From the sequence record DRR378314_17: a DNA stretch of 64,000 nt. One strand, written 5' to 3'. The position numbers and the translations under genes were made by a program. Below are positions 1-64,000 of the stretch, one piece after another. Under the pieces are notes generated by a model. The model saw only the letters and a program-made list of their open reading frames with translations, was not told the origin of the DNA and searched no databases. The stretch's first letter is position 1; each line of letters starts with the position of its first letter.

Positions 1-464
1 TAAAAAAGCATGGGCAGCGTTTGAAGCCTCGAGAACTTAGAAGCAAGAGGCTGCGTAACGGGTACAGGAGACCGGTCGAGACGAAACATTCTGGAGGCGG
101 TTTTGCATAGTTGCATGGGTGACGCGAGTTGTGTCTCGACGTAGACATTGAATGCGGTCCGATTAATTGGGTCATCAAGCACCAAAAGTGCTCTGAGTTC
201 ATTAACGCGCAAGCTTTCGATAAAGACCTGCGCCCGCCAGGGACCGAAGGGCGCATCCGCTTCCTAGAAAATGCCGCACGCGGATCGTCCCAATAGACGG
301 GTCATCTTGGTTGTGTTAGCGGGTTCGTCGATGAAGACCTAGCCGAGCTTTGTCGCAATCTTTGGAGAACAATGTCCAGATTGAGCGATCGCGGCGGATC
401 TAGGCGGCCAGTACCGCGAACTAGCGATACGAGCAGAGTCCGGGCGTGATTTGGTGTTTGCGTA

Positions 465-775
465 TCATTTGAGTGCCATGTTCTCGCGCACGATAACAGA
501 TATGACTTCTTGTCCCAGCCGCTTAGTTTCGTCGGCGGCTTGCTTGTGGATCGACTGATCGGGAGCATAGACAGCGATGCACAGATGATGGTCGCCAAAT
601 ACAACGCGCCCGGCTTCCTGATCATCCGCCGCCTCCAACAGCTGCTCGTGCAGGGACAGCCAACGTCGTCCGCGGTGCGCACTTGTCGGCGATGTGTTGC
701 TTGTTTGACGTCAGCGAACTCGTTGAGCCTGTGGCGCGGTAAAAGACCTACCACTCGGAATGCAGCGATAATCAT
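465..775 (-). pseudogene. virB4: Frameshifted internal fragment of a VirB4-type type IV secretion ATPase
   Basis: Manual minus-strand translation gives RRQVRTADDV, a frameshift, then LSLHEQLLEAADDQEAGRVVFGDHHLCIAVYAPDQ...VIVRENMALK*. This resembles the VirB4 segment 'L..A.DD...G...FG.HH....V.A...VRE'. Boundaries are approximate. Confidence 0.6.
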
Positions 776-1018
776 CAGCGTGGTGCGGATATAAGGGCTG
801 GCGAGAGAAGTGGAGGGAAAATTGCGCCATGGTTCAACTTCTTGCAGTTACCCCAAAGCGCAAAGCATGGAACAAAGGGCGGATTATCGGTCAGAAATGA
901 CTGCTGCTGTCAAAACAGGTTAGGGCGATCCGCACGCGGCTTGAACTGAAAAAAATTCGCCGTGAGCAGAGGTCAGTTGCATTTGCAAAGTCCCTAAGAG
1001 TTGGTCATCCTTGTTGCT

Positions 1019-2140
1019 ATGGATTTTCTGAGCGTCAGTCACAGCAGTTTTCTTGTCGCGATGTCGTGTATGGTTGCGCTTGTTGCAGGGTTTACAGGGC
1101 TGTCGCTGACTAGGGATTTGTCCAACAAACCGATCTTTCAAAGGAAGGTATCTATCGCTCTTGCCTCGGTCGCTTTGGGCGGCGGGATATGGGCGATGCA
1201 TTTTGTGGCCATGCTTGGGCTGAAGTTGCCGATCCTGTTCTATTATGACGCGGCCATTACGCTTGTGTCAGCTCTTTGTGCGATTTTGATTGTCGGTGCT
1301 GCGTTGATCCTGCTGCACTTCGCCAAGCGCACGCCACTTATTATCGCATCTGCGGGCGCGATTGTTGGTGTAGGCATTCTGGTCATGCACTACATTGGCA
1401 TGGCGGGGCTCGAGTTGTGTCGCGCCGTCTATACTCCCTTTGGCGTTGTCATCTCATCGGTCGTCGCCATTTGTTTATGCATGTTGGCTTTTTGGATTGC
1501 CTACGGGCAGCGGACCAATCGCAATATCTTGCTTGGCACCGTTTGTTTTGCGATGGCCGTCTGCTCGGTTCATTTTTTGGCGATGGCGGGGACTAACTTT
1601 GTGGCCGAACCCAGCACCGCTGACTTTGGGCCGTCAATGAGCAATGAGACGCTTGCGCTTGGTGTTATCTTTTTCAGTTTCGTGATTTTCGGTGCCTGTC
1701 TGTGGGTGAGCGTGACCTACCTAATTCCGCAAACCCCTTTCGCGGAGCATTCAGCCGAACAAGACGCGCCGCCACAACGCGCCACCGGATTGCAGATCCC
1801 GTGTGAACGCGACGGCAGCAAGGTTTTTGTCAGGTCTGAGGATGTTTCATTCGTCAGGGCTGACGGGCATTACACTCAAGTCTACACCGACACTGAACGC
1901 CTGTTTTGTGCATGGCCTGTGACTGAGGCGGTTAAACGCCTGTTGCCCATCGGGTATTTGCAAACGCATCGCAGTTATCTCGTAAACCCTATCCATGTAT
2001 CCCGGTTCGAGCGGACCAAAGACAAAGGGCGCTGCATCTTTGCCGAAAGTGATTTGCCCCCGGCACCTGTCAGCCGTTCCAAATTGAAAGTGATTCAGGA
2101 CGCGCTTGCTTCGCAAGTCAGCGCAGTTCGTGCGACCTAG
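1019..2140 (+). CDS. coxC: MHYT-domain membrane sensor fused to a C-terminal LytTR DNA-binding domain (CoxC-like regulator)
   Basis: MHYT-type motifs (WAMHFVAM, VMHYIGM, SVHFLAM) lie in hydrophobic helices. The C-terminus has LytTR motifs (VRADGHYT, QTHRSYLVN, PVSRS). The gene is directly upstream of coxM; the ATG at 1019 is preferred. Confidence 0.85.
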   Translation: MDFLSVSHSSFLVAMSCMVALVAGFTGLSLTRDLSNKPIFQRKVSIALASVALGGGIWAMHFVAMLGLKLPILFYYDAAITLVSALCAILIVGAALILLHFAKRTPLIIASAGAIVGVGILVMHYIGMAGLELCRAVYTPFGVVISSVVAICLCMLAFWIAYGQRTNRNILLGTVCFAMAVCSVHFLAMAGTNFVAEPSTADFGPSMSNETLALGVIFFSFVIFGACLWVSVTYLIPQTPFAEHSAEQDAPPQRATGLQIPCERDGSKVFVRSEDVSFVRADGHYTQVYTDTERLFCAWPVTEAVKRLLPIGYLQTHRSYLVNPIHVSRFERTKDKGRCIFAESDLPPAPVSRSKLKVIQDALASQVSAVRAT

Positions 2141-2154
2141 CGCGCAGTTCGTGC
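2121..2154 (+). promoter_or_regulatory. 13-bp direct repeat GCGCAGTTCGTGC with a 21-bp period; candidate LytTR/RcoM-type operator for coxMSL
   Basis: Perfect copies at 2121-2133 and 2142-2154, about 100 bp upstream of the coxM start. Each copy contains TTnnnG. Confidence 0.7.
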
Positions 2155-2254
2155 AAAAGGTCTGTATTTCATTGATTTTCTAATGCTGCGGCATACGGGT
2201 GTATGCAGTCTTCATTCCAAGCAAGAGCATTCGCTTTCAGGGAGGAGACAGCCG

Positions 2255-3109
2255 ATGATTCCAGCGGCATTCGAGTATTATCGCCCCAAGGACATGGCAG
2301 GTGTCCTATCAATCTTGTCAAAACACGGAGACGATGCGCGCGTTATGGCTGGCGGTCATAGCCTTATCCCCATGATGAAGCTCCGCATGGCGGACGTGCC
2401 GCATCTGATTGATCTGCAAGACGTCGGCGGAATGTCTGGCATCGAGATTGGCGCAGACAGCATTCGCATTGGTGCCATGACCACGCAGTCTGACATCATT
2501 GATCATACAGGGCTGGCAGACGCAGCGCCGATCCTGCGCGAAGCGGCGTTACAGATTGCCGATCCGCAGGTTCGCTATATGGGTACTGTTGGTGGAAATG
2601 TCGCCAATGGTGATCCAGGCAATGATATGCCGGGTCTGATGCAATGCCTGGATGCGACCTTCACGGTTGTCGGCCTGCAAGGGGAGCGCGATATCGCGGC
2701 CCGCGACTTCTATGAGGCCGCCTATATGACAGCCCGAGAGGATGAGGAAGTGCTGACAGCCGTCACGATCCCGCTCCCTACCGGTGGCTACGCCTATGAA
2801 AAGCAAAAGCGTAAGATCGGTGACTATGCCACCGCCGCTGCTGCCGTTCAGATCGCCAAAGAGGGCGGGTCTTGTGTGTCTGCATCCGTCGCGATGACCA
2901 ACCTCAGCGACATCCCGGTCTATTCTGAGGCAGCAGGTGCTGCGTTGGTTGGGACATGCGTAGATGATGCCGCACTCAAGGCTGCAATGGTGGCGATGTT
3001 GGGCGATATTGATCCATCTGAAGACAATCGCGGCCCCGTCGCATTCAAAAACCACGTGGCTGGCGTCATCCTGCGTCGCGCGATCGAACGCGCCTGGTCG
3101 CGGGCGTAG
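2255..3109 (+). CDS. coxM: Aerobic CO dehydrogenase medium (FAD) subunit
   Basis: Motifs [24 protein letters not shown] and [23 protein letters not shown] before the ATG at 2255; coxMSL gene order. Confidence 0.95.
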
Positions 3110-3120
3110 GAGAACACATC

Positions 3121-3615
3121 ATGTCAAACAAAATGCACATCAAGTTGAACGTGAATGGCAAGGATGAGGAATTCCTCGCCGAACCGCGCGAGCTACTAAT
3201 CTACACGCTGCGCGAGCGGTTGAACATCACCGGTCCACACATCGGTTGCGAGACCTCCCATTGCGGGGCTTGCACCGTGACCATCGACGGCAAGTCGGTC
3301 AAAGCTTGTACGGTGTTCGTGGCTCAAGCCAGCGGCAAAGAGGTCACCACCATTGAGGGCATTGGTGGTCCGGACGATCTGCACCCACTGCAAAACGCTT
3401 TCAAGGAACATCACGGGTTGCAGTGCGGATATTGCACGCCGGGCATGATTACTCGTGCGACGAAGCTGCTTGAGGAAATCCCGAATCCGACCGAAGAGGA
3501 AATCCGCTTCGGAATGGCGGGAAACATTTGCCGCTGCACCGGGTATCAGAACATCGTGAAATCCATTCAGGCCGCCGCCGCCGAAATGTCAACCGCGAAG
3601 GAGGCCGCAGAATGA
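3121..3615 (+). CDS. coxS: Aerobic CO dehydrogenase small (2x[2Fe-2S]) subunit
   Basis: Cys motifs [18 protein letters not shown] and CRCTGY. Confidence 0.96.
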
Positions 3616-6041
3616 AGGACGAAGGGACAAGCCGCGAAGAGCGCGTCGAAAATCTCAAGGGCATGGGCTGCTCGCGCAAGCGGGTCGAAGATGCTCGATT
3701 CACCCAAGGGAAAGGCAATTATGTCGACGATATCAAGCTGGACGGTATGCTGTTTGGTGATTTCGTCCGCTCGCCATATGCCCATGCACGGATCAAGAAC
3801 ATCGATACCGCTGCTGCGCTGGAGGTGCCCGGCGTTCTGGCCGTCTTGACTGCAGCTGATCTAGAACCGCTAGGTCTGCACTGGATGCCTACGCTTGCAG
3901 GCGATAAGCAGATGGTGCTGGCTGATGGCAAGGTTCTGTTCCAGGGTCAGGAGGTCGCCTTTGTCGTCGCCGAAGACCGCTACGCTGCTGCCGATGGGAT
4001 CGAGTTGGTCGAGGTGGAATACGAAGAACTGCCCGTGATTGTGGACCCGTTCGACTCTCTGAAATCCGACGTGGTTCTGCGCGAAGACCTGGTTGGCGAG
4101 GGCGGCGCGCTACCGGACGGCGCGCACGGACCACGTAAACATCACAATCATATCTTTACGTGGGAAGCAGGTAACAAAGTGCCGACCGAAGAGGTGATTG
4201 CCAATGCCGAGGTCGTTGCGACCGAGAGCATGTATTACCATCGCACGCATCCATGCCCGTTGGAGACCTGCGGGTGCGTTGCCTCAATGGATAAAGTCAA
4301 CGGCAAGCTCACGCTTTGGGGCACTTTCCAGGCGCCACACGCGATCCGCACCGTGGTCTCGTTGATCTCAGGCATTGAGGAACACAACATCCGGGTGATC
4401 TCGCCGGATATTGGTGGCGGCTTTGGCAACAAGGTTGGCGCTTATCCCGGTTACGTCTGCTCGGTCGTGGCCTCAATCGTGACGGGAAAACCTGTCAAGT
4501 GGATCGAAGACCGGATGGACAATCTGATGACCACCGCCTTTGCACGTGATTATCACATGACAGGAAAGATCAGCGCGACCAAAGAAGGCAAAATCACCGG
4601 GCTGCACTGCCACGTGACAGCCGACCATGGGGGCTTTGACGCCTGCGCGGACCCTACCAAGTTCCCTGCCGGTTTCATGAATATCTGCACCGGATCCTAT
4701 GACATTCCGACCGCATATCTTGAGGTAGACGGTGTCTACACTAACAAAGCCCCCGGCGGTGTGTCCTACCGCTGTTCGTTCCGAGTCACCGAAGCGGTCT
4801 ATTTCATTGAACGAATGATTGAGGTTCTGGCGATTGAGTTGAACATGGATGCTGCCGAATTGCGCAGGATCAATTTCATCAAGAAAGAGCAATTTCCTTA
4901 CAAGGCCGCGCTTGGTTGGGAATATGACAGTGGCGACTACCACACCGCATGGGATAAGGCCCTGACGACCGTCGACTACGATGGCTTGCGTGCAGAGCAG
5001 GCCCAACGGATCGAGGACTTCAAGGCTGGCAAGACGCGTAAGCTAATGGGAATCGGTCTCAGCTTCTTTACCGAGATTGTGGGCGCAGGGCCGGTCAAGA
5101 ACTGTGATATCCTCGGGCTTGGCATGTTCGACAGCTGCGAAATTCGCATCCATCCGACGGGATCGGCGATTGCCCGGCTTGGCACCATCTCGCAGGGACA
5201 GGGGCATGCGACGACATTCGCGCAGATCCTTGCGTCTGAGATCGGCTTGCCTGCTGACAGCATTACAATCGAGGAAGGTGATACCGATACGGCGCCCTAT
5301 GGGCTTGGCACTTATGGATCTCGATCCACCCCGGTGGCAGGTGCCGCCACGGCAATGGCGGGCCGCAAGATCCGAGCCAAGGCGCAGATGATCGCGGCCT
5401 ATCTGCTCGAGGTTCACGACAATGACGTAGAGTTCGATGTGGACCGGTTCGTAGTCAAAGGCGCGCCAGAGCGGTTCAAGACAATGAAGGAAATCGCCTT
5501 TGCCGCCTATAACCAAGCCATTCCCGGGATCGAGCCTGGCCTGGAGGCGGTCAGCTACTATGACCCGCCCAACATGACCTATCCGTTCGGGGCCTATGTG
5601 TGTGTCATGGACATCGATGTCGATACCGGTGTCCCGGAAATCCGCCGCTTCTATGCGCTGGATGATTGCGGCACGCGCATCAATCCGATGATCATCGAGG
5701 GTCAGGTACATGGCGGCCTGACCGAGGCACTTGCTGTCGCACTGGGACAGGAGATTGCCTATGACGACATGGGAAATGTGAAGACCGGCACGTTGATGGA
5801 CTTCTTCCTGCCCACAGCATGGGAAGTACCGAACTACGAGACGGACTACACCGTGACACCTTCCCCGCATCACCCGATTGGCGCTAAGGGCGTGGGCGAA
5901 AGCCCGCATGTAGGCGGCGTGCCCTGTTTCTCAAACGCGGTACAGGATGCATTCCGCCCGTTTGGTAATCGTCACACCAATATGCCCCATGACCACTGGC
6001 GGATTTGGCGCACTGCCAATGAGCTCGGCTTGCACGATTAA
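3612..6041 (+). CDS. coxL: Aerobic CO dehydrogenase large (Mo-Cu) subunit, form I
   Basis: Active-site loop VSYRCSFR (form I consensus AYxCSFR), plus GGGFGNK and QGQGH motifs. The ATG at 3612 overlaps the coxS stop (ATGA). Confidence 0.95.
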
Positions 6042-6049
6042 TTCAGACT

Positions 6050-6074
6050 TGGGCACCCAATGATTGGGTGCCCA
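6050..6074 (+). other. Perfect 11-bp stem-loop between coxL and coxD
   Basis: TGGGCACCCAA-TGA-TTGGGTGCCCA with no U-tract. Confidence 0.6.
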
Positions 6075-6092
6075 GATTGCTGGGAATTGAAT

Positions 6093-6968
6093 ATGACTTG
6101 GACTGACCTTCAGACCGCACTGTCAGCGGACGGCTATGTTGCATCCGACGACCTTGCTGTAGCGTTACATCTTGCGCTTACCCTTGGGCGGCCTTTGCTG
6201 CTTGAAGGCGCTGCAGGTGTCGGCAAAACCCAGCTCGCCGCCAGTCTGGCCGCACAGCGCAAAACCAAGCTGATCCGCCTGCAATGCTACGAAGGGTTGG
6301 ACGCCGCACAGGCCATTTACGAATGGAACTATCAACGCCAGCTTTTGACGATCCGCGCCGCGGCAGAAGATGGTGAGACTGGCAAAGCCGTCGAAGATCG
6401 TATTTTTTCACGTGATTTCCTGCTCGAACGTCCACTGCTGGCCGCCATTACACAAGATGTGCAGCCCGTTTTGTTGATTGATGAAATCGACCGGGCAGAC
6501 GAAGAATTTGAAGCCTATTTGCTGGAAATCCTGTCGGAGTTTCAGATCACCATCCCTGAATTGGGGACGGTAACTGCGGTCTCCAAACCCATTGTGATCC
6601 TGACGTCCAACGGCACACGTGATCTGTCGGACGCGCTGTGCCGCAGGTGCCTTTATTCCTATGTCGACTACCCTGACCGTCAGGCCGAGTTGGCGATCCT
6701 TAATGCCCGCTGTCCCGGCATCGAAGCTCGGCTTGGCGCGCAGATCGTTGGTTTCGTTCAGAAACTCCGAGAGGAAGAGCTGGAAAAAGTTCCCGGCATT
6801 GCGGAAACGCTCGATTTCGCCGCCGCCCTGATGGGGCTTGGCATCGCAGACCTGACCTCTGACCCAGCAGCCTTGCAGCACACCCTCAGCACGCTTCTGA
6901 AAACGCAATCTGATCGCGCCAGTATCACATCCGAGGTGGCAGACCGCATCGTAGGTCGCGCCGCATGA
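6093..6968 (+). CDS. coxD: MoxR-type AAA+ ATPase, CODH maturation
   Basis: Walker A GAAGVGKT, RLQCYEGLD, Walker B LLIDEIDRAD; position after coxL. Confidence 0.92.
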   Translation: MTWTDLQTALSADGYVASDDLAVALHLALTLGRPLLLEGAAGVGKTQLAASLAAQRKTKLIRLQCYEGLDAAQAIYEWNYQRQLLTIRAAAEDGETGKAVEDRIFSRDFLLERPLLAAITQDVQPVLLIDEIDRADEEFEAYLLEILSEFQITIPELGTVTAVSKPIVILTSNGTRDLSDALCRRCLYSYVDYPDRQAELAILNARCPGIEARLGAQIVGFVQKLREEELEKVPGIAETLDFAAALMGLGIADLTSDPAALQHTLSTLLKTQSDRASITSEVADRIVGRAA

Positions 6969-8146
6969 GCAGGGTGACAAAATTCGCTGCGCGCGATCCT
7001 GGTGCTGCAGCGCGGGTCGCGGGTTTCATGGCGCATCTGCGCTACAACGGGCTGCGTTTGGGGGTTTCCGAGACCGACTTGGCCTTGGCCGCCCTTTGCG
7101 AAGTCAACGCGAGTCATCCCGATGAAAGCCGCCAAGCCCTTCGGGCTGTCTGCACCGGGTGTAAAGAAGAAGCCGCACAATTCGATTCCCTGTTTGACAG
7201 CTACTGGATGGATATGGGTCGCGTGAAGCAGAAGATCGTTCAAAGTTCTCCCAGCAAAGGTGACGACAACGTTCATTCCTCACGCGATGCGCGCGGCGAA
7301 GATACCGGCAGCGCGGGGTCTGTCAATACGCCCGATGGTGGTGATGGAGAGGCGGAAAGCGAGGGCGAAGGGCGATTGATTGCAACGGAGGTGCGCAATC
7401 TGATGCGTACAGACCTGCGCGATCTGGTTCGCCCTAAAGATATCTCAGAGGCCGAAGAAGTGGCGCGCCGCTTGGGTGCTGCGTTGCGAGATAGGCGCTC
7501 GCGGCGGCGGATCGCTGCGCGCAAAGGCGATCGCCTGCATTTCCGCAAAACGATCCGGGCAAGCCTTGCGACCGGGGGCGAGCCTGTCCGCTTGATACGT
7601 AAACAACGCCCTGACCGCGCACGAAAAATCGTCGCGCTTTGTGATGTTTCGGGGTCTATGACTGTTTATGCGCAGGTGTTTTTGGCATTCCTTACGGGGC
7701 TCATGCGTTCTGATGTGACGGCAGACGCCTATTTGTTTCACACACGTTTGGTGCGGATTACCGAGGCTTTGCGCGACAAAGACACCATGCGAGCCATCGG
7801 GCGAATGTCCTTGATGGCCGATGGCTTTGGCGGCGGATCGGAAATTGGCCCGTCAATCGCTGTTTTCGCCAATACATATGCCAAACGTTTTGTGGATGCG
7901 CGCAGCGTCGTGCTGATCTTGTCAGATGGGTATGACACTGCCCCACCAGCCGTGCTGGATGCAGGACTGGGCAATCTGAAAAAGCGCGGCTGTAAGATCA
8001 TCTGGCTCAACCCGTTGAAAGGTTGGCGCGACTATGCGCCTGTCGCGGAGGGCATGGCCGCCGCCTTGCCTCATCTGGATATCTTTTCTGCGGCCAATAC
8101 GCTTGCGGATTTGGCCTCTCTTGAGCGCGAGGTTATGACGCTATGA
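6965..8146 (+). CDS. coxE: vWA-domain CODH accessory protein
   Basis: MIDAS motif DVSGSM, ILSDGYD and IIWLNPL; coupled to coxD by an ATGA overlap. Confidence 0.92.
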   Translation: MSRVTKFAARDPGAAARVAGFMAHLRYNGLRLGVSETDLALAALCEVNASHPDESRQALRAVCTGCKEEAAQFDSLFDSYWMDMGRVKQKIVQSSPSKGDDNVHSSRDARGEDTGSAGSVNTPDGGDGEAESEGEGRLIATEVRNLMRTDLRDLVRPKDISEAEEVARRLGAALRDRRSRRRIAARKGDRLHFRKTIRASLATGGEPVRLIRKQRPDRARKIVALCDVSGSMTVYAQVFLAFLTGLMRSDVTADAYLFHTRLVRITEALRDKDTMRAIGRMSLMADGFGGGSEIGPSIAVFANTYAKRFVDARSVVLILSDGYDTAPPAVLDAGLGNLKKRGCKIIWLNPLKGWRDYAPVAEGMAAALPHLDIFSAANTLADLASLEREVMTL

Positions 8147-8931
8147 CCCCAGCTGAGTTCATGTCAGAAGAATTGGCCGACATCGCAAATGACATGCGCA
8201 CCAAAGACCAGCCCTTCGCTTTTGCTACCATCGTGCGCACTGCTGGTGCGACGGCGGCAAAGCCCGGCGCAAAGGCTTTGCTCGGCGCCGATGGCACGAT
8301 TCTACATGGCTGGCTGGGTGGTGGGTGCATGCGTGGCGCGGTGAAGAAAGCTGCGCTTGAGGCCTTTGCCAGTGGCCAACCCCAGCTTGTCTCTGTCGCG
8401 CCAGAAGAGCTTTTGACCCAGATGGGTGTCAGCGCAGGCGAAGAAGTGGAAGGCACGCGGTTTGCACGCAATGGCTGCCCTTCGAAAGGCAGCGTCGATA
8501 TCTTCATTGAACCATGTTTGCCAGTGCCGCAGTTGGTGGTGCTTGGCGCGTCACCTGTGGCACAGACATTGGCTGCGTTGGCTCCGCAATTTCATTGGGC
8601 CGTTGTGCGGGATGTGCCAAAGGGCGGCGCAACCCCGGTTCACCAGCAGCCAGTCATCGTCATCGCCACGCAAGGCCACGGCGACATCGACGCATTGATG
8701 GCCTCATTACAAATACCTGCGAAACATGTGGCCTTTGTCGGCAGCAAACGCAAATTCGCAACGCTTGCCGAACGACTGATTGATAATGGTCTTGATGCAG
8801 ACCGTGTCAATGCTATCAACGCACCAGCGGGTCTTGACCTGGGTGCGATCACGCCCGAAGAAATTGCCCTGTCCATCCTTGCGGATTTAATTCACCTCCG
8901 GCGTGCGCAAATCGGCGAAACCCATGCCTGA
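8143..8931 (+). CDS. coxF: XdhC/CoxF family molybdo-hydroxylase maturation factor
   Basis: Motifs GWLGGGC, CPSKG, FVGSKRK and APAGLDLGAITPEEIALSI. Confidence 0.88.
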   Translation: MTPAEFMSEELADIANDMRTKDQPFAFATIVRTAGATAAKPGAKALLGADGTILHGWLGGGCMRGAVKKAALEAFASGQPQLVSVAPEELLTQMGVSAGEEVEGTRFARNGCPSKGSVDIFIEPCLPVPQLVVLGASPVAQTLAALAPQFHWAVVRDVPKGGATPVHQQPVIVIATQGHGDIDALMASLQIPAKHVAFVGSKRKFATLAERLIDNGLDADRVNAINAPAGLDLGAITPEEIALSILADLIHLRRAQIGETHA

Positions 8932-9361
8932 GGTGTCAGCTATCATTCTGGCGGCAGAACAGTCGCAGCGCATGGGCGCGTCCAACAAGGTACTGTTGGA
9001 CGTCGATGGCGTTGCCATGATCCGGCAGTTGGTGAACCAATACCGAACCACGATTGATGGTAACATTATCGTCGCGGCGGAACATGACACAGACAAGGTT
9101 CAGGCTGCAATTGAGGGCACAGATACCCGCTGCGTTCTTAATCCCGATCACGCAAATGGGCAGCTAACCTCTGTCGCGAGCGCGCTTGCACCTGCGCTGC
9201 GCGCACGGCTCATGGTTGAACCCCCAGAGCGGCCCGGCTGTATGCGTATTACCCGCGATCACCCAGAGCTGGTGTGCCGTCATCCGCAGCCTTCAGCGGG
9301 CTTTTCCACGGATGTTGATACGCTGCCGACTACGCCTCAGATAAAGGACGCCGTCACATGA
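8924..9361 (+). pseudogene. MocA-like molybdenum cofactor nucleotidyltransferase; frame open but apparently internally deleted
   Basis: The N-terminus reads IILAAEQSQRMG..NK where the family consensus is LAAGxSxRMG. The C-terminal DVDT is present. The protein is only 145 aa and lacks the central D-Q/M-P and GNP segments. Confidence 0.6.
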
Positions 9362-9450
9362 GGGCAATTATTAAAATACTTAGCCTGTTGCGCAAGAAAC
9401 TGGCGCTTACGCCTGAACAGGCCGACCAAATCAGATTTCCCTGTTGCTAA
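9358..9450 (+). CDS. 30-aa small protein MRAIIKILSLLRKKLALTPEQADQIRFPCC (below the ORF-track cutoff)
   Basis: The ATG overlaps the upstream stop (ATGA), has an AAGGA RBS, and the stop lies 14 nt before the coxG ATG. It fills the intergenic gap exactly. Confidence 0.65.
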   Translation: MRAIIKILSLLRKKLALTPEQADQIRFPCC

Positions 9451-9464
9451 GAAAAGGACCAACC

Positions 9465-9917
9465 ATGGAACTCTCAGACGAGATCGTAATCAATGCGCCC
9501 AAAGACCTAGTTTACGCGGCCCTCAATGATCCGGAGGTGCTCAAACAATGCATCCCCTGCTGCGAAGAGTTGATCAAGCATTCCGATACCGAACTTGAGG
9601 CCAAAGTTGTCTTGAAAGTCGGCCCGGTCAAAGCGCGGTTCAGCGGTGATGTGCAACTGAATACGACAGGTGCACCAGATTCATTTTCATTGACGGGGCA
9701 AGGCAACGGCGGGGCCGCTGGCCATGCAAAGGGCGGCGCGGATGTGACATTAACTGCCGACGGTGACACGACAATTCTGCGCTATGAAGCCAAAGCTGAT
9801 ATTGGTGGAAAACTTGCGCAACTTGGCAGCCGTCTGATTCAAAGCACAGCCAAGAAACTTGCCGCGAAGTTCTTCAAATCTTTCGCGGACGTCGTGAACG
9901 AGGCCTCACTTGCCTAG
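9465..9917 (+). CDS. coxG: CoxG (SRPBCC fold) CODH accessory protein
   Basis: Motifs LNDPEVLKQCIP, VGPVKARFSG and GGKLAQLGSRLI; AAGGA RBS. Confidence 0.92.
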   Translation: MELSDEIVINAPKDLVYAALNDPEVLKQCIPCCEELIKHSDTELEAKVVLKVGPVKARFSGDVQLNTTGAPDSFSLTGQGNGGAAGHAKGGADVTLTADGDTTILRYEAKADIGGKLAQLGSRLIQSTAKKLAAKFFKSFADVVNEASLA

Positions 9918-10316
9918 TGACATAACCTGCACAGACGATCCCAGTAGTATTGTCGCGCATGCTGTGGGTTTGGAGGGGCAATCCAAACGGTTTGCCTCAG
10001 TCACGCCTGTCGGGATCGAAGGCGGAGCGGCACGTGACCCTACTGAACATCCAGCACTCCAACAGACGCTTTTGGCGCGCAAAGTCGGTACAATGTGCCT
10101 TGAGCTAACCGAAAGCGATTGGCGCCCAGCCTAGCCGGTCTGCGTTGACTATGCGCCCAAGGGGTGGCGCGAAGGTACAAATCGGTCAAGCGTTGAGTTT
10201 TGAAGTTTTTGGTCTGTCGTCGGACATGAACGATATCGCAGCCATCGGACTGAGACAGGGACAGGATCGCCGCAAACTAGCTCCGAACCCGGAAGCAGAC
10301 GATTTAAGTAAGTTCG

Positions 10317-11033
10317 CTACTCCGCTACCGCCAATTGCAGTGTGCCATCAACTGAGGCCAGGATCGACTTTGGCATCCAAAGGTCGATCGTACGTTCCAA
10401 TACTTTGTCGCCCGAAAAGAATATGCGCCCTTCAGTGACTTCGCGCGAAAAGCTGGATCTGCCATATAAAACTGCGCCAAATGATAATTTGGTCGTCTCA
10501 ATGTACAGGTCTACGTCAAAGGCTGGTACGTCAATACAGGCCTCGACCATTTTGTTGCGAGGCTCATAGACCAGCCAGTACACCGGAAATGGCCCCTCTT
10601 CGTCAGTGAAGTTCATGCGTACTACGACCCGCCGCGGGGGCAGTTCGTCGACGATGACGGCACTGCGCAAACGCCACATAAGCAGTGATAGATCATAGCT
10701 GCAAACAGCCAGTTCCGCCTCGATATGTCGCTGTGCCCACTCGGCGAGAGCATCCAAAATCGGATTAAGTGCTTTAGCTTTATCAGTGGGCAGATAGTCA
10801 ACTGTTCCTTTGGCTTTGTCCTCGACTCTCTCAATCAGATCGAACCGCTCCATCTCGGATAGTCGTTTGGATAATATGGCTGGAGAGATATTGCCAAGCA
10901 CGCGCTTGATATCGCTGAATTTGGTGTACCCACCATAGACCATTTCGGTCAGAATTGGGATTGTCCAGCGAGGCGTCAAAATTTCACAAGCCTTCGAGAC
11001 GGGGCAAATTAATCCATAGGATTTGGTGGGCAT
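10317..11033 (-). CDS. HxlR-family winged-helix regulator with a C-terminal SCP2-like extension
   Basis: Motifs YGLICPVSKACEIL..RWT and FSDIKR..ISPAILSKRL; C-terminal DVDLYIET segment. Confidence 0.85.
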   Translation of the reverse strand: MPTKSYGLICPVSKACEILTPRWTIPILTEMVYGGYTKFSDIKRVLGNISPAILSKRLSEMERFDLIERVEDKAKGTVDYLPTDKAKALNPILDALAEWAQRHIEAELAVCSYDLSLLMWRLRSAVIVDELPPRRVVVRMNFTDEEGPFPVYWLVYEPRNKMVEACIDVPAFDVDLYIETTKLSFGAVLYGRSSFSREVTEGRIFFSGDKVLERTIDLWMPKSILASVDGTLQLAVAE

Positions 11034-11083
11034 TGTCGCAATCCTTTCCCGCCTTCAGCTTACATCCTGCGTCGAGTTCCGAT

Positions 11084-11126
11084 CCAGTTCAGAAATTGTA
11101 TCACGGATTGAATTGTACTGAACTGG
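11084..11126. promoter_or_regulatory. Inverted repeat CCAGTTCAG-N25-CTGAACTGG in the divergent HxlR/DUF1127 promoter
   Basis: Perfect 9-bp arms at 11084-11092 and 11118-11126, with an internal AATTGTA direct repeat. Confidence 0.55.
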
Positions 11127-11184
11127 CCTAAGACTGTTGGGGTGCGCCATGCTTTCTCCGAAACGAGCAGGAGGACGAAGGCTG

Positions 11185-11439
11185 ATGACCGACATCCCAA
11201 ATTCATCCGCACAGACCCTTAGCGGTCTGTTCTGGGTAAGTAGGTTGTGGCGAAGCTTGCAAGCCCGCCATGCTGAACGGACCCTGCACCGGAAGCTGAA
11301 TGAAGCACTGTGCGAACTTAACGCCCCCCAGTTACGAGACATCGGATTTGATAGGGGTGAGTTTACAAATACCGGGAACTACAAAACTAGTTCGGAACAT
11401 CCACGTGATCGCGCGACAATAATCGAAATGACATTTTGA
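11185..11439 (+). CDS. DUF1127-like small protein
   Basis: LCELNAPQLRDIGFDR matches the DUF1127 pattern L..L....L.DIG; GGAGG RBS before the ATG at 11185. Confidence 0.65.
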   Translation: MTDIPNSSAQTLSGLFWVSRLWRSLQARHAERTLHRKLNEALCELNAPQLRDIGFDRGEFTNTGNYKTSSEHPRDRATIIEMTF

Positions 11440-11647
11440 GATTGGCCAAGATCTGCCAAGCATCAAGGAACGAAGCTTTGAGTTGCAACTCATAGCGTAT
11501 CATGTGCCGAAAGCCCGTTTAGTTACGCTGCGTCGGCCTCTATCTGGTCGCTGATCGTGCATATGCGGTGATCGGCCGGTTCGGTTGCGGGCATTCGCGT
11601 TCGGGTTATGATATGACAAGTCCGAGTCCTTTGTGAGCGACAAAGCT

Positions 11648-11680
11648 AAAAAATTGAGCGCGCCGGATTGGACGCGCTCA
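11648..11680 (-). terminator. Rho-independent terminator downstream of the BMP gene
   Basis: On the minus strand a TGAGCGCG...CGCGCTCA stem is followed by a T run. Confidence 0.7.
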
Positions 11681-11777
11681 CCTGGCGGTTACTGCACTCT
11701 CCATTCTTGAGGCGTGGAGAAGCTTGCCTCGTAAGAAGTTCAGCAACGCACCTATTTATCTAAGACCGCAACTTTCA

Positions 11778-12872
11778 TCAGGTTGGCAGCTCACCGTCGA
11801 CACCTTGAACAAACCAATTCATCTCATGTACCTGCTTGTCGGTCAGTGCTTCGCCTTCATCGATAACCATCTCGCCATTTGCGTTGGTGATGGGACCAGC
11901 AAACGGGTTCAGTGTTCCATCTTTCAGCGCTTGTTCGACTTTGGTTGCGGCTGCTTTTACGTCATCTGATAGCGTGTCGTTGTAGGGTGCCATCATGAGG
12001 AGGCCCCCACTTATGCCATCCCAAGTGTGATCGGTTTCCCACGTGCCGTCCAAGACATCTTGCACTCGGCGTATGTAGTATGGCCCCCAATTGTTCACGA
12101 TACCCGTAAGGTGCGCCTTTTGAGCGAATTGTGACATGTCCGCATCCTGTCCGAAGCAGAATACACCTGCCTCCTCGGCTCTCTGGCAGGGGGCCGGGCT
12201 GTTTGTGTGTTGAGTTATAAAGTCAGCGCCCTGGTCGAGCAAAACCTGTGCGGCGTCTGCTTCCAGTGCCGGGTTGTACCAAGTATTGACCCAGACAACT
12301 TTCACCTCGACATCCGGGTTTACCTTTTGTGCCGCCAGCGTGAAGGCATTTATTCCCATGATGACTTCAGGGATTGGGAAAGAAGCAACATAGCCTACGG
12401 TATTCGTCTCGGTCATCATTCCGGCGATGGTTCCAAAGACAACCCGACCTTCGTGGAAACGTGCGTTGTACACGCTGACATTGGGCGCGGTCTTGAAGCC
12501 AGTGTTGTTTTCGAAATGAACATTCGGAAACTTTTCTGCGACTTGCAGGGTTGGTTCCATAAAGCCAAATGAAGCCGTAAAAATCAGCTCATGGCCGGTC
12601 AAAGCAAGCTGAGTGATGACCCGGGTGGCATCAGGGCCCTCAGGTACACTTTCAACAAATGTCGTTTCGATCTGATCGCCAAAATGTGCAATGACGTCTT
12701 GTCGCCCGACCTCATGTCGATGGGACCAGCCGTTGTCGCCAATCGGGCTTGGATAAACAAACCCGACTTTCAGCTTTTCTTCAGCAAAAATTGGTCCTGA
12801 CCCCAACATCATTGAAGCTGCGACGAAAATCCCACCTGCAACTAGCCTATTGAACTTGATCCTGTTTTCCAT
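11778..12872 (-). CDS. BMP-family ABC substrate-binding protein (purine/nucleoside-type)
   Basis: Signal peptide, KVGFVYPSPIGDNGW, FPIPEVIMGINAF and TWYNP motifs; GGGAGG RBS before the ATG at 12872. Confidence 0.9.
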   Translation of the reverse strand: MENRIKFNRLVAGGIFVAASMMLGSGPIFAEEKLKVGFVYPSPIGDNGWSHRHEVGRQDVIAHFGDQIETTFVESVPEGPDATRVITQLALTGHELIFTASFGFMEPTLQVAEKFPNVHFENNTGFKTAPNVSVYNARFHEGRVVFGTIAGMMTETNTVGYVASFPIPEVIMGINAFTLAAQKVNPDVEVKVVWVNTWYNPALEADAAQVLLDQGADFITQHTNSPAPCQRAEEAGVFCFGQDADMSQFAQKAHLTGIVNNWGPYYIRRVQDVLDGTWETDHTWDGISGGLLMMAPYNDTLSDDVKAAATKVEQALKDGTLNPFAGPITNANGEMVIDEGEALTDKQVHEMNWFVQGVDGELPT

Positions 12873-13210
12873 CGAATATCCTCCCTGTTCACCGACCGGA
12901 CGCAACGAACCAAGCGTGTTGTGATATCGTTCTCGCGAATTGCGCCAAGCATCGGGTGACGACATGCATTGCGACGTTGCACGAAGCCTGACACTGTTTC
13001 GGCTTCTTGTGCGGATTTGGTGAGGAAAACTATTGGTCAAATCCCGATGCATTCAAGCGCATACATTCGCTTATTGCGTGCGCAAATTTAGAACGCCTTG
13101 CGGACATTTCCGTATTTAAGGGCATATCAATGCAATCTTTGGCCTGTGTTTCACAGAAGCACACGGCTTGTAGCCGCCGGGCACATAACCTTTAACGGAG
13201 TATTAGTTCG

Positions 13211-14131
13211 TTACCCAGCCGTGGATTTTGCCCCAGCTTCGATTTCCTCCAAGGTCCGCACCAATATTTGTGCCAGAGCTTGTGTCGTCTCTGACATTTG
13301 CGCGGGGTTGCGACCACTGAGTGTCAGAAGTTCGTATATGTTTTGGCCTTCGATCTGGCAGAACAGCAAGTCGCCTCTGGTCACTTCATCGCGCACATCC
13401 GCCCAGGTCAAAAAGCTGACACCAGCACCCTGAATGACAAGCTGCTTTATCGCGCTAACCGAGTTGGACTTAGCTATGGCCTGCGAATTCAGGCCCATAC
13501 GCTGGATCATGGATTTCACGGTTGCATTTAATGACAATGAACGATCCGGAAGAACCAATTGCTGCCCTTGTAATTCCTCTTTCCCAACTACGTTTTTTGA
13601 CCGAAGCTCTGGTGTAGGTTTCATCACAACCCCGATATCCAATCTTGTTTCATAGTGACATCGAAAACCAAGATCTCCGGGCATGTTAAATGCGACAACC
13701 AGGTCTAGTTCGCCCGCAAGCATTTGCTGAACGAGTTGAGATGTTCCGGCCACAACTACGTCAATTGCGACGGACCCATGCTTTTGTCTTACTTCGTCAT
13801 ACACTGTCGCCAGAAAGCCTTCGGCAAAGCACTCCATAATCCCCAACCGCACGTGACCGACGCGCCCTTTCAAGACTTCGATTTCGCTGCGTAGGGTTTG
13901 ATCCTGGATTTGGAGATCCCGGATGTAGTCGACGACCAGTTTTCCAGCCTCGGTCAAGTTCATACCTTTGGCATGGCGCAAGAACAAAGGTGTCCCTAGC
14001 TCCCGCTCCAGATTCAGAACATGTCGATTAATCGCAGAAGGGGCCAGGTTCACTCTTTCTGATGCTTTCCGGATCGAGCCTGAGCTGGCAACAATTTCGA
14101 GAACGTGCGCGGCCTGGGTAATCAGTGGCAT
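13211..14131 (-). CDS. LysR-family transcriptional regulator
   Basis: HTH region GSIRKASERVNLAPSAINRHVLNLERELGTPLF; 306 aa; divergent from the amidohydrolase. Confidence 0.93.
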   Translation of the reverse strand: MPLITQAAHVLEIVASSGSIRKASERVNLAPSAINRHVLNLERELGTPLFLRHAKGMNLTEAGKLVVDYIRDLQIQDQTLRSEIEVLKGRVGHVRLGIMECFAEGFLATVYDEVRQKHGSVAIDVVVAGTSQLVQQMLAGELDLVVAFNMPGDLGFRCHYETRLDIGVVMKPTPELRSKNVVGKEELQGQQLVLPDRSLSLNATVKSMIQRMGLNSQAIAKSNSVSAIKQLVIQGAGVSFLTWADVRDEVTRGDLLFCQIEGQNIYELLTLSGRNPAQMSETTQALAQILVRTLEEIEAGAKSTAG

Positions 14132-14230
14132 AGTGGCGTCCTAATTTTTAGTCTATAATGTCCGATTTATTATCATAGATTGGAACGCCACTAACTCCTA
14201 GCTTTAACAAAAATCAAAAAGGGTAGAGAG

Positions 14231-15601
14231 ATGACACGTGATGTTCTGCTTTGCGCACCGCACGTACTGACCATGGATGCGCGGAATACTGTCTTAAACG
14301 ACGCTGCGGTTCTTGTGCGTGGAAATGAAATTGCCGCTGTTGGATCTCGGGAGCAGCTAGTTCGCGAAAATCCGCAAGCGCATATTCAGGAGTTTCACGA
14401 TAGCTTGCTAATGCCTGGCCTCGTGAACGCGCATTGTCATTCGGGTATTCTGCGTGGAACGGCCGAAGGGCTGCCTGTCTGGGATTGGCTGCGGATGTAT
14501 ATTGATCCCATGCATCGGGTCCTCAATGCGCGTGAAGCAGAAACGGCATCTTGGCTTTGCTATGCAGAATCTGCCCTGTCTGGATCGACGACAATCGTCG
14601 ACATGTGGCGGTACATGCATGGCAGTGCGAAGGCAGCAGATACAATTGGCACGAGGGCAGTGCTTGTGCCGTATGTCGGCGAGCACCCGGACTACAACTA
14701 TTTTGAAACTCTGGATTCCAATGAACAGCTTCTGGAAGACTGGCATCGCAAGTCTGATGGCCGGATCAATGTCTGGGTGGGTCTTGAACATCTTTTCTAT
14801 GCGTCGCCTGAAAAGCACCGGGACTTCATCGATCTCACACTAAAATATGACACTGGCTTCCATACCCACAGCAATGAAGCCGAGATTGAACTACGGGAAA
14901 TGGATCGCCGCTATGGCAAGCGCTCGGTTCATGTTCTCAAGGATCTGGGCTTTTTCGAACCTCGTAGTACCATGCTGGCCCATTGTGTCTGGTTGGACGA
15001 TTCCGAAATCGAAGTCATCGCAGAAAATGGCGTTGGCGTCGCCCACAACCCGGTCAGCAATATGAAACTGGCAAGTGGCATTGCACCTGTGGAAAAGCTA
15101 CTCAAATCTGGTGTTGCGGTTGGTATCGGTACAGACGGCGAAAAAGAGAACAACAACCTCGATATGTTCGACGACATGAAGTGCACGTCGCTTCTTGGAA
15201 AACTGAACAATCTGGACGCCAGCGCATTGGATGCGTGGGAGGTTCTGAGAATGGGCACAATCGACGGCGCAAGAAGCATCGGTCTGGAGAATGAGATCGG
15301 TTCATTGGAAGTCGGCAAGAAAGCTGACATCATTGCGATACAAACCGATACACCGCGGATGACGCCATTGATCAGTGATGGTGAATTTTTCAACCTCCAC
15401 TACAATCTTGTGCATTCAGCCCGGGGCTCGGACGTGGTAATGACCATGGTAGACGGACAACAGATCGTCCGTGATGGACGACTTATGACCGCTGACATAT
15501 CTGATCTGATCGCCCAGGTTCACGAAGTTCTTCCAGGGTTATTTGAGCGCCGCGCGGCATTTCTGGCTGAAAACTCTGATGGTGCGGTGAGTCCTGTTTG
15601 A
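14231..15601 (+). CDS. Amidohydrolase, MTA/SAH-deaminase/Atz-like subgroup
   Basis: Motifs PGLVNAHCH, HTHSNE, LAHCVW, HNPVSNMKLASG, GTDG and GKKAD. Confidence 0.9.
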   Translation: MTRDVLLCAPHVLTMDARNTVLNDAAVLVRGNEIAAVGSREQLVRENPQAHIQEFHDSLLMPGLVNAHCHSGILRGTAEGLPVWDWLRMYIDPMHRVLNAREAETASWLCYAESALSGSTTIVDMWRYMHGSAKAADTIGTRAVLVPYVGEHPDYNYFETLDSNEQLLEDWHRKSDGRINVWVGLEHLFYASPEKHRDFIDLTLKYDTGFHTHSNEAEIELREMDRRYGKRSVHVLKDLGFFEPRSTMLAHCVWLDDSEIEVIAENGVGVAHNPVSNMKLASGIAPVEKLLKSGVAVGIGTDGEKENNNLDMFDDMKCTSLLGKLNNLDASALDAWEVLRMGTIDGARSIGLENEIGSLEVGKKADIIAIQTDTPRMTPLISDGEFFNLHYNLVHSARGSDVVMTMVDGQQIVRDGRLMTADISDLIAQVHEVLPGLFERRAAFLAENSDGAVSPV

Positions 15602-15686
15602 GTGATGGCGCCACCTCTAAAGAGCTATGTTAGCCTTAAGGTAAACCGTTTCGGGCAGACCCCATAGGGCAAAATAGGAAAATCTG

Positions 15687-16157
15687 ATGTGCGATGACCT
15701 GAAATATCTGCGTGAAACCATTAAGATCGCAAAAGAGTGCCGGGAAACGGGCAATCACCCTTTTGGAGCTATTCTGGTTGGCCCTCTTGGTGATATATTA
15801 CTTCGCGCTGGAAACACGTATTCGTATGAAAAAGGTGTTGGGCATGCCGAGTTGAATGTTGCCTGCGCCGCAAGCCGAAAATACCAATCTGAGTATTTGG
15901 AAGAGTGTACGCTTTACACATCAGTGGAGCCGTGTTGCATGTGCGCCGGAGCCTGCTACTGGGCAGGGATCGGAACAGTCGTCTACGGTATGACTGAAAA
16001 GCGATTGGCTGTACTAACCGGAGACAACGAAGAGAATCTCACATTGGGCCTGCCATGTGAAACTGTCTTTGCGGCCGGTCAACGAACAGTAGAAACACGT
16101 GGGCCATTTGCCGAAATCGAAGGAGAAGTTGCCGAGGGCCATGTGGATTTCTGGTAG
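15687..16157 (+). CDS. Zn-dependent nucleoside/nucleobase deaminase (cytidine deaminase fold)
   Basis: Motifs PFGA, HAE and EPCCMC. Confidence 0.9.
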   Translation: MCDDLKYLRETIKIAKECRETGNHPFGAILVGPLGDILLRAGNTYSYEKGVGHAELNVACAASRKYQSEYLEECTLYTSVEPCCMCAGACYWAGIGTVVYGMTEKRLAVLTGDNEENLTLGLPCETVFAAGQRTVETRGPFAEIEGEVAEGHVDFW

Positions 16158-16398
16158 TTTGATGCAAACTCCCAAAACATTTGCACGGTTGTCCTTCAAA
16201 TGTTCAATTGAAATTGCGGGTTTATTGCGCATCTCGAACACCGCAAAGTCTTGTGTGGAATGACTGCTTTGGGCTGCCAACGGTTGCTGATGCGAAAAGC
16301 AATCCAGAGATGGCCGTGTCAATGAAGCTAGATACTTCGAACACGTTCGGCAGCTCCTGAGCCCGAAGTGGTCTTTACGGAATACGATTTGGAATTTG

Positions 16399-18000
16399 TT
16401 ATTGCTCGTCCACTAGGCCTTCCAATTCAAAAGCAGAAATTTGGTCGCCAATTCCCTTTAGGTCAAAGGGTCCAGCCGGTTGCAGTTCGTATTCGATCTG
16501 CCATGCAGTCGCGTGCGAAACTAGGATTTGGTTTTCCACAGCTTGTTCGCAAAGCCGCGAAGCCAAGTTCGGGGCTGGGCCTATGGCAGAGTAGTCACGT
16601 CTACCTTCAAACCCGATTTGGCCCAATGTAGCCGCACCAGTACCAATCCCGATACCGACCCCAAGATGGCGTTCGTCCGAACCTGCCCTAAATGGGACCA
16701 TTGCCTCTCTAACTGCGGTGCGCAGTTCTAATGCGAGGGTTGCGGCTTTCTGAGCCGGGTTTTTCATGGCAACAGGTGCTCCAAACAACACCATTAGGCC
16801 ATCACCAAGAAAGCGCTCAAGAGTTCCTCCGCTTGTGTCGATCAGTGGGCCGCAAGCGCTGTGAAACGCGTTGAGAGCCTCGACAACCTGAGCTGGTGTT
16901 GCGGCATTTGCGAAAGCGGTAAAGCCACGCAGATCGACAAACAGAACGGTGATCTCTGCGCGTTGCGTGCGTAGGACATCAAGTTCATCCGGCGCAGAGA
17001 CAATCATCTCTGCCACCTGAGCCGGCAAAAATCGCCGCAATCGATTTGTACGTTCGATCTCTTCGACCTGCATTTTGACCTTGTCCTCCAGCGCAGAGTT
17101 CAGTCCGGCGAGTTCAGACTTTTGGTTTTCTACCGCATCGTACAACTCGCCCAAATTCTCACTTGTCCGGTTCACATTTTCCGCAAGTTCTCCCAACTCG
17201 TCGCGATTGGATATGCTGACACGTGAATTGAAGCTTCCGACCGCAAGTTTTCCCAGCGCCAACCGGATCCGGTCCAGAGGGCCCGTGATTGAAGTTGAAA
17301 TTGCAAACCCGAGCATCAGGCCAAGTGCGGTTGCAAATCCGGAAACGCCCAAGACCAAACGCTTCGCATGCTCAAATATGGCAGTATTCTCTTCCGCGTT
17401 TGCCTGCATCTCTCGCCCCAGCTCAAAGGAAATCGAAGAGATTATTCGATCAAACGCATTCAGGGCATCAGAAAACTCGGTTTCATAGATCGTTCTCGCT
17501 GCTCTGACTTCGCCTTGCACAAATAGGGTGCGCACTTGCGAGGCGGCCACTTGGACTTCTCGTTCCTTAACAAAAAATTCCTGTTCAAATTCTGGCGTAA
17601 GGAAATAGGTGGCCCTCCTATTGTTTCCTGTTTGCGAAGCAGCAGCACGAAATAATAAAACTTCATCGTAAAACTTACTTGAAAGCTCTTTGTTTTTTGT
17701 TTGGTCTCCGTGGTTCAGGAACAACTCAGCACCGGCGATCTTAATGGACTGGATGCTGCGGCTAATGGATCGCAAGGTACTGATCCGGATCTGATCGTCA
17801 ATCAAATCATCTGTCCTCTCGTTGGCTCGACGCAACTCAGACAGCCCAGTCAGTGCCAACGCAACCATCAGGCCAACTAAGAACAAAAATGCGAAGGGCA
17901 ACTTGAAGCGGATCGGAATAGCAATTCGCCCAATTAGCTCTCCGATCCAACGGAATGGAGCAAACTGCTTCATAAGTGCCACAGAATATTTGAGGGCCAT
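16399..18000 (-). CDS. Membrane class III adenylate/guanylate cyclase (TM, periplasmic domain, TM, HAMP, cyclase)
   Basis: Two TM helices, HAMP (NRDELGELA), and cyclase motifs VLFVDLRGFT, FLGDG and NLASRL; AGGAG RBS before the ATG at 18000. Confidence 0.9.
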   Translation of the reverse strand: MALKYSVALMKQFAPFRWIGELIGRIAIPIRFKLPFAFLFLVGLMVALALTGLSELRRANERTDDLIDDQIRISTLRSISRSIQSIKIAGAELFLNHGDQTKNKELSSKFYDEVLLFRAAASQTGNNRRATYFLTPEFEQEFFVKEREVQVAASQVRTLFVQGEVRAARTIYETEFSDALNAFDRIISSISFELGREMQANAEENTAIFEHAKRLVLGVSGFATALGLMLGFAISTSITGPLDRIRLALGKLAVGSFNSRVSISNRDELGELAENVNRTSENLGELYDAVENQKSELAGLNSALEDKVKMQVEEIERTNRLRRFLPAQVAEMIVSAPDELDVLRTQRAEITVLFVDLRGFTAFANAATPAQVVEALNAFHSACGPLIDTSGGTLERFLGDGLMVLFGAPVAMKNPAQKAATLALELRTAVREAMVPFRAGSDERHLGVGIGIGTGAATLGQIGFEGRRDYSAIGPAPNLASRLCEQAVENQILVSHATAWQIEYELQPAGPFDLKGIGDQISAFELEGLVDEQ

Positions 18001-18736
18001 TGCAAAACTCCTGGTCAAGGAAATGCGTGAGCATCTGCGGGCATTATGTTGGCAATCGGTCAATCCGCCAAATCCAGGCGGGCTCGTTGCGGCACAACAA
18101 ATTATTGGCTCGGTAGTTTGGCAGATTCATTTATGAAGGTGTTCACTGCCTTCGCCTAAAAAGTAGAACTGGCATTGCAGCAAACATTTGCTGCCTGCTG
18201 CACCGGTTTTTGACCAAATTGACGCCTGCCAAAAACTATAGACAGATCGCGAGGACCAACAGAAGATCGGCTCGTTCGCAAAGTGGCCATTTGAATTGAT
18301 CTGTGTAGCGCCTGCGGCGAACAGCAGCTCAGTGGCCTAGTAGAAACAGGAAATCACAGAACGAAGGTCCGCTTACTGGCAAGCGGTCAATTTGCTTTTC
18401 ACCGGAACGGTAACTTTGGTGCGTTTAACGGATTTTGAAATCCGATCCTGTGAATGGCAATTTTGCGCGTAGAGATTAACTGAAACTACCTCGTAAGCGG
18501 ACTCTTTCCGGCTTAATTTGGACCAACCGCAGATCGTCGCGGCTAAACAGCGACTTCAACCTATTGACCAACTCGTCCGGTGAGAGGCGATGCGTCAACT
18601 CAGCGAACTAGCGCTATGATTTTTTCGCTGATCGGCGTGAGGTTCGACAATCGGCTTCGTTTCAATCATTTAGCGGCAGTCGGTCTCGTCGATATCGGAA
18701 GAGTGTCTCCCAGTCTTAAACAGTTGAAGGCCACTC

Positions 18737-19318
18737 ATGAATTCCTTCGAAGGCGAACAAAACTCGAAGGATGCGATCCTGTGCGCGGTTTCTTCTATGC
18801 TCGGAATGGCGTGTCATACAGCGATCTGGAAGAAATCATGTGCGAACGAGGTGTCCCGTTGACTACACTAGACTAAACAGATGGAACACGCGGTATTTCG
18901 CTGCAATCGCTGAAGCAGCGCATCGACGGAAAGGGCGTTGCGACCGATTCTGGAGAATGGGTGAGACTTACATCAAAGTGAAAGGAGTGTGGATTTATCT
19001 CTTCCGAGCTGCCGACCAATACGGCAAAACGCTCGAATCCTTGCTTTCACAGCACTGACACAAGCCGGTTTCCACAATGTTTCTCACCCGAATGCTGGAG
19101 TGTAATGGTTCGCTACGAAAGATCATCATCGATCAGAGCAGTGCCAATACTGCAGTTATCAAGGTTATCCATAAATTGCTCAAAGGTATTAGTTACCCGA
19201 ACTAATCGAGATGGTGAGGTAGAAACCCCTCAACAAGGGCGGCGAATAGCACTATCGGTTCATGAAACGCCGGAACTCGCATCCGCGTCAATCTAATCCC
19301 AAAACTTGAGATACAGCC
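18737..19318 (+). mobile_element. Degenerate IS6-family transposase remnant
   Basis: Frameshifted pieces MNSFEG..KDAILCAV / FFYARNGVSYSDLEEIMCERGV / LNRW / WRMGETYIKVKGVWIYLFRAADQYGKT match IS6 motifs, with the catalytic DETY changed to GETY. A possible decayed terminal repeat lies near 19305-19318. Confidence 0.85.
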
Positions 19319-19410
19319 TCTCAACATTGATCAGGCCTCCCTTTTCTGTATCCTTCCATAGAAGGTGGTCGGCACCTTGATCGAGCACCGAATAGGCGAG
19401 GGCGCGGCCA

Positions 19411-19776
19411 ATGAAATACACCAGAGACGGACATTGGCTGCGATCAGCAGGCGAGTTCATACAAGTTGGGTTGGCTCCTCAGTTGGTTCAGAAATTTGGG
19501 GAGGTCATTTTTGTAGAGCTCGCCAATCCCGACGTCGTATTAAAGCGAGGCGAGGATGTTGGAGTGGTCGAATCCAATAAGGCTGTTTCGGACATCGTCA
19601 TGCCGTTGACTGGTGCAATCACAGCGGTAAACGAAGTAATACTGAAGCACCCTGAATTCGTCGGCAATGACCCTTTGGGTCAGGGGTGGCTGTTTGAAAT
19701 GGCACCTCAGCAACGCGATGAACTACAGGATTTGATAACCGAGGATGAGTATCTGACGCTGGTCGTAACGGCATAA
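19411..19776 (+). CDS. gcvH: Glycine cleavage H-protein-like lipoyl carrier (orphan, divergent)
   Basis: Motifs KYT..W, GEVIFVEL, VESNKAVSD (lipoyl Lys) and NDPLGQGWLF. Confidence 0.85.
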   Translation: MKYTRDGHWLRSAGEFIQVGLAPQLVQKFGEVIFVELANPDVVLKRGEDVGVVESNKAVSDIVMPLTGAITAVNEVILKHPEFVGNDPLGQGWLFEMAPQQRDELQDLITEDEYLTLVVTA

Positions 19777-19796
19777 GTACCTGAGCAGACAAAAGG

Positions 19797-19826
19797 TTGA
19801 CTGGAGGCAGATGCGAAGGTCATAAT
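19797..19826 (+). promoter_or_regulatory. Candidate sigma70 promoter for the lipoprotein-glycosyltransferase unit
   Basis: TTGACT-N18-CATAAT, ending 30 nt before the ATG at 19857, which has a GAGGT RBS. Confidence 0.5.
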
Positions 19827-19856
19827 CGATTTATTGTATATGCATGAGGTGGACCG

Positions 19857-20282
19857 ATGGCAAAACCATCAATGCCACGAGATTTAAGAAAGAAGATATT
19901 GCTTGGTGTAGCTGTTACGGCCATTCCTCTGGCCGGGTGTGATCTGATAAATGTAGATGGGTCTTCAACCGGCGGTACTTCCGCTGGCATAACAGCATCG
20001 CCTGACGAAGTTGCCGCATTTGAAGCGGCGAAATCACAGGGAACTGTTGCTTCGGTTGAACAGTTTCTTCGAAGCTACCCTGATAGCGCACTGGTGCGTA
20101 AGCTGCTTCAGGATCAGTCAACGACCACCCTCCGGCGGATCAATGAAGGTGTCGTTCGCAATCTTAGCCCCGCTGTTGTCAGCTCGCTTTCACCCCGCGT
20201 AAAACAGGCGCTTAGGTTAGACATAGATTCTGGTGCGGGTAATGAGGGGCGCAGCGGAGCTTCTGATGGTTACAGCGGCTAA
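19857..20282 (+). CDS. Small lipoprotein of unknown function with Ser/Gly-rich segments
   Basis: Lipobox LAGC, one 'FL..YP' helical repeat, and a tail ending SGASDGYSG. Confidence 0.8.
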   Translation: MAKPSMPRDLRKKILLGVAVTAIPLAGCDLINVDGSSTGGTSAGITASPDEVAAFEAAKSQGTVASVEQFLRSYPDSALVRKLLQDQSTTTLRRINEGVVRNLSPAVVSSLSPRVKQALRLDIDSGAGNEGRSGASDGYSG

Positions 20283-20299
20283 CCGTCGAACGGCAGCGC

Positions 20300-23200
20300 G
20301 TGAAACCGAGTTCCTCTTCCGCTGAAAGTAGCCACCCGGCCTCGGTTTCTATCATCGTGACCAACTATAATTATGGCCATTATCTTCAGGCGTGCCTGGA
20401 TAGCTTGCACGCCCAGACGAGCGCGCCGGACGAGATCATTGTCGTCAATGACGGATCAACCGATGGCAGTGCTGATATACTTGCGAGTCAACGGCGGGTG
20501 ACCGTAATCGATCAACCCAATGGTGGGCAAGCTGCGGCGTTCAATGCAGGGTTTGCGGCGAGCTGCGGTGAGATCGTGATGTTTGTCGATGCAGATGACA
20601 AACTTGATCCGCAGGCGATTGAGGTTGTCCGCCGGTTGTGGAGCGATGATATTTCCGCCCTGTCCTATGGGCTTCGTATGATCGATGGGCAGGGGCGGGG
20701 AATTGGCCAATATGCGATGGATTTACCAGACAGTGACTTGCTGGGCCGCATGCTCAGCCATCTGGCTATCCCGTTTATGCCTACCAGTGGGAATGCTTTT
20801 CGCCGCGACGCCATTGGTTGGGCTTTTCCTTTGCCGACCGAACGCTGGCGTATAAGTGCGGATGCGCTGCTTGTGCGGGTGGCGGTCATGGCGGCCCCGA
20901 TCCGGCAGATCCGGCAGACTCTCGGGGCATATCGGGTTCATGGTCAGAATAATTATTTTCGCAGTGGCGCCTCTGGCCCGTGGCGTGCCAATCGTGGGTT
21001 GCGCGACATTGCGCAAGCCGGGTTGGACCTGATTGCGCTGTCAGATCGGGCCGAGCGGGATTTGCCGCGTGCCCACCGCATTAAGCTGTTGTTTGCAGCC
21101 ACACGAAGCCAGATGAAAGCGGAGAATCTCATATTCGACGCACAGGCGTTAATCGGGTTTCGCAAAAAGGCGTTGACGCTTGCCCGCGGTGCGAGAATTT
21201 CGGCCAGCCTGTGGGCGTATCTGACCTGTGCCCGCTATAGCCCGACGATCCGAAAGTGGGGCATCGATCCACGCTACCAACCGCGCATTGTTGGTTTGGT
21301 TTTGGACGTGTTTCGGGGCCGTGGGCTAACCCGTGATCTGAATGAGCCTGTGGCAGTCCGCGCACCCTTTGCCACACGTCTTACGCCAGGGGTTGCGCCG
21401 CCTCAGGACCCGCTGGAATGGTTGAAGGGACCGGAATGGTCTCGCGATCACAGCACTGGGGGCGCGGATCTGAGCGCTGATGTCGGCCGGTTCACACTTG
21501 CCCGGGCATGGTCTGGTCCTGCGCGGCTTAGCTTAGAAATAGGCCCGCTTCCGGGACCACCACTGGATGTCGCGGTGTTTCACAATGGGATGCCTTTGGG
21601 TTCCGATGAAGTGAAATCGAGTGCGACGCTTGAGTTCCTGCTGCCCGAAGCATCCTCAATGCCACCACCGCCAGATGAAATCGAATTGCGGATCAGAGAT
21701 CGGATCAGTGCTCGGTTCGGGCCGTTGTCACGGGCTTGGCACAGGGCTCATCGTCTGCAGATCCATCGCATCGGGTTGAAACCAGAACCGGCCGAGCCAC
21801 CTTCAGCCGTAGTACCGGTGACCGGTTCTGCGCAAATGTCTGGGCTTGGCGATGTGGTGCAAAAGCGAAATGGACAAGTGCTGCTGGGTGAGCGGTTGAT
21901 CGGATCAGGCGAGTCGCTGTCAATTGCGATACCACCGCTGAAGCCGCCCTTTTGCCTGCAGTTGAACTTCGCGCCAAATCAGGTGCCCGGCGCGTTGACA
22001 CTCGGGTTAAACGGTACCCTCTACCACGCTGAAATCGGCCCATCGGGTCAATGTCTGATCGAGATACCCCAGACACTGGACGTTTTTCATAGCCCTGCGG
22101 TGATACGTTTCGATCTGCAACCAACCGAGTTTCTGGACGATCCGGTAGTCGCATTGCAAAGCCTGAGCTGGCTGCCCGAAGGGCCGATTGGACGCTATGG
22201 ATTGCCTGCATTGGCACCGGGCGGTTGGGCCGGCCCTGGGGCAGGGCAAGCGTTGCTGCCGTTCCTGTCAGATGGATGGCAACATGATCCGGACGGAACC
22301 GCGTTGATGCTGGGCAGCGCTGCACGACTTGTGCTTTCTCAAGCGGCGGTGGGTGCGGACGCGGTGCTGCGCCTTGATCTGGAGCCTTTAGACCCGTTGG
22401 CCCTGCGCGATAGGCTGGTGCTGGTGATCAGCGCTGATGGCACCCCTCGCACAACAGTGCAACTGACGGGTCCGGGTGTTGTTGACGTAGATCTTGGTGA
22501 ACTTCTGGCAGGTCCGCGCCACCGGATTGAAGTTGACATAATCGCAGCCACCCGTCCGCCGAACGACCAAGAGGATGAGGTCGCGGGAGATCACGGTGGA
22601 CTGCGTTTGAACCGGATTGGATTAGCAGCCGGGACCGCGCAGGTAGATGAAACTGCCAAATCTGTTCAGGCTCTACCAGATATGCATTTGGCCCGCGTTC
22701 TGACGCAGTTGCGGAAGGCATTACGGCAAGGGGCTGACAGCGGAACACTTGCGACACTCAGAGACGAGCTTTTGAAGGCAATCTCCGCGCTCAGTCCCTC
22801 GGCTGCGTTTGGGGGCCTGACCGCGGATGATTTGGAAACACTGGTTCAAGTCTCTGCGAAACTTCCGTTCCACAGACAGGAATTTAAGTCCTTGGATGGG
22901 GCCGACTGGCTGCGTGATTTGGCGCAGCGGATATTGCAGGGCCCGGGCTTTGTTACTCTGCAGGGCGTGAAACTGACCACGCTACCCGAGTTGACGCCCG
23001 ATTTTGCCCAGGTATTCGGTCGCTATCTTGTCGCCGATCCGGTTGCGGGGACCTCGAAATTAGATTTGCAGACTTATCAGGAACATCTGGTATCGGTGCT
23101 GGCTCAGGCACGCGCCGCTATTGCCAGCAGTCCCGAAGACAGCCCGCTCGGTCACCTGGCGGATCACATCGTCACCTCTTTCGAAGCCCGACAATTACTG

Positions 23201-25090
23201 TTCAGCGACCTGCCGCTGCGACCCCATGTTCAGGGGTTTGCACATGCGCTTGAAGCCAAATTGCTGCGTGCAGGGTTCGATCTGTTTGCTCCGCAAGCCA
23301 GCCAATTCGGAGCACGCCGTGGTCCGTTGAAAATTGGGGTGATCCTGCACGACACGAAACCTTCACCCGAAACCTGGATATGGCGGGCGCTGTTGCGCAA
23401 GCTTCCTGCTGATCGGGCAGAGGTGACGATGTTTCTGACCGAACAGAACGCCGCTCCTGCGTCGGGTTTCGAAGGATGCAAGGTTGTTGGCCTGGCGGGG
23501 CATTCTCTTTCGGCGACCGTGGCAGCCATACGAAGGGCGCAGATGGATGTTATAATACTGGGCGCAAACTTTTATGGTCATTGCTTCATGGCCGAAGTTT
23601 GCGCCCATCGATTGGCACCACGGCAGATTGCTTTGTCGGCCGCGTTTCCTGCGACCACGGGCTTCGCAAGTGTAGACAGCTTTGTTCTGGGTAAATCGGT
23701 TGCGCCGTCTCGTGCGTCCAAAGACTATTCTGAATCAGTATTGTGGGCCCCGGGTGCTGGGCAGGCGTTCGACATTCCACCTGCGCCCGATGTTGATGAC
23801 CAGTCGAAACAGTTGACACGCCGCCGCGTGGGTGTTGAGGACGGGTCGGTCATGCTGGTGAGCGGCGCGATGAGTGATAAGATTGGGGCAGAAGTCTTGC
23901 AGGTCTGGACGCAGGCGTTAGCTGCCGTGCCAGACGCAGTGCTGGTGCTTTATCCTTTTGCCGAAAGTTGGCAGCAGACATATGATACCTCGGCCTTTAA
24001 CGCCCGCGTGTCAGAGGCCTGCAGGGCCTCGGATATTGATCCGCAACGCATTCGCATTTTGCCACCGATCCCGAATATCGAGGTCAAGCAGGTGTTGGCT
24101 GCTGCAGACCTTTATCTGGACAGTTTCCCTTATTCCGGGGCCACGACGACGGTCGAAGCCCTGCAGTGCAACCTGCCGGTTGTTGCGATGAAAGGCACCA
24201 CTCAGCGCGGTCAACAGGCGGCGGGATGGCTGTCAGAATTCGGGCTTGATGATTTGATTGCCACGTCGCGCCGCGCCTATGTCGAGATTGTAGCCGGTAT
24301 TGCGAGCGATCCTGCACGATTGTCCGCGGTTCGAGACCGGATCGCAGAAAACCGGGATGCGGCGATGGCGCAACATGAATTCGCGAAATGGTTCGAGGAT
24401 TTGCTTCTGCCTCGATCTCAGACTGGGTCGGAGCCGCATTACTTGTTTCACCACATGCCAAAAACCGGGGGCACCAGCCTGAAACGGATTTTCGGCAGTT
24501 GGTTTGATTTGGTCGAGGATTATCGCGCACCCTGGGCCTACATCATGCCACCCAAATTAGATCTGGAAACACTTGGCCCAAACGCCATGCTGTGTGGTCA
24601 CTTTGCTGCCGATCGGGCGCCACTGCTGGAAAGGTATCCACAAACCGCTGAACCTGATCGATGGCGCAAAATCACTTTTCTGCGCGATCCGCTAGAGCGG
24701 GCGATTTCGATTCACGCTTACGAAAAGAAACTGCGGCTAGAATATGATCAGACCTATGAACCTCTTCCGTTGGGAGAGTATCTGCGCAGCAATGAGGGAA
24801 TCTTTCTGACGCATTTCGAGTGCGATGAAAGCGACTGGCAAAAGGCATTGGACAGTTATTGGTTTATCGGCACATTGGAACGGATGCCCGAGTGTCTGAA
24901 CTATCTGGCCGCCGCATTGGGTAAATCTGGCCCCGATTTGTTGCCGCATGACAATGCGAGCCCGCGTACCGAAAAGGTCACCGATGAAGATATTGCCAGC
25001 TTCCGCGCCAACAACGCGATCGAGTTTGAGATTTACGACGCTGTAGCCGCGCGGTTGGATGTGTTATTGACCGAGCATTCGGGCGATTAG
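20300..25090 (+). CDS. 1596-aa multidomain enzyme: GT2, central beta-rich region, GT41 (OGT/SPINDLY/HMW1C-like), sulfotransferase
   Basis: GT2: VSIIVTNYNY, NDGSTD, FVDADD. GT41: RLAPRQ, PATTG, DLYLDSFPYSGATTTVEAL..LPVV. Sulfotransferase: HHMPKTGGTS and FLRDPLERAIS. Confidence 0.88.
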   Translation: MKPSSSSAESSHPASVSIIVTNYNYGHYLQACLDSLHAQTSAPDEIIVVNDGSTDGSADILASQRRVTVIDQPNGGQAAAFNAGFAASCGEIVMFVDADDKLDPQAIEVVRRLWSDDISALSYGLRMIDGQGRGIGQYAMDLPDSDLLGRMLSHLAIPFMPTSGNAFRRDAIGWAFPLPTERWRISADALLVRVAVMAAPIRQIRQTLGAYRVHGQNNYFRSGASGPWRANRGLRDIAQAGLDLIALSDRAERDLPRAHRIKLLFAATRSQMKAENLIFDAQALIGFRKKALTLARGARISASLWAYLTCARYSPTIRKWGIDPRYQPRIVGLVLDVFRGRGLTRDLNEPVAVRAPFATRLTPGVAPPQDPLEWLKGPEWSRDHSTGGADLSADVGRFTLARAWSGPARLSLEIGPLPGPPLDVAVFHNGMPLGSDEVKSSATLEFLLPEASSMPPPPDEIELRIRDRISARFGPLSRAWHRAHRLQIHRIGLKPEPAEPPSAVVPVTGSAQMSGLGDVVQKRNGQVLLGERLIGSGESLSIAIPPLKPPFCLQLNFAPNQVPGALTLGLNGTLYHAEIGPSGQCLIEIPQTLDVFHSPAVIRFDLQPTEFLDDPVVALQSLSWLPEGPIGRYGLPALAPGGWAGPGAGQALLPFLSDGWQHDPDGTALMLGSAARLVLSQAAVGADAVLRLDLEPLDPLALRDRLVLVISADGTPRTTVQLTGPGVVDVDLGELLAGPRHRIEVDIIAATRPPNDQEDEVAGDHGGLRLNRIGLAAGTAQVDETAKSVQALPDMHLARVLTQLRKALRQGADSGTLATLRDELLKAISALSPSAAFGGLTADDLETLVQVSAKLPFHRQEFKSLDGADWLRDLAQRILQGPGFVTLQGVKLTTLPELTPDFAQVFGRYLVADPVAGTSKLDLQTYQEHLVSVLAQARAAIASSPEDSPLGHLADHIVTSFEARQLLFSDLPLRPHVQGFAHALEAKLLRAGFDLFAPQASQFGARRGPLKIGVILHDTKPSPETWIWRALLRKLPADRAEVTMFLTEQNAAPASGFEGCKVVGLAGHSLSATVAAIRRAQMDVIILGANFYGHCFMAEVCAHRLAPRQIALSAAFPATTGFASVDSFVLGKSVAPSRASKDYSESVLWAPGAGQAFDIPPAPDVDDQSKQLTRRRVGVEDGSVMLVSGAMSDKIGAEVLQVWTQALAAVPDAVLVLYPFAESWQQTYDTSAFNARVSEACRASDIDPQRIRILPPIPNIEVKQVLAAADLYLDSFPYSGATTTVEALQCNLPVVAMKGTTQRGQQAAGWLSEFGLDDLIATSRRAYVEIVAGIASDPARLSAVRDRIAENRDAAMAQHEFAKWFEDLLLPRSQTGSEPHYLFHHMPKTGGTSLKRIFGSWFDLVEDYRAPWAYIMPPKLDLETLGPNAMLCGHFAADRAPLLERYPQTAEPDRWRKITFLRDPLERAISIHAYEKKLRLEYDQTYEPLPLGEYLRSNEGIFLTHFECDESDWQKALDSYWFIGTLERMPECLNYLAAALGKSGPDLLPHDNASPRTEKVTDEDIASFRANNAIEFEIYDAVAARLDVLLTEHSGD

Positions 25091-26119
25091 ATCATGGGCC
25101 GAATAACGCGGGGCCCAGCCAGGGTAATCAGCCTGAAACGCGCGCGTGTCCGATATCCACCATCGATGATCCCCATACCTAGGATCAGGATTATTCTGAC
25201 GCGGAACCTCGCGACCTAGCAGGTCCTGTGCGATGTCCAGCGCCTCGATTACCGAAACCGAACTGTTGCGCCCGCCACCGATGTTATAGACGCCCAGTTG
25301 CTTGTCCCCCTGAACCACACGCACAAAGGCCTCGGCCAGATCGTCGGCATGCAGATTGTCGCGCACTTGCTTGCCGCCATTACCAATCACCTCGTAGGTA
25401 TCGCCGCGCAGAGCCGAGCGGCAAAGGTAGGACAGGAACCCATGCGCTTTGGCACCGCTATGATCTTCACCAGTCAGGCAGCCGGCCCGAAACACCGCCG
25501 CTTTCAGACCAAATCGAGTGGCATATTCCTGAACCATCAAATCAGCAGCAACTTTTGACACACCAAATAGGCTGTGCTGGGTTTGGTCGATTGACATGGT
25601 CTCATCTATGCCATGCGCGTAATACGGGTGATCCGGCGATGGCTCCAACCTACTGGCATGTTCCTGCAAAGGCAGCAGGTTGGGACGCGCTCCATAAACC
25701 TTGTTGGTCGAGGTGAACAGAAACGCAGCGCTCGGGGCAAAGAAACGGCAGGCCTCTAGAAGGTTCAGGGTCGCCGTGGCGTTGATGGTGAAATCAGTAG
25801 TGGGATCGCCGGCAGCCCAATCATGCGAGGGTTGCGCAGCCGCATGGACCACCACGGCAAGTTCCCCGCCGATTTGCCGGAACAAGGCGTGGATCGCGTC
25901 GTTGTCGCGAATGTCCAGATCGTGGTGTACATAGCCAGGGCAGTCAGCCGCAAGCACCGACTGCTTGCCCGCGTTGCTGGCGGCATCGCCAAACAGAACC
26001 CGCCGCATGTCATTGTCGATGCCGATGACTTCAAATCCCAGCGTGGCAAAACGGCGAACAGCAGCTGCCCCGACTAGTCCCAGCGATCCGGTCACAAGGG
26101 CCAGGCTTTTTGTGGTCAC
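25064..26119 (-). CDS. NAD-dependent nucleotide-sugar epimerase/dehydratase (CDP-paratose 2-epimerase-like SDR)
   Basis: Motifs TGSLGLVG, HAAAQPSHDWA, STNKVYG, SLFGVSK and GKQVRD; convergent 27-nt overlap with the GT gene. Confidence 0.85.
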   Translation of the reverse strand: MTTKSLALVTGSLGLVGAAAVRRFATLGFEVIGIDNDMRRVLFGDAASNAGKQSVLAADCPGYVHHDLDIRDNDAIHALFRQIGGELAVVVHAAAQPSHDWAAGDPTTDFTINATATLNLLEACRFFAPSAAFLFTSTNKVYGARPNLLPLQEHASRLEPSPDHPYYAHGIDETMSIDQTQHSLFGVSKVAADLMVQEYATRFGLKAAVFRAGCLTGEDHSGAKAHGFLSYLCRSALRGDTYEVIGNGGKQVRDNLHADDLAEAFVRVVQGDKQLGVYNIGGGRNSSVSVIEALDIAQDLLGREVPRQNNPDPRYGDHRWWISDTRAFQADYPGWAPRYSAHDLIARMLGQ

Positions 26120-26246
26120 GCACAGGGTCTCCGGCTGGTTTGGGATATGCGGAAAATCCCATATCCTTATCGCAAAACGTAACGATATCGCGTATAAGGA
26201 ACAAGCTTATTTAAGGTTTCACAATTGCTCAGCTCTTCGGTTTCAG

Positions 26247-28034
26247 ATGGTGCGGCTTAGAATTTTCATAACGACAGCGCTGTTTTTTTTGGTGCTGGCG
26301 GCCACGGGGTTGGCTCAGTCTGCCGGGCCGGGGAATGGAAAACGCGTGGCTTTTGTGGTCGGAAATTCGGCCTATCAAGGTCGTTTGGGAGAGTTGCGTA
26401 ATCCCGTCAATGACGCCACAGATATTGCCGCTAGGCTTGAGCAACTAGGATTTGAGGTCATTCTTGCCACCGACCTGAGTTTGCGCGCCTTTCGGGCATC
26501 ATTGCTGAATTTTGCCACCGCAATCGAAGGTGCTGAAACCTCGTTATTCTTCTATGCGGGGCATGGTGTGCAGGTGAATGACGAAAACCACCTGATACCG
26601 GTGGATGCGCGGATTGATCGGGACCGCAATCTGTCGGATGAGACAATCACCGTGAACCGGATCGTGGGTCTGATGAACCAGTTCACCGAAACTTCGATTG
26701 TTCTATTGGATGCCTGTCGTGACAATCCGCTGACCAGCGACATACCCATCGGTGGGCAGGTCGATGGGTTTGGCCGTGGTCTGGCCAGGGTCAGGGCAGA
26801 TGGAGGGTCCTACATCGCCTTTGCCACAGCACCCGGCAATGTCGCCTATGACGGAGAAGGGCGGAACAGCCCGTTTACCACTGCTTTGCTGAATCACATC
26901 GCAACACCCAATATCGACATTCGCCTGATGATGGCTGATGTACGGCGCGATGTATTCGCCGCTACGCAGCAAAGGCAATTGCCGTGGGAGAATAACTCAC
27001 TGATTGGGCGGTTCTTCTTCGACGAAAACAGTGCATTGCAACGCCTGGACAGCAATGCCCGCAGCGAGGTTGAGGCCTGGCAGGCGATTGCGAACTCAAA
27101 TCAGCGCGAAGACTATGCCGCCTTTTTGCAGGCTTTCCCTGATGGTAATTTTGCTTCGGTCGCCAGCCTGAAGATCGGGGCGCTTGAACAGGCAGAGGAA
27201 CGCGCAAGCGCTGCGCAGTCGGCCTTTGTACTTGCGCGCGCCACCAACACAGAGGACCAGTGGAACAATTTTCTTGAAACCTTCCCCGAAGGGATTCTGG
27301 CAGATATTGCGCGCGAGGAATTGCAGGACCTTCAAGACGATCTGGAACGCAACCGTATGACGCTGGAGGAAATTCACTGGCGCTCGATTGAACCGTCGCG
27401 CTCAGCTCCGGATTTCCGGATGTTCCTTTCACTTTATCCCAACGGAGAGTTCTCTGATCTTGCCGAGCAACGTCTGGAAGCGACCCTGCGCGCAGAAGAG
27501 ATCGTTGGTGCATTGACCGATGGCGCATCACCCGAAGACGTCAGCGATGTGCGGCTTGAACGCGAGATAAAGCGCAAGGTAACGCAGATACCGGTGCAGT
27601 TCATCCAATACGGATTGAATGCGCTCGGGCATCAGGTGACCGATATTTCCGGTGTACTGGATGCACCCACACGTCGGGCTGTCCGCAATTATCAGGCGAC
27701 GATCGGTGCAACGCAATCGGGCCGGCTGACACCACAGCAAATCGTTGATCTATTGCTGTCGGCCGCAGCGTTGGGTGACAGCCATGCACTGACAGCGACG
27801 GGGATCATGCTGACCTCGGGGCAGGGGTTGCGCAAGAATGAGGAGATGGCGCGCCAATGGCTGGACCGAGCCGCGGATCAGGGCAATGGGCTGGCGATGG
27901 CCAATCTGGGGATCCTGTATCGCGACGGGCTGGGGGGCGAACGTGATCTGTCTAAGGCCCGGTCATTGTTGACGGTTGCGGTGACTCTGGGGGTCGAAGG
28001 GGCCGAGCCTGTATTACGGAGCCTTGGGAATTGA
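26247..28034 (+). CDS. Exported caspase-family (peptidase C14) protein with helical repeats, a peptidoglycan-binding domain and Sel1 repeats
   Basis: Signal peptide; LRNPVNDA; dyad FFYAGHG and LLDACRDNP; IQYGLNALG...TRRAVRNYQ (PG_binding_1-like); WLDRAADQGN..AMANLGILYRDGLG (Sel1). Confidence 0.9.
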   Translation: MVRLRIFITTALFFLVLAATGLAQSAGPGNGKRVAFVVGNSAYQGRLGELRNPVNDATDIAARLEQLGFEVILATDLSLRAFRASLLNFATAIEGAETSLFFYAGHGVQVNDENHLIPVDARIDRDRNLSDETITVNRIVGLMNQFTETSIVLLDACRDNPLTSDIPIGGQVDGFGRGLARVRADGGSYIAFATAPGNVAYDGEGRNSPFTTALLNHIATPNIDIRLMMADVRRDVFAATQQRQLPWENNSLIGRFFFDENSALQRLDSNARSEVEAWQAIANSNQREDYAAFLQAFPDGNFASVASLKIGALEQAEERASAAQSAFVLARATNTEDQWNNFLETFPEGILADIAREELQDLQDDLERNRMTLEEIHWRSIEPSRSAPDFRMFLSLYPNGEFSDLAEQRLEATLRAEEIVGALTDGASPEDVSDVRLEREIKRKVTQIPVQFIQYGLNALGHQVTDISGVLDAPTRRAVRNYQATIGATQSGRLTPQQIVDLLLSAAALGDSHALTATGIMLTSGQGLRKNEEMARQWLDRAADQGNGLAMANLGILYRDGLGGERDLSKARSLLTVAVTLGVEGAEPVLRSLGN

Positions 28035-28729
28035 GGGCGCTGTTGATCCTGCTTGTCGGGGTGTTGCCCGTACCTGCCACTGCACAATTGCTGTTGCCGA
28101 CGCCCGAGTTGAGGGTGGAAAAAGACTGTGACATCTGCCCCGAAATGGTGATCCTTCCCGATGGTCTGTATATGAGCCGCGCGCCCGTGATGGTCGAAGA
28201 GTTTTGGGCTTATGTTCAGGAAACTGGCTATAAAAACGACGGCTGGGGCTGCAAATGGAATTTTCCGGGCTTTGAGCAAGGGCCGCGCCATCCGGCAACT
28301 TGCATCACCTATGAGGGCGCTCAGATTTACGCCGATTGGCTTCGTTCGAAAACCGGCAAACCCTATCGTTTGCCGACCGCCGAAGAGCTAACTTATGCGG
28401 TGATGGCCTCCGAAACTACAAACTACTGGTGGGGTCAGCAGATCGGTCGGGACCGCGCAACCTGTCTGGGATGTGGTCGTGCTATGGACGCGGTGGGTAC
28501 GACGCCGGTGGATTTGCACGAGGCCAATCCGTTCAACCTGTTGGATGCGGTGGGCAATGTCTGGATTTGGACCAGCGATTGCAACTCTGCCACCTGTGAA
28601 GAGCGCATTTTGTTGAGCGGAGGGTGGTCGAGCCCGCCGTCGGATCTGCGGATGAGTAAACGCGTGTTCAACGGTGTAAGCGTACCTTTCAATACATATG
28701 GCATCCGGGTGGTGAGGGATTTCGAATGA
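28031..28729 (+). CDS. FGE-sulfatase (SUMF1)-fold exported protein, TagR-like
   Basis: Motifs DCDICPEMV, HPATCI, YRLPTAEE, NPFNLLDAVGNVWIW and GIRVVRD; overlaps the caspase stop. Confidence 0.85.
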   Translation: MRALLILLVGVLPVPATAQLLLPTPELRVEKDCDICPEMVILPDGLYMSRAPVMVEEFWAYVQETGYKNDGWGCKWNFPGFEQGPRHPATCITYEGAQIYADWLRSKTGKPYRLPTAEELTYAVMASETTNYWWGQQIGRDRATCLGCGRAMDAVGTTPVDLHEANPFNLLDAVGNVWIWTSDCNSATCEERILLSGGWSSPPSDLRMSKRVFNGVSVPFNTYGIRVVRDFE

Positions 28730-29511
28730 TTGACGTAAGAATGCTATGGGCCGTTTTATTGTTCTGCCTGATGGGGGGCGCCGCCTGGGCACAGGTCGCA
28801 GGCGAGGTCTTCGCCGATTGCGATGGCTGCCCCGAGATGATCCTGCTCGACGATGGTACTGCCATCGGCGCAACTCTGGTCACCCGTGCGCAATTCGCCG
28901 ATTTCGCGGCTGAATCTGAAATACCGGGCACCGAAAGCTGTTTCATCCGTATCGCAAAGCGATGGAAGAACACGCCCGGCAAAGGCTGGTCAGATCCGGG
29001 TTTTGAACAAGGCCCGGATCATCCTGCGGTTTGTATGAACTGGCTTGAAGCCACGGCGTACGCCGACTGGCTAAGTGAGAAGACAGGGCAGTATTACCGC
29101 CTGCCAACCTTTGAGGAATCTATGGCGACCACGGCGGCAGGGGCGGACACGGCCTATTGGTGGGGAGATGATTTTTCAGAGGTCTGTACCCGCGCCAATG
29201 CCGCCGATGCCAATTTCAAAGCGGCGTTTCCCGAAGATGGGCGCAAAATTCTGACGTGTGATGACGGATATGCGTATACCTCACCAGTCAAGGCCTACCC
29301 GCCCAATCCATTGGGGCTTTATGATGCGGTGGGCAATGTCTGGCAGTGGACCAATACCTGTCTCAAGGGCGATTGCTCGAACGCGCTGTTTCGCGGTGCT
29401 TCCTGGGTTGTTCCAGCGCAAAACCACTTTCGCAATGACGGGCAATGGGCTGATCGGATCATTCTGCGCAACTCGGCCGTAGGCTTTCGCGTCCTGCGGG
29501 ACGTGCAGTAG
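28726..29511 (+). CDS. Second FGE-sulfatase-fold exported protein, TagR-like
   Basis: Signal peptide; [36 protein letters not shown] and GFRVLRD. Confidence 0.85.
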
Positions 29512-29515
29512 CCAG

Positions 29516-30472
29516 ATGTCGCACACCAGAGATAGCAGCAAGAAAATACTCGTTACCGGCGGTGCGGGATTTATTGGCTCACATCTGGTGGATCGATTGC
29601 TGGCGCAGGGTCACGATGTGTTGTGTGTCGACAACCTGTTTACCGGATCTAAGCGTAACATTGCACATCTACATTCGAATCCGAATTTCGAATTCATGCG
29701 CCATGATGTTACCTTGCCGCTGTATGTCGAAGTGGATGACATCTACAATCTGGCATGCCCAGCTTCGCCTGTACATTACCAGCACGACCCGGTTCAGACG
29801 GTCAAGACGTCGGTGCACGGGGCGATCAATATGCTGGGGTTGGCAAAACGATTGAATGCGCGGATATTTCAGGCCTCGACCTCCGAGGTTTATGGGGACC
29901 CCGAGACTGCAGAACAGTGCGAAGAGTATTGGGGCAATGTCAATCCAATCGGGCCGCGATCTTGTTATGACGAGGGGAAGCGCTGTGCAGAGACATTGTT
30001 TTTCGACTATAATCGGCAACATGGGTTGGACATAAAGGTAGCCCGAATTTTTAATACTTATGGCCCCAACATGCATCCATCAGACGGGCGGGTGGTTTCG
30101 AATTTCATAACGCGCGCGCTGACCAGTCAGCCCCTGATCATCCATGGCGACGGAAGCTATAGCCGATCATTCTGTTATGTGGATGACCTTGTCGACGGTA
30201 TTTTGGCATTGATGGAAACCGATACAGGGGTGACGGGGCCGATCAATCTTGGCAACCGACAAGAGATCACGATCCTGCAACTTGCGGAGCATGTGTTGCG
30301 ATTAACTGGATCATCTTCAAAGATCGAATTTCAGGACCGCGCGCCCGATGATCCCAAACGTCGTTGCCCGGATCTTACCCGTGCGCGGGCAGTGTTGGAC
30401 TGGGCGCCACGGATAGATCTTGATGAAGGTTTGTCGCGGACAATAATGTATTTTCGGAAAAACCCGAGTTGA
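29516..30472 (+). CDS. uxs: UDP-glucuronate decarboxylase (UDP-xylose synthase)
   Basis: Motifs [41 protein letters not shown] and RIFNTYGP. Confidence 0.92.
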
Positions 30473-30483
30473 AATTCTGGCCG

Positions 30484-31224
30484 TCAGCTTAGTGCCTGAA
30501 ACTCTACACGTCTGTTTTCTTCGGCTTTCGTGTCATTGGTGTTGACCGGAAAGCGTTCCCCCATGCCAACAGTTTCCAGACGCTGGGGTGTGATGCCGCA
30601 ATCCTGTACCAGATAGCGGGCGACTTCTTTTGCGCGCAGAACTGACAGTCGCTGATTGTATTCATCCGACCCGGATGTGTCGGTATGGCCGATGATGCGA
30701 AATTGCTCGATCGGGCTGGTCTGCATGGCAGTGCACATTGTCGACAACTTGGTCTTCTGGCTTTGATCCAGCGCAGCGGAATCATAGCCAAACTTGATCT
30801 GCAGATTGATCTGTAATTCGGTGTCGAGCTTGGCATAGACCAGAGGTTTGTTTGGGTCGACCACGCCGGAGACTTGAGTGGTGTTAGATGTTGCCGCGGT
30901 ATCGGCGTCCGGCGTGCTGGTATCTGGTGTTGTGGTTGCCGTTTCGACCGTAGGTGCAGTTGTGGTTTGAACCGGTGCGATGGCCGCAAGGCTTTCCGGG
31001 CTCACGGCTTCGGCCTGAATATCCTCGACCGTAACCAAAGATACACCGCGCGCTTTTGAACTGCCATCGAGCGAGCGCGTCAGCGGTTGGTTCTGGACCT
31101 CGATTTGACGGTTGAATATCCTGTTTATCTCTTCCGGTGTCATTTCCTGAGCTGAGACCGGTAGGGTCAAAACAGTTAGGCAAACTCCGCCGATATATCC
31201 TGTCAAAAACCGCATCTGAATCAC
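30484..31224 (-). CDS. OmpA-like peptidoglycan-binding protein with a Thr-rich linker
   Basis: Signal peptide; FGYDSA, IIGHTD, YNQRLSVLRA and ENRRVEF. Confidence 0.88.
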   Translation of the reverse strand: MIQMRFLTGYIGGVCLTVLTLPVSAQEMTPEEINRIFNRQIEVQNQPLTRSLDGSSKARGVSLVTVEDIQAEAVSPESLAAIAPVQTTTAPTVETATTTPDTSTPDADTAATSNTTQVSGVVDPNKPLVYAKLDTELQINLQIKFGYDSAALDQSQKTKLSTMCTAMQTSPIEQFRIIGHTDTSGSDEYNQRLSVLRAKEVARYLVQDCGITPQRLETVGMGERFPVNTNDTKAEENRRVEFQALS

Positions 31225-31352
31225 CTGAGAAAAAAGAATTTGTGCGGTTTCGATACTAGGCTAATATCGATGAAAATTCAATTCTGACTTTTCTGCTTGT
31301 TGTTACATTGGCCCTTTGTTTTCGGGCTGCTGGACTTGGAAAAACGCTCGGC

Positions 31353-32114
31353 ATGACAGTTCCGACGACCAAAATTCCACATCCGCCGCCGCGCGCGGTA
31401 TTGCACGTCACCGGAGCGGGGCTAACCCACGCCGGATGCGTCCGTTCTGACAATGAAGATGCTGTTCTGACCGATCCCAGCGGCGTGTTGTGGGCGGTGG
31501 CCGATGGCATGGGCGGATATGGGCACGGGGATGTGGCCTCTGACATCATCACGCGCACACTTTCCGAAGTGACAGACACGATGATGGCGACACCTGCGCT
31601 GCGTAGCGGTCTTGAAGCGGCGAATGCCGAGATTCAGGCGAATGCGAAATCTAATGGCGTGCCGCCCTTCGGGGCTACTGTGGTGGCGCTCATGTTTCAG
31701 AATGGCTTGGCCAACATCGTCTGGGCCGGCGACTGCCGCGCCTATCTGATGCGACAACGTTGCCTTAGATTGCTGACGCGCGATCACACCGTAGTTCAGG
31801 GGATGGTCGATCAGGGGCTGTTGCGCGGCGAGGACAGCGCCCGACACCCAGATGCCCATATCGTCACTCGGGCCGTTGGCTACGAACCCGAGGTCGAGCT
31901 TGATGCGTTGTCTGTGCCGGTGGTCCCTGGTGATATTGTGGTGCTGTGCAGTGATGGACTGACTGCGTGTTTGGGGGATCACGACATTGCTGACCTCGTG
32001 TCGGCGGCAAACAACCCCGAGGCACTGTGCGTCGATCTGATAAGGAGTTGCCTGGAGCGTGGGGCACCGGACAATGTTTCGGTGATTTCCGTCTTCGTGC
32101 AGGAGGCGCGCTGA
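31353..32114 (+). CDS. pppA: PP2C-family Ser/Thr phosphatase (T6SS PppA-like)
   Basis: Motifs RSDNED, VADGMGG, GDCRAY, LCSDGL and DNVS; T6SS context. Confidence 0.88.
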   Translation: MTVPTTKIPHPPPRAVLHVTGAGLTHAGCVRSDNEDAVLTDPSGVLWAVADGMGGYGHGDVASDIITRTLSEVTDTMMATPALRSGLEAANAEIQANAKSNGVPPFGATVVALMFQNGLANIVWAGDCRAYLMRQRCLRLLTRDHTVVQGMVDQGLLRGEDSARHPDAHIVTRAVGYEPEVELDALSVPVVPGDIVVLCSDGLTACLGDHDIADLVSAANNPEALCVDLIRSCLERGAPDNVSVISVFVQEAR

Positions 32115-33004
32115 TGCGGCAGGGCACGCTGATTGGTCCGATCATCATTGCCATCGGCCTGATCGCAGCGGCCGTCATATTTGCGGTGGTTGGCGCGGTA
32201 TTGCAGACTGCTGATGGGGGCACTGAATTGCGTCTTGATCGCGCTGAGGGCAGGCTTGAAGAGCTAACGGCTGAGGTCAAAGACCTGCAGCAGGCACTGG
32301 ACACAGCCGAGAAAGCCATTGAGCGGCAGGAAGAAGCCGGCGCCTTGCTGGCAGCGCAAGTGCCGGCTGCGTCGTCTGGTGGTTCAACGGGTGCGACGGG
32401 GCAAGGGTTTGATTTTGATTTGACGCAGGCAATCCCGGAGATCGAGGATCACATTGCGACCGAAGAGATGACCGAGGTCATGAAACTGGCCAAGACCCGA
32501 TTCAACAAAGGTATCACGCAACCTCGCAATTCAACCATGTTGCAACTGTTGGGCCAACCACGTGGTAGCTATGGTACGACGTGTCAGGGGATCACAAACC
32601 CGTCGCTGAAAGCGCTGGTTGAAACGCGTCAGGTCGGGCCGATCCGGGTTACCCTGCTGCGGCCCGCGTTGGACTCGCTGGAACGAATATTCAACACACT
32701 TCAAGCTACTGAGCCCGACATATATGCGGCTCTGGGAACAGCGGGTGGTCTGTGTGTGCGATTGATCCGTGGTTCAAGCAGCTCAATCTCAAACCACTCC
32801 TTTGGAACTGCGATCGACATCAAGCTGCAGGGCAAGCTTGACGGGTTTGGCGATGGGGGCACGCAATTTGGCTTGCTGCTGCTGGCCGAGCTTTTCAATG
32901 CCGAAGGCTGGTACTGGGGAGCAACCTACCGACGCGAGGATTCAATGCACTTTGAAGTCGGTGAAGAGACACTGCAGCGTTGGCGAGCAGAGGGTCAGTT
33001 GTAA
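32114..33004 (+). CDS. Membrane-anchored M15-family peptidoglycan peptidase (TagX-like)
   Basis: N-terminal TM helix and coiled coil; SNHSFGTAID and DSMHFE Zn motifs; coupled to pppA. Confidence 0.8.
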   Translation: MRQGTLIGPIIIAIGLIAAAVIFAVVGAVLQTADGGTELRLDRAEGRLEELTAEVKDLQQALDTAEKAIERQEEAGALLAAQVPAASSGGSTGATGQGFDFDLTQAIPEIEDHIATEEMTEVMKLAKTRFNKGITQPRNSTMLQLLGQPRGSYGTTCQGITNPSLKALVETRQVGPIRVTLLRPALDSLERIFNTLQATEPDIYAALGTAGGLCVRLIRGSSSSISNHSFGTAIDIKLQGKLDGFGDGGTQFGLLLLAELFNAEGWYWGATYRREDSMHFEVGEETLQRWRAEGQL

Positions 33005-33007
33005 CCG

Positions 33008-35458
33008 ATGGGGCGCAGAGACGCTCAGACCGAAGCAGTCAAGCGGGTATTTGAAAAGGCCGCAGCCCCGGTGTTCGACCTGATTGACCATATGGACGAA
33101 GAGGTGCGCGCGGGCGAGACAACCCTGCTGGCGCGGGTCGAAAGTGCGTTGACCGCATTCACTAGCACTCTGGAGCGCAGCAATGTTCCGCAACCCGCGA
33201 TAGCGCCTGCGCGCCTGACGCTCGCGGCGCTGGTTGATGCGCGTGCGCGAGCGCAAAGCCGGTTGAAACTGGCCTCGTGGGGTGTGCTTGCGCAGAACCG
33301 TTTGTTCGACGGTCGCGACATGCCACTGAGCAGAATACGCGAATTCGCGGCAACCGCCCGAGAAGCCGGGCCAGAATATGCAGGTCTGGCGGAGTTTCTG
33401 GAAGATGTGGCGAAGCAGATTCAGACTGGTGGGCGCGATTTGTCTCGGTCGCAATCAAGTTGGGGGCCGTTCGCGGCGCTTAGTGTAACGGTGTTTCTTC
33501 TGGCACTGACGGGTTACGCGTGTTGGCTAGAATACCGTTTTCACACTAGGATATCTGAGAGTTTTCAGCAGGACATACAGGGACTGACGATAGCTCCTGA
33601 GATGCCAAGAGCAGAACTTGCCCAGTCGCTCTCCCAATTGTCCCGAGCACATGACCGGGTAGCGCGTGCGGCGCAGTACGCACCATTCCGAAGGGTGGTG
33701 CGCCTGCCCGGATTGGATAGTGAAACCAATGCTGAAGCAATCTACCGCGAAGCGGTCGCTACAACCGGTCCCGCTACCCTGGCCGCAGTGCTGGAGGAGG
33801 TTCTTGCAACCGAAGGCGACAGCCTCAAGCTCTATGACGCTCTGCGAGCATTTGCAGTACTCAGCGGGGATTTGGACTGGTCCTCCGCATATCTCGAAGG
33901 GTGGTTGGAGGATAATCAGAATGGTCTAGAACTGCCCGGATTTTCACGCCATGTAGCGGCGTTTCCACAGCCAGACGGCACAATTCGCCCGAGTGATACA
34001 CAAGTGTTCGATCAGGCTCGCATCTTTGCCAGCGAAACCTCCGAAGCTGACAGGGTTTGGCTGGAACTTCTGCGTGCACCGCAGACAAGGTCGTTGCCGC
34101 CATGGAACCCAGAGGTCAGTGTGCCGGGCCTGTCGGATATTCTGGTTCGCAGGTCAGGTGCTGCGATGGACACAACCCTTTCAGGCCTGTTCACGCAGGA
34201 AGGTTGGGCCTATGCGCGCGATTATGGCATCGGCGTTGCCGTGCAGGAGGCCCGAAGGCTGACACCTGCGGTTCTGGACCGAGCCCCACAACCGGTCAAT
34301 CAGACGCCGGACGATGTTCAGGTCCGGCTGCATAAGGAAACGATTGCCATTTGGACCGATTGGTTGGCCGATCTGCGCGTTGAACCGTTCGACGATCCCG
34401 ACCACGCCATTCAGGTCTCGGGAACACTGGCGCAACGCACGAACCCCTTGTCGCAAGTGTTACGTACAAGCTGGGCGCAAATGGGTGGTCAGGACCGAAG
34501 CCGAAGCTTTGACCAACAGGTCGAACTGGGCCGGATATTTGGGCCAGTGATCCAGTGGATGGATGAAGGGGGCATGGCCGAGCTCAACCAGTTGTTTTCC
34601 ACCTTGAATGTGGCGCTCAGCACGCGGCAACGTGACACTGAAAAGGGCACCGAAAAATTGGTCAGTGTCCAAGAGCGTGCGCGTACGATCAACGTGTTGC
34701 AGACCGCCCCACGGATTATCATCCAGATCGCAGAGGACGTTCTGGCGCAGGCCAATGCCGCCGCTTCGCAATCTGGCGCCGATCCGCTGATCCTGCGCTG
34801 GCAGCAAGCGATCTATCCGACCTGCCGGGCGGCTTTGGATGGTCAATTCCCTTTTGCAGACGGTTCAGATGCAACACCGTCCGACGTCACTGCACTACTC
34901 GCTCCCGGTGGCAGCCTGATGCAATTCTACAATGCGTATCTTGCGCAATTTGTCGATCAGTCCGCACGGCCCTGGCGCTGGAAACCAGAGGCGCGGTTTG
35001 CCGGGCTTGACCCGGACTCGGCCGCCTTTTTCGAACGTGCAGTCTTTTTGTCCGAAGCATTGTTCGATGCGCAGGGACAATTAAGGCTTCAGATCGAAAT
35101 GGCCACGCTGGCAGAACGCGGCACAACGGTTGTTGCGCTGGGCGGGCAAGGCGTGCCCGTGCGCGCGACCGGAGAACCGGCAACCTTGACTTGGCCCGGA
35201 CCAGCGCCGCTGATGGGGGCAAGTATCAGTTTCCGTGAAGGTGTCGGAAGCGCTGATCTGACAGCTGCCGGATACTGGGGTTTGCTTCGGCTATTGGACC
35301 AGTTCCGGTTGCGGTTTCGTGATGAAGGTGCCCGCGTTCTGGTTGACATGCGCAGCAGCGAAGGACGCGCCTTTGTTGAAATGGTGTTCCCGGATGCGGC
35401 CAACCCGGTTGCCGCGCGCCGGCTGATGTCGGGCTTTTCCTGCCCGCCGCGCCTGTAA
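33008..35458 (+). CDS. Atypical IcmF/TssM-related protein without an NTPase domain, with a possible DotU-like N-terminus
   Basis: The C-terminal part parallels the tssM in this window (FPF, GGSL..F...L..FVD, PWRW, TWPGP, WGLLRL, F.CP.. terminus). There is one TM helix near aa 150 and no Walker A motif. Confidence 0.75.
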   Translation: MGRRDAQTEAVKRVFEKAAAPVFDLIDHMDEEVRAGETTLLARVESALTAFTSTLERSNVPQPAIAPARLTLAALVDARARAQSRLKLASWGVLAQNRLFDGRDMPLSRIREFAATAREAGPEYAGLAEFLEDVAKQIQTGGRDLSRSQSSWGPFAALSVTVFLLALTGYACWLEYRFHTRISESFQQDIQGLTIAPEMPRAELAQSLSQLSRAHDRVARAAQYAPFRRVVRLPGLDSETNAEAIYREAVATTGPATLAAVLEEVLATEGDSLKLYDALRAFAVLSGDLDWSSAYLEGWLEDNQNGLELPGFSRHVAAFPQPDGTIRPSDTQVFDQARIFASETSEADRVWLELLRAPQTRSLPPWNPEVSVPGLSDILVRRSGAAMDTTLSGLFTQEGWAYARDYGIGVAVQEARRLTPAVLDRAPQPVNQTPDDVQVRLHKETIAIWTDWLADLRVEPFDDPDHAIQVSGTLAQRTNPLSQVLRTSWAQMGGQDRSRSFDQQVELGRIFGPVIQWMDEGGMAELNQLFSTLNVALSTRQRDTEKGTEKLVSVQERARTINVLQTAPRIIIQIAEDVLAQANAAASQSGADPLILRWQQAIYPTCRAALDGQFPFADGSDATPSDVTALLAPGGSLMQFYNAYLAQFVDQSARPWRWKPEARFAGLDPDSAAFFERAVFLSEALFDAQGQLRLQIEMATLAERGTTVVALGGQGVPVRATGEPATLTWPGPAPLMGASISFREGVGSADLTAAGYWGLLRLLDQFRLRFRDEGARVLVDMRSSEGRAFVEMVFPDAANPVAARRLMSGFSCPPRL

Positions 35459-35544
35459 TTGCGCCGTGGGACTCTGCGCAAAGCATGGGCTGTGCTACAT
35501 TAGGGCGCAGTTTTGAAAGAGATTTTCAGGAAGTGAGTGTAGTG

Positions 35545-37845
35545 ATGTTTGACGAAAGGCATTTCCAGGCCATGACCGTGCCGGTCGATACACCCGACGA
35601 CCCGGAGGGATTGCGCTTTGCCCGGATGACCGGTTTCGATGCGATCAGTACCTGTTTCAAATTCGAACTGACGCTGCAATCAGCGGATTTCAATGTCAGT
35701 TCGGACAAACTCTTGGGAACGCCGGTAACAGTTAGGGCGGGTGTCGAAGACTACACGCGCTATTTCCATGGTCTGGTCGATCAGTTTCGGTTTGCGGGTC
35801 TGAAAGAGGGGTGGGGATTATATGAACTCACGCTCAGACCCGCGCTCTGGTTCCTTTCTAAAACCACCGACAATCGAATTTTTCAGGCCAAAAGCGTCGT
35901 CGAGATCATCGAAGAAATTCTGGGTGAACAGGACAATCTGCTGTTCGAGCTGCGCCTGAAAGAAAGCTATGACCCGCGCGATTATTGCGTTCAATACGGC
36001 GAAAGCGATCTGGATTTCATTCAACGTCTGATGGAACACGAAGGCATCTATTACTTTCACGAGTTCGACGAAGGCGAACACAAGCTGATATTAGTTGATG
36101 ACATTGCCACCCTGACGACCACCGAGGGGATGTCCGAGATTGAATTCGAAGGTGACAAGCTGGATTTTGCCGAGGATCCGCAAGTGATTACCGATTGGGA
36201 CCGAACGGATGCCGTTGTTCCGGGCTCATATGTTCACACCGATTATGATTTCACCAAGCCTTCTGCCGATCTGATGGCTTTGGACGAACTTCCCGTTGGC
36301 CATGATGAGGACGATAAGGAACGCTACAGCTATCCCGGAACCTATGTGGATCATGGTCGCGGCAAGGATCTGGCCACCGTTCGGCTGCAAGAGGGGCTGT
36401 CTCCCGCTCAACGGATCGTGGCGGTGTCTACCGCGCGTATGCCCTGGTCAGGGGCGCGGTTTAGTTTGGTGCTGTATCCTCGAGATGCGGAGAATGCAGA
36501 ATACTGTATCCTGCGTGTTGACTATGACCTGCAAGGTAAGGCCTATTCATCACTTGTGGGTGATGATGAAGCGTCCGGTTTTGAGGCACGTTACCTTCTG
36601 ATGCCCGGCGATGTTCAGTATCGCCCGCTGCAGGTAACGCCAAAATCTGTCATGCGCGGTCCGCAAACCGCTGTTGTGGTGGGCCCTGCCGGAGAAGAAA
36701 TCCACACGGATGAATACTCTCGCGTCAAAGTGCAGTTCCACTGGGACCGGGAAGGGGCGAAGGACGAAAATTCTTCCTGCTGGGTGCGGGTGTCGTCAGT
36801 CTGGGCAGGAGCGGGTTGGGGGTTCATACAGATCCCACGCATCGGGCAGGAGGTTATCGTTGATTTCCTCGAAGGGGATCCTGATCAACCGATTATTACC
36901 GGTCGCGTCTACAACGCAGAACAAATGCCCCCTTACGGGTTGCCTGATAACGCGACTCAATCGGGCTGGAAATCTAACTCGTCACTTGGCGGCGGTGGTT
37001 GGAACGAGTTGCGTTTCGAGGACAAGAAAGGATCGGAAGAGGTCTATTTTCAGGCCGAAAAGGATCATAACGAACTGGTCAAGAACAATGAAACCCGCAC
37101 CATTGGGAACGACTGGGTCGAAGATGTGGGTCATGACGGCACCCAATCCATTGGCAATGACCGAACCGAAAGCGTAGGTAACAACAAATCTACGACAGTG
37201 GGGGTGAACCGCGATGTCAGCATTGGCAGCCATGACAGCGAAACTGTTGGTGCCACGCGTACGCTGTCGGTAGGAGATACGGAATCGATCACTATCGGTT
37301 CCAGTTCGACTGAAACCATAGGATTGAACCACACCCAAACGGTGGCCGCATTGCAGACGATCACCGTGGGCGCGGCGCGTACCGATACGGTGGGTGCAGC
37401 CGAAGTCCGCTCGGTTGGGGCAGCGCAGACCAACACAATCGGCATCAGTCGTCAGATGACTGTTGGGGCGCAACAGGATCACGAAATCGGTGCCGATGAC
37501 GGCTGGAAAATCGGTGGTAACCAAAAGGTTGAAATCGGTGCCACGCAAGATGTCGAGATCGGTGCGGATGGGGCTTATAAAATCGCCGGCAACCGCTCTG
37601 TTAATGTTGCCAAAAACTCGAAACACGTGATCGGTGAAGTGATGGAGGTCGAGGTTGGCAAGGACCTGTCGATCAAGGCCGTCGACAGCATCACTTTGGT
37701 GTGTGGCGACGCAAAGCTACAGATGAAAAAGGACGGGACCATCGTGTTGGAGGGCAAAGACCTGTCACTGAAGGCCAGCGGCAAAATTGTCGCCAAGGCC
37801 AGTGGCAATATGACCCTAAAGGCCAGCAAGATCAGTCAGAACTGA
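35545..37845 (+). CDS. vgrG: T6SS spike protein VgrG
   Basis: Motifs YCVQYGESDLDFIQRLMEHEGIYY, GPQTAVVVG, RVKVQFHWDR and IPRIGQEV; gp5-like beta repeats at the C-terminus. Confidence 0.97.
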   Translation: MFDERHFQAMTVPVDTPDDPEGLRFARMTGFDAISTCFKFELTLQSADFNVSSDKLLGTPVTVRAGVEDYTRYFHGLVDQFRFAGLKEGWGLYELTLRPALWFLSKTTDNRIFQAKSVVEIIEEILGEQDNLLFELRLKESYDPRDYCVQYGESDLDFIQRLMEHEGIYYFHEFDEGEHKLILVDDIATLTTTEGMSEIEFEGDKLDFAEDPQVITDWDRTDAVVPGSYVHTDYDFTKPSADLMALDELPVGHDEDDKERYSYPGTYVDHGRGKDLATVRLQEGLSPAQRIVAVSTARMPWSGARFSLVLYPRDAENAEYCILRVDYDLQGKAYSSLVGDDEASGFEARYLLMPGDVQYRPLQVTPKSVMRGPQTAVVVGPAGEEIHTDEYSRVKVQFHWDREGAKDENSSCWVRVSSVWAGAGWGFIQIPRIGQEVIVDFLEGDPDQPIITGRVYNAEQMPPYGLPDNATQSGWKSNSSLGGGGWNELRFEDKKGSEEVYFQAEKDHNELVKNNETRTIGNDWVEDVGHDGTQSIGNDRTESVGNNKSTTVGVNRDVSIGSHDSETVGATRTLSVGDTESITIGSSSTETIGLNHTQTVAALQTITVGAARTDTVGAAEVRSVGAAQTNTIGISRQMTVGAQQDHEIGADDGWKIGGNQKVEIGATQDVEIGADGAYKIAGNRSVNVAKNSKHVIGEVMEVEVGKDLSIKAVDSITLVCGDAKLQMKKDGTIVLEGKDLSLKASGKIVAKASGNMTLKASKISQN

Positions 37846-37852
37846 CCCTGCC

Positions 37853-38326
37853 TCATCCAAACAGGTGGGCAAGGTATACTTCCGGGGCCGCAGGCGCGTC
37901 TTTCGCCCAAACCACTGGAGGCGCAAGCGGGTCTGCCGTCTCAGCCGGGGGGGCGATTGGCTGCAAGGTAGCAAACAGCGCATCCGGATCAAGGGCTCCG
38001 GTTTGGGCCTGATGCAGCGCTGGGCGCAGTATCGTGGCCCAGTCTTCGATCCCGGCTTGATCAGCAGCTATTACAGGGCAGCACGCCGCCAATGGAAAAT
38101 GACGCCCCGCAGCGTCATGACTGGGCAGGATTATCAAGGCCAGCTTTAGCTGTGGCCCTTCGATCAGAGCATGCAGGCCGGTTTCGGGCCAAAGCTCGGG
38201 GTTGCGCGCTGGTTGAGCAAGATGAAGAGTAAGCCAACGGTCTAACTGGGGCCGAATGCGCGGACCTAATCCCCGCGCGACGAAATCGCCGGATGCAGGC
38301 AGTTTGCCAAAGAAGCCGGTTGCCAT
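37853..38326 (-). CDS. tagF: T6SS regulator TagF
   Basis: Motifs GFFGKLPASGDFV and SHDAAGRHFPL. Confidence 0.92.
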   Translation of the reverse strand: MATGFFGKLPASGDFVARGLGPRIRPQLDRWLTLHLAQPARNPELWPETGLHALIEGPQLKLALIILPSHDAAGRHFPLAACCPVIAADQAGIEDWATILRPALHQAQTGALDPDALFATLQPIAPPAETADPLAPPVVWAKDAPAAPEVYLAHLFG

Positions 38327-38329
38327 CGA

Positions 38330-41300
38330 TCAGAACCCGCTTGGGCAGTCAAAACCCGAGAACATCGACAGATCAAATGGATTGTCTACTGAATTGGCCC
38401 GCAGATCAAAATCTGCCTTATATCCGCTTGCCGAAAGACTGAGGCGGAACACCTCGGGCAGGGTGGTCGGCGACAGACGTCCAGCCCGGATCAGACGCAG
38501 AAACGCCCACGAGCCAGTCTGCGAAGTGATCACTTCGGTCGAGCCATCCACCGGAGAAAAGCTTATTGTGATCATGTTTGTGCCATCCGGTCCGGGCCAT
38601 GTCATTGGCATCGGCCGCGCCGCCGCGTTGAAATAGCTGAGTGTCTGTCCATCCAGGCTTAGGGTGACGCGGCTTGCATTGGCCGACAGGTCTTTGGGTT
38701 CCAGTGCGAAGGACATTACTGGACCCGCACCGCCGGGGAACAGGGCCTGCCGCATGGCGCGTGCGTTCTGGAACGGGGACAGCGATGCCGGATCCAGACC
38801 CAGATCATTCCGCCAGCTCCAGGGTTGGGTCGTGGTATCGATATAAGGGGCCAGGTGGTTGTCTGTGAAACTGTCAATCAGGCCACCGGGCCCGAACAGC
38901 CGAGCGAAATCGGCGGTATTCACATCAATCGAACTGGAAGGATCGAATGGGTAACGACCCCTTGTGGCAGAAATACAAAACGGCATCACATCTGCCCGCC
39001 ACCGCGCGCTGAGCCCGGCGATTATTGCTTCGCGTGTGAATTCGATCGTGTCGCCGGCAATGCCGCGCACCCAGTCGTTGATCGGGGCGGGCAGGAATTG
39101 CGCCTCGTCTGCGATAGCGCCCGTCAAAACCGGCAACCCGCCACGCGCCAATAATTCTGCCTGAGGGTTGGCCCCGGCAGATACGGTCTGAAGTTCGTTA
39201 TACAAAGCGGTCAGCGCGACGGTTGTGTCACCGATAAGCGGTGGTTGGCCTTCGACTTCTTCCACGACACTGCGAATGGGCTTGAAGTGATCAGCTACCG
39301 GCGCACCGGGTAAGGCGGCGGTTGCGCCTCCGCCAGGTCCGACTATCTTGGATCCTTTTTTGGCCAGTTTGCCAACTTTGCCCAGCTTTTTGGTCGCGAG
39401 GTTCAACAACCCTTTGGGTGGTCCGCCGCCGCCCTCGGCAGCTTCAACACGGGTCAGATGAGTTTGTGCCACAACCTCGAGCAACAAGCGCCTGAGGGCA
39501 CTGTCATCCGAGGACAGATCCTTGAGGTTGACACGCGCGGTATTCAGATCGGTGATCGGGGCCAGCCGGATATCCCGCAGGAAACTGTCCCACTGGGCCA
39601 CATAGTCGTCGTAATACAGCTTCAGGATATCCGCCTCGAGCAGGGTTGTGGTCGTTTCCGAGCTTTCAGCACATCCGCCTTGGAATACAGCGCGGTCCAG
39701 AATGGCCTGTGCGGCCACATCGGGTACAGCAGGCAGGACGGTTTTATGGAATCCATCATAGGTAAAAGCACCCGGCAGCCCCACCCGCAGGGTTTTTTCG
39801 GACAGCCGTGTCAGAACCCGCGTCCCATTGGGGCCGGTATGTTCGGCTGGTATCCATTCCTCTAGCCCCGAAATCTGGGGTTGCCGCATTAGTGACCGAT
39901 AAGCCCGGATCGCAAGCGGGATTGTGCAGATGCTTTCCAAAGCAGTGTTCACAAGTGCCGGATCGGGATCAATGCGGTCTTCTTCATTGGCCATGCGGGC
40001 TATGGCGGCCAGCTGATGATCGACGGCGTCTTGCGTTGGGAAAACATCGATGGGTGCATATTCAGGCAGATCCACCTGCCACCATTCAGCGATGAAATCT
40101 GCATCATAGGCGGCCAGCCCGGTCATCATCTGATAGGTTTTTAAAGCACCCAGCAGAAAATCAGGATCGCGGGAATGGCGCCACATCGTCGCCTCCAGCG
40201 TAGCCACCATACGTGGTTCCAGAATGTTGCGCAGCGTATGGTCATAGGCCAATGACTGTGCCTTACCTAATTCAGCCTCGGCTGTGGGGCCGAAGATGGT
40301 CATAAGCCCGGTCTGCACGGGGCTGTTCGAATTTGCAGTTTCAGTGGCCGCGTCCAGAGCCAAATCAAGATCTAAGGGATCGGTCGGGGCCTGACGTGCG
40401 GCGACATTGGCCAGCCTTGCATTCAGCTTTGTCAGTTGCCGTTCCTGATCGGTCAATCCGCCAGAGTATCGCAAGTAGGAGAACGTGAACATCAAGGCAG
40501 TCAGTACCGTGACCAGCGTCGCAGCTGCCAGTGTGCCGCGGAATACCCACCGCCGACGATCCTCGGCACGCGGGTCGAATGTGCCCAGCCCGGCCTCTTT
40601 GAACACAACCTCAGTCAGCAGATTGCGCAGGAAGAAGGATCGCTTTTCCCCCATCGCACGGGGTTTGGGGGGTGTGACAGGCAGGCCCAATGATTGGCTC
40701 ATTCCGGTGATCATCTGATCAATGGGTGAGCCTTCCTGCGTGGCTGATGTCAGGTAAAACCCGCGTAGCCACGGGCTGTCCTCATAGCGGCTTTCACCAA
40801 AAACGGCGTCGATCAGATGTTTGATTGGTCCGCTCAATTGATCCAGCTGGCTGGGAAAACGGAAAGCTGCGCCGCGCTGATCCAGCGGCAGGTCCGAACC
40901 CATGCGTCCGACCAAGCGGTCTTCCAATTCGGATTGCAGGGCGCGGGTCTCACGGTCAATTGCAACACTGTCCACCCGTGCATCGGTGGGTAGGGTTGCG
41001 CCCCAAACCTGTTCGCGGTCGCGCGTGGACAAATCCGCAAAGAACGGCTCAAAACCCGGGATCAGATCGGCCTTGGTGATCATCAGATAGACCGGCAATT
41101 GCAGGCCCAGTTCGTCCTGCAGTTCGATCAGGCGTTTGCGCAACTCGCGCCCATGTTCACGGATCGAGGCTTCGGACCCGGCAAGTTCCTGCACCGACAA
41201 GGTCAGGATCACGCCATTCAGCGCGCGCCGGCCGCGATGCTTGGTTAGCAGTTCCAGAAACCCTTTCCATTCGGCGGCATCAACCTCAGCATCGCTTTGT

Positions 41301-41863
41301 TGCTGAACATAACGGCCGGCGGTGTCGACCAGAACGGCCTCTTCGGTAAAGAACCAGTCGCAGTTGCGGGTCCCGCCGACGCCTTTCAGATCATCAGACA
41401 GATCGATCGGGAAATGCAGACCGGAATTGCGCAATGCTGCTGTCTTGCCGGTGCCGGGGGGGCCAATGAACAGATACCAAGGCATATCGCGCAGGAATTT
41501 GCGACCGCCCAGTTTCGACCGTTTCATCTGATCCATGATCTCGGCGAATTTGGCGTTTACCTCGGCGATGTTTTCCTCACCCGGTGCACCGGGTTCTTCC
41601 GGTGGGGTGGCGGCCAGTTCGGCGACAAACATGCGATTGGCGCGCGCCGCTTTGATCTGTTTGTACAGCAATCGCAGTAGCCAGAGGATCCAGATGACGC
41701 CGATGGTAATGGTGCGAGAAAGGTCGCTTTCCAGCGGCGCGGTCTCGCCGAATTTCAGCAATCCGCCGAACAGCCAGATCAGTGCCGACAGCAGACACAG
41801 GCCGATAATTGTCCACAACAGGCGGGAAAAGAGAAAGCCGAAGATTGCTTTGACAACGCCCAT
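38330..41863 (-). CDS. tssM: T6SS membrane complex protein TssM
   Basis: Motifs PWYLFIGPPGTGKT, TRNCDWFF, DTAGRY and LRGFYLTSATQEG. Confidence 0.97.
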   Translation of the reverse strand: MGVVKAIFGFLFSRLLWTIIGLCLLSALIWLFGGLLKFGETAPLESDLSRTITIGVIWILWLLRLLYKQIKAARANRMFVAELAATPPEEPGAPGEENIAEVNAKFAEIMDQMKRSKLGGRKFLRDMPWYLFIGPPGTGKTAALRNSGLHFPIDLSDDLKGVGGTRNCDWFFTEEAVLVDTAGRYVQQQSDAEVDAAEWKGFLELLTKHRGRRALNGVILTLSVQELAGSEASIREHGRELRKRLIELQDELGLQLPVYLMITKADLIPGFEPFFADLSTRDREQVWGATLPTDARVDSVAIDRETRALQSELEDRLVGRMGSDLPLDQRGAAFRFPSQLDQLSGPIKHLIDAVFGESRYEDSPWLRGFYLTSATQEGSPIDQMITGMSQSLGLPVTPPKPRAMGEKRSFFLRNLLTEVVFKEAGLGTFDPRAEDRRRWVFRGTLAAATLVTVLTALMFTFSYLRYSGGLTDQERQLTKLNARLANVAARQAPTDPLDLDLALDAATETANSNSPVQTGLMTIFGPTAEAELGKAQSLAYDHTLRNILEPRMVATLEATMWRHSRDPDFLLGALKTYQMMTGLAAYDADFIAEWWQVDLPEYAPIDVFPTQDAVDHQLAAIARMANEEDRIDPDPALVNTALESICTIPLAIRAYRSLMRQPQISGLEEWIPAEHTGPNGTRVLTRLSEKTLRVGLPGAFTYDGFHKTVLPAVPDVAAQAILDRAVFQGGCAESSETTTTLLEADILKLYYDDYVAQWDSFLRDIRLAPITDLNTARVNLKDLSSDDSALRRLLLEVVAQTHLTRVEAAEGGGGPPKGLLNLATKKLGKVGKLAKKGSKIVGPGGGATAALPGAPVADHFKPIRSVVEEVEGQPPLIGDTTVALTALYNELQTVSAGANPQAELLARGGLPVLTGAIADEAQFLPAPINDWVRGIAGDTIEFTREAIIAGLSARWRADVMPFCISATRGRYPFDPSSSIDVNTADFARLFGPGGLIDSFTDNHLAPYIDTTTQPWSWRNDLGLDPASLSPFQNARAMRQALFPGGAGPVMSFALEPKDLSANASRVTLSLDGQTLSYFNAAARPMPMTWPGPDGTNMITISFSPVDGSTEVITSQTGSWAFLRLIRAGRLSPTTLPEVFRLSLSASGYKADFDLRANSVDNPFDLSMFSGFDCPSGF

Positions 41864-41865
41864 TC

Positions 41866-43221
41866 TCAGACCCTCTTCTGCACGATGATTTCGACACGGC
41901 GATTTCGGGCCCGGCCATCTTTGGTGCTGTTGTCGGCAATAGGTTCTGCAGCCGCGCGCCCTTCGACCGAGATTAGATCGGCAGGGACACCGGCAGCGAT
42001 CAGAAGCTCAGCTATCTTGGCAGCGCGTGCTTCGGACAGGCCTTGGTTGGACTGGAACGGATTGGAGCGTTGAACCGGGATGCTGTCGGTGTGGCCGACA
42101 ATGCGCAGTTTCCCGATGATCTCCTGATTATCCAGAATGACGCTGGCGATTGATTGCACCAGCGTTGTGTATTGCGGGTTCAGATCAGCTTTGGCAGAGC
42201 GAAATACCTCGGGATTGGTGGCCTGCATGACCACAATGGCCAGCGAGACATCTTCTCGGCCGGAAAGCGCAGATACGGTCTCTGTCGGCGCGGCCTGTGC
42301 GAACAGGGGCAACAGTTCAATGAGCAGCGGTTCGGGGATCGGGGCAGGTTCTTTAACGGTCTCGATAATTGGACGGAAAATAGATGCGCGTTCAGGTGGC
42401 GGCAGCACCTCGGCAAGCGCATATAGCTGCTCGCCCTTGTTTGACAATCGAATGCCAAGACCGACATAAACCAAAGCCATAAAGGCAACGGCGATCAGGC
42501 CGACTGCCCACAGTGGAACAATGAATCCCGGATTGTCATGATCGGCGACAACGCCCTGCCAATGGGGCGATAAAGCCTTGTCGTCGGCATCGCGATCGGT
42601 CAGCGCCCGGGCCAGTTGGGAACGAAGCTGCGTCAGCGCAGCCTCACCGCTGGCCCCGGTCAGGCGGTGCTTGCCGCGAAACCCTAGCGACAGGCAGAGG
42701 AATGCCAGCTCGGTCAGATGCGGGTCGCGTTCGGGAAACCGCAGCAGATCTTCAGTCAGTTCAAAGAACCGTTCACCCGCGTCGACATTGCCATAAAGTT
42801 CCGCCACGAGCGGCATTCTTGGCCAACCCGAATTACCGCCCCAGGGCGTGTTCAACGCAATGTCGTCCAGAAGGGCGGCAACGAACCAGGCACCCTTGTC
42901 GGCCTGGCCCAGCGATAGCCCGGACGAAACCGCGCTGTCGCGCGCATAAGTCAGGTTATCCAACAATCGGGCGCGCAGAACCTCGGGATTTTCTGGGGCC
43001 GAAGCGGATTCAAGCTCGGGCGCTAATCCGAGCAGTGGAGAAAACGCATTGACGAACGGATTGTCCGAGTCCCGCGCATCTCGTAGCCGTGCATCGGAAA
43101 CCGGCACGGTTGCTTCCGAATGGCCGTGTTGCGACGCCGCGGCTTCGCGCTTTTTCGACACCGGTCGAATGCGGGTGCGGCCAGCATCTTGACCCAGACC
43201 AAATGGATCATCCTTTGTCAT
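41866..43221 (-). CDS. tssL: T6SS TssL (DotU) with a C-terminal OmpA domain
   Basis: Motifs ALLDD..NTPWG, GERFF and CLSLGFRG; TM helix; GHTD and RNRRVEI. Confidence 0.95.
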   Translation of the reverse strand: MTKDDPFGLGQDAGRTRIRPVSKKREAAASQHGHSEATVPVSDARLRDARDSDNPFVNAFSPLLGLAPELESASAPENPEVLRARLLDNLTYARDSAVSSGLSLGQADKGAWFVAALLDDIALNTPWGGNSGWPRMPLVAELYGNVDAGERFFELTEDLLRFPERDPHLTELAFLCLSLGFRGKHRLTGASGEAALTQLRSQLARALTDRDADDKALSPHWQGVVADHDNPGFIVPLWAVGLIAVAFMALVYVGLGIRLSNKGEQLYALAEVLPPPERASIFRPIIETVKEPAPIPEPLLIELLPLFAQAAPTETVSALSGREDVSLAIVVMQATNPEVFRSAKADLNPQYTTLVQSIASVILDNQEIIGKLRIVGHTDSIPVQRSNPFQSNQGLSEARAAKIAELLIAAGVPADLISVEGRAAAEPIADNSTKDGRARNRRVEIIVQKRV

Positions 43222-44558
43222 GGTTTGCGGCTCACGGCGTAGCAGTCGATATCAGGGTCTCGCTCCAGTTTTCCCGCCACCCCCAGAACAAAGCCTGGCG
43301 CGTCGGCCAATGCCGCCCAATGTTCCGAGTTGCGGTCAAGCTCCAGACACAGCCTGTCACCGTCATATGGAATTTCGCGCGGCTGTGAATGAAGAGGCTT
43401 TAGCGGGATGCCCGGCAGCTTGGATTTCCATAGATCGTCGAAATCACTGGCGGCGCCAACCGTGGCCTGATTGATGAAAATCTTGCGCATCATCTCTTCG
43501 GACATGTCGCCACCGACACGAATGACGATGCGGTTGCTTTCGATAATCTCGGGGTTGTCGATGCGTACCGTCCAGATGTTGTCGGCATGCCGTTTGACGG
43601 CCAGCGCGCGCGATTTTGGCTCCACATGCAGCAGTGACAGCACCAGCGACCGCAGCGTGTCGGTCAGGGCATCGAAGGCTGGTTGCGGGTCTGTGTGATC
43701 GTAGACCGGGAATTCGGCCAGCCTGCGCGAGGATGAGCCAAATGTAGCCATCTGGCCAGCCAGCCCGGAAAGCTCCATGAACAGGTCCGAAGGGTGGATG
43801 TTATTTTGCGCAAGGATATGAGCCATGCGGGGTCGCGCAGCATTCGCTAGCTGCAAGATCAACAGGTTCTCCATTGATGCACCGGTGCCACCCAGAACCA
43901 TTTTACCATGCGCCTCTGCAATCCGATCAAGACCGGTTACCAATTCCTTTAGAAAAGCGGCGTATCCTGGCTGCGCCCCTAGCGTCAGAGCAGGGGCCAG
44001 GAACCCCGCAGCCAATGTCACGGCACCGTCAGAGTTCAACCCGTTGATGCGCGCGATTGGCAATATGGTGTAGCCTGCGGCGTCGTCACCGGGCAGCAAC
44101 AGCCGAGGGGCAAGACGGGCCACTTCCATGTCGGTAGGATCAGCCCCGCCACGAATGGTATCGCGCACCGTTATGATCTCTCCCCGATAGCGTGTGCCCG
44201 AAGGGTCGGCATGGCTGGGGTCAATCTGCGCGGCATCAGCCCGTTCCAGGGGCACGGCCAATTGCACCAACCCCGCTTCGGTATCCGCGCTGACCTGAAC
44301 GGGTGGCACTGCAGCGGTGCTGTTAGGTATTGAGAAAACAGTGCCGTCGGGCAGGATACCTTCGGCCTGCTCAATGCCGACAAGCCCGGCCTCAAGCGCA
44401 TTGTGGTCCAGTGTAAGGGTTCCGAACCCCCAGCTCTGCAGCGGTGTGGCGCGGATTGCGCGGCGGGTCAGCCATTCGTGGTGGCGATCCTGCTGTTGTA
44501 GATGTTGTGTTCGCAGGAACAGTCCTTCGGACCAGACCACCTTGTTGCTATCGGTCAT
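43218..44558 (-). CDS. tssK: T6SS baseplate protein TssK
   Basis: KVVWSEGLFLRTQHLQQQDR. Confidence 0.96.
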   Translation of the reverse strand: MTDSNKVVWSEGLFLRTQHLQQQDRHHEWLTRRAIRATPLQSWGFGTLTLDHNALEAGLVGIEQAEGILPDGTVFSIPNSTAAVPPVQVSADTEAGLVQLAVPLERADAAQIDPSHADPSGTRYRGEIITVRDTIRGGADPTDMEVARLAPRLLLPGDDAAGYTILPIARINGLNSDGAVTLAAGFLAPALTLGAQPGYAAFLKELVTGLDRIAEAHGKMVLGGTGASMENLLILQLANAARPRMAHILAQNNIHPSDLFMELSGLAGQMATFGSSSRRLAEFPVYDHTDPQPAFDALTDTLRSLVLSLLHVEPKSRALAVKRHADNIWTVRIDNPEIIESNRIVIRVGGDMSEEMMRKIFINQATVGAASDFDDLWKSKLPGIPLKPLHSQPREIPYDGDRLCLELDRNSEHWAALADAPGFVLGVAGKLERDPDIDCYAVSRKP

Positions 44559-44581
44559 GCGCAGTCGGCTCCTTGTGCGGC

Positions 44582-45028
44582 TCAGGCGTCCTGAAGTTGC
44601 AGACCCGAGGGTCCGGCGGAGAGAATTACTCCGGCGTTGTTGCTTGGTGCGGGTGTTTTGGCGCGGAACTGCTTGCCCGCCGGGTCGCGGAAGGCGGCTA
44701 CCACGCCAACAACCGTTGTCTCTGGTTGCATTGTAAGGGTTTTGGTCGCAACTGCGCCCGGTGTCAGCACGATCTGATCGGCCTTGACCAGTTCGCTACC
44801 CAAGGCGGCCGTTGGGTCCTGCAATGCGAAGAAATCCGCGCTGTCAAAAGCACCGGTGCCCGACATCTGCAGCAGGAAGATGGTCAGCGGGCGTTCCTGC
44901 CCGTCAGACCCGGGATTGGCACCAGGCATTCCTTGGGCCGACACGGTCAGAGTACCTGGCTTCTTGCAGGCTGAAATGGTCAGCGTCGCGGCGACGCCGC
45001 CGATGAATATACGTCGGTTCAGTCTCAT
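44582..45028 (-). CDS. tssJ: T6SS lipoprotein TssJ
   Basis: Lipobox ISAC; NP...P, ADFFAL and GVVAAFRD motifs. Confidence 0.92.
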   Translation of the reverse strand: MRLNRRIFIGGVAATLTISACKKPGTLTVSAQGMPGANPGSDGQERPLTIFLLQMSGTGAFDSADFFALQDPTAALGSELVKADQIVLTPGAVATKTLTMQPETTVVGVVAAFRDPAGKQFRAKTPAPSNNAGVILSAGPSGLQLQDA

Positions 45029-45033
45029 CTCTG

Positions 45034-46344
45034 CTAACTCCCTTTGGTTTCATATGCATCGCGAAAATCTGCGCCAACCTCACCCAAAAACCTCTCTTCT
45101 GCGGCTTTGGCTATGTCCTGATATCGTTCCTGATACAGCTGCCACATCTTGGCCGAGCGACCACCCGCCACGATCTGTTCCAGAATACCGGTATCCTCCA
45201 TTTCGCGTTCGACTTCTTCGGGATCGAACCGGTCGATCATTCGGCGCAGCGCTGTTTGCAAGGCTTTCCAGGTGCGTATCTGGTGGTCGGCCAGATCACG
45301 ATAGGCCCCAGTCACGGCCAGATCGCCGGGAAGATAACTGGCGTCGCGACCGCGAATGATCGACAAGAGGGCCTCGTCCGTGCTGGCCAGGAATTTCAGT
45401 GGGTTTACATCCGAATTGGCAATGACGGTCTGTGCTACGCGAATTTTCTGCTTTTCCTGCGCCCTGGTGCGCAACAGGAACATCAGCCCTTCGACGCTTT
45501 CGCGCAGGCGGGCACCGATGGCCTCGATTTCCTCAGTCGTGGCCTGCGCGGCGTCTTCCTCTGACAGGCCCAGGCCCCGAAACAGGGCAGCGCGCAGATC
45601 AGATTCTGCGACGGATGGCTGTGGCTTGACCGATGGTTCGGGCTTGGGGGCGTGGTCAAGCGTCACTTCGATCGGTGGCATGGGTTCGGGCCGATGCTCA
45701 ACGTGATCCGGGCCGCGATTTTTGCGTGGCTCGGCTTCTGGCGCATCGTCGAAATATCGGCTTACAGAAGGTGAAGGCGCGCGCACGGGTTCGGGTCGAG
45801 CGTTGAGGTCAAGCTCGAACGGGTCGCGCTGATCCAGCGGACGGGGCGGTAGGGCGGGCTCGTCCGGTTCGGCCCATTTGCCCCAATCATCAGATGTGCT
45901 TTTGGTGCCGAACGGATCAGGCAGGTCTTTGGGCCTTTCCTTGGGCGAGTTGTCCTGTATCTCAGGTGTACCGAAATCGAAAAAAGTGTCGCTGGATGAT
46001 GGGGGTTGAGGGGCTTTTTGCACTTCTGCCCCGTGCAAGTCGATGCAAATGACGAAATCGCCAAGCCGCAACCGCATCTGGTGTTCCAGTTTGACGCTGT
46101 TGCCGGTGCCCAGAGGTTCGCTGGACCCATCAATGAACAACCCGCCAGAACTGGCATCCAGTGCGGTTAGCTCGCCACTTTCATCGGTCAGGATCAAATG
46201 TCGGCGCGAGATAAACATTTCAGGATCGTCCAACCGCCAGTCACAATCGTCGCCACGCCCGATCACCATCTGTCCACCCAGATAGGTTTTCTGCGTTTCG
46301 CTTTGCGCGTGAGGTGCGCTTTCGAGTGTTAGAGTCACGCTCAT
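45034..46344 (-). CDS. tagH: T6SS FHA-domain protein TagH/Fha
   Basis: IGR..CDWRLDDPEMFISRRH (FHA), NPLKF and RFDP. Confidence 0.93.
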   Translation of the reverse strand: MSVTLTLESAPHAQSETQKTYLGGQMVIGRGDDCDWRLDDPEMFISRRHLILTDESGELTALDASSGGLFIDGSSEPLGTGNSVKLEHQMRLRLGDFVICIDLHGAEVQKAPQPPSSSDTFFDFGTPEIQDNSPKERPKDLPDPFGTKSTSDDWGKWAEPDEPALPPRPLDQRDPFELDLNARPEPVRAPSPSVSRYFDDAPEAEPRKNRGPDHVEHRPEPMPPIEVTLDHAPKPEPSVKPQPSVAESDLRAALFRGLGLSEEDAAQATTEEIEAIGARLRESVEGLMFLLRTRAQEKQKIRVAQTVIANSDVNPLKFLASTDEALLSIIRGRDASYLPGDLAVTGAYRDLADHQIRTWKALQTALRRMIDRFDPEEVEREMEDTGILEQIVAGGRSAKMWQLYQERYQDIAKAAEERFLGEVGADFRDAYETKGS

Positions 46345-47393
46345 GCCGCGACCTTTTTGTCAGGGGTATCCCCCCAGTTTTCAGTGATGCGCGGCACGCA
46401 AAGATCGTCTGCGTCCCGGCCCATCACCGGATTGAGCCACGTTGTGCGCCCCAATTGGCATGTGCCAAGCCGGGCCTCAGGCACGTCACCAGCGTGCAGG
46501 ATCAAACGTAGGTCGAACTCGGTCTCGCGTCCGGCTGCAAAAACGACGGCATGACACAGTCGTTCCCACAGATCCGGATCTTCCAGAAACGCCGCAAACT
46601 GATCGAAACGCAGCGGTCCAACGCGCAGCTCGGCCCGAGAGAGACGATCGAAGCTGCGTGCGCCAACAACGGCCTCGGTGCCCAGACCCGAATGGGTTTG
46701 ACCCAGACGGGTTTGCAGTGCATCAGGCAGATCTATCCAAACGCCGACAAATTCTTCAAGCGTCACCGGCGCATCGATGACGGATTCGATAAATGCGGTC
46801 AGGCGTTCCGGACTATGGCGTTCCTGTACCAACGATGTTGCGTGGCGCAGTTTAGCATCATTGAGCTTTTCATCATCAGACAAAGTACCGGGCAGGCCAA
46901 GCCCCGCCAGAGCCTGTAACATGGCAGTTACTCGCCCACCGTCCTCATGCGCCATGTGGATTTCCGGACGCGCATCGGCCCATGCGCGCCAGTAGAAGGC
47001 CAGCATCCGATGCTGAAGCATGTTGACGAGGTCCAGAAAGGACGTGTCTGCCAACGCGCCGGCATTGTCGCCAGCAAACCAGCGGTTCGACAAACGCTCG
47101 CGCACCCATCGGGTCAGGTGCAGCGGCATCGGTCCTTCGGGACCTAGCAATCCCAAAACATTGACTGAAACCTGCGGCACGCCGCCCTCCGGCACGTTCA
47201 GGCTGGCTACATCTTGGGTAGCAAATCCCTGCCGTGGAGATTGCCCCAGCCGCGCGGGCTCGTTTGCGGGTCCGCCCGAGCGACCAAACCTTAGACCTTC
47301 AGTTTCCAGCTGCGCCAGCATCTGAAAGAAATCCATCTCGGTGATGTTTTGTTCCGCTAAATCAGGCTGCGCGTGCCGGGCGTCATCGGCCAT
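46341..47393 (-). CDS. tssG: T6SS baseplate protein TssG
   Basis: Motifs GLLGPEGPMPLHLT and FYWRAW. Confidence 0.95.
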   Translation of the reverse strand: MADDARHAQPDLAEQNITEMDFFQMLAQLETEGLRFGRSGGPANEPARLGQSPRQGFATQDVASLNVPEGGVPQVSVNVLGLLGPEGPMPLHLTRWVRERLSNRWFAGDNAGALADTSFLDLVNMLQHRMLAFYWRAWADARPEIHMAHEDGGRVTAMLQALAGLGLPGTLSDDEKLNDAKLRHATSLVQERHSPERLTAFIESVIDAPVTLEEFVGVWIDLPDALQTRLGQTHSGLGTEAVVGARSFDRLSRAELRVGPLRFDQFAAFLEDPDLWERLCHAVVFAAGRETEFDLRLILHAGDVPEARLGTCQLGRTTWLNPVMGRDADDLCVPRITENWGDTPDKKVAA

Positions 47394-49234
47394 GCTATCT
47401 CCTGTTGTTGCTGGGTCAGATGCGAACGGGTGCGGATAAACGAGTTGATGCCGACGTGGCGCGCAAAAAGCCGAGACAGCAGGGCTGACAGCAACAGCGT
47501 GCTGTGGCCTGACAGAACCGTTTCGTCGATGTCGAGTGTGATTTCCACCCCGTGGCCAAAGCAGATTGGGCCGGGGCGCAGGATACGTTCGATCACTGGA
47601 CGCGACTGAACACGTGTTAAGGACCGACCATGACGCTCCAGCGTCGGATCACCTCGGTCGGCATATAGCATTAGCAACGCGCGCAAGGGTTCGCTATCGC
47701 GACCTTCGGCAGCCAACGAGATGTGGTTCAGGCTCAGTTGTGAAATCCAACGCCAGGTCAGATCGTCCATCTTGCGCTCGGACCCAGACCCCGAGGGCAG
47801 CGCGGATCGCAGGGACGGGCGTGGGCGTTTGAAGGCGCTCAGCAGATCGACTTTCCCTACCGGATCGCCCGTTTCAAGCGTCAATACAGGGTTGTCGTCA
47901 AGTATGGGCAAATCACGATTGGTGCAAAGCGCCCGGATGTCCAGACGTTTGATGCCGCCACCGCTGGTCAATCCTGCCGGGTGCGTCACCGAGATAAACA
48001 GATCATCACCAGTATAACTGGTGCGAGTTTGGCCGCGTCTGATTTCATCTTCGCCGGGCCGTCGCGGACGCCGTTCCACTGAATAGACATACCCGGAATC
48101 CGAGCGCTGCTCGACCGAGAATATCGGCGTTACGCGGGCTTGCGGGCCACTGTTTTCGGCATCCTCAACGCGGATCAGGCGATAGATTTCATAATCCCGT
48201 GGCCGGGTTCGATCGGCATGAACGACATGCGCCGATTTTTGTGGGTCAAGCTGGACCAGATTGCATTCGCGCTCGAATAGATTGACCAGCGGAGTGGTGA
48301 ACAGCTGAAAATCCTTAGGCTTCACATCGTTGAGCGCGGGTTGTTCCTTGTCCAGCAGGATCACCAGCTCGATGCTGGTTCCGGTACAGGTTTCCACAGC
48401 ACCCGATAAGCCCGACAAACGGGCATAGTGAAACCGTTCCGGCATCAGGAAGTATTCCCGCAGCAATCTGTAGCCTTCGAACGCGTGGCGCACCTTGGGG
48501 GTCAGCGCCTCATCATCCCGGATACCGACCATGGCCGGAGTCGGGGCTGGCTGAAAACGGGCATTCCGATCGGCCGGGCGCACCATCATGCGGTGTCCGA
48601 ACCCAAATATCGCATCAAAGATCGCACCCGCGCGACTGCTGGTGCCAAAATAGATATCCAGACTGTCCAGACTCAGATCGGACATCAGGCCTGGGCCGGT
48701 GCGGGTCAGTTCGATCCGCAATCCGGCTTGCGGTTGTGTTCCGGGTTGATCCTTGATCCCCGCTTCGCGCAACGCGCCGGGATCCTGTAGGTATTCGACC
48801 TTTGAAATCTTGACCGGCCACAGATGCACCGCCTGAGCGGTGGTAAAAGTTGAACGGGTGGTCAACCCGTCGCGTAGGCCCGATACCAGCCTTGTACCAC
48901 GGACAACCTCGTGTCCGCCGACCATACTGTCGATCTGAGGGCCAGGGGCAAGACGCGCCATCGACATGGCGGGGCTGGGACCGGCCAAATCGGGGTAAAG
49001 CGTATCCAGCAGGTTGCGCACATAGCGGCTGGCCTCGCCATCGACTTTCAGTCGCGTTCGTGCGCCCAAAAAGGCAACGCCTTCCAGCAGCCGTTCCACA
49101 TAAGGATCGGGGCAGGGGGCGCTTTCAATCGATAGATTACGCGCCACATTCGGATGGATCGCGGCAAACTCTCCGGCCAGTTCCCGGATGTGTGTAAGTT
49201 CTTCTTCGTAATATGCCAGAAATGCACGATCCAT
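47357..49234 (-). CDS. tssF: T6SS baseplate protein TssF
   Basis: Motifs YYEEEL, CPDPYVERLLEG and GYRLLREYF. Confidence 0.96.
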   Translation of the reverse strand: MDRAFLAYYEEELTHIRELAGEFAAIHPNVARNLSIESAPCPDPYVERLLEGVAFLGARTRLKVDGEASRYVRNLLDTLYPDLAGPSPAMSMARLAPGPQIDSMVGGHEVVRGTRLVSGLRDGLTTRSTFTTAQAVHLWPVKISKVEYLQDPGALREAGIKDQPGTQPQAGLRIELTRTGPGLMSDLSLDSLDIYFGTSSRAGAIFDAIFGFGHRMMVRPADRNARFQPAPTPAMVGIRDDEALTPKVRHAFEGYRLLREYFLMPERFHYARLSGLSGAVETCTGTSIELVILLDKEQPALNDVKPKDFQLFTTPLVNLFERECNLVQLDPQKSAHVVHADRTRPRDYEIYRLIRVEDAENSGPQARVTPIFSVEQRSDSGYVYSVERRPRRPGEDEIRRGQTRTSYTGDDLFISVTHPAGLTSGGGIKRLDIRALCTNRDLPILDDNPVLTLETGDPVGKVDLLSAFKRPRPSLRSALPSGSGSERKMDDLTWRWISQLSLNHISLAAEGRDSEPLRALLMLYADRGDPTLERHGRSLTRVQSRPVIERILRPGPICFGHGVEITLDIDETVLSGHSTLLLSALLSRLFARHVGINSFIRTRSHLTQQQQEIAWPMTPGTRSLI

Positions 49235-49953
49235 CAGATCTCTTCCAGCGTAGTTGAGGCTTGCCCATTGTCCAGATCAATTGCCGTGGACAGGCGCAGC
49301 CGTTCGGGCACGGGCGACAGCAGAAGAACACCGTCGATGATGACCCGCAGACCCGTCTTGTCGTTAATGTCCACTTTAACACGAACGGTGTTTTTCTTCA
49401 GGCGTGGTTCAAAGAAATGCAGAACCTGGCGGATTTCACTTTCAAGTTCACTTTTGTCGAAATCCGAACCGCGCCGGCCTGAAAAGGATGGCACCCCGAA
49501 GTTAAGAACCGAGCTGCGCACCTGAGGAAAATCCGCCAGCTGTTCACCAGTGGTTTGGGTTGACATCTGTTCCAGATCCGACAGGAGAAAATCAGCCTCC
49601 ATCCGCTCAATGTTGAACAGCATTTCAATATCCCGGCGCACCGCTTCACGCAGGATTTGCGCGTCAACAACGACGCCTTGTTCCTCAAGCCGTTGGCGTT
49701 GCTGCATCTTGGCTACAAAGGCATGCAGCTTCTGTCGTTGCGCATCATCGAGATGCGTCTGTTGTTCGACCGCGCGCGCGCCACCCTGAACAATCTGATC
49801 CAGATCGGTATCCCGTCCCAGCTCTCGGCTGAGTTCCTGTCGCAGACTGTCTGTTTCGGCCAGAACTCCTGGCAATTCGTCAACCAGCCGATCCCAAAGG
49901 GACGGCTGAACGCGTTCTTGTCGGGCCGAAATGCCAGGTATCAGGGTGGACAT
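49234..49953 (-). CDS. tssE: T6SS baseplate protein TssE (gp25-like, long form)
   Basis: Motifs PSLWDRL, VRRDIEMLFN, SVLNFGVP and FEPRL. Confidence 0.9.
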   Translation of the reverse strand: MSTLIPGISARQERVQPSLWDRLVDELPGVLAETDSLRQELSRELGRDTDLDQIVQGGARAVEQQTHLDDAQRQKLHAFVAKMQQRQRLEEQGVVVDAQILREAVRRDIEMLFNIERMEADFLLSDLEQMSTQTTGEQLADFPQVRSSVLNFGVPSFSGRRGSDFDKSELESEIRQVLHFFEPRLKKNTVRVKVDINDKTGLRVIIDGVLLLSPVPERLRLSTAIDLDNGQASTTLEEI

Positions 49954-49973
49954 GCGTTGCTCGGTCCTCCTGA

Positions 49974-50453
49974 TCAGACGCCAGCGGCGATATCGTATTC
50001 GATCTCGTGCTCATCTCCTGCGCTGTGATCATCGGCCTGAACTGTGTACTTGATGTTGATCTTTTCACAGGTCAGCGAGACGGTTTCTTCGATCGTCAGA
50101 GAGTCGTGCGGGGTAGGCAGGACATCGTAACCCGAGATCGCGACGTTTTCCATTGTGATGATCAGATAATCCAGATGCGCATCACCCGAGTCCTTGCGCA
50201 CTGCAATCGTGATCTCATCAAAACTCTTGGCCTGCATACACGCCAGCGCGAGATAGGGGGACGACGCATCGTAGAATTTTGCGACTGTGACCGCACCCAT
50301 TATTGCCCGGGCTTGCGAGCGGCCTCTGCCAGTCTGTGCAGCCGCGCCCTGACTGATACTCCACTCGACGGAGTGGACATCGATCTCTTCCTCGTGCTCA
50401 GCATTCAGGCTTTCACCAGGAATATCTTCGATCTTCATATATCCAGTTAGCAT
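49974..50453 (-). CDS. hcp: T6SS tube protein Hcp (TssD)
   Basis: Motifs IPGES..EHEEEIDVHSVEW, DASSP and ETVSL; located between tssC and tssE. Confidence 0.95.
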   Translation of the reverse strand: MLTGYMKIEDIPGESLNAEHEEEIDVHSVEWSISQGAAAQTGRGRSQARAIMGAVTVAKFYDASSPYLALACMQAKSFDEITIAVRKDSGDAHLDYLIITMENVAISGYDVLPTPHDSLTIEETVSLTCEKINIKYTVQADDHSAGDEHEIEYDIAAGV

Positions 50454-50478
50454 GGGACTACTCCTTTAAAATAAAGAA

Positions 50479-51987
50479 CTATGTTTTGACGGAAGGCAAT
50501 TCGGACACGAGCCGCAAGCTCGCGTTGATGCCTTCCAGTTGGTAATGTGGTCTGAGGAAAAACCGGGCGTTATAGTAGCCGGGGCGCCCTTCGACGCTGT
50601 CCACCTGGACTTCTGCCGCCGCCAATGGTCGCTTGGCCTTGGCTTTGTCATCGGCCATGGACGGGTTGGCCAGCACATAACGGTTGATCCACTCGCTCAG
50701 CCAAACCTGCATGTCCGAGCGTTCCTTAAATGTGCCTACCTTATCGCGTGCAATTGCCTTTAGATAATGCGCGAACCGGCTGACTGGGAACAGATAGGGC
50801 AGATTGGCGGATAGACGTTCATTGGCCTGCGCATCAGGATCAACCAGACGCCCGGCGCGGGTTTCGTCATCCTGCAGTGAATGGGCACCGATAAAGGCCG
50901 CAAGATCAGTGTTCTTGCGATGCAGTACAGGCATCATCCCCAGCTTGGCAAGTTCCGCCTCGCGCCGGTCGTCGATGGCGATTTCGGTCGGGCACTTCAT
51001 CGCGATCGAGCCGTCATCGGTCGGGAAGCTGTGCACCGGCAGGTTGGTTACCGTACCACCGGATTCCACACCTCTGATCTGGGTGCCCCAGCCATACAGC
51101 TTGTGGCTGCGGTTGATGTTCACGCCCATCGCAAAGGCTGCGTTCATCCAGACATAGTGATCATGCTTTCCGTCTATGGCTTCTTCAAAGTCAAAACCTT
51201 TGACCGGTATAGTGTCCGCGCCATAGGGCAGGCGGCCCAACACGCGAGGCATGGTCAGCCCGATATAGCGCGAATCCTCACTTTCGCGCAGCGATTGCCA
51301 GCTGGCATAATCAGGGGACGATACGATGCCTTCCAGATCCTGCGGGTTGGGCAGTTCCTGCCAGCTTTCCATCTTGAACAACTGCGGAGCAGCCGCGGCG
51401 ATAAACGGCGCGTGTGCTGACGCGCAGACACCAGACATTTCGCGCAACAGGCTAACGTCCTGTGGATTGTGTGAGAACTCATAAGCACCGATGATTGCAC
51501 CAAACGGCTCACCACCAAATTGTGAATATTCGGCCTGATAAACGCTTTTGTAGATCGGGGACTGGTCCCACATCTGGCCTTCGAAGTCCTGAAGCGTCTC
51601 GCCCAGTTCCTCTTTCTTGATGTTCATCACCCGGATCTTCAGTTTCTGATCCGTTTCGGTGTTGTTCACCAGATAATGCAATCCGCGCCAGGTGCCTTCC
51701 ATCTGGCGTACATCGTCATTGTGCAAAATTTCATTCATCTGGGTGGTTAACAAACCGTCGATGCCAGCGATCAGCGACTTGATCGATTTGATGGCATTGC
51801 CCGAGATCGTGGCCGAACCAGACCGATCTTTGGCCGCGATCGCCAGATTATCCACCAATCCCTTTAGCTTGTCGCTTTCGCTGTCTTTGACGCGAAAGTC
51901 CTTTTCCAGCAGATCAGAAAATTCACCCAGATCCAGTTCTTCGGCGGCTGCTGCGCCTCCGGCAGCCTGTGCTTCTTTCTCAGCCAT
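50479..51987 (-). CDS. tssC: T6SS sheath large subunit TssC
   Basis: Motifs EGTWRGL, FGGEPFG, AHAPFI and RPHYQLEG. Confidence 0.97.
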   Translation of the reverse strand: MAEKEAQAAGGAAAAEELDLGEFSDLLEKDFRVKDSESDKLKGLVDNLAIAAKDRSGSATISGNAIKSIKSLIAGIDGLLTTQMNEILHNDDVRQMEGTWRGLHYLVNNTETDQKLKIRVMNIKKEELGETLQDFEGQMWDQSPIYKSVYQAEYSQFGGEPFGAIIGAYEFSHNPQDVSLLREMSGVCASAHAPFIAAAAPQLFKMESWQELPNPQDLEGIVSSPDYASWQSLRESEDSRYIGLTMPRVLGRLPYGADTIPVKGFDFEEAIDGKHDHYVWMNAAFAMGVNINRSHKLYGWGTQIRGVESGGTVTNLPVHSFPTDDGSIAMKCPTEIAIDDRREAELAKLGMMPVLHRKNTDLAAFIGAHSLQDDETRAGRLVDPDAQANERLSANLPYLFPVSRFAHYLKAIARDKVGTFKERSDMQVWLSEWINRYVLANPSMADDKAKAKRPLAAAEVQVDSVEGRPGYYNARFFLRPHYQLEGINASLRLVSELPSVKT

Positions 51988-51989
51988 GC

Positions 51990-52526
51990 TTAACCCTCCT
52001 CGCTTTCAGCGTTCTTCAGGGCTTCTTCGGCGGCCTGCGCCAGAAGCGGTTCATTGTTCAGAAGTTGTGCAATGCGTTTCTCTGCATCGACTTTGCCGTC
52101 CATATACCCAAGCAGCTCTTCCAGCTGATTGCGCATTTTCAGCAACTCGTTTAGCGCCGGAACTTGAGACGCCATCTTATCGGGGGTAAAATCCCCCATG
52201 CTGGCGAAAGTCAGATCGACATAAAGCTCTTCGTCCGCTTCCTCGCCATCGGCTGAAGGCAGAGTATTGGGAACGCGGGTTTTTACACGAGGGCCGAGGG
52301 CTTCCATAAATTTGTTGAAACGGCCCGCGTCGGTTTCTACGAAATTGCGCTCACCCACTGGTTTTTTGGCTTCAGGTGTTTCCGATTGACCTGCCAGATC
52401 AGCCATGACACCCATCACAAAGGGCAGTTCGATCGTTGTGGGGCTACCGTAGTGTTCAACGTCATAAGCGATCTGCACCCTTGGGGCGCGATTGCGCTCG
52501 ATGACTTTCTGCTTACTTTCAGACAT
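51990..52526 (-). CDS. tssB: T6SS sheath small subunit TssB
   Basis: Motifs RAPRVQIAYDVE and ELPFVMGVMADL. Confidence 0.97.
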   Translation of the reverse strand: MSESKQKVIERNRAPRVQIAYDVEHYGSPTTIELPFVMGVMADLAGQSETPEAKKPVGERNFVETDAGRFNKFMEALGPRVKTRVPNTLPSADGEEADEELYVDLTFASMGDFTPDKMASQVPALNELLKMRNQLEELLGYMDGKVDAEKRIAQLLNNEPLLAQAAEEALKNAESEEG

Positions 52527-52545
52527 TTAGAACTCCTTTGAAGTT

Positions 52546-53682
52546 TTAAGACTTTCTCCCTTTGGCGTCCTCCACGCCTGCAACATTGCGAAATTCTTTC
52601 AGGCCTGATGGGGCGACTTCCTCCATCAGGTCCATGAAATCCATAGGAACCATGCGCCTCAGTCTTCGGGCCAGATGCGGGATCGGGCTTGAGGGTTCGG
52701 TGCGCTCGTAAAATGCGATAATGCCATCGAGGCATCGCTCGACATCGGTGCGGGAATTCACAGTGCCTGGAGCCACAATACTGGCAGGCGCGGTGGCAGG
52801 GGCTGCCGCTTGCGGTGTGGCCTGCGGTTGCGGGGTCGTTGCTGCACTTTCATCGGCGGCGTCACTCATATCAGACATTGCCACCTCCAGCGTGGTTTGC
52901 ACCTGACCCAGAAATTCGCCAAGCTCTTTTAGGCTTAGACCAGGGTCCTTTTCGTATCCCGCCGATGAGTTGAACAGGGTGCAGATCGAACCAAGCGTTT
53001 CCTGAGCCTGTTTCAACGCCGCAACCAACACCTCAGCGCGTTCGGGTTCCTCGGCGGCCAACGCCCTCGTTCCGGCCTTGACGCGCCCAACGCGGGCCTC
53101 GTGCTTGGTGGCAATATCAGCCAGTTCCGCCTCGGTCGCGCCAGCATATTTCGCCTGCGCATCGAACACGCTAAGCGTTGCGGCGGCCAGGTCTTCACCG
53201 GTCAGCGGGCCAATGCCGCGGGGGCTGAGCGCGATTGAAAACTTCAGATCCCCCAGCAACCCGTTGTCATCATTCTCCAGTTGCTTGATTGCATTCTGCC
53301 TGGGCTGAACGCGGGCCTGAGGCGTATCGCGGTCACGCAACGGTGGGTTTAGATTATCCCAGTATGTATCCAGCGTCGTATCCAGCATCTTAAGACCTGC
53401 CGAGAGGCCTTCGAAACTGTCGGATGCAACTCCGGCGCGGATCAGAACGGTCAACATCCGCAAATCGCGTCCGGTCTTCGCCAATTCGAGCCCATCATTT
53501 TCAATCGAAGACCAGTCTGTTGGCAGAGCAGAAGGGTTGAGCGTGCCGTCAGGCAGCACCCGATTGGTCTTCGCCGCTGTTTCAAGCAGGCGTTCGATCG
53601 CGTGAAAACGCGGGTCGTTTCTTAACTCCGCACCGGAAGGGTTGTCACCTTCCAACGGCTCAAGAAGGACTTCAAAATCCAT
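52546..53682 (-). CDS. tssA: T6SS protein TssA
   Basis: ImpA N-terminus (LLEPL..PSG, RDLR) and C-terminal FYERTEPSSPIP. Confidence 0.93.
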   Translation of the reverse strand: MDFEVLLEPLEGDNPSGAELRNDPRFHAIERLLETAAKTNRVLPDGTLNPSALPTDWSSIENDGLELAKTGRDLRMLTVLIRAGVASDSFEGLSAGLKMLDTTLDTYWDNLNPPLRDRDTPQARVQPRQNAIKQLENDDNGLLGDLKFSIALSPRGIGPLTGEDLAAATLSVFDAQAKYAGATEAELADIATKHEARVGRVKAGTRALAAEEPERAEVLVAALKQAQETLGSICTLFNSSAGYEKDPGLSLKELGEFLGQVQTTLEVAMSDMSDAADESAATTPQPQATPQAAAPATAPASIVAPGTVNSRTDVERCLDGIIAFYERTEPSSPIPHLARRLRRMVPMDFMDLMEEVAPSGLKEFRNVAGVEDAKGRKS

Positions 53683-53754
53683 ACAACTGCCTAAAAACTC
53701 ATGTTCAACAATGTTCAAAGTGTCGCAAAACAATTCGATTCTTGCAATAAAATC

Positions 53755-53774
53755 ACCATATCACATGATATGGT
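53755..53774. promoter_or_regulatory. Palindrome ACCATATCA-CA-TGATATGGT in the divergent tssA promoter region
   Basis: Perfect 9-bp inverted arms with a 2-bp spacer in AT-rich intergenic DNA. Confidence 0.6.
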
Positions 53775-53911
53775 CATACTTGTGTGAACTAGAGACCAGA
53801 GCGACAACACCGTTTCAGGCACTGTAGGAAGCGGGTTTCAATTTCGAAATTGCATTTGGTGAGCGACGCGATTTCATGTGATACTGAACGCCATTTACGC
53901 CGGAGGGCTCC

Positions 53912-54325
53912 ATGCAGGTGACAGAGCAGATCGATGGAATAATGATCGGTGTCATTCAGGGGATTGAGAATGGCGTGCCACTGGTGGCCTATCCCGCCAA
54001 CCCGCTGGATCATCCGGTTGCTGCGCGCAGTCTGGTTGCACTGGATGCCGATCACGTCGGATGCGAGGTGGCATTGCAATTTGAACAGGGGCAGGTCGAT
54101 CGCCCTCTGATCCTAGGTCGGATCATTGAGCCGGACGAAGGGACGGAAGTGCTGCGAGACGGCGACCATGTGCGTGTCACGGGTCAGGAACGGATCGAGC
54201 TGCGCTGCGGCAAGGCTTCGATCATTATGGAGGCCGATGGACACATCACCATCCGCGGCAGCTATCTGGTCAACCATGCCACCGCCTCCAACCGCATCCG
54301 CGGCGGTTCGGTCAACATCAACTGA
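53912..54325 (+). CDS. DUF6484-like T6SS-associated protein (VgrG/gp5 C-terminal-like)
   Basis: Motifs VALQFEQG..RPLILGRI, IELRCGKASI and NRIRGGSVNIN; GGAGG RBS. Confidence 0.75.
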   Translation: MQVTEQIDGIMIGVIQGIENGVPLVAYPANPLDHPVAARSLVALDADHVGCEVALQFEQGQVDRPLILGRIIEPDEGTEVLRDGDHVRVTGQERIELRCGKASIIMEADGHITIRGSYLVNHATASNRIRGGSVNIN

Positions 54326-54336
54326 GCGGCAGAGCG

Positions 54337-54690
54337 GTGACGATTCCAATCCTTGAAAATATCGTCCGCCAGCACGCGGAAGAGGCCGCGCATCTGTGGA
54401 ACATTTACGATTACGCGCTTCTCAACCCGGATGAAAATCCGGATATGGATCAAGAGCGTATCGACCGCGTGGTGGAACGCCTGAATGCCCATATCGACGG
54501 GTTGCGCGTCGCAGGTGAAGAAGGTTTGCGCGTGGCACAAGAACGGTTCGACGAATATCCCGAACCAGGTGAGTTGTTTGTGTTGAGGATGCTCCAACCC
54601 AACGCCGCAAAGGTTTGGATCGCCGATCTGGATTTGGACGGGGTCAGGGCTTATCTGGTTGAGAAGTTGGACGAAGTTAAGCCATCGTAA
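54337..54690 (+). CDS. Short protein resembling the N-terminus of TIGR02270-family proteins
   Basis: Motifs IVRQHAEEAAHLW, ERLNAHIDGLRVAG and EPGELF. Confidence 0.65.
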   Translation: MTIPILENIVRQHAEEAAHLWNIYDYALLNPDENPDMDQERIDRVVERLNAHIDGLRVAGEEGLRVAQERFDEYPEPGELFVLRMLQPNAAKVWIADLDLDGVRAYLVEKLDEVKPS

Positions 54691-55582
54691 CCTGATCGAA
54701 TTTCAACCAGTATTCTTCGTCGAATATTAGTACATCTTTCATGCCAAGCGACCACATCGTGTCCCCTCCTACAGAAAGCTCTGAAAAACTGTCGGCAATT
54801 TTAAGTGGTTCCGGAATAAGCGTTAGTTCATCTTCAACATCCAGAAGGAACAACGCGGTATATCCGGCCAAATAAATTTTCCCGTGATACTCAGCCATTC
54901 CCCAGATATCGATTATTCCGGGCTCGCTACACAAGAGCTCGAAATCATCTTGCTTGCCACGCAACACTGTGCCGTTCTGCCCAGCAGCGTAAACACGACC
55001 GTCATTCGCACATAAGACAGTGTAGAAACAGGCATTCGTCTGGCATTGAACCGGATGCCATTCAGTACCGTCATAGCGCCAGACAACACCGAATTCACCG
55101 GCTGCATAAAGTTCCTGAGTATTATTTCCAGCAATGGATTCGAGGTTTTGGTGTGCAAATTCTTTGCGCAACTTTTCTGATGGGCTTATGTCCGTCCATT
55201 GGTTAACACCGTCGCGCCGAAACACCTGCATTGATGCTCCAGAGGCGTAGAATGCGCCATCAATCCAGGCAAGTTTACGTAACGGTCCACGTTCCAGTGT
55301 AATCTCCTCTTCGATTGGCTCACCATCAAGAAAATAGATGAATTTCCCCCAATCGCCTAGAAACGCCGGGCCTGACTGGGCGCCTTTACTGTAACAGACA
55401 GAAACGACACTGTGATCGCGCTTTCCGATGGCCTTGACTGTTCCGTCGTGCATTTCCAGTAGCGCAGCATGGGGTTCGTCCTTGTTGCCTGCCAGTTTGT
55501 CGATCACACAAGAGAATGCTAGCGTAATATCGTCCTTGGCAGCCCCGCAGGTAAGAGTAAATTCATCCAGAATTGGTCGCAT
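54677..55582 (-). CDS. Beta-propeller-like repeat protein; candidate cognate immunity protein
   Basis: Repeated YAxG..G.V....G..W blades; immediately downstream of the toxin; lower GC. Confidence 0.7.
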   Translation of the reverse strand: MRPILDEFTLTCGAAKDDITLAFSCVIDKLAGNKDEPHAALLEMHDGTVKAIGKRDHSVVSVCYSKGAQSGPAFLGDWGKFIYFLDGEPIEEEITLERGPLRKLAWIDGAFYASGASMQVFRRDGVNQWTDISPSEKLRKEFAHQNLESIAGNNTQELYAAGEFGVVWRYDGTEWHPVQCQTNACFYTVLCANDGRVYAAGQNGTVLRGKQDDFELLCSEPGIIDIWGMAEYHGKIYLAGYTALFLLDVEDELTLIPEPLKIADSFSELSVGGDTMWSLGMKDVLIFDEEYWLKFDQVTMA

Positions 55583-55593
55583 GTGTTGCCTCT

Positions 55594-56826
55594 TCAGCCG
55601 CCAGCCATTTTCATGGCCTTGTCGAGATAGGATTGGATATTGTCGATCATACGCCTTGCTTCGACAGCTGGACGGCCTGGGTTTTTGTCTGCGCGAAGTG
55701 GTGTGTCCTCAGAAACCCCCGCCTTTTCATGAAATGCGTCGAGCTGCGCCTTGATACAGGCAGGGCTACAACCGGATTCTGGGAAAACCTTTTTCATTGA
55801 TGAAATCGATTTGTCGCGCATCTGACCATAAGTAAGCGAATGGCAATTCAGAGGATTCTTTGCATCACTAGCAGGCAGTGCATTGTCAAGAATCTCGCAG
55901 TACATATCGTTGTGCATCAATCCATGGCTGCCCTTGTTGTGTGTGGCACCTTCGGCGCAAACACATGGCGCGGCCTTGGCATCATAGCTAACTCCAGGTA
56001 AAGCTTTCCCATCCACGGAAAAACTGGATTCGGGAACAAGATGGTGACCTGTCTGTTTGCCACAGCACTCACCCTTTTCGTCGTCCTTTTTTGAAACCAG
56101 CTTGCACTTAATTGCTGCAAGACAGGGGTTCTTGCGAGCAGCACCAGAGTCTCTCATTCGCTCCTTGTTCACCCGGTTTTCATCCGCTGCCAAGTCCGTC
56201 GATGCCTTCAACCCAACGAATACGGCCCCGCCGGCCTTGTGTGAAATTGTTTCATCCGAACGTCGGCTGGTGTTGTCTACACCCGGGGAAAGACTCAATC
56301 CTGCAGCGTCGCAAGCCTCATCAAGATTTTTGTAGTCTTTGCAGCCTTCCTGCATCTTCTGGATATCATCGGCGCAGGGATTATTAGGATCCACCACCCA
56401 CGGCTGCCCGATCTTCGGCCATGGCGGTGCGTTCGGCGGTGATCCATGATTGTTCGTCTCGATATCCGAAAACCGGCAGATGTTCTTGCCTTCCGCTTTC
56501 ACATTCATCGAATAGGCCTGCGATTTGGCCTTACCGGTGTTTTTCGAACTGATAATGCCTTTTTTGCTGGCGCTTCCGGCCTCGGTTCCGGTGGTTTTGG
56601 TGAAATGAGAGTTGTTCTTCAGATTGATCGTCTCTCCGCCGATCTTGACGGTCCCGGTGCCCTTGTCCGTGTCGCCATCACTGCCGAATGAAGGGTAGGG
56701 GATTGGTACGCCGGGTGGCGTTGGTGGGGCCTGTGGTGGGGTGAAACATACGTCAGGGAAAGCGGCGATCACATTGTTGGACTGCTTCTTGCAGGACACT
56801 TCCAGATTGTTGGCGAAGACGGTCAT
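55594..56826 (-). CDS. DUF4150 PAAR-like protein fused to a GHH-type HNH nuclease toxin (Tox-GHH2-like)
   Basis: N-terminal FPDVCFTP...PIPYP; C-terminal QTGHHLVP, APCVCAEG, SHGLMH and CIKAQL. Confidence 0.85.
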   Translation of the reverse strand: MTVFANNLEVSCKKQSNNVIAAFPDVCFTPPQAPPTPPGVPIPYPSFGSDGDTDKGTGTVKIGGETINLKNNSHFTKTTGTEAGSASKKGIISSKNTGKAKSQAYSMNVKAEGKNICRFSDIETNNHGSPPNAPPWPKIGQPWVVDPNNPCADDIQKMQEGCKDYKNLDEACDAAGLSLSPGVDNTSRRSDETISHKAGGAVFVGLKASTDLAADENRVNKERMRDSGAARKNPCLAAIKCKLVSKKDDEKGECCGKQTGHHLVPESSFSVDGKALPGVSYDAKAAPCVCAEGATHNKGSHGLMHNDMYCEILDNALPASDAKNPLNCHSLTYGQMRDKSISSMKKVFPESGCSPACIKAQLDAFHEKAGVSEDTPLRADKNPGRPAVEARRMIDNIQSYLDKAMKMAGG

Positions 56827-57866
56827 GCGGCGCCCACCTTCGCCGAAGTGTCGGGTGCAAAGAATACTGCAGCGCCGCAGGTTCCGTCATCCCCTGACGC
56901 CTCGATCAGCACCGGATTGCCGGGCGCATAATGTTTGAGTGCTGCTTCCAACGCCCAAGCGATCATGATCGGAACGGCGGCGGCCCCGACATTTCCGATA
57001 CATTCAGTTGGGGTCCAAAGCTCTTGCAGCTCTCGATGTTCACGCAGCAGCCGCTGCATCGACAGAGCGGTCTGTTTGAAGAAATAAGCCTCGCCCGTCA
57101 GGTCGGAAATGCGATAATCGATCCGGTCGAAGCCGATACCTGATATCTCGAGCGCTTCACGATAGGCGCTGGTCATGCCATCGGCGCGAAGGGGGAGTTC
57201 TTCTTCGTTGTACAGATAGGCTAGTTCTCGGCTCAGGCCGAGGCCGGTCATAGCTAATTGCGTCGGTGGCCCACCGGTACACAACAGTGCTGCGGCGGCT
57301 TCTCCGGGAATGAAGCCGTTGGCATTGCTCCCGTTCAATAGGCGTTCAGCGCGGATGAATTCGGCAATTGTTGGGCCAGTCAAAAGGCTGTCGGCACCGA
57401 CAATCAGTACATGGCTGTTAGGATCCTTGCGCAATATCCGCCCTGCACGTTCCAATGCTACAAAGCCTGAAGGCCGGCCATATTCGACGGTTTCGAATTT
57501 GGTCTGTCGGGGCAGGTCAGAAAACTCGATCAGTTTGCGGGCAAAGGTGTCTGGGTCGCGCACGGGTGCGCCGCGGCGCGACCCCTCTGCCAAACATAGT
57601 ATGACGGTCAGAGTTCTAACCTCGGCCTGAAAGCCGTCGAGCGCATCCACCACAGCGCCTGCGGCCAGATGTGCAACCCGTTTTTCTCCAACCCAGTTGC
57701 GCGGTAAGGGTACCGGTGCGCCCAGCTGCCATTCTCCATCGGCGGCCAGAAAGTCGGTTTCCTGAAATCCGTCCAGCCCGCCCCGCATGGCGGCGGCTGA
57801 TGCGGCACAGTTCAGTCCAACTGCCGTCACCATTCCGGCGGACAGGATATTGACGCCTTTGGTCAC
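56823..57866 (-). CDS. 3-oxoacyl-ACP-synthase-like T6SS adaptor (PRK06147-like)
   Basis: Motifs GMVTAVG, GFIPGEAAAA, DLTGE.Y.FK and IGNVGAA; lies between DUF2169 and DUF4150. Confidence 0.82.
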   Translation of the reverse strand: MTKGVNILSAGMVTAVGLNCAASAAAMRGGLDGFQETDFLAADGEWQLGAPVPLPRNWVGEKRVAHLAAGAVVDALDGFQAEVRTLTVILCLAEGSRRGAPVRDPDTFARKLIEFSDLPRQTKFETVEYGRPSGFVALERAGRILRKDPNSHVLIVGADSLLTGPTIAEFIRAERLLNGSNANGFIPGEAAAALLCTGGPPTQLAMTGLGLSRELAYLYNEEELPLRADGMTSAYREALEISGIGFDRIDYRISDLTGEAYFFKQTALSMQRLLREHRELQELWTPTECIGNVGAAAVPIMIAWALEAALKHYAPGNPVLIEASGDDGTCGAAVFFAPDTSAKVGAA

Positions 57867-58963
57867 ATCGCCACCTCGCCGGACAGGCGGTTCGGCGCGC
57901 TAGGCATGTAGGTCTTGCCCTTCTGCTTCGCGCGCACCTGCCCGCGCGAAGGTGTGCCGATCCAAAATTCTGTGAACTCGGTGATGACACGCCGGATGGG
58001 AACTTCGACCCGCCACGCCAGTGAGAACATTCTATTTTCGGCATCGATCAGAAGTGTGTCGGGCAGGGCGGTTGTCTCTAGCGCCTTTTCCCAGTCGCGC
58101 CAGATGGTCAGCGGCAATCTGGTGTCGGGCAGATAAAACGCCTCTTTGCCACGCGGCGTGAGGTTGACCAATACCACCTGTGTTCCACCCACAGGAAAGT
58201 CGATCTGCTGGTCGGGTGCGGTTTGTTGATAGTACCGCTCATCAAAATCAGCGGGCAGAAACGGGAACACATTGTCTTTCCAGCCATCGTCATAGGTTCC
58301 ACCAAAGCGCTGCCGTTCAGGTGAAACGCGCGATATCGGACCCAGAGCCATCGGTCTGTAGTCTTCATAAGGTGAGGTGACAGGTGCTCCGATCTCTTCG
58401 GTATTTGGCAAAGGTGTACCGCTAAGATGCGATTGATTTTTCACACTGGCAAACCCCTGGCCGACCGGGTTCGCAAGGTAGACAGGCGGCAGCGCGTCGT
58501 CGGGATCCAACGTGCAGGCGCCGCCGAATGCGGTGTCATAGCTGAAGAGTGTACGGGTGAAGGGAACAGGATCCGTTGCAGTGATTGTGGGACCAACCAC
58601 ACGCCATTCACGATGGCCGGTGACATTGAAGGTCTTTGCCATTGCGCCAACCTTTAATCCGACCTGTACCTTTTCTGCAGGCCCACCGCCCGGCGCATAG
58701 GCCGCCCCGTTCAGAACCACATCGCAACGGCCCTTGCGAAAGGCATAGTCGGTCTCCCATGTGGTGGCCGAATATCCCGGTTCGCCGCCAAACTCATCCG
58801 CCATCACCAGAGGGGTCTGTTTTGGCATCGGTACTGGAGGCTGGTCCGAGTGGTCAGGAAAGCCGAACGTGCCTTTGACCACCAGTGACAGGTATTCGCG
58901 CCCGGCCACGTCCATGCCCATCGTGATGCCAAAGACAAAGTTGGTTTTGTTGTAAACCAGCAT
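57863..58963 (-). CDS. DUF2169-family T6SS adaptor
   Basis: Motifs LVVKGTF, AFGG, NPVGQG, GTYD..W and P.DFDERY. Confidence 0.88.
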   Translation of the reverse strand: MLVYNKTNFVFGITMGMDVAGREYLSLVVKGTFGFPDHSDQPPVPMPKQTPLVMADEFGGEPGYSATTWETDYAFRKGRCDVVLNGAAYAPGGGPAEKVQVGLKVGAMAKTFNVTGHREWRVVGPTITATDPVPFTRTLFSYDTAFGGACTLDPDDALPPVYLANPVGQGFASVKNQSHLSGTPLPNTEEIGAPVTSPYEDYRPMALGPISRVSPERQRFGGTYDDGWKDNVFPFLPADFDERYYQQTAPDQQIDFPVGGTQVVLVNLTPRGKEAFYLPDTRLPLTIWRDWEKALETTALPDTLLIDAENRMFSLAWRVEVPIRRVITEFTEFWIGTPSRGQVRAKQKGKTYMPSAPNRLSGEVAM

Positions 58964-58972
58964 CTACGACAC

Positions 58973-61684
58973 CTATTTGAATGTATAGGTGAACCCGTCC
59001 GGGCCGCCAGCTATGATTACCGACTCCAATTCGGCTCCTTCCAGGGAATAGTTTAGGATTTGGCGGCTCAGTTCCGGCAATAGGGTATTGGTCAGGATCG
59101 CATCGATCATGCGCCCACCGCTTTCGATCTCGGTGCAGCGGTCCTTGATCACCTGCATCGCGCTGGGATCAATGGTCAGTTCAGCGCCGTAGCCTTCGCC
59201 CAGCCGTTTGGCAATACCGCGCAATTTATGCCCCGCGATGGCTTCGATCATCGGATCCGACAGCGGATAATAAGGGATCGTGACCACGCGTCCCAACAAA
59301 GCAGCGGGGAACATGTTCAGCAGCGGCGCGCGCAGCGCTGCGGTCAGCTCCTCCATATCAGCGTCTTTGTTGCCTTCGTCAGTCATTGCCATGATCTCGT
59401 CCGAACCGACATTCGAGGTCAGCAGGATCAGGGTGTTCTTGAAGTCGATCCGGCGCCCCTCGCTGTCATCCATCATGCCCTTGTCGAAGACCTGAAAGAA
59501 AATCTCGTGCACGTCGGAATGGGCTTTTTCAACCTCGTCCAGCAGAACAACCGAATAGGGCCGGCGGCGTACGGCTTCGGTCAGGATGCCGCCCTTGCCA
59601 TAACCGACGTATCCCGGCGGTGCACCTTTGAGGGTCGAGACGGTATGCGCTTCCTGAAACTCGCTCATGTTGATGGAAATCAAGTTGCCTTCACCGCCAT
59701 ACATCAGGTCGGCCAAAGCCAATGCGGTTTCGGTTTTTCCGACCCCGGAAGGACCGCAGAGCATAAATACTCCAACAGGTTTCTCCGGTGCGCCAAGTCC
59801 AGCGGTGGCGGTTTGAATGCGGTTGGCGATCATCTCCATCGCGTGATCTTGACCGACGACACGTTCTGCCATGGTCGAGGCCAAGGACAGCGCGCGTTCG
59901 CTTTGGCTGGACAGCATCCTGCCCATGGGAATTCCGGTCCAGTCTTGCACGACGGCGGCCACGGCCTGCTTGTCGACTGACGGCAGGATCAGCGGTGTCT
60001 CGCCCTGCGCTTCGGTCAGTTGGGCCATCTTTTGGCGCAGCTCTGTCAGCGCTGTCTCACGATCGAAAGGTACGGCTTCAGTTTCAGCGGGATCAGGTTC
60101 CTGCTCATCCCCGCTGGCCTCAAGTTCGGCACCGGTTTCATCCAGAACAGCGCCCGAGGCGCGCAGCTGGCCGCGCAGCTCCAGTATATCCTTGACCAGT
60201 GTCTGTTCCGCCTCCCACCGGGTATTGGCAGCCTCTAGCTGGTCTTTGGCCGCTGCGATTTCGGCATCTACATCCGTTTTGCGTTCGTCGATATCGATGC
60301 CAATCTCGCCCTCGCGATCGACAATTCCGGCTTCGATCTCCAGCGCGGCCAGACGCCGTTCTATATCGTCAACTTCGGCCGGTGTGGCATGTTGCGATAC
60401 CGCCACCCGTGCGCAGGCCGTATCCAGCAATGAGATCGCCTTGTCAGGTAATTGGCGGCTGGGAATGTACCGATGCGACAGCTTGACCGAAGCTTCGATT
60501 GCCTCGTCCAGAACTTCGACCTGATGGTGCTTTTCCAGCACACCCGTCACACCCCGGCACATCAGTATTGCCTTGTCTTCGGAGGGCTCTTCGATCTTGA
60601 CTACTTGAAAGCGGCGGGTGAGGGCAGGGTCAGGTTCGATATGTTGTTTGTATTCGGCCCAAGTCGTGGCCGCGACCGTGCGAAGTTCGCCCCTTGCCAA
60701 AGCCGGTTTCAGCAGATTGGCTGCATCTCCGGTTCCCGCCGCACCCCCTGCGCCGATCAGCGTATGTGCCTCGTCAATGAACAGGATGATAGGCGTATCC
60801 GAGCTCTGCACTTCGTCGATCACGGCTTTCAGACGTTTTTCAAACTCGCCCTTGACCGAGGCCCCGGCCTGCATCAATCCGATATCCAGCATGTGCAGAT
60901 CCACATTCCGCAGTTGCGGCGGCACGTCACCGCGCGCCAGGCGCTGGGCGAACCCTTCGACCACCGCAGTTTTGCCAACACCGGCCTCACCGGTCAGGAT
61001 CGGATTGTTTTGTTTGCGGCGCATCAGGATGTCGATGATCTGACGGATTTCTGGATCACGCCCGACAACTGGGTCCATTGCCCCATCGCGTGCTCGTTGG
61101 GTCAGATTGGTCGCATATTTCTCAAGTGAAGACTCGCCGCTGCGGGCCGGTTTGCGTGGCGCGTCGGGTGCCCCCTCGGGTTCCGTCCGTTCCAGTGAGG
61201 CTGCCAGAAGATCGTCAAGCTGCGCCGCCATTGCCGCCGGGTCCAGCTTGTCAAATTCAAGGCTTATCTTGAACAACAGCCCTTCAAGCACGGGTACCTG
61301 CAATGCGCCCAGCAACACATAGGCCGAACGCACGGTATCATCGCCAAATTCCAGAGATCCGAAATTCCAAGCCTCTTGAATAGCGCGAAAAATATGGTCC
61401 GAGAACTCTTCAACTGAGCTGGCTCCATGTGGCAGCGCATCGGTGGCCCGCAACATGTCGCCGGTCAGTTTGTGACGGTCGACACCCGCTGCATCCAGTA
61501 GGATATCCATGTCGGACCGTTCAGAATCCGCTAGACCAGTGATGAAATGGACAAGTTCTACATAAGGGTTTCCGCGTCGCTTCGCGGCCTGCGCCGCGCC
61601 TGAAAACGCCGTAAGACAGATCGGATTAAGCTTGCCGACAAGTTCTTTACGCTTGACGGTTTCCTGAGATCTGTGTGGTGCCAT
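58973..61684 (-). CDS. tssH: T6SS ATPase ClpV (TssH)
   Basis: LVGKLN N-terminus; two AAA modules (GEAGVGKT, GPSGVGKT); NMSEFQEAHTVS. Confidence 0.97.
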   Translation of the reverse strand: MAPHRSQETVKRKELVGKLNPICLTAFSGAAQAAKRRGNPYVELVHFITGLADSERSDMDILLDAAGVDRHKLTGDMLRATDALPHGASSVEEFSDHIFRAIQEAWNFGSLEFGDDTVRSAYVLLGALQVPVLEGLLFKISLEFDKLDPAAMAAQLDDLLAASLERTEPEGAPDAPRKPARSGESSLEKYATNLTQRARDGAMDPVVGRDPEIRQIIDILMRRKQNNPILTGEAGVGKTAVVEGFAQRLARGDVPPQLRNVDLHMLDIGLMQAGASVKGEFEKRLKAVIDEVQSSDTPIILFIDEAHTLIGAGGAAGTGDAANLLKPALARGELRTVAATTWAEYKQHIEPDPALTRRFQVVKIEEPSEDKAILMCRGVTGVLEKHHQVEVLDEAIEASVKLSHRYIPSRQLPDKAISLLDTACARVAVSQHATPAEVDDIERRLAALEIEAGIVDREGEIGIDIDERKTDVDAEIAAAKDQLEAANTRWEAEQTLVKDILELRGQLRASGAVLDETGAELEASGDEQEPDPAETEAVPFDRETALTELRQKMAQLTEAQGETPLILPSVDKQAVAAVVQDWTGIPMGRMLSSQSERALSLASTMAERVVGQDHAMEMIANRIQTATAGLGAPEKPVGVFMLCGPSGVGKTETALALADLMYGGEGNLISINMSEFQEAHTVSTLKGAPPGYVGYGKGGILTEAVRRRPYSVVLLDEVEKAHSDVHEIFFQVFDKGMMDDSEGRRIDFKNTLILLTSNVGSDEIMAMTDEGNKDADMEELTAALRAPLLNMFPAALLGRVVTIPYYPLSDPMIEAIAGHKLRGIAKRLGEGYGAELTIDPSAMQVIKDRCTEIESGGRMIDAILTNTLLPELSRQILNYSLEGAELESVIIAGGPDGFTYTFK

Positions 61685-61816
61685 ATACTGCCCCCAAATT
61701 TCGAAAAATTTTAAATTCTCTGAAAAAAACAAATCGGTATAGTTGATTAAGTATAATCTAAATCCGGAATTGAATCGATAGTTTTGACAATGGCTTAGAT
61801 TCCGCGGGGCGCGTTG

Positions 61817-63949
61817 ATGATAGATCCAATGCCAGGTGACATTTTTCAGACCGGTCAGGTTCTGAACAATACCTACGAGATTCTGGGCGTTCTGGGCCGG
61901 GGCGGGACCGGCGAGGTTTATTTGGCTCGTAATCGGGTTGTGGATCGCAAGGTGGCGATTAAGGCGTTGAACTCACAATTCTCGGGTAACGCTGATTATG
62001 TCGAGCTGATGAAGCGCGAGGAAGAGATGCGCAACATCGTGCATGATGCCGTGGTGCGCTATTCGGAATGCTCGATGTCGGACCAGAACCACGTGTTTCT
62101 GGTTATGGAGTTTGTCGACGGGACCTCACTGAACGATCTGATGATGGAGCGCCGGGTCGAAGACCGGGAACTGTCGATCGTAGCGCATCGGGTGCTGGAA
62201 GGTCTGGTACAGGTGCACCACAATGGTATTGTGCATCGCGATCTCAGCCCTGACAACATCATCCTGCGCGACGATGACCCCGAACGGGCGACGATTATCG
62301 ATTTTGGTATCGCCAAAGACACGACCGCAGGTGCACGTACGATCGTGGGCAATGAGTTTGCGGGTAAATATGAATACGCCGCGCCCGAGCAATTGGAAGG
62401 GCGCGCCGAACGCAGGACAGACCTGTATTCGCTTGGGGCGTCGCTTTTGGCGGCGGCGCGGCAGGAAATACCATTTCCCGGTTCCACGCCCGGCGAGATT
62501 ATTCGCCGAAAGCAACAACCGCTGGACACGTCAGGGCTCGGTGATGATCTGCGGCGGTTGATCGAATGGTTGTCTGCACCTGATTTGGACGATCGTCCCG
62601 ACGATGCGTCTGAGGCACTAAGTTGGCTTGACGGGGTGCTGAAGCCTGCAGGCGGGCGATCCGGTTCTTCACCTGGGCGCGGCGGTGGGTCCCGGAGACC
62701 AGCACGCACGCGCGACACGAAGAAAACGGGCAAAGGCCTGTTGATCGGCCTGCCTGTCGCGCTGATTGCAGCGCTCGGCGGTCTTTGGGTAGCAGGTGTT
62801 TTTGATGCGCTGTTCGAACCACCTCTGCCATTGGCCAGCCCCTACGAGTTGACGGTGGGCACTGCACCAGACGGTAGCGCTGTGCTCAGCAGCTATGCAC
62901 CGGATCAGGCTGGGGCTGATCTCATCCTTGGCGGGTTTCAACAAGCGACAGGGCTTGAGGCGGCTGAAGGTGCGGTCACCCTTGCCGATGGTGTCCCTGA
63001 TCCGGATTGGCCGGCGCAGATGAGCCAGCTTTTGAACCTTGCCGGCAATCTGGAAAGCTGGGAGCTTTCGGTGTCGGATTCCCGTGCCAACCTGAACGGG
63101 GTTGCCTCCAGCATCTCTGCTCGTGGTGCGCTTGCGGCGCAGTTGGAGCAGTTAGCCAGCACCTCCGGCATTCAGATCACGCAGGACATCGTCGCGGGCC
63201 CCCGAGTTCTCTCACGCGCCGCGCTGCAGACGTCGTTGTCTCGTCTAGGCAGTTGTGGGCCCCTGCAGGCCTCGGCCACGGCGGATGGCACCTATCCGTT
63301 GTTCGATACCATTACGATTACAGGCGATCTGGCAAACGGATCGGATCAGGATAATATCAAACGTGCGTTGGGTCCTGTTATCGGCGACCGGAACCTGCGT
63401 TTCGACACAACTGTACTGAACGAAGAACTCTGTGCAATTCGTGCGGTATTACCGGATGTCCCTTCTGCCAACCTGTCGATCTGGCTGGGGGATGGTGCCA
63501 CTGGCGCGCCGTCGTTAAGTGGTGTTTTTCGCACCAGTGAAAACCCGGTGGTCGAGGTGCATATGCCGGAATCGATAACCGAGGGTTCTTTGTGGGTCAT
63601 GGTCGTCGACAATACGGGCACAGTGTTCCATGTGCTGCCAAACGTGAACCGGACCGACCATGACATTGCCAATTTGGGCGAGATGAAGAATGGGGTTCGG
63701 CAAGTGCGGGTTCTTCATTCAATCGAAGAGTTCAAGGAAGACAACTCGCGCCTGGCGATCCGTGTCAACGAGGGTGATTACGGAAAGACAGAAGTAATCG
63801 CGATCCTCAGCCGTTCGAACTTGTTCGATCTGCGCCGTCCCCGCGATGAAAGCGTAACTTCGGTTGCAGAGGCGCTGGCTGGTGCAATTGATGGTCGCGA
63901 AGGAGAGATCATCGGTGTTGCCAGCCGGATCATTGATGCCCGTCCCTAA
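61817..63949 (+). CDS. ppkA: Membrane Ser/Thr kinase, T6SS PpkA-like
   Basis: Motifs LGRGGTGEVY, VAIK, HRDLSPDN, DFG and APE; TM helix; large periplasmic region. Confidence 0.9.
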   Translation: MIDPMPGDIFQTGQVLNNTYEILGVLGRGGTGEVYLARNRVVDRKVAIKALNSQFSGNADYVELMKREEEMRNIVHDAVVRYSECSMSDQNHVFLVMEFVDGTSLNDLMMERRVEDRELSIVAHRVLEGLVQVHHNGIVHRDLSPDNIILRDDDPERATIIDFGIAKDTTAGARTIVGNEFAGKYEYAAPEQLEGRAERRTDLYSLGASLLAAARQEIPFPGSTPGEIIRRKQQPLDTSGLGDDLRRLIEWLSAPDLDDRPDDASEALSWLDGVLKPAGGRSGSSPGRGGGSRRPARTRDTKKTGKGLLIGLPVALIAALGGLWVAGVFDALFEPPLPLASPYELTVGTAPDGSAVLSSYAPDQAGADLILGGFQQATGLEAAEGAVTLADGVPDPDWPAQMSQLLNLAGNLESWELSVSDSRANLNGVASSISARGALAAQLEQLASTSGIQITQDIVAGPRVLSRAALQTSLSRLGSCGPLQASATADGTYPLFDTITITGDLANGSDQDNIKRALGPVIGDRNLRFDTTVLNEELCAIRAVLPDVPSANLSIWLGDGATGAPSLSGVFRTSENPVVEVHMPESITEGSLWVMVVDNTGTVFHVLPNVNRTDHDIANLGEMKNGVRQVRVLHSIEEFKEDNSRLAIRVNEGDYGKTEVIAILSRSNLFDLRRPRDESVTSVAEALAGAIDGREGEIIGVASRIIDARP

Positions 63950-64000
63950 GGTTGATCAGAACAGATCGAAGCGCACCGGATTGATGGCCCAATAAACCCG

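Follow-up and report, generated by a model that had tools for sequence, protein, structure and literature searches.

A conserved and hitherto undescribed cassette, in which a sugar- and sulfate-handling enzyme and a lipoprotein are paired with a secreted caspase-like protease, occupies positions 19857-30472 of the 64,000-nucleotide stretch of Ruegeria DNA analysed here (the window), where it abuts a T6SS cluster. Caspases of the same family are regular neighbours of the T6SS in marine Rhodobacteraceae. Comparison of the cassette across genomes suggests that its sugar and protease arms probably make and read a xylose-containing glycoconjugate. In the literature we found no description of the cassette linkage or of its T6SS link.

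Organization of the cassette and the adjoining T6SS block

A sequence-only reading of this DNA had named the genes of the region, and each was found at the position it gave, as were the overlaps and the gap, 4 nt each, of the caspase-FGE1-FGE2-UXS run, in which one such overlap joins the FGE1 gene to the caspase gene (Table 1). That reading had also described the module as interleaved with T6SS genes, which was not borne out. The OmpA-PppA-M15-TssM-like-VgrG run forms the conserved end of the T6SS cluster in 4/4 other genera examined with the same T6SS type, all of which lack the cassette, and the OmpA-like gene forms the boundary of the T6SS block in 4/4 clusters of this type. Compartments were predicted from hydrophobic segments. 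The true start of the M15 gene is probably near 32114, to judge from homologues, which align from residue ~30. PpkA in the window has a 380-aa periplasmic domain.

Table 1 Features of the cassette and of the neighbouring T6SS cluster in the window
Feature	Position	Strand	Basis
Small lipoprotein, 141 aa	19857..20282	+	sequence, lipobox, ten-sequence alignment
Giant GT2-GT41-sulfotransferase, 1596 aa, predicted cytoplasmic	20300..25090	+	domain scores, fold
Extended SDR, nucleotide-sugar 2-epimerase-like	25064..26119	-	family and structure matches
Secreted caspase-family protease, 595 aa	26247..28034	+	domains, dyad, signal peptide
FGE-fold protein 1 (FGE1), secreted	28031..28729	+	without Cys at the FGE catalytic pair position
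FGE-fold protein 2 (FGE2), secreted	28726..29511	+	without catalytic Cys; nearest solved relative PvdO
UDP-glucuronate decarboxylase (UDP-xylose synthase, UXS)	29516..30472	+	match to human UXS1
OmpA-like peptidoglycan-binding protein, Thr-rich linker	30484..31224	-	first gene of conserved T6SS block
PppA (PP2C phosphatase)	31308..32114	+	family match
M15 peptidase, membrane-anchored, TagX-like	32027..33004	+	family match, hydrophobic segment
TssM paralogue without N-terminal domain	33008..35458	+	conserved in 4/4 same-type clusters
VgrG	35485..37845	+	family match
T6SS core: TagF, TssM, TssL, TssK, TssJ, Fha, TssG, TssF, TssE, Hcp, TssC, TssB, TssA	37853..53733	-	
ClpV (-) and PpkA (+)	58973..63949		

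The sugar arm

The giant enzyme, which has ~35 full-length homologue clusters, is ordered as GT2 (residues ~1-170), an unassigned middle region, GT41 (~1005-1377) and a PAPS-sulfotransferase-like domain (~1380-1596). The GT2 and GT41 domains scored 102 and 60 bits, both exceeding the Pfam cut-offs. With a 29-sequence profile, the GT41 domain extends over residues 1006-1377 and matched SPINDLY and XcOGT at E values of 1e-34 to 1e-36 and HMW1C-like chains weakly (E ~1e-4); its solved matches were protein-modifying members only. The Sulfotransfer_2 score of 16.4 bits lies under the Pfam cut-off of 22. The AF2 fold of the C-terminal 226 aa (pLDDT 84) resembles PAPS sulfotransferases, and 35/35 Foldseek matches of this model at E<=1e-3 were sulfotransferases. 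No hydrophobic segment was found along the whole of the giant, which is predicted to be cytoplasmic.

The lipoprotein begins with a hydrophobic segment and an L-A-G-C lipobox and ends in a Gly/Ser/Asp-rich tail. It has no Pfam or NCBIfam match and is, by its sequence, the founding member here of its family. The Cys of the lipobox, the motif Y-P-x-S and a tyrosine at the C terminus are invariant in an alignment of ten sequences (A7), and a profile search with the family placed a Tyr within the last 4 residues of 95/108 small representatives.

The SDR gene is convergent with the giant gene, with a 27-nt overlap, and its closest solved relative is a CDP-tyvelose 2-epimerase (E 1.5e-32). It is a variable member of the cassette, present in 5/8 close (type-1) loci covering its position (L013, L014, L015, L018 and L142). 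UXS matched human UXS1 over its full length with 415 bits, and is kept at 68-70% identity in two distant cassettes (L148 and L149). Some cassettes lack the SDR and UXS genes.

The protease arm

The true start of the caspase gene is at 26247, which gives a signal peptide, and not at 25965. The signal peptide is followed by a C14 domain with an intact His106/Cys157 dyad, three linker repeats, PG_binding_1 and Sel1. Orthologues with 66-99% identity occur in 8 loci. In a quick tree the cassette caspases formed single clades (SH-aLRT 100 and 99), whose sister clades flank T6SS. In neither FGE1 nor FGE2 does a Cys follow the G-x-x-W motif, and both are predicted to be catalytically dead. A lectin-like reading role, as earlier envisaged for these proteins, is plausible; we know of no solved FGE-fold protein that binds sugar.

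Conservation of the cassette as a unit

The lipoprotein, giant, caspase, FGE1 and FGE2 genes occur together in 5/5 related genome loci whose flanks are long enough (L013, L014, L016, L017 and L019). A metagenome locus (L142) holds the giant, SDR, caspase, FGE1 and FGE2 genes together, and no lipoprotein match was found in it. Three distant (type-2) cassettes, L145, L148 and L149, encode a lipoprotein from this family, a GT2/GT41/sulfotransferase giant of 1600-1660 aa and a caspase with PG_binding_1. This caspase is fused to an SBP_bac_1 domain whose best solved relatives bind xylo-oligosaccharides (XOS), with matches to chains named XylA (E 2.7e-72) and XOS-binding protein (E 3.3e-31), so that the FGE proteins of the window are exchanged for a caspase-fused sugar-binding domain, and the linkage of the giant to caspase and lipoprotein persists at 28-50% giant identity. 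Since the lipoprotein, giant, UXS and caspase genes stay together in the distant version, the sugar and protease arms form a single unit, in agreement with the sequence-only reading, which had grouped the glycosylation/sulfation genes with the caspase/FGE genes. Its proposal of xylose is likewise strengthened: the distant cassette retains UXS, and its caspase carries an XOS-type binding domain, so xylose is probably part of the chemistry of the module.

Relation to the T6SS

Across a family survey of 401 genomes, one per genus and not independent of one another, caspase homologues (E<=1e-35) were present in 76/103 T6SS-positive vs 39/298 T6SS-negative genomes. In at least 35/103 genomes, counted among 150 of the 219 caspase matches, a caspase match and TssK share a contig and lie 8-35 kb apart. 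Among 12 loci selected for caspase-TssK proximity, the caspase adjoins M15, OmpA or PpkA, or a TpsBA or ExbBD-DUF4384 set. In genome G260 a caspase stands next to the OmpA gene, the position that the cassette holds in the window. A near-identical genome (G001) has a second caspase gene after ppkA, just outside the window. The periplasmic domain of PpkA was found in 41/53 caspase-positive vs 0/27 caspase-negative T6SS genomes, a correlation that in part is one of T6SS subtype, i.e. shared ancestry. The link to the T6SS that holds is that of the caspase family, a connection that had not figured in the sequence-only reading.

The cassette itself follows the T6SS loosely. TssK was detected in 6/7 other cassette genomes, compared with 103/401 (26%) family genomes; in the remaining one, the fragmentary MAG G448, it was not found. 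The module did not prove a fixed part of the T6SS, since it adjoins one in only 3/6 informative type-1 loci (the window/L013, L019 and L014). Even in L014 (G042) a Rep3/ParAB plasmid replication module separates the two, so their co-location could be due simply to a plasmid or island in common; the T6SS of G043 and G044 lies on a different contig, and no T6SS matches were found in the 5-10 kb flanks of L142 and the type-2 loci. By these genomic measures, the coupling of the cassette to the T6SS is real but loose and facultative.

These arrangements, together with the location of the window in a variable island, would also fit a cassette that is autonomous and functionally unrelated to the T6SS, processing a glycosylated lipoprotein or peptide for a purpose of its own, e.g. 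signalling in the envelope, decoration of the surface or sensing for periplasmic defence, its adjacency reflecting shared plasmids or islands. Caspase-FGE pairing is moreover widespread outside T6SS contexts, in 10/72 distant caspase loci and, in PMC3501461, as orthocaspase/FGE-sulfatase fusions in 33/671 sequences. We consider such autonomy possible but rather unlikely, in view of the T6SS enrichment of cassette genomes, the T6SS-flanking sister clades and the OmpA-adjoining caspase of G260.

It is more doubtful still that the module serves the T6SS as a dedicated accessory, in line with the sequence-only reading, by marking T6SS parts or the cell surface with xylose/sulfate and triggering firing through TagR-like FGE proteins and a TagQ-like lipoprotein. 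The window does encode FGE-fold proteins and a lipoprotein along with PpkA, PppA and Fha, and GT41 enzymes modify proteins of the cytoplasm, where T6SS parts also reside; according to PMC13713981, PpkA of Pseudomonas aeruginosa is acted upon by TagQ/TagR, and the review PMC13584744 lists TagR for Rhodobacter. However, the window contains no genes for the ABC-type TagS/TagT, the cassette is also found away from T6SS, and the suggestion that FGE is a general TagR-like component fails on its distribution: close FGE2 homologues occur in only 5/401 family genomes, though 103 have a T6SS, and FGE matches were found in 0/20 other T6SS regions inspected. The exchange of FGE for a caspase-fused domain in the distant version further ties FGE to caspase and glycan, not to PpkA. 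Finally, polysaccharide loci commonly contain GT2, SDR and UXS families, but a chance assembly of ordinary surface-polysaccharide genes beside unrelated caspase/FGE genes is very improbable, as the ORFs scanned include none for a flippase, polymerase, exporter or priming transferase, the solved GT41 matches modify proteins, and the giant keeps its caspase and lipoprotein partners over large sequence distances; the unit is not an LPS/EPS locus, in keeping with the sequence-only reading.

Proposed role of the module

The explanation that we favour, an envelope module combined with T6SS-linked caspases, has in our estimate about an even chance of being right, its functional content being derived from genomics. 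The region would be an envelope module, complete in itself and horizontally mobile, that lies where the T6SS island has its regulatory end. In its cytoplasmic arm, UXS and, here, the 2-epimerase-like SDR would provide sugar nucleotides from which the giant may assemble a xylose-containing, probably sulfated glycoconjugate. The likeliest carrier would be the dedicated small lipoprotein, and since GT41 enzymes act in the cytoplasm, it would need to be modified before export. In the periplasmic arm, a peptidoglycan-tethered, catalytically competent caspase would act with a ligand-binding part, putatively the two dead FGE proteins in the window and the fused XOS-type domain in the distant version, to recognise the product and cut it or a partner protein. 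Recurrent T6SS-flanking caspases of this family travel with the PpkA/PppA/Fha phosphorylation pathway in Rhodobacteraceae, so the module most likely either feeds periplasmic proteolysis into T6SS control or is deployed together with the T6SS.

Comparison with known systems

Like TagQ/TagR of the P. aeruginosa H1-T6SS, the window combines an FGE-fold protein without FGE chemistry, a lipoprotein and PpkA/PppA/Fha, in an envelope location and with a role that may lie upstream of the kinase. Compared with TagR/TagQ by description, it differs in lacking TagS/TagT, in translationally coupling two FGE paralogues to a caspase, in including a giant glycosyl/sulfotransferase and UXS, in its FGE, which is not general to the T6SS clusters of the family, and in its occurrence apart from T6SS. 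Bacterial orthocaspases and metacaspases with fused FGE-sulfatase domains, as surveyed in PMC3501461, share the intact-dyad C14 and FGE-fold domains, and are often accompanied by Sel1 and peptidoglycan-binding domains. The FGE parts described here are, by contrast, separate and secreted, and the cassette pairs caspase/FGE with a lipoprotein, a GT2-GT41-sulfotransferase and UXS; in that paper the word 'glycosyl' is absent and no T6SS link is drawn.

TagX, the M15 cell-wall endopeptidase of the Acinetobacter T6SS, resembles the neighbouring M15 gene product, which is membrane-anchored and conserved in T6SS clusters, and it is this TagX-like gene that the caspases usually adjoin. Unlike TagX, the cassette caspase is a cysteine protease that acts on proteins and does not hydrolyse peptidoglycan.

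HMW1C-like N-glycosyltransferases are co-encoded with HMW1-type adhesins, and the cassette similarly encodes a cytoplasmic GT41 alongside a Sec-exported protein, which could receive its modification before it is exported. Among solved GT41 proteins this GT41 is nearest to SPINDLY and XcOGT rather than HMW1C, it is fused to GT2 and sulfotransferase domains, and its candidate substrate is a 141-aa lipoprotein instead of a large adhesin. RaxST sulfates secreted RaxX peptides on tyrosine, and animal proteoglycans are xylose-initiated and sulfated. The cassette resembles both in combining a sulfotransferase with a small exported protein whose tail is acidic, rich in Gly/Ser and contains a conserved tyrosine, and the proteoglycans in its supply of UDP-xylose; the likeness is one of arrangement, and the cassette adds a caspase and a ligand-binding part.

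Architecture and domain content of the cassette

Among the genomes compared, G001 was nearest to the window, with 69% of sampled words in common. G+C content passes from ~0.49–0.51 at 10–20 kb to ~0.58 from 20 kb on, and a complete T6SS follows the cassette. The sequence-only reading had listed the genes upstream of the T6SS, and family, profile and structure searches identified all of them as described; the gene spacing given there was likewise borne out. A scan for promoters and terminators found one promoter-like site upstream of the lipoprotein gene, and nothing else exceeded shuffles.

Features of the window and of related loci (window positions unless a locus, L, is named)
Position	Feature	Details
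1001–9917	MHYT-LytTR regulator gene, then CO-dehydrogenase-type cluster	Flavoprotein, 2Fe-2S and molybdopterin subunits, then CoxD-, CoxE-, XdhC- and CoxG-like genes
11778–13052	PnrA-like binding protein	Sole ABC-related match among the scanned window ORFs
18100–19400	Stretch without long ORFs	G+C 0.49, the window's minimum; borders the high-G+C part of the island on its left; perhaps a decayed mobile element
19411–19776	Isolated glycine-cleavage H-protein-like gene	Directly upstream of the lipoprotein gene; not found there in other cassettes
19797–19826	Promoter-like site	10 of 12 positions
19857–20282	Lipoprotein	141 aa; lipobox present
20300–25090	Giant	1596 aa; GT2, GT41, sulfotransferase
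25064–26119 (−)	SDR	Convergent; closest to CDP-tyvelose 2-epimerase
26247–28034	Caspase	C14, PG_binding_1, Sel1
28031–28729	FGE1	PF03781, 91 bits; signal peptide
28726–29511	FGE2	PF03781, 120 bits; signal peptide
29516–30472	UXS	Predicted UDP-xylose synthase
30.5 kb to window end	T6SS	OmpA-like, PppA, M15 peptidase, TssM paralogue without N-terminal domain, VgrG; TagF, TssM, L, K, J, Fha, TssG, F, E, Hcp, TssC, B, A; DUF6484, DUF2169/PAAR-like-GHH2 nuclease effector set, ClpV, PpkA
32027–33004	M15 peptidase ORF as listed	Overlaps pppA by 88 nt
33008–35458	TssM paralogue	One transmembrane segment; lacks the N-terminal IcmF domain
53912–58963	Effector set	DUF6484 protein, family-less 301-aa protein, PAAR-like protein with GHH2 nuclease toxin domain, 347-aa protein with faint thiolase-like matches, DUF2169 protein
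61814–63949	PpkA	Periplasmic domain at residues 330–711
L019:1890–2814	UXS	Upstream of the lipoprotein gene; matches as two overlapping pieces
L019:11874–14815; L106:14196–17661; also L110, L113 (G306, G077)	ExbB/ExbD/DUF4384 set	Small secreted protein, ExbB, ExbD, ExbD, membrane-anchored DUF4384 protein
L023:16795–17412	Homologue of the giant's sulfotransferase domain	Rhizobiaceae MAG; 31% identity; caspase gene ~6 kb away; no other part of the giant
L094:10466–15809	TpsB transporter and 1245-aa TpsA (GLUG motif)	Equivalents in G005, G306, G077 and G376
L106:17702–L107:1857	Rep3-type initiator, ParA, ParB	G042 contig C20, 73 kb; between T6SS and cassette
L134:924–7089	Second caspase, then 1106-aa TPR/transglutaminase-like gene	G001 contig C13, a short way past the right end of the window; caspase 837 aa, with C14, TPR, Sel1 and PG_binding_3

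The giant has no hydrophobic segment, and its GT2 and GT41 domains both exceed the Pfam cut-offs (for GT41, PF13844 at 60.2 bits against a cut-off of 25). With a 29-sequence profile, GT41 positions 1006–1377 matched SPINDLY and XcOGT (E 1e-36 to 1e-34). No TPR family was found in the giant, and so none of the N-terminal array usual for GT41 substrate binding, and residues ~250–1000 gave no match in family and profile searches. Although the C-terminal domain scores 16.4 bits for Sulfotransfer_2, under the Pfam cut-off of 22, all 35 Foldseek matches of its AF2 model (pLDDT 84) at E≤1e-3 are sulfotransferases (TMq up to 0.63). It also contains two conserved motifs, P-K-T-G-G-T-S at 1387 and R-D-P-L-E-x-x-x-S at 1462, which correspond to the PAPS-binding motifs of these enzymes; a distant homologue gave weak scores for Sulfotransfer_3 and Stf0. 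The product of the last cassette gene is predicted to be a UDP-xylose synthase by its full-length similarity to human UXS1, a UDP-glucuronate decarboxylase (residues 3–316; E 1.6e-123, 415 bits).

Placing the caspase start at 26247, not at 25965, gives the protein a signal peptide. Its C14 domain (PF00656, 121.7 bits against a cut-off of 21.4) is matched by MALT1 paracaspase (E 4.5e-10), and the caspase catalytic dyad is present as His106 within A-G-H-G and Cys157 within D-A-C-R. The PG_binding_1 and Sel1 domains follow in that order. PvdO and SUMF2 are the best solved relatives of the FGE-fold proteins. Neither FGE1 nor FGE2 has a cysteine after G-x-x-W, and neither they nor their orthologues have one in the last 30–35 residues, the region near the C-terminus where active FGE carries its catalytic cysteine pair. 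No family model matched the lipoprotein, its leads in a protein atlas had low scores (≤0.78), and its predicted complex with FGE1 and FGE2, run without controls, scored 0.00, a value that weighs in neither direction on binding.

Conservation of the cassette and a distant version

When the caspase served as query against genomes sampled at one per species, 80 loci emerged, 8 of them with orthologues at 66–99% identity. Lipoprotein, giant, caspase, FGE1 and FGE2 genes occur in the same order in all 5 of these 8 loci that extend far enough upstream, the lipoprotein gene of locus L017 having been identified by ORF and alignment and not by tblastn; the SDR and UXS genes are the variable members. 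The two-piece UXS match in L019 could reflect a frameshift or an assembly error. A metagenome scan with a profile of the giant added 22 loci. One, L142, holds the giant, SDR, caspase and both FGE genes ordered as in the window, without a lipoprotein match, and three further truncated contigs carry lipoprotein and giant together.

The same scan revealed a distant, type-2 cassette in L145, L148 and L149, and partially in L147 and L152. It comprises a lipoprotein, a GT2/GT41/sulfotransferase giant of 1600–1660 aa, an extra GT2 protein of ~1200 aa, a divergently transcribed caspase of 983–1151 aa and, in L148 and L149, a UXS at 68–70% identity. No FGE genes are present in this version; in their place, the caspase itself bears PG_binding_1 and SBP_bac_1 domains. 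Among solved chains, the SBP part matches XylA (E 2.7e-72), a XOS-binding protein (E 3.3e-31) and other xylo-oligosaccharide binders. Such fusions form 27 further clusters, the caspase domain being found in 25 of the 28 that include the query's own, and occur in Mesorhizobium, Defluviimonas, Rhodovulum and Amaricoccus under the annotation of solute-binding proteins. UXS, glycosyltransferases and a caspase with a xylo-oligosaccharide-type reader therefore remain together at 28–50% identity of the giant, and this retained linkage is the strongest evidence for xylose involvement and for a single system made up of the sugar and protease arms.

The sequence-only reading had named membership of LPS or EPS loci as the alternative home of the sugar genes. 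Neither the scanned ORFs of 1–64 kb nor the flanks of related cassettes contain a priming transferase, a flippase or ABC exporter, a polymerase or a chain-length regulator, which argues against that origin. A query of GT41 plus sulfotransferase matched 9 of 401 genomes, a tally that takes in the unpublished genome G484, with a match beyond the GT41 domain only in G001; the lipoprotein profile matched 1 of 161; and no further cassettes were found in these class-level samples of 401 and 161 genomes. A lone homologue of the giant's sulfotransferase domain lies near a caspase gene in a Rhizobiaceae MAG.

Alignment of ten lipoproteins from both cassette versions (22–50% identity) showed an invariant lipobox Cys, a Y-P-x-S motif, a Tyr at the C-terminus or no more than 3 residues from it, and a basic residue 5–14 positions upstream of this Tyr. 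Searched against 1.84 billion representatives, the lipoprotein profile matched 508 proteins at E≤0.001, and 130 of them passed E≤1e-10. The 150 matches listed include 108 proteins below 200 aa, and a Tyr stands within the last four residues in 95 of these 108. The C-terminal tail is a candidate modified site. The central motif of the lipoprotein recurs as a multi-copy repeat in large proteins, of which only 3 of the first 40 contain a caspase motif by regular expression; its BLASTP similarity to the linker repeats of the caspase is weak (E 0.01).

Association of the cassette and of its caspase family with the T6SS

The cassette had been read as interleaved with T6SS genes. It abuts the cluster instead; the OmpA-PppA-M15-TssM-like-VgrG run is conserved without it in four other genera having the same T6SS type (TssK 71–80% identical). 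Co-occurrence of the cassette with a T6SS did hold up: TssK is found in 6 of 7 other cassette genomes, the exception being a fragmentary MAG, against 103 of 401 genomes of the family (Rhodobacteraceae, one per genus). Adjacency proved less general. The cassette adjoins a T6SS in three of six informative type-1 loci, namely the window, L019, where an ExbB/ExbD/DUF4384 set lies between the two, and L014, where 9 kb separate it from the TssA end of another T6SS type (TssK 31% identical). In genomes G043 and G044 the T6SS is on a contig other than that of the cassette, and the flanks of L142 and of the type-2 loci gave no T6SS matches. At L014, which belongs to G042, a Rep3/ParAB module intervenes between cassette and T6SS and indicates that the contig carrying both is probably a plasmid. 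The tie between cassette and T6SS is statistical and positional, carried mainly by the caspase family, and not obligatory.

Homologues of the window caspase (E≤1e-35) were present in 115 of the 401 family genomes: 76 of 103 T6SS-positive and 39 of 298 T6SS-negative ones (odds ratio 18.7; Fisher p 6e-30, which overstates the significance because the genomes are kin). In at least 35 T6SS-positive genomes, counted among 150 of 219 caspase matches with at most three candidates scored per genome, a caspase match lies 8–35 kb from TssK on the same contig; by a rough estimate, ~5% would be expected by chance with up to three genes per 4-Mb genome. Twelve loci, picked for this proximity, presented three settings. 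The caspase gene directly adjoins an M15, OmpA or PpkA gene; or a TpsB/TpsA pair separates it from M15 or PppA; or it follows TssA, after genes for a small protein, ExbB, ExbD, ExbD and a DUF4384 protein. Four other Ruegeria genomes are arranged likewise, and in G260 a caspase adjoins OmpA, at exactly the position that the cassette has in the window. In G001 a second caspase directly follows ppkA. Synteny with T6SS-free relatives resumes only after this gene and the next, where boundary analysis also placed the right edge of the island, and the T6SS island thus has a caspase gene at either end; its left flank is not conserved within the genus. In a quick tree, the caspases of each cassette version formed one clade (support 100 and 99), and the T6SS-flanking caspases were scattered over at least five clades, the latter label being loose, as four entries are 30–50 kb away from TssK or come from a genome that gave no TssK match.

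Several neighbours of these genes recur. The ExbB/ExbD/DUF4384 set, which resembles a TonB-like energising set, is found either where a T6SS cluster ends in TssA or between cassette and T6SS, often followed by a caspase gene. In several genera, the two-partner secretion pair separates a caspase gene from the T6SS end, which is M15, or PppA in G306. In 4 of 4 clusters of the window's T6SS type, the TssM paralogue is conserved as the neighbour of M15. Homologues of the M15 peptidase align only from residue ~30, and its true start is therefore probably near 32114, at the pppA stop. Loci of Cognatiyoonia and further Rhodobacteraceae (L038, L039, L044), and also G168, have the window's effector set next to caspase genes.

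The periplasmic domain of PpkA was detected in 41 of 53 caspase-positive and in 0 of 27 caspase-negative T6SS genomes, the search having covered 80 of the 103 T6SS-positive genomes (all 27 caspase-negatives and the first 53 of the 76 positives); the correlation is partly an effect of T6SS subtype. The domain is 30–50% identical across two T6SS types and has no Pfam family match. Its model (pLDDT 89.5) consists of three alpha/beta repeats and a beta-sandwich, the repeats having a BON-domain protein as best match and resembling BON or ring-building domains. The notion that PpkA ends in a DUF4384 domain was discarded, BLASTP of its periplasmic part against a DUF4384 protein being marginal (E 0.05) and Pfam giving nothing.

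The FGE pair and the TagQRST-PpkA module

FGE1 and FGE2, with the lipoprotein, had been likened to TagR and TagQ of the Pseudomonas aeruginosa H1-T6SS, whose complex is reported to act on PpkA in a 2026 paper (PMC13713981). Like that module, the window combines PpkA, PppA and an FHA protein with periplasmic proteins that have the FGE fold without FGE chemistry; it also encodes a lipoprotein, a candidate counterpart of TagQ. Two tested features separate them. An FGE2 homologue (E≤1e-25) was present in 5 of the 401 family genomes, namely three cassette carriers and two without a T6SS, and tblastn found neither FGE gene in 20 non-cassette T6SS regions, part of this search showing only matches that cover >30% of the query; the FGE gene is hence not a regular member of T6SS clusters among relatives. 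The module also includes the ABC-transporter-like TagS and TagT, and among the scanned window ORFs no ABC ATPase or permease family was detected. On these grounds, filing the pair as TagR fails, and the two proteins may nonetheless have a TagR-like role, binding in the periplasm without catalysis. In other phyla, 10 of 72 loci with distant caspases have an adjoining FGE gene, and fused caspase–FGE proteins make up 33 of the 671 counted in a caspase survey (PMC3501461). The FGE pair is tied to the caspase and not to the T6SS.

Discussion

Within the literature searched, the cassette is real, conserved and undescribed. Full-text searches returned nothing relevant on a link of caspases with T6SS or with GT41 and UXS, and supplementary gene tables might list such genes. 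A 2026 review of T6SS accessory genes contains none of the terms 'caspase', 'glycosyltransferase' and 'sulfatase', and lists TagR for Pseudomonas and Rhodobacter (PMC13584744).

The pairing of bacterial caspases with FGE-fold domains is frequent and has been on record since 2012. To our knowledge, caspase homologues are abundant in bacteria, and almost none has a known substrate or role. The cassette supplies candidates for all three of substrate (the lipoprotein), modification (xylose and sulfate) and reader (the FGE pair or a xylo-oligosaccharide-type domain). Its most likely role is to build, in the cytoplasm, a glycoconjugate that contains xylose and is probably sulfated, and that the peptidoglycan-tethered caspase reads or cuts in the periplasm. 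Across ~400 Rhodobacteraceae genera, periplasmic caspases have a strong statistical and positional link with the T6SS and its PpkA pathway. Should this link prove functional, caspases would join the T6SS accessory factors as a new class and would add an unexpected proteolytic layer of control to the T6SS of marine roseobacters.

A more specific scheme, in which the lipoprotein is the precursor of a signal, is improbable as a complete chain of events. The giant would add a xylose-containing sulfated chain to the acidic Gly/Ser tail of the lipoprotein in the cytoplasm, at or beside the invariant C-terminal Tyr. After export, the FGE-fold pair, or in other lineages the fused xylo-oligosaccharide-binding domain, would bind the chain, and the caspase, held at the peptidoglycan, would cut at the basic residue 5–14 positions upstream and free the modified peptide. 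In T6SS carriers, the released peptide would then gate PpkA-dependent firing or mark kin. The modified lipoprotein would then be the bacterial equivalent of a proteoglycan or of a sulfated signalling peptide. Background to these ideas is the work on FGE-like sensor domains in conflict systems, on RaxST/RaxX and on the xylosylation of proteoglycans.
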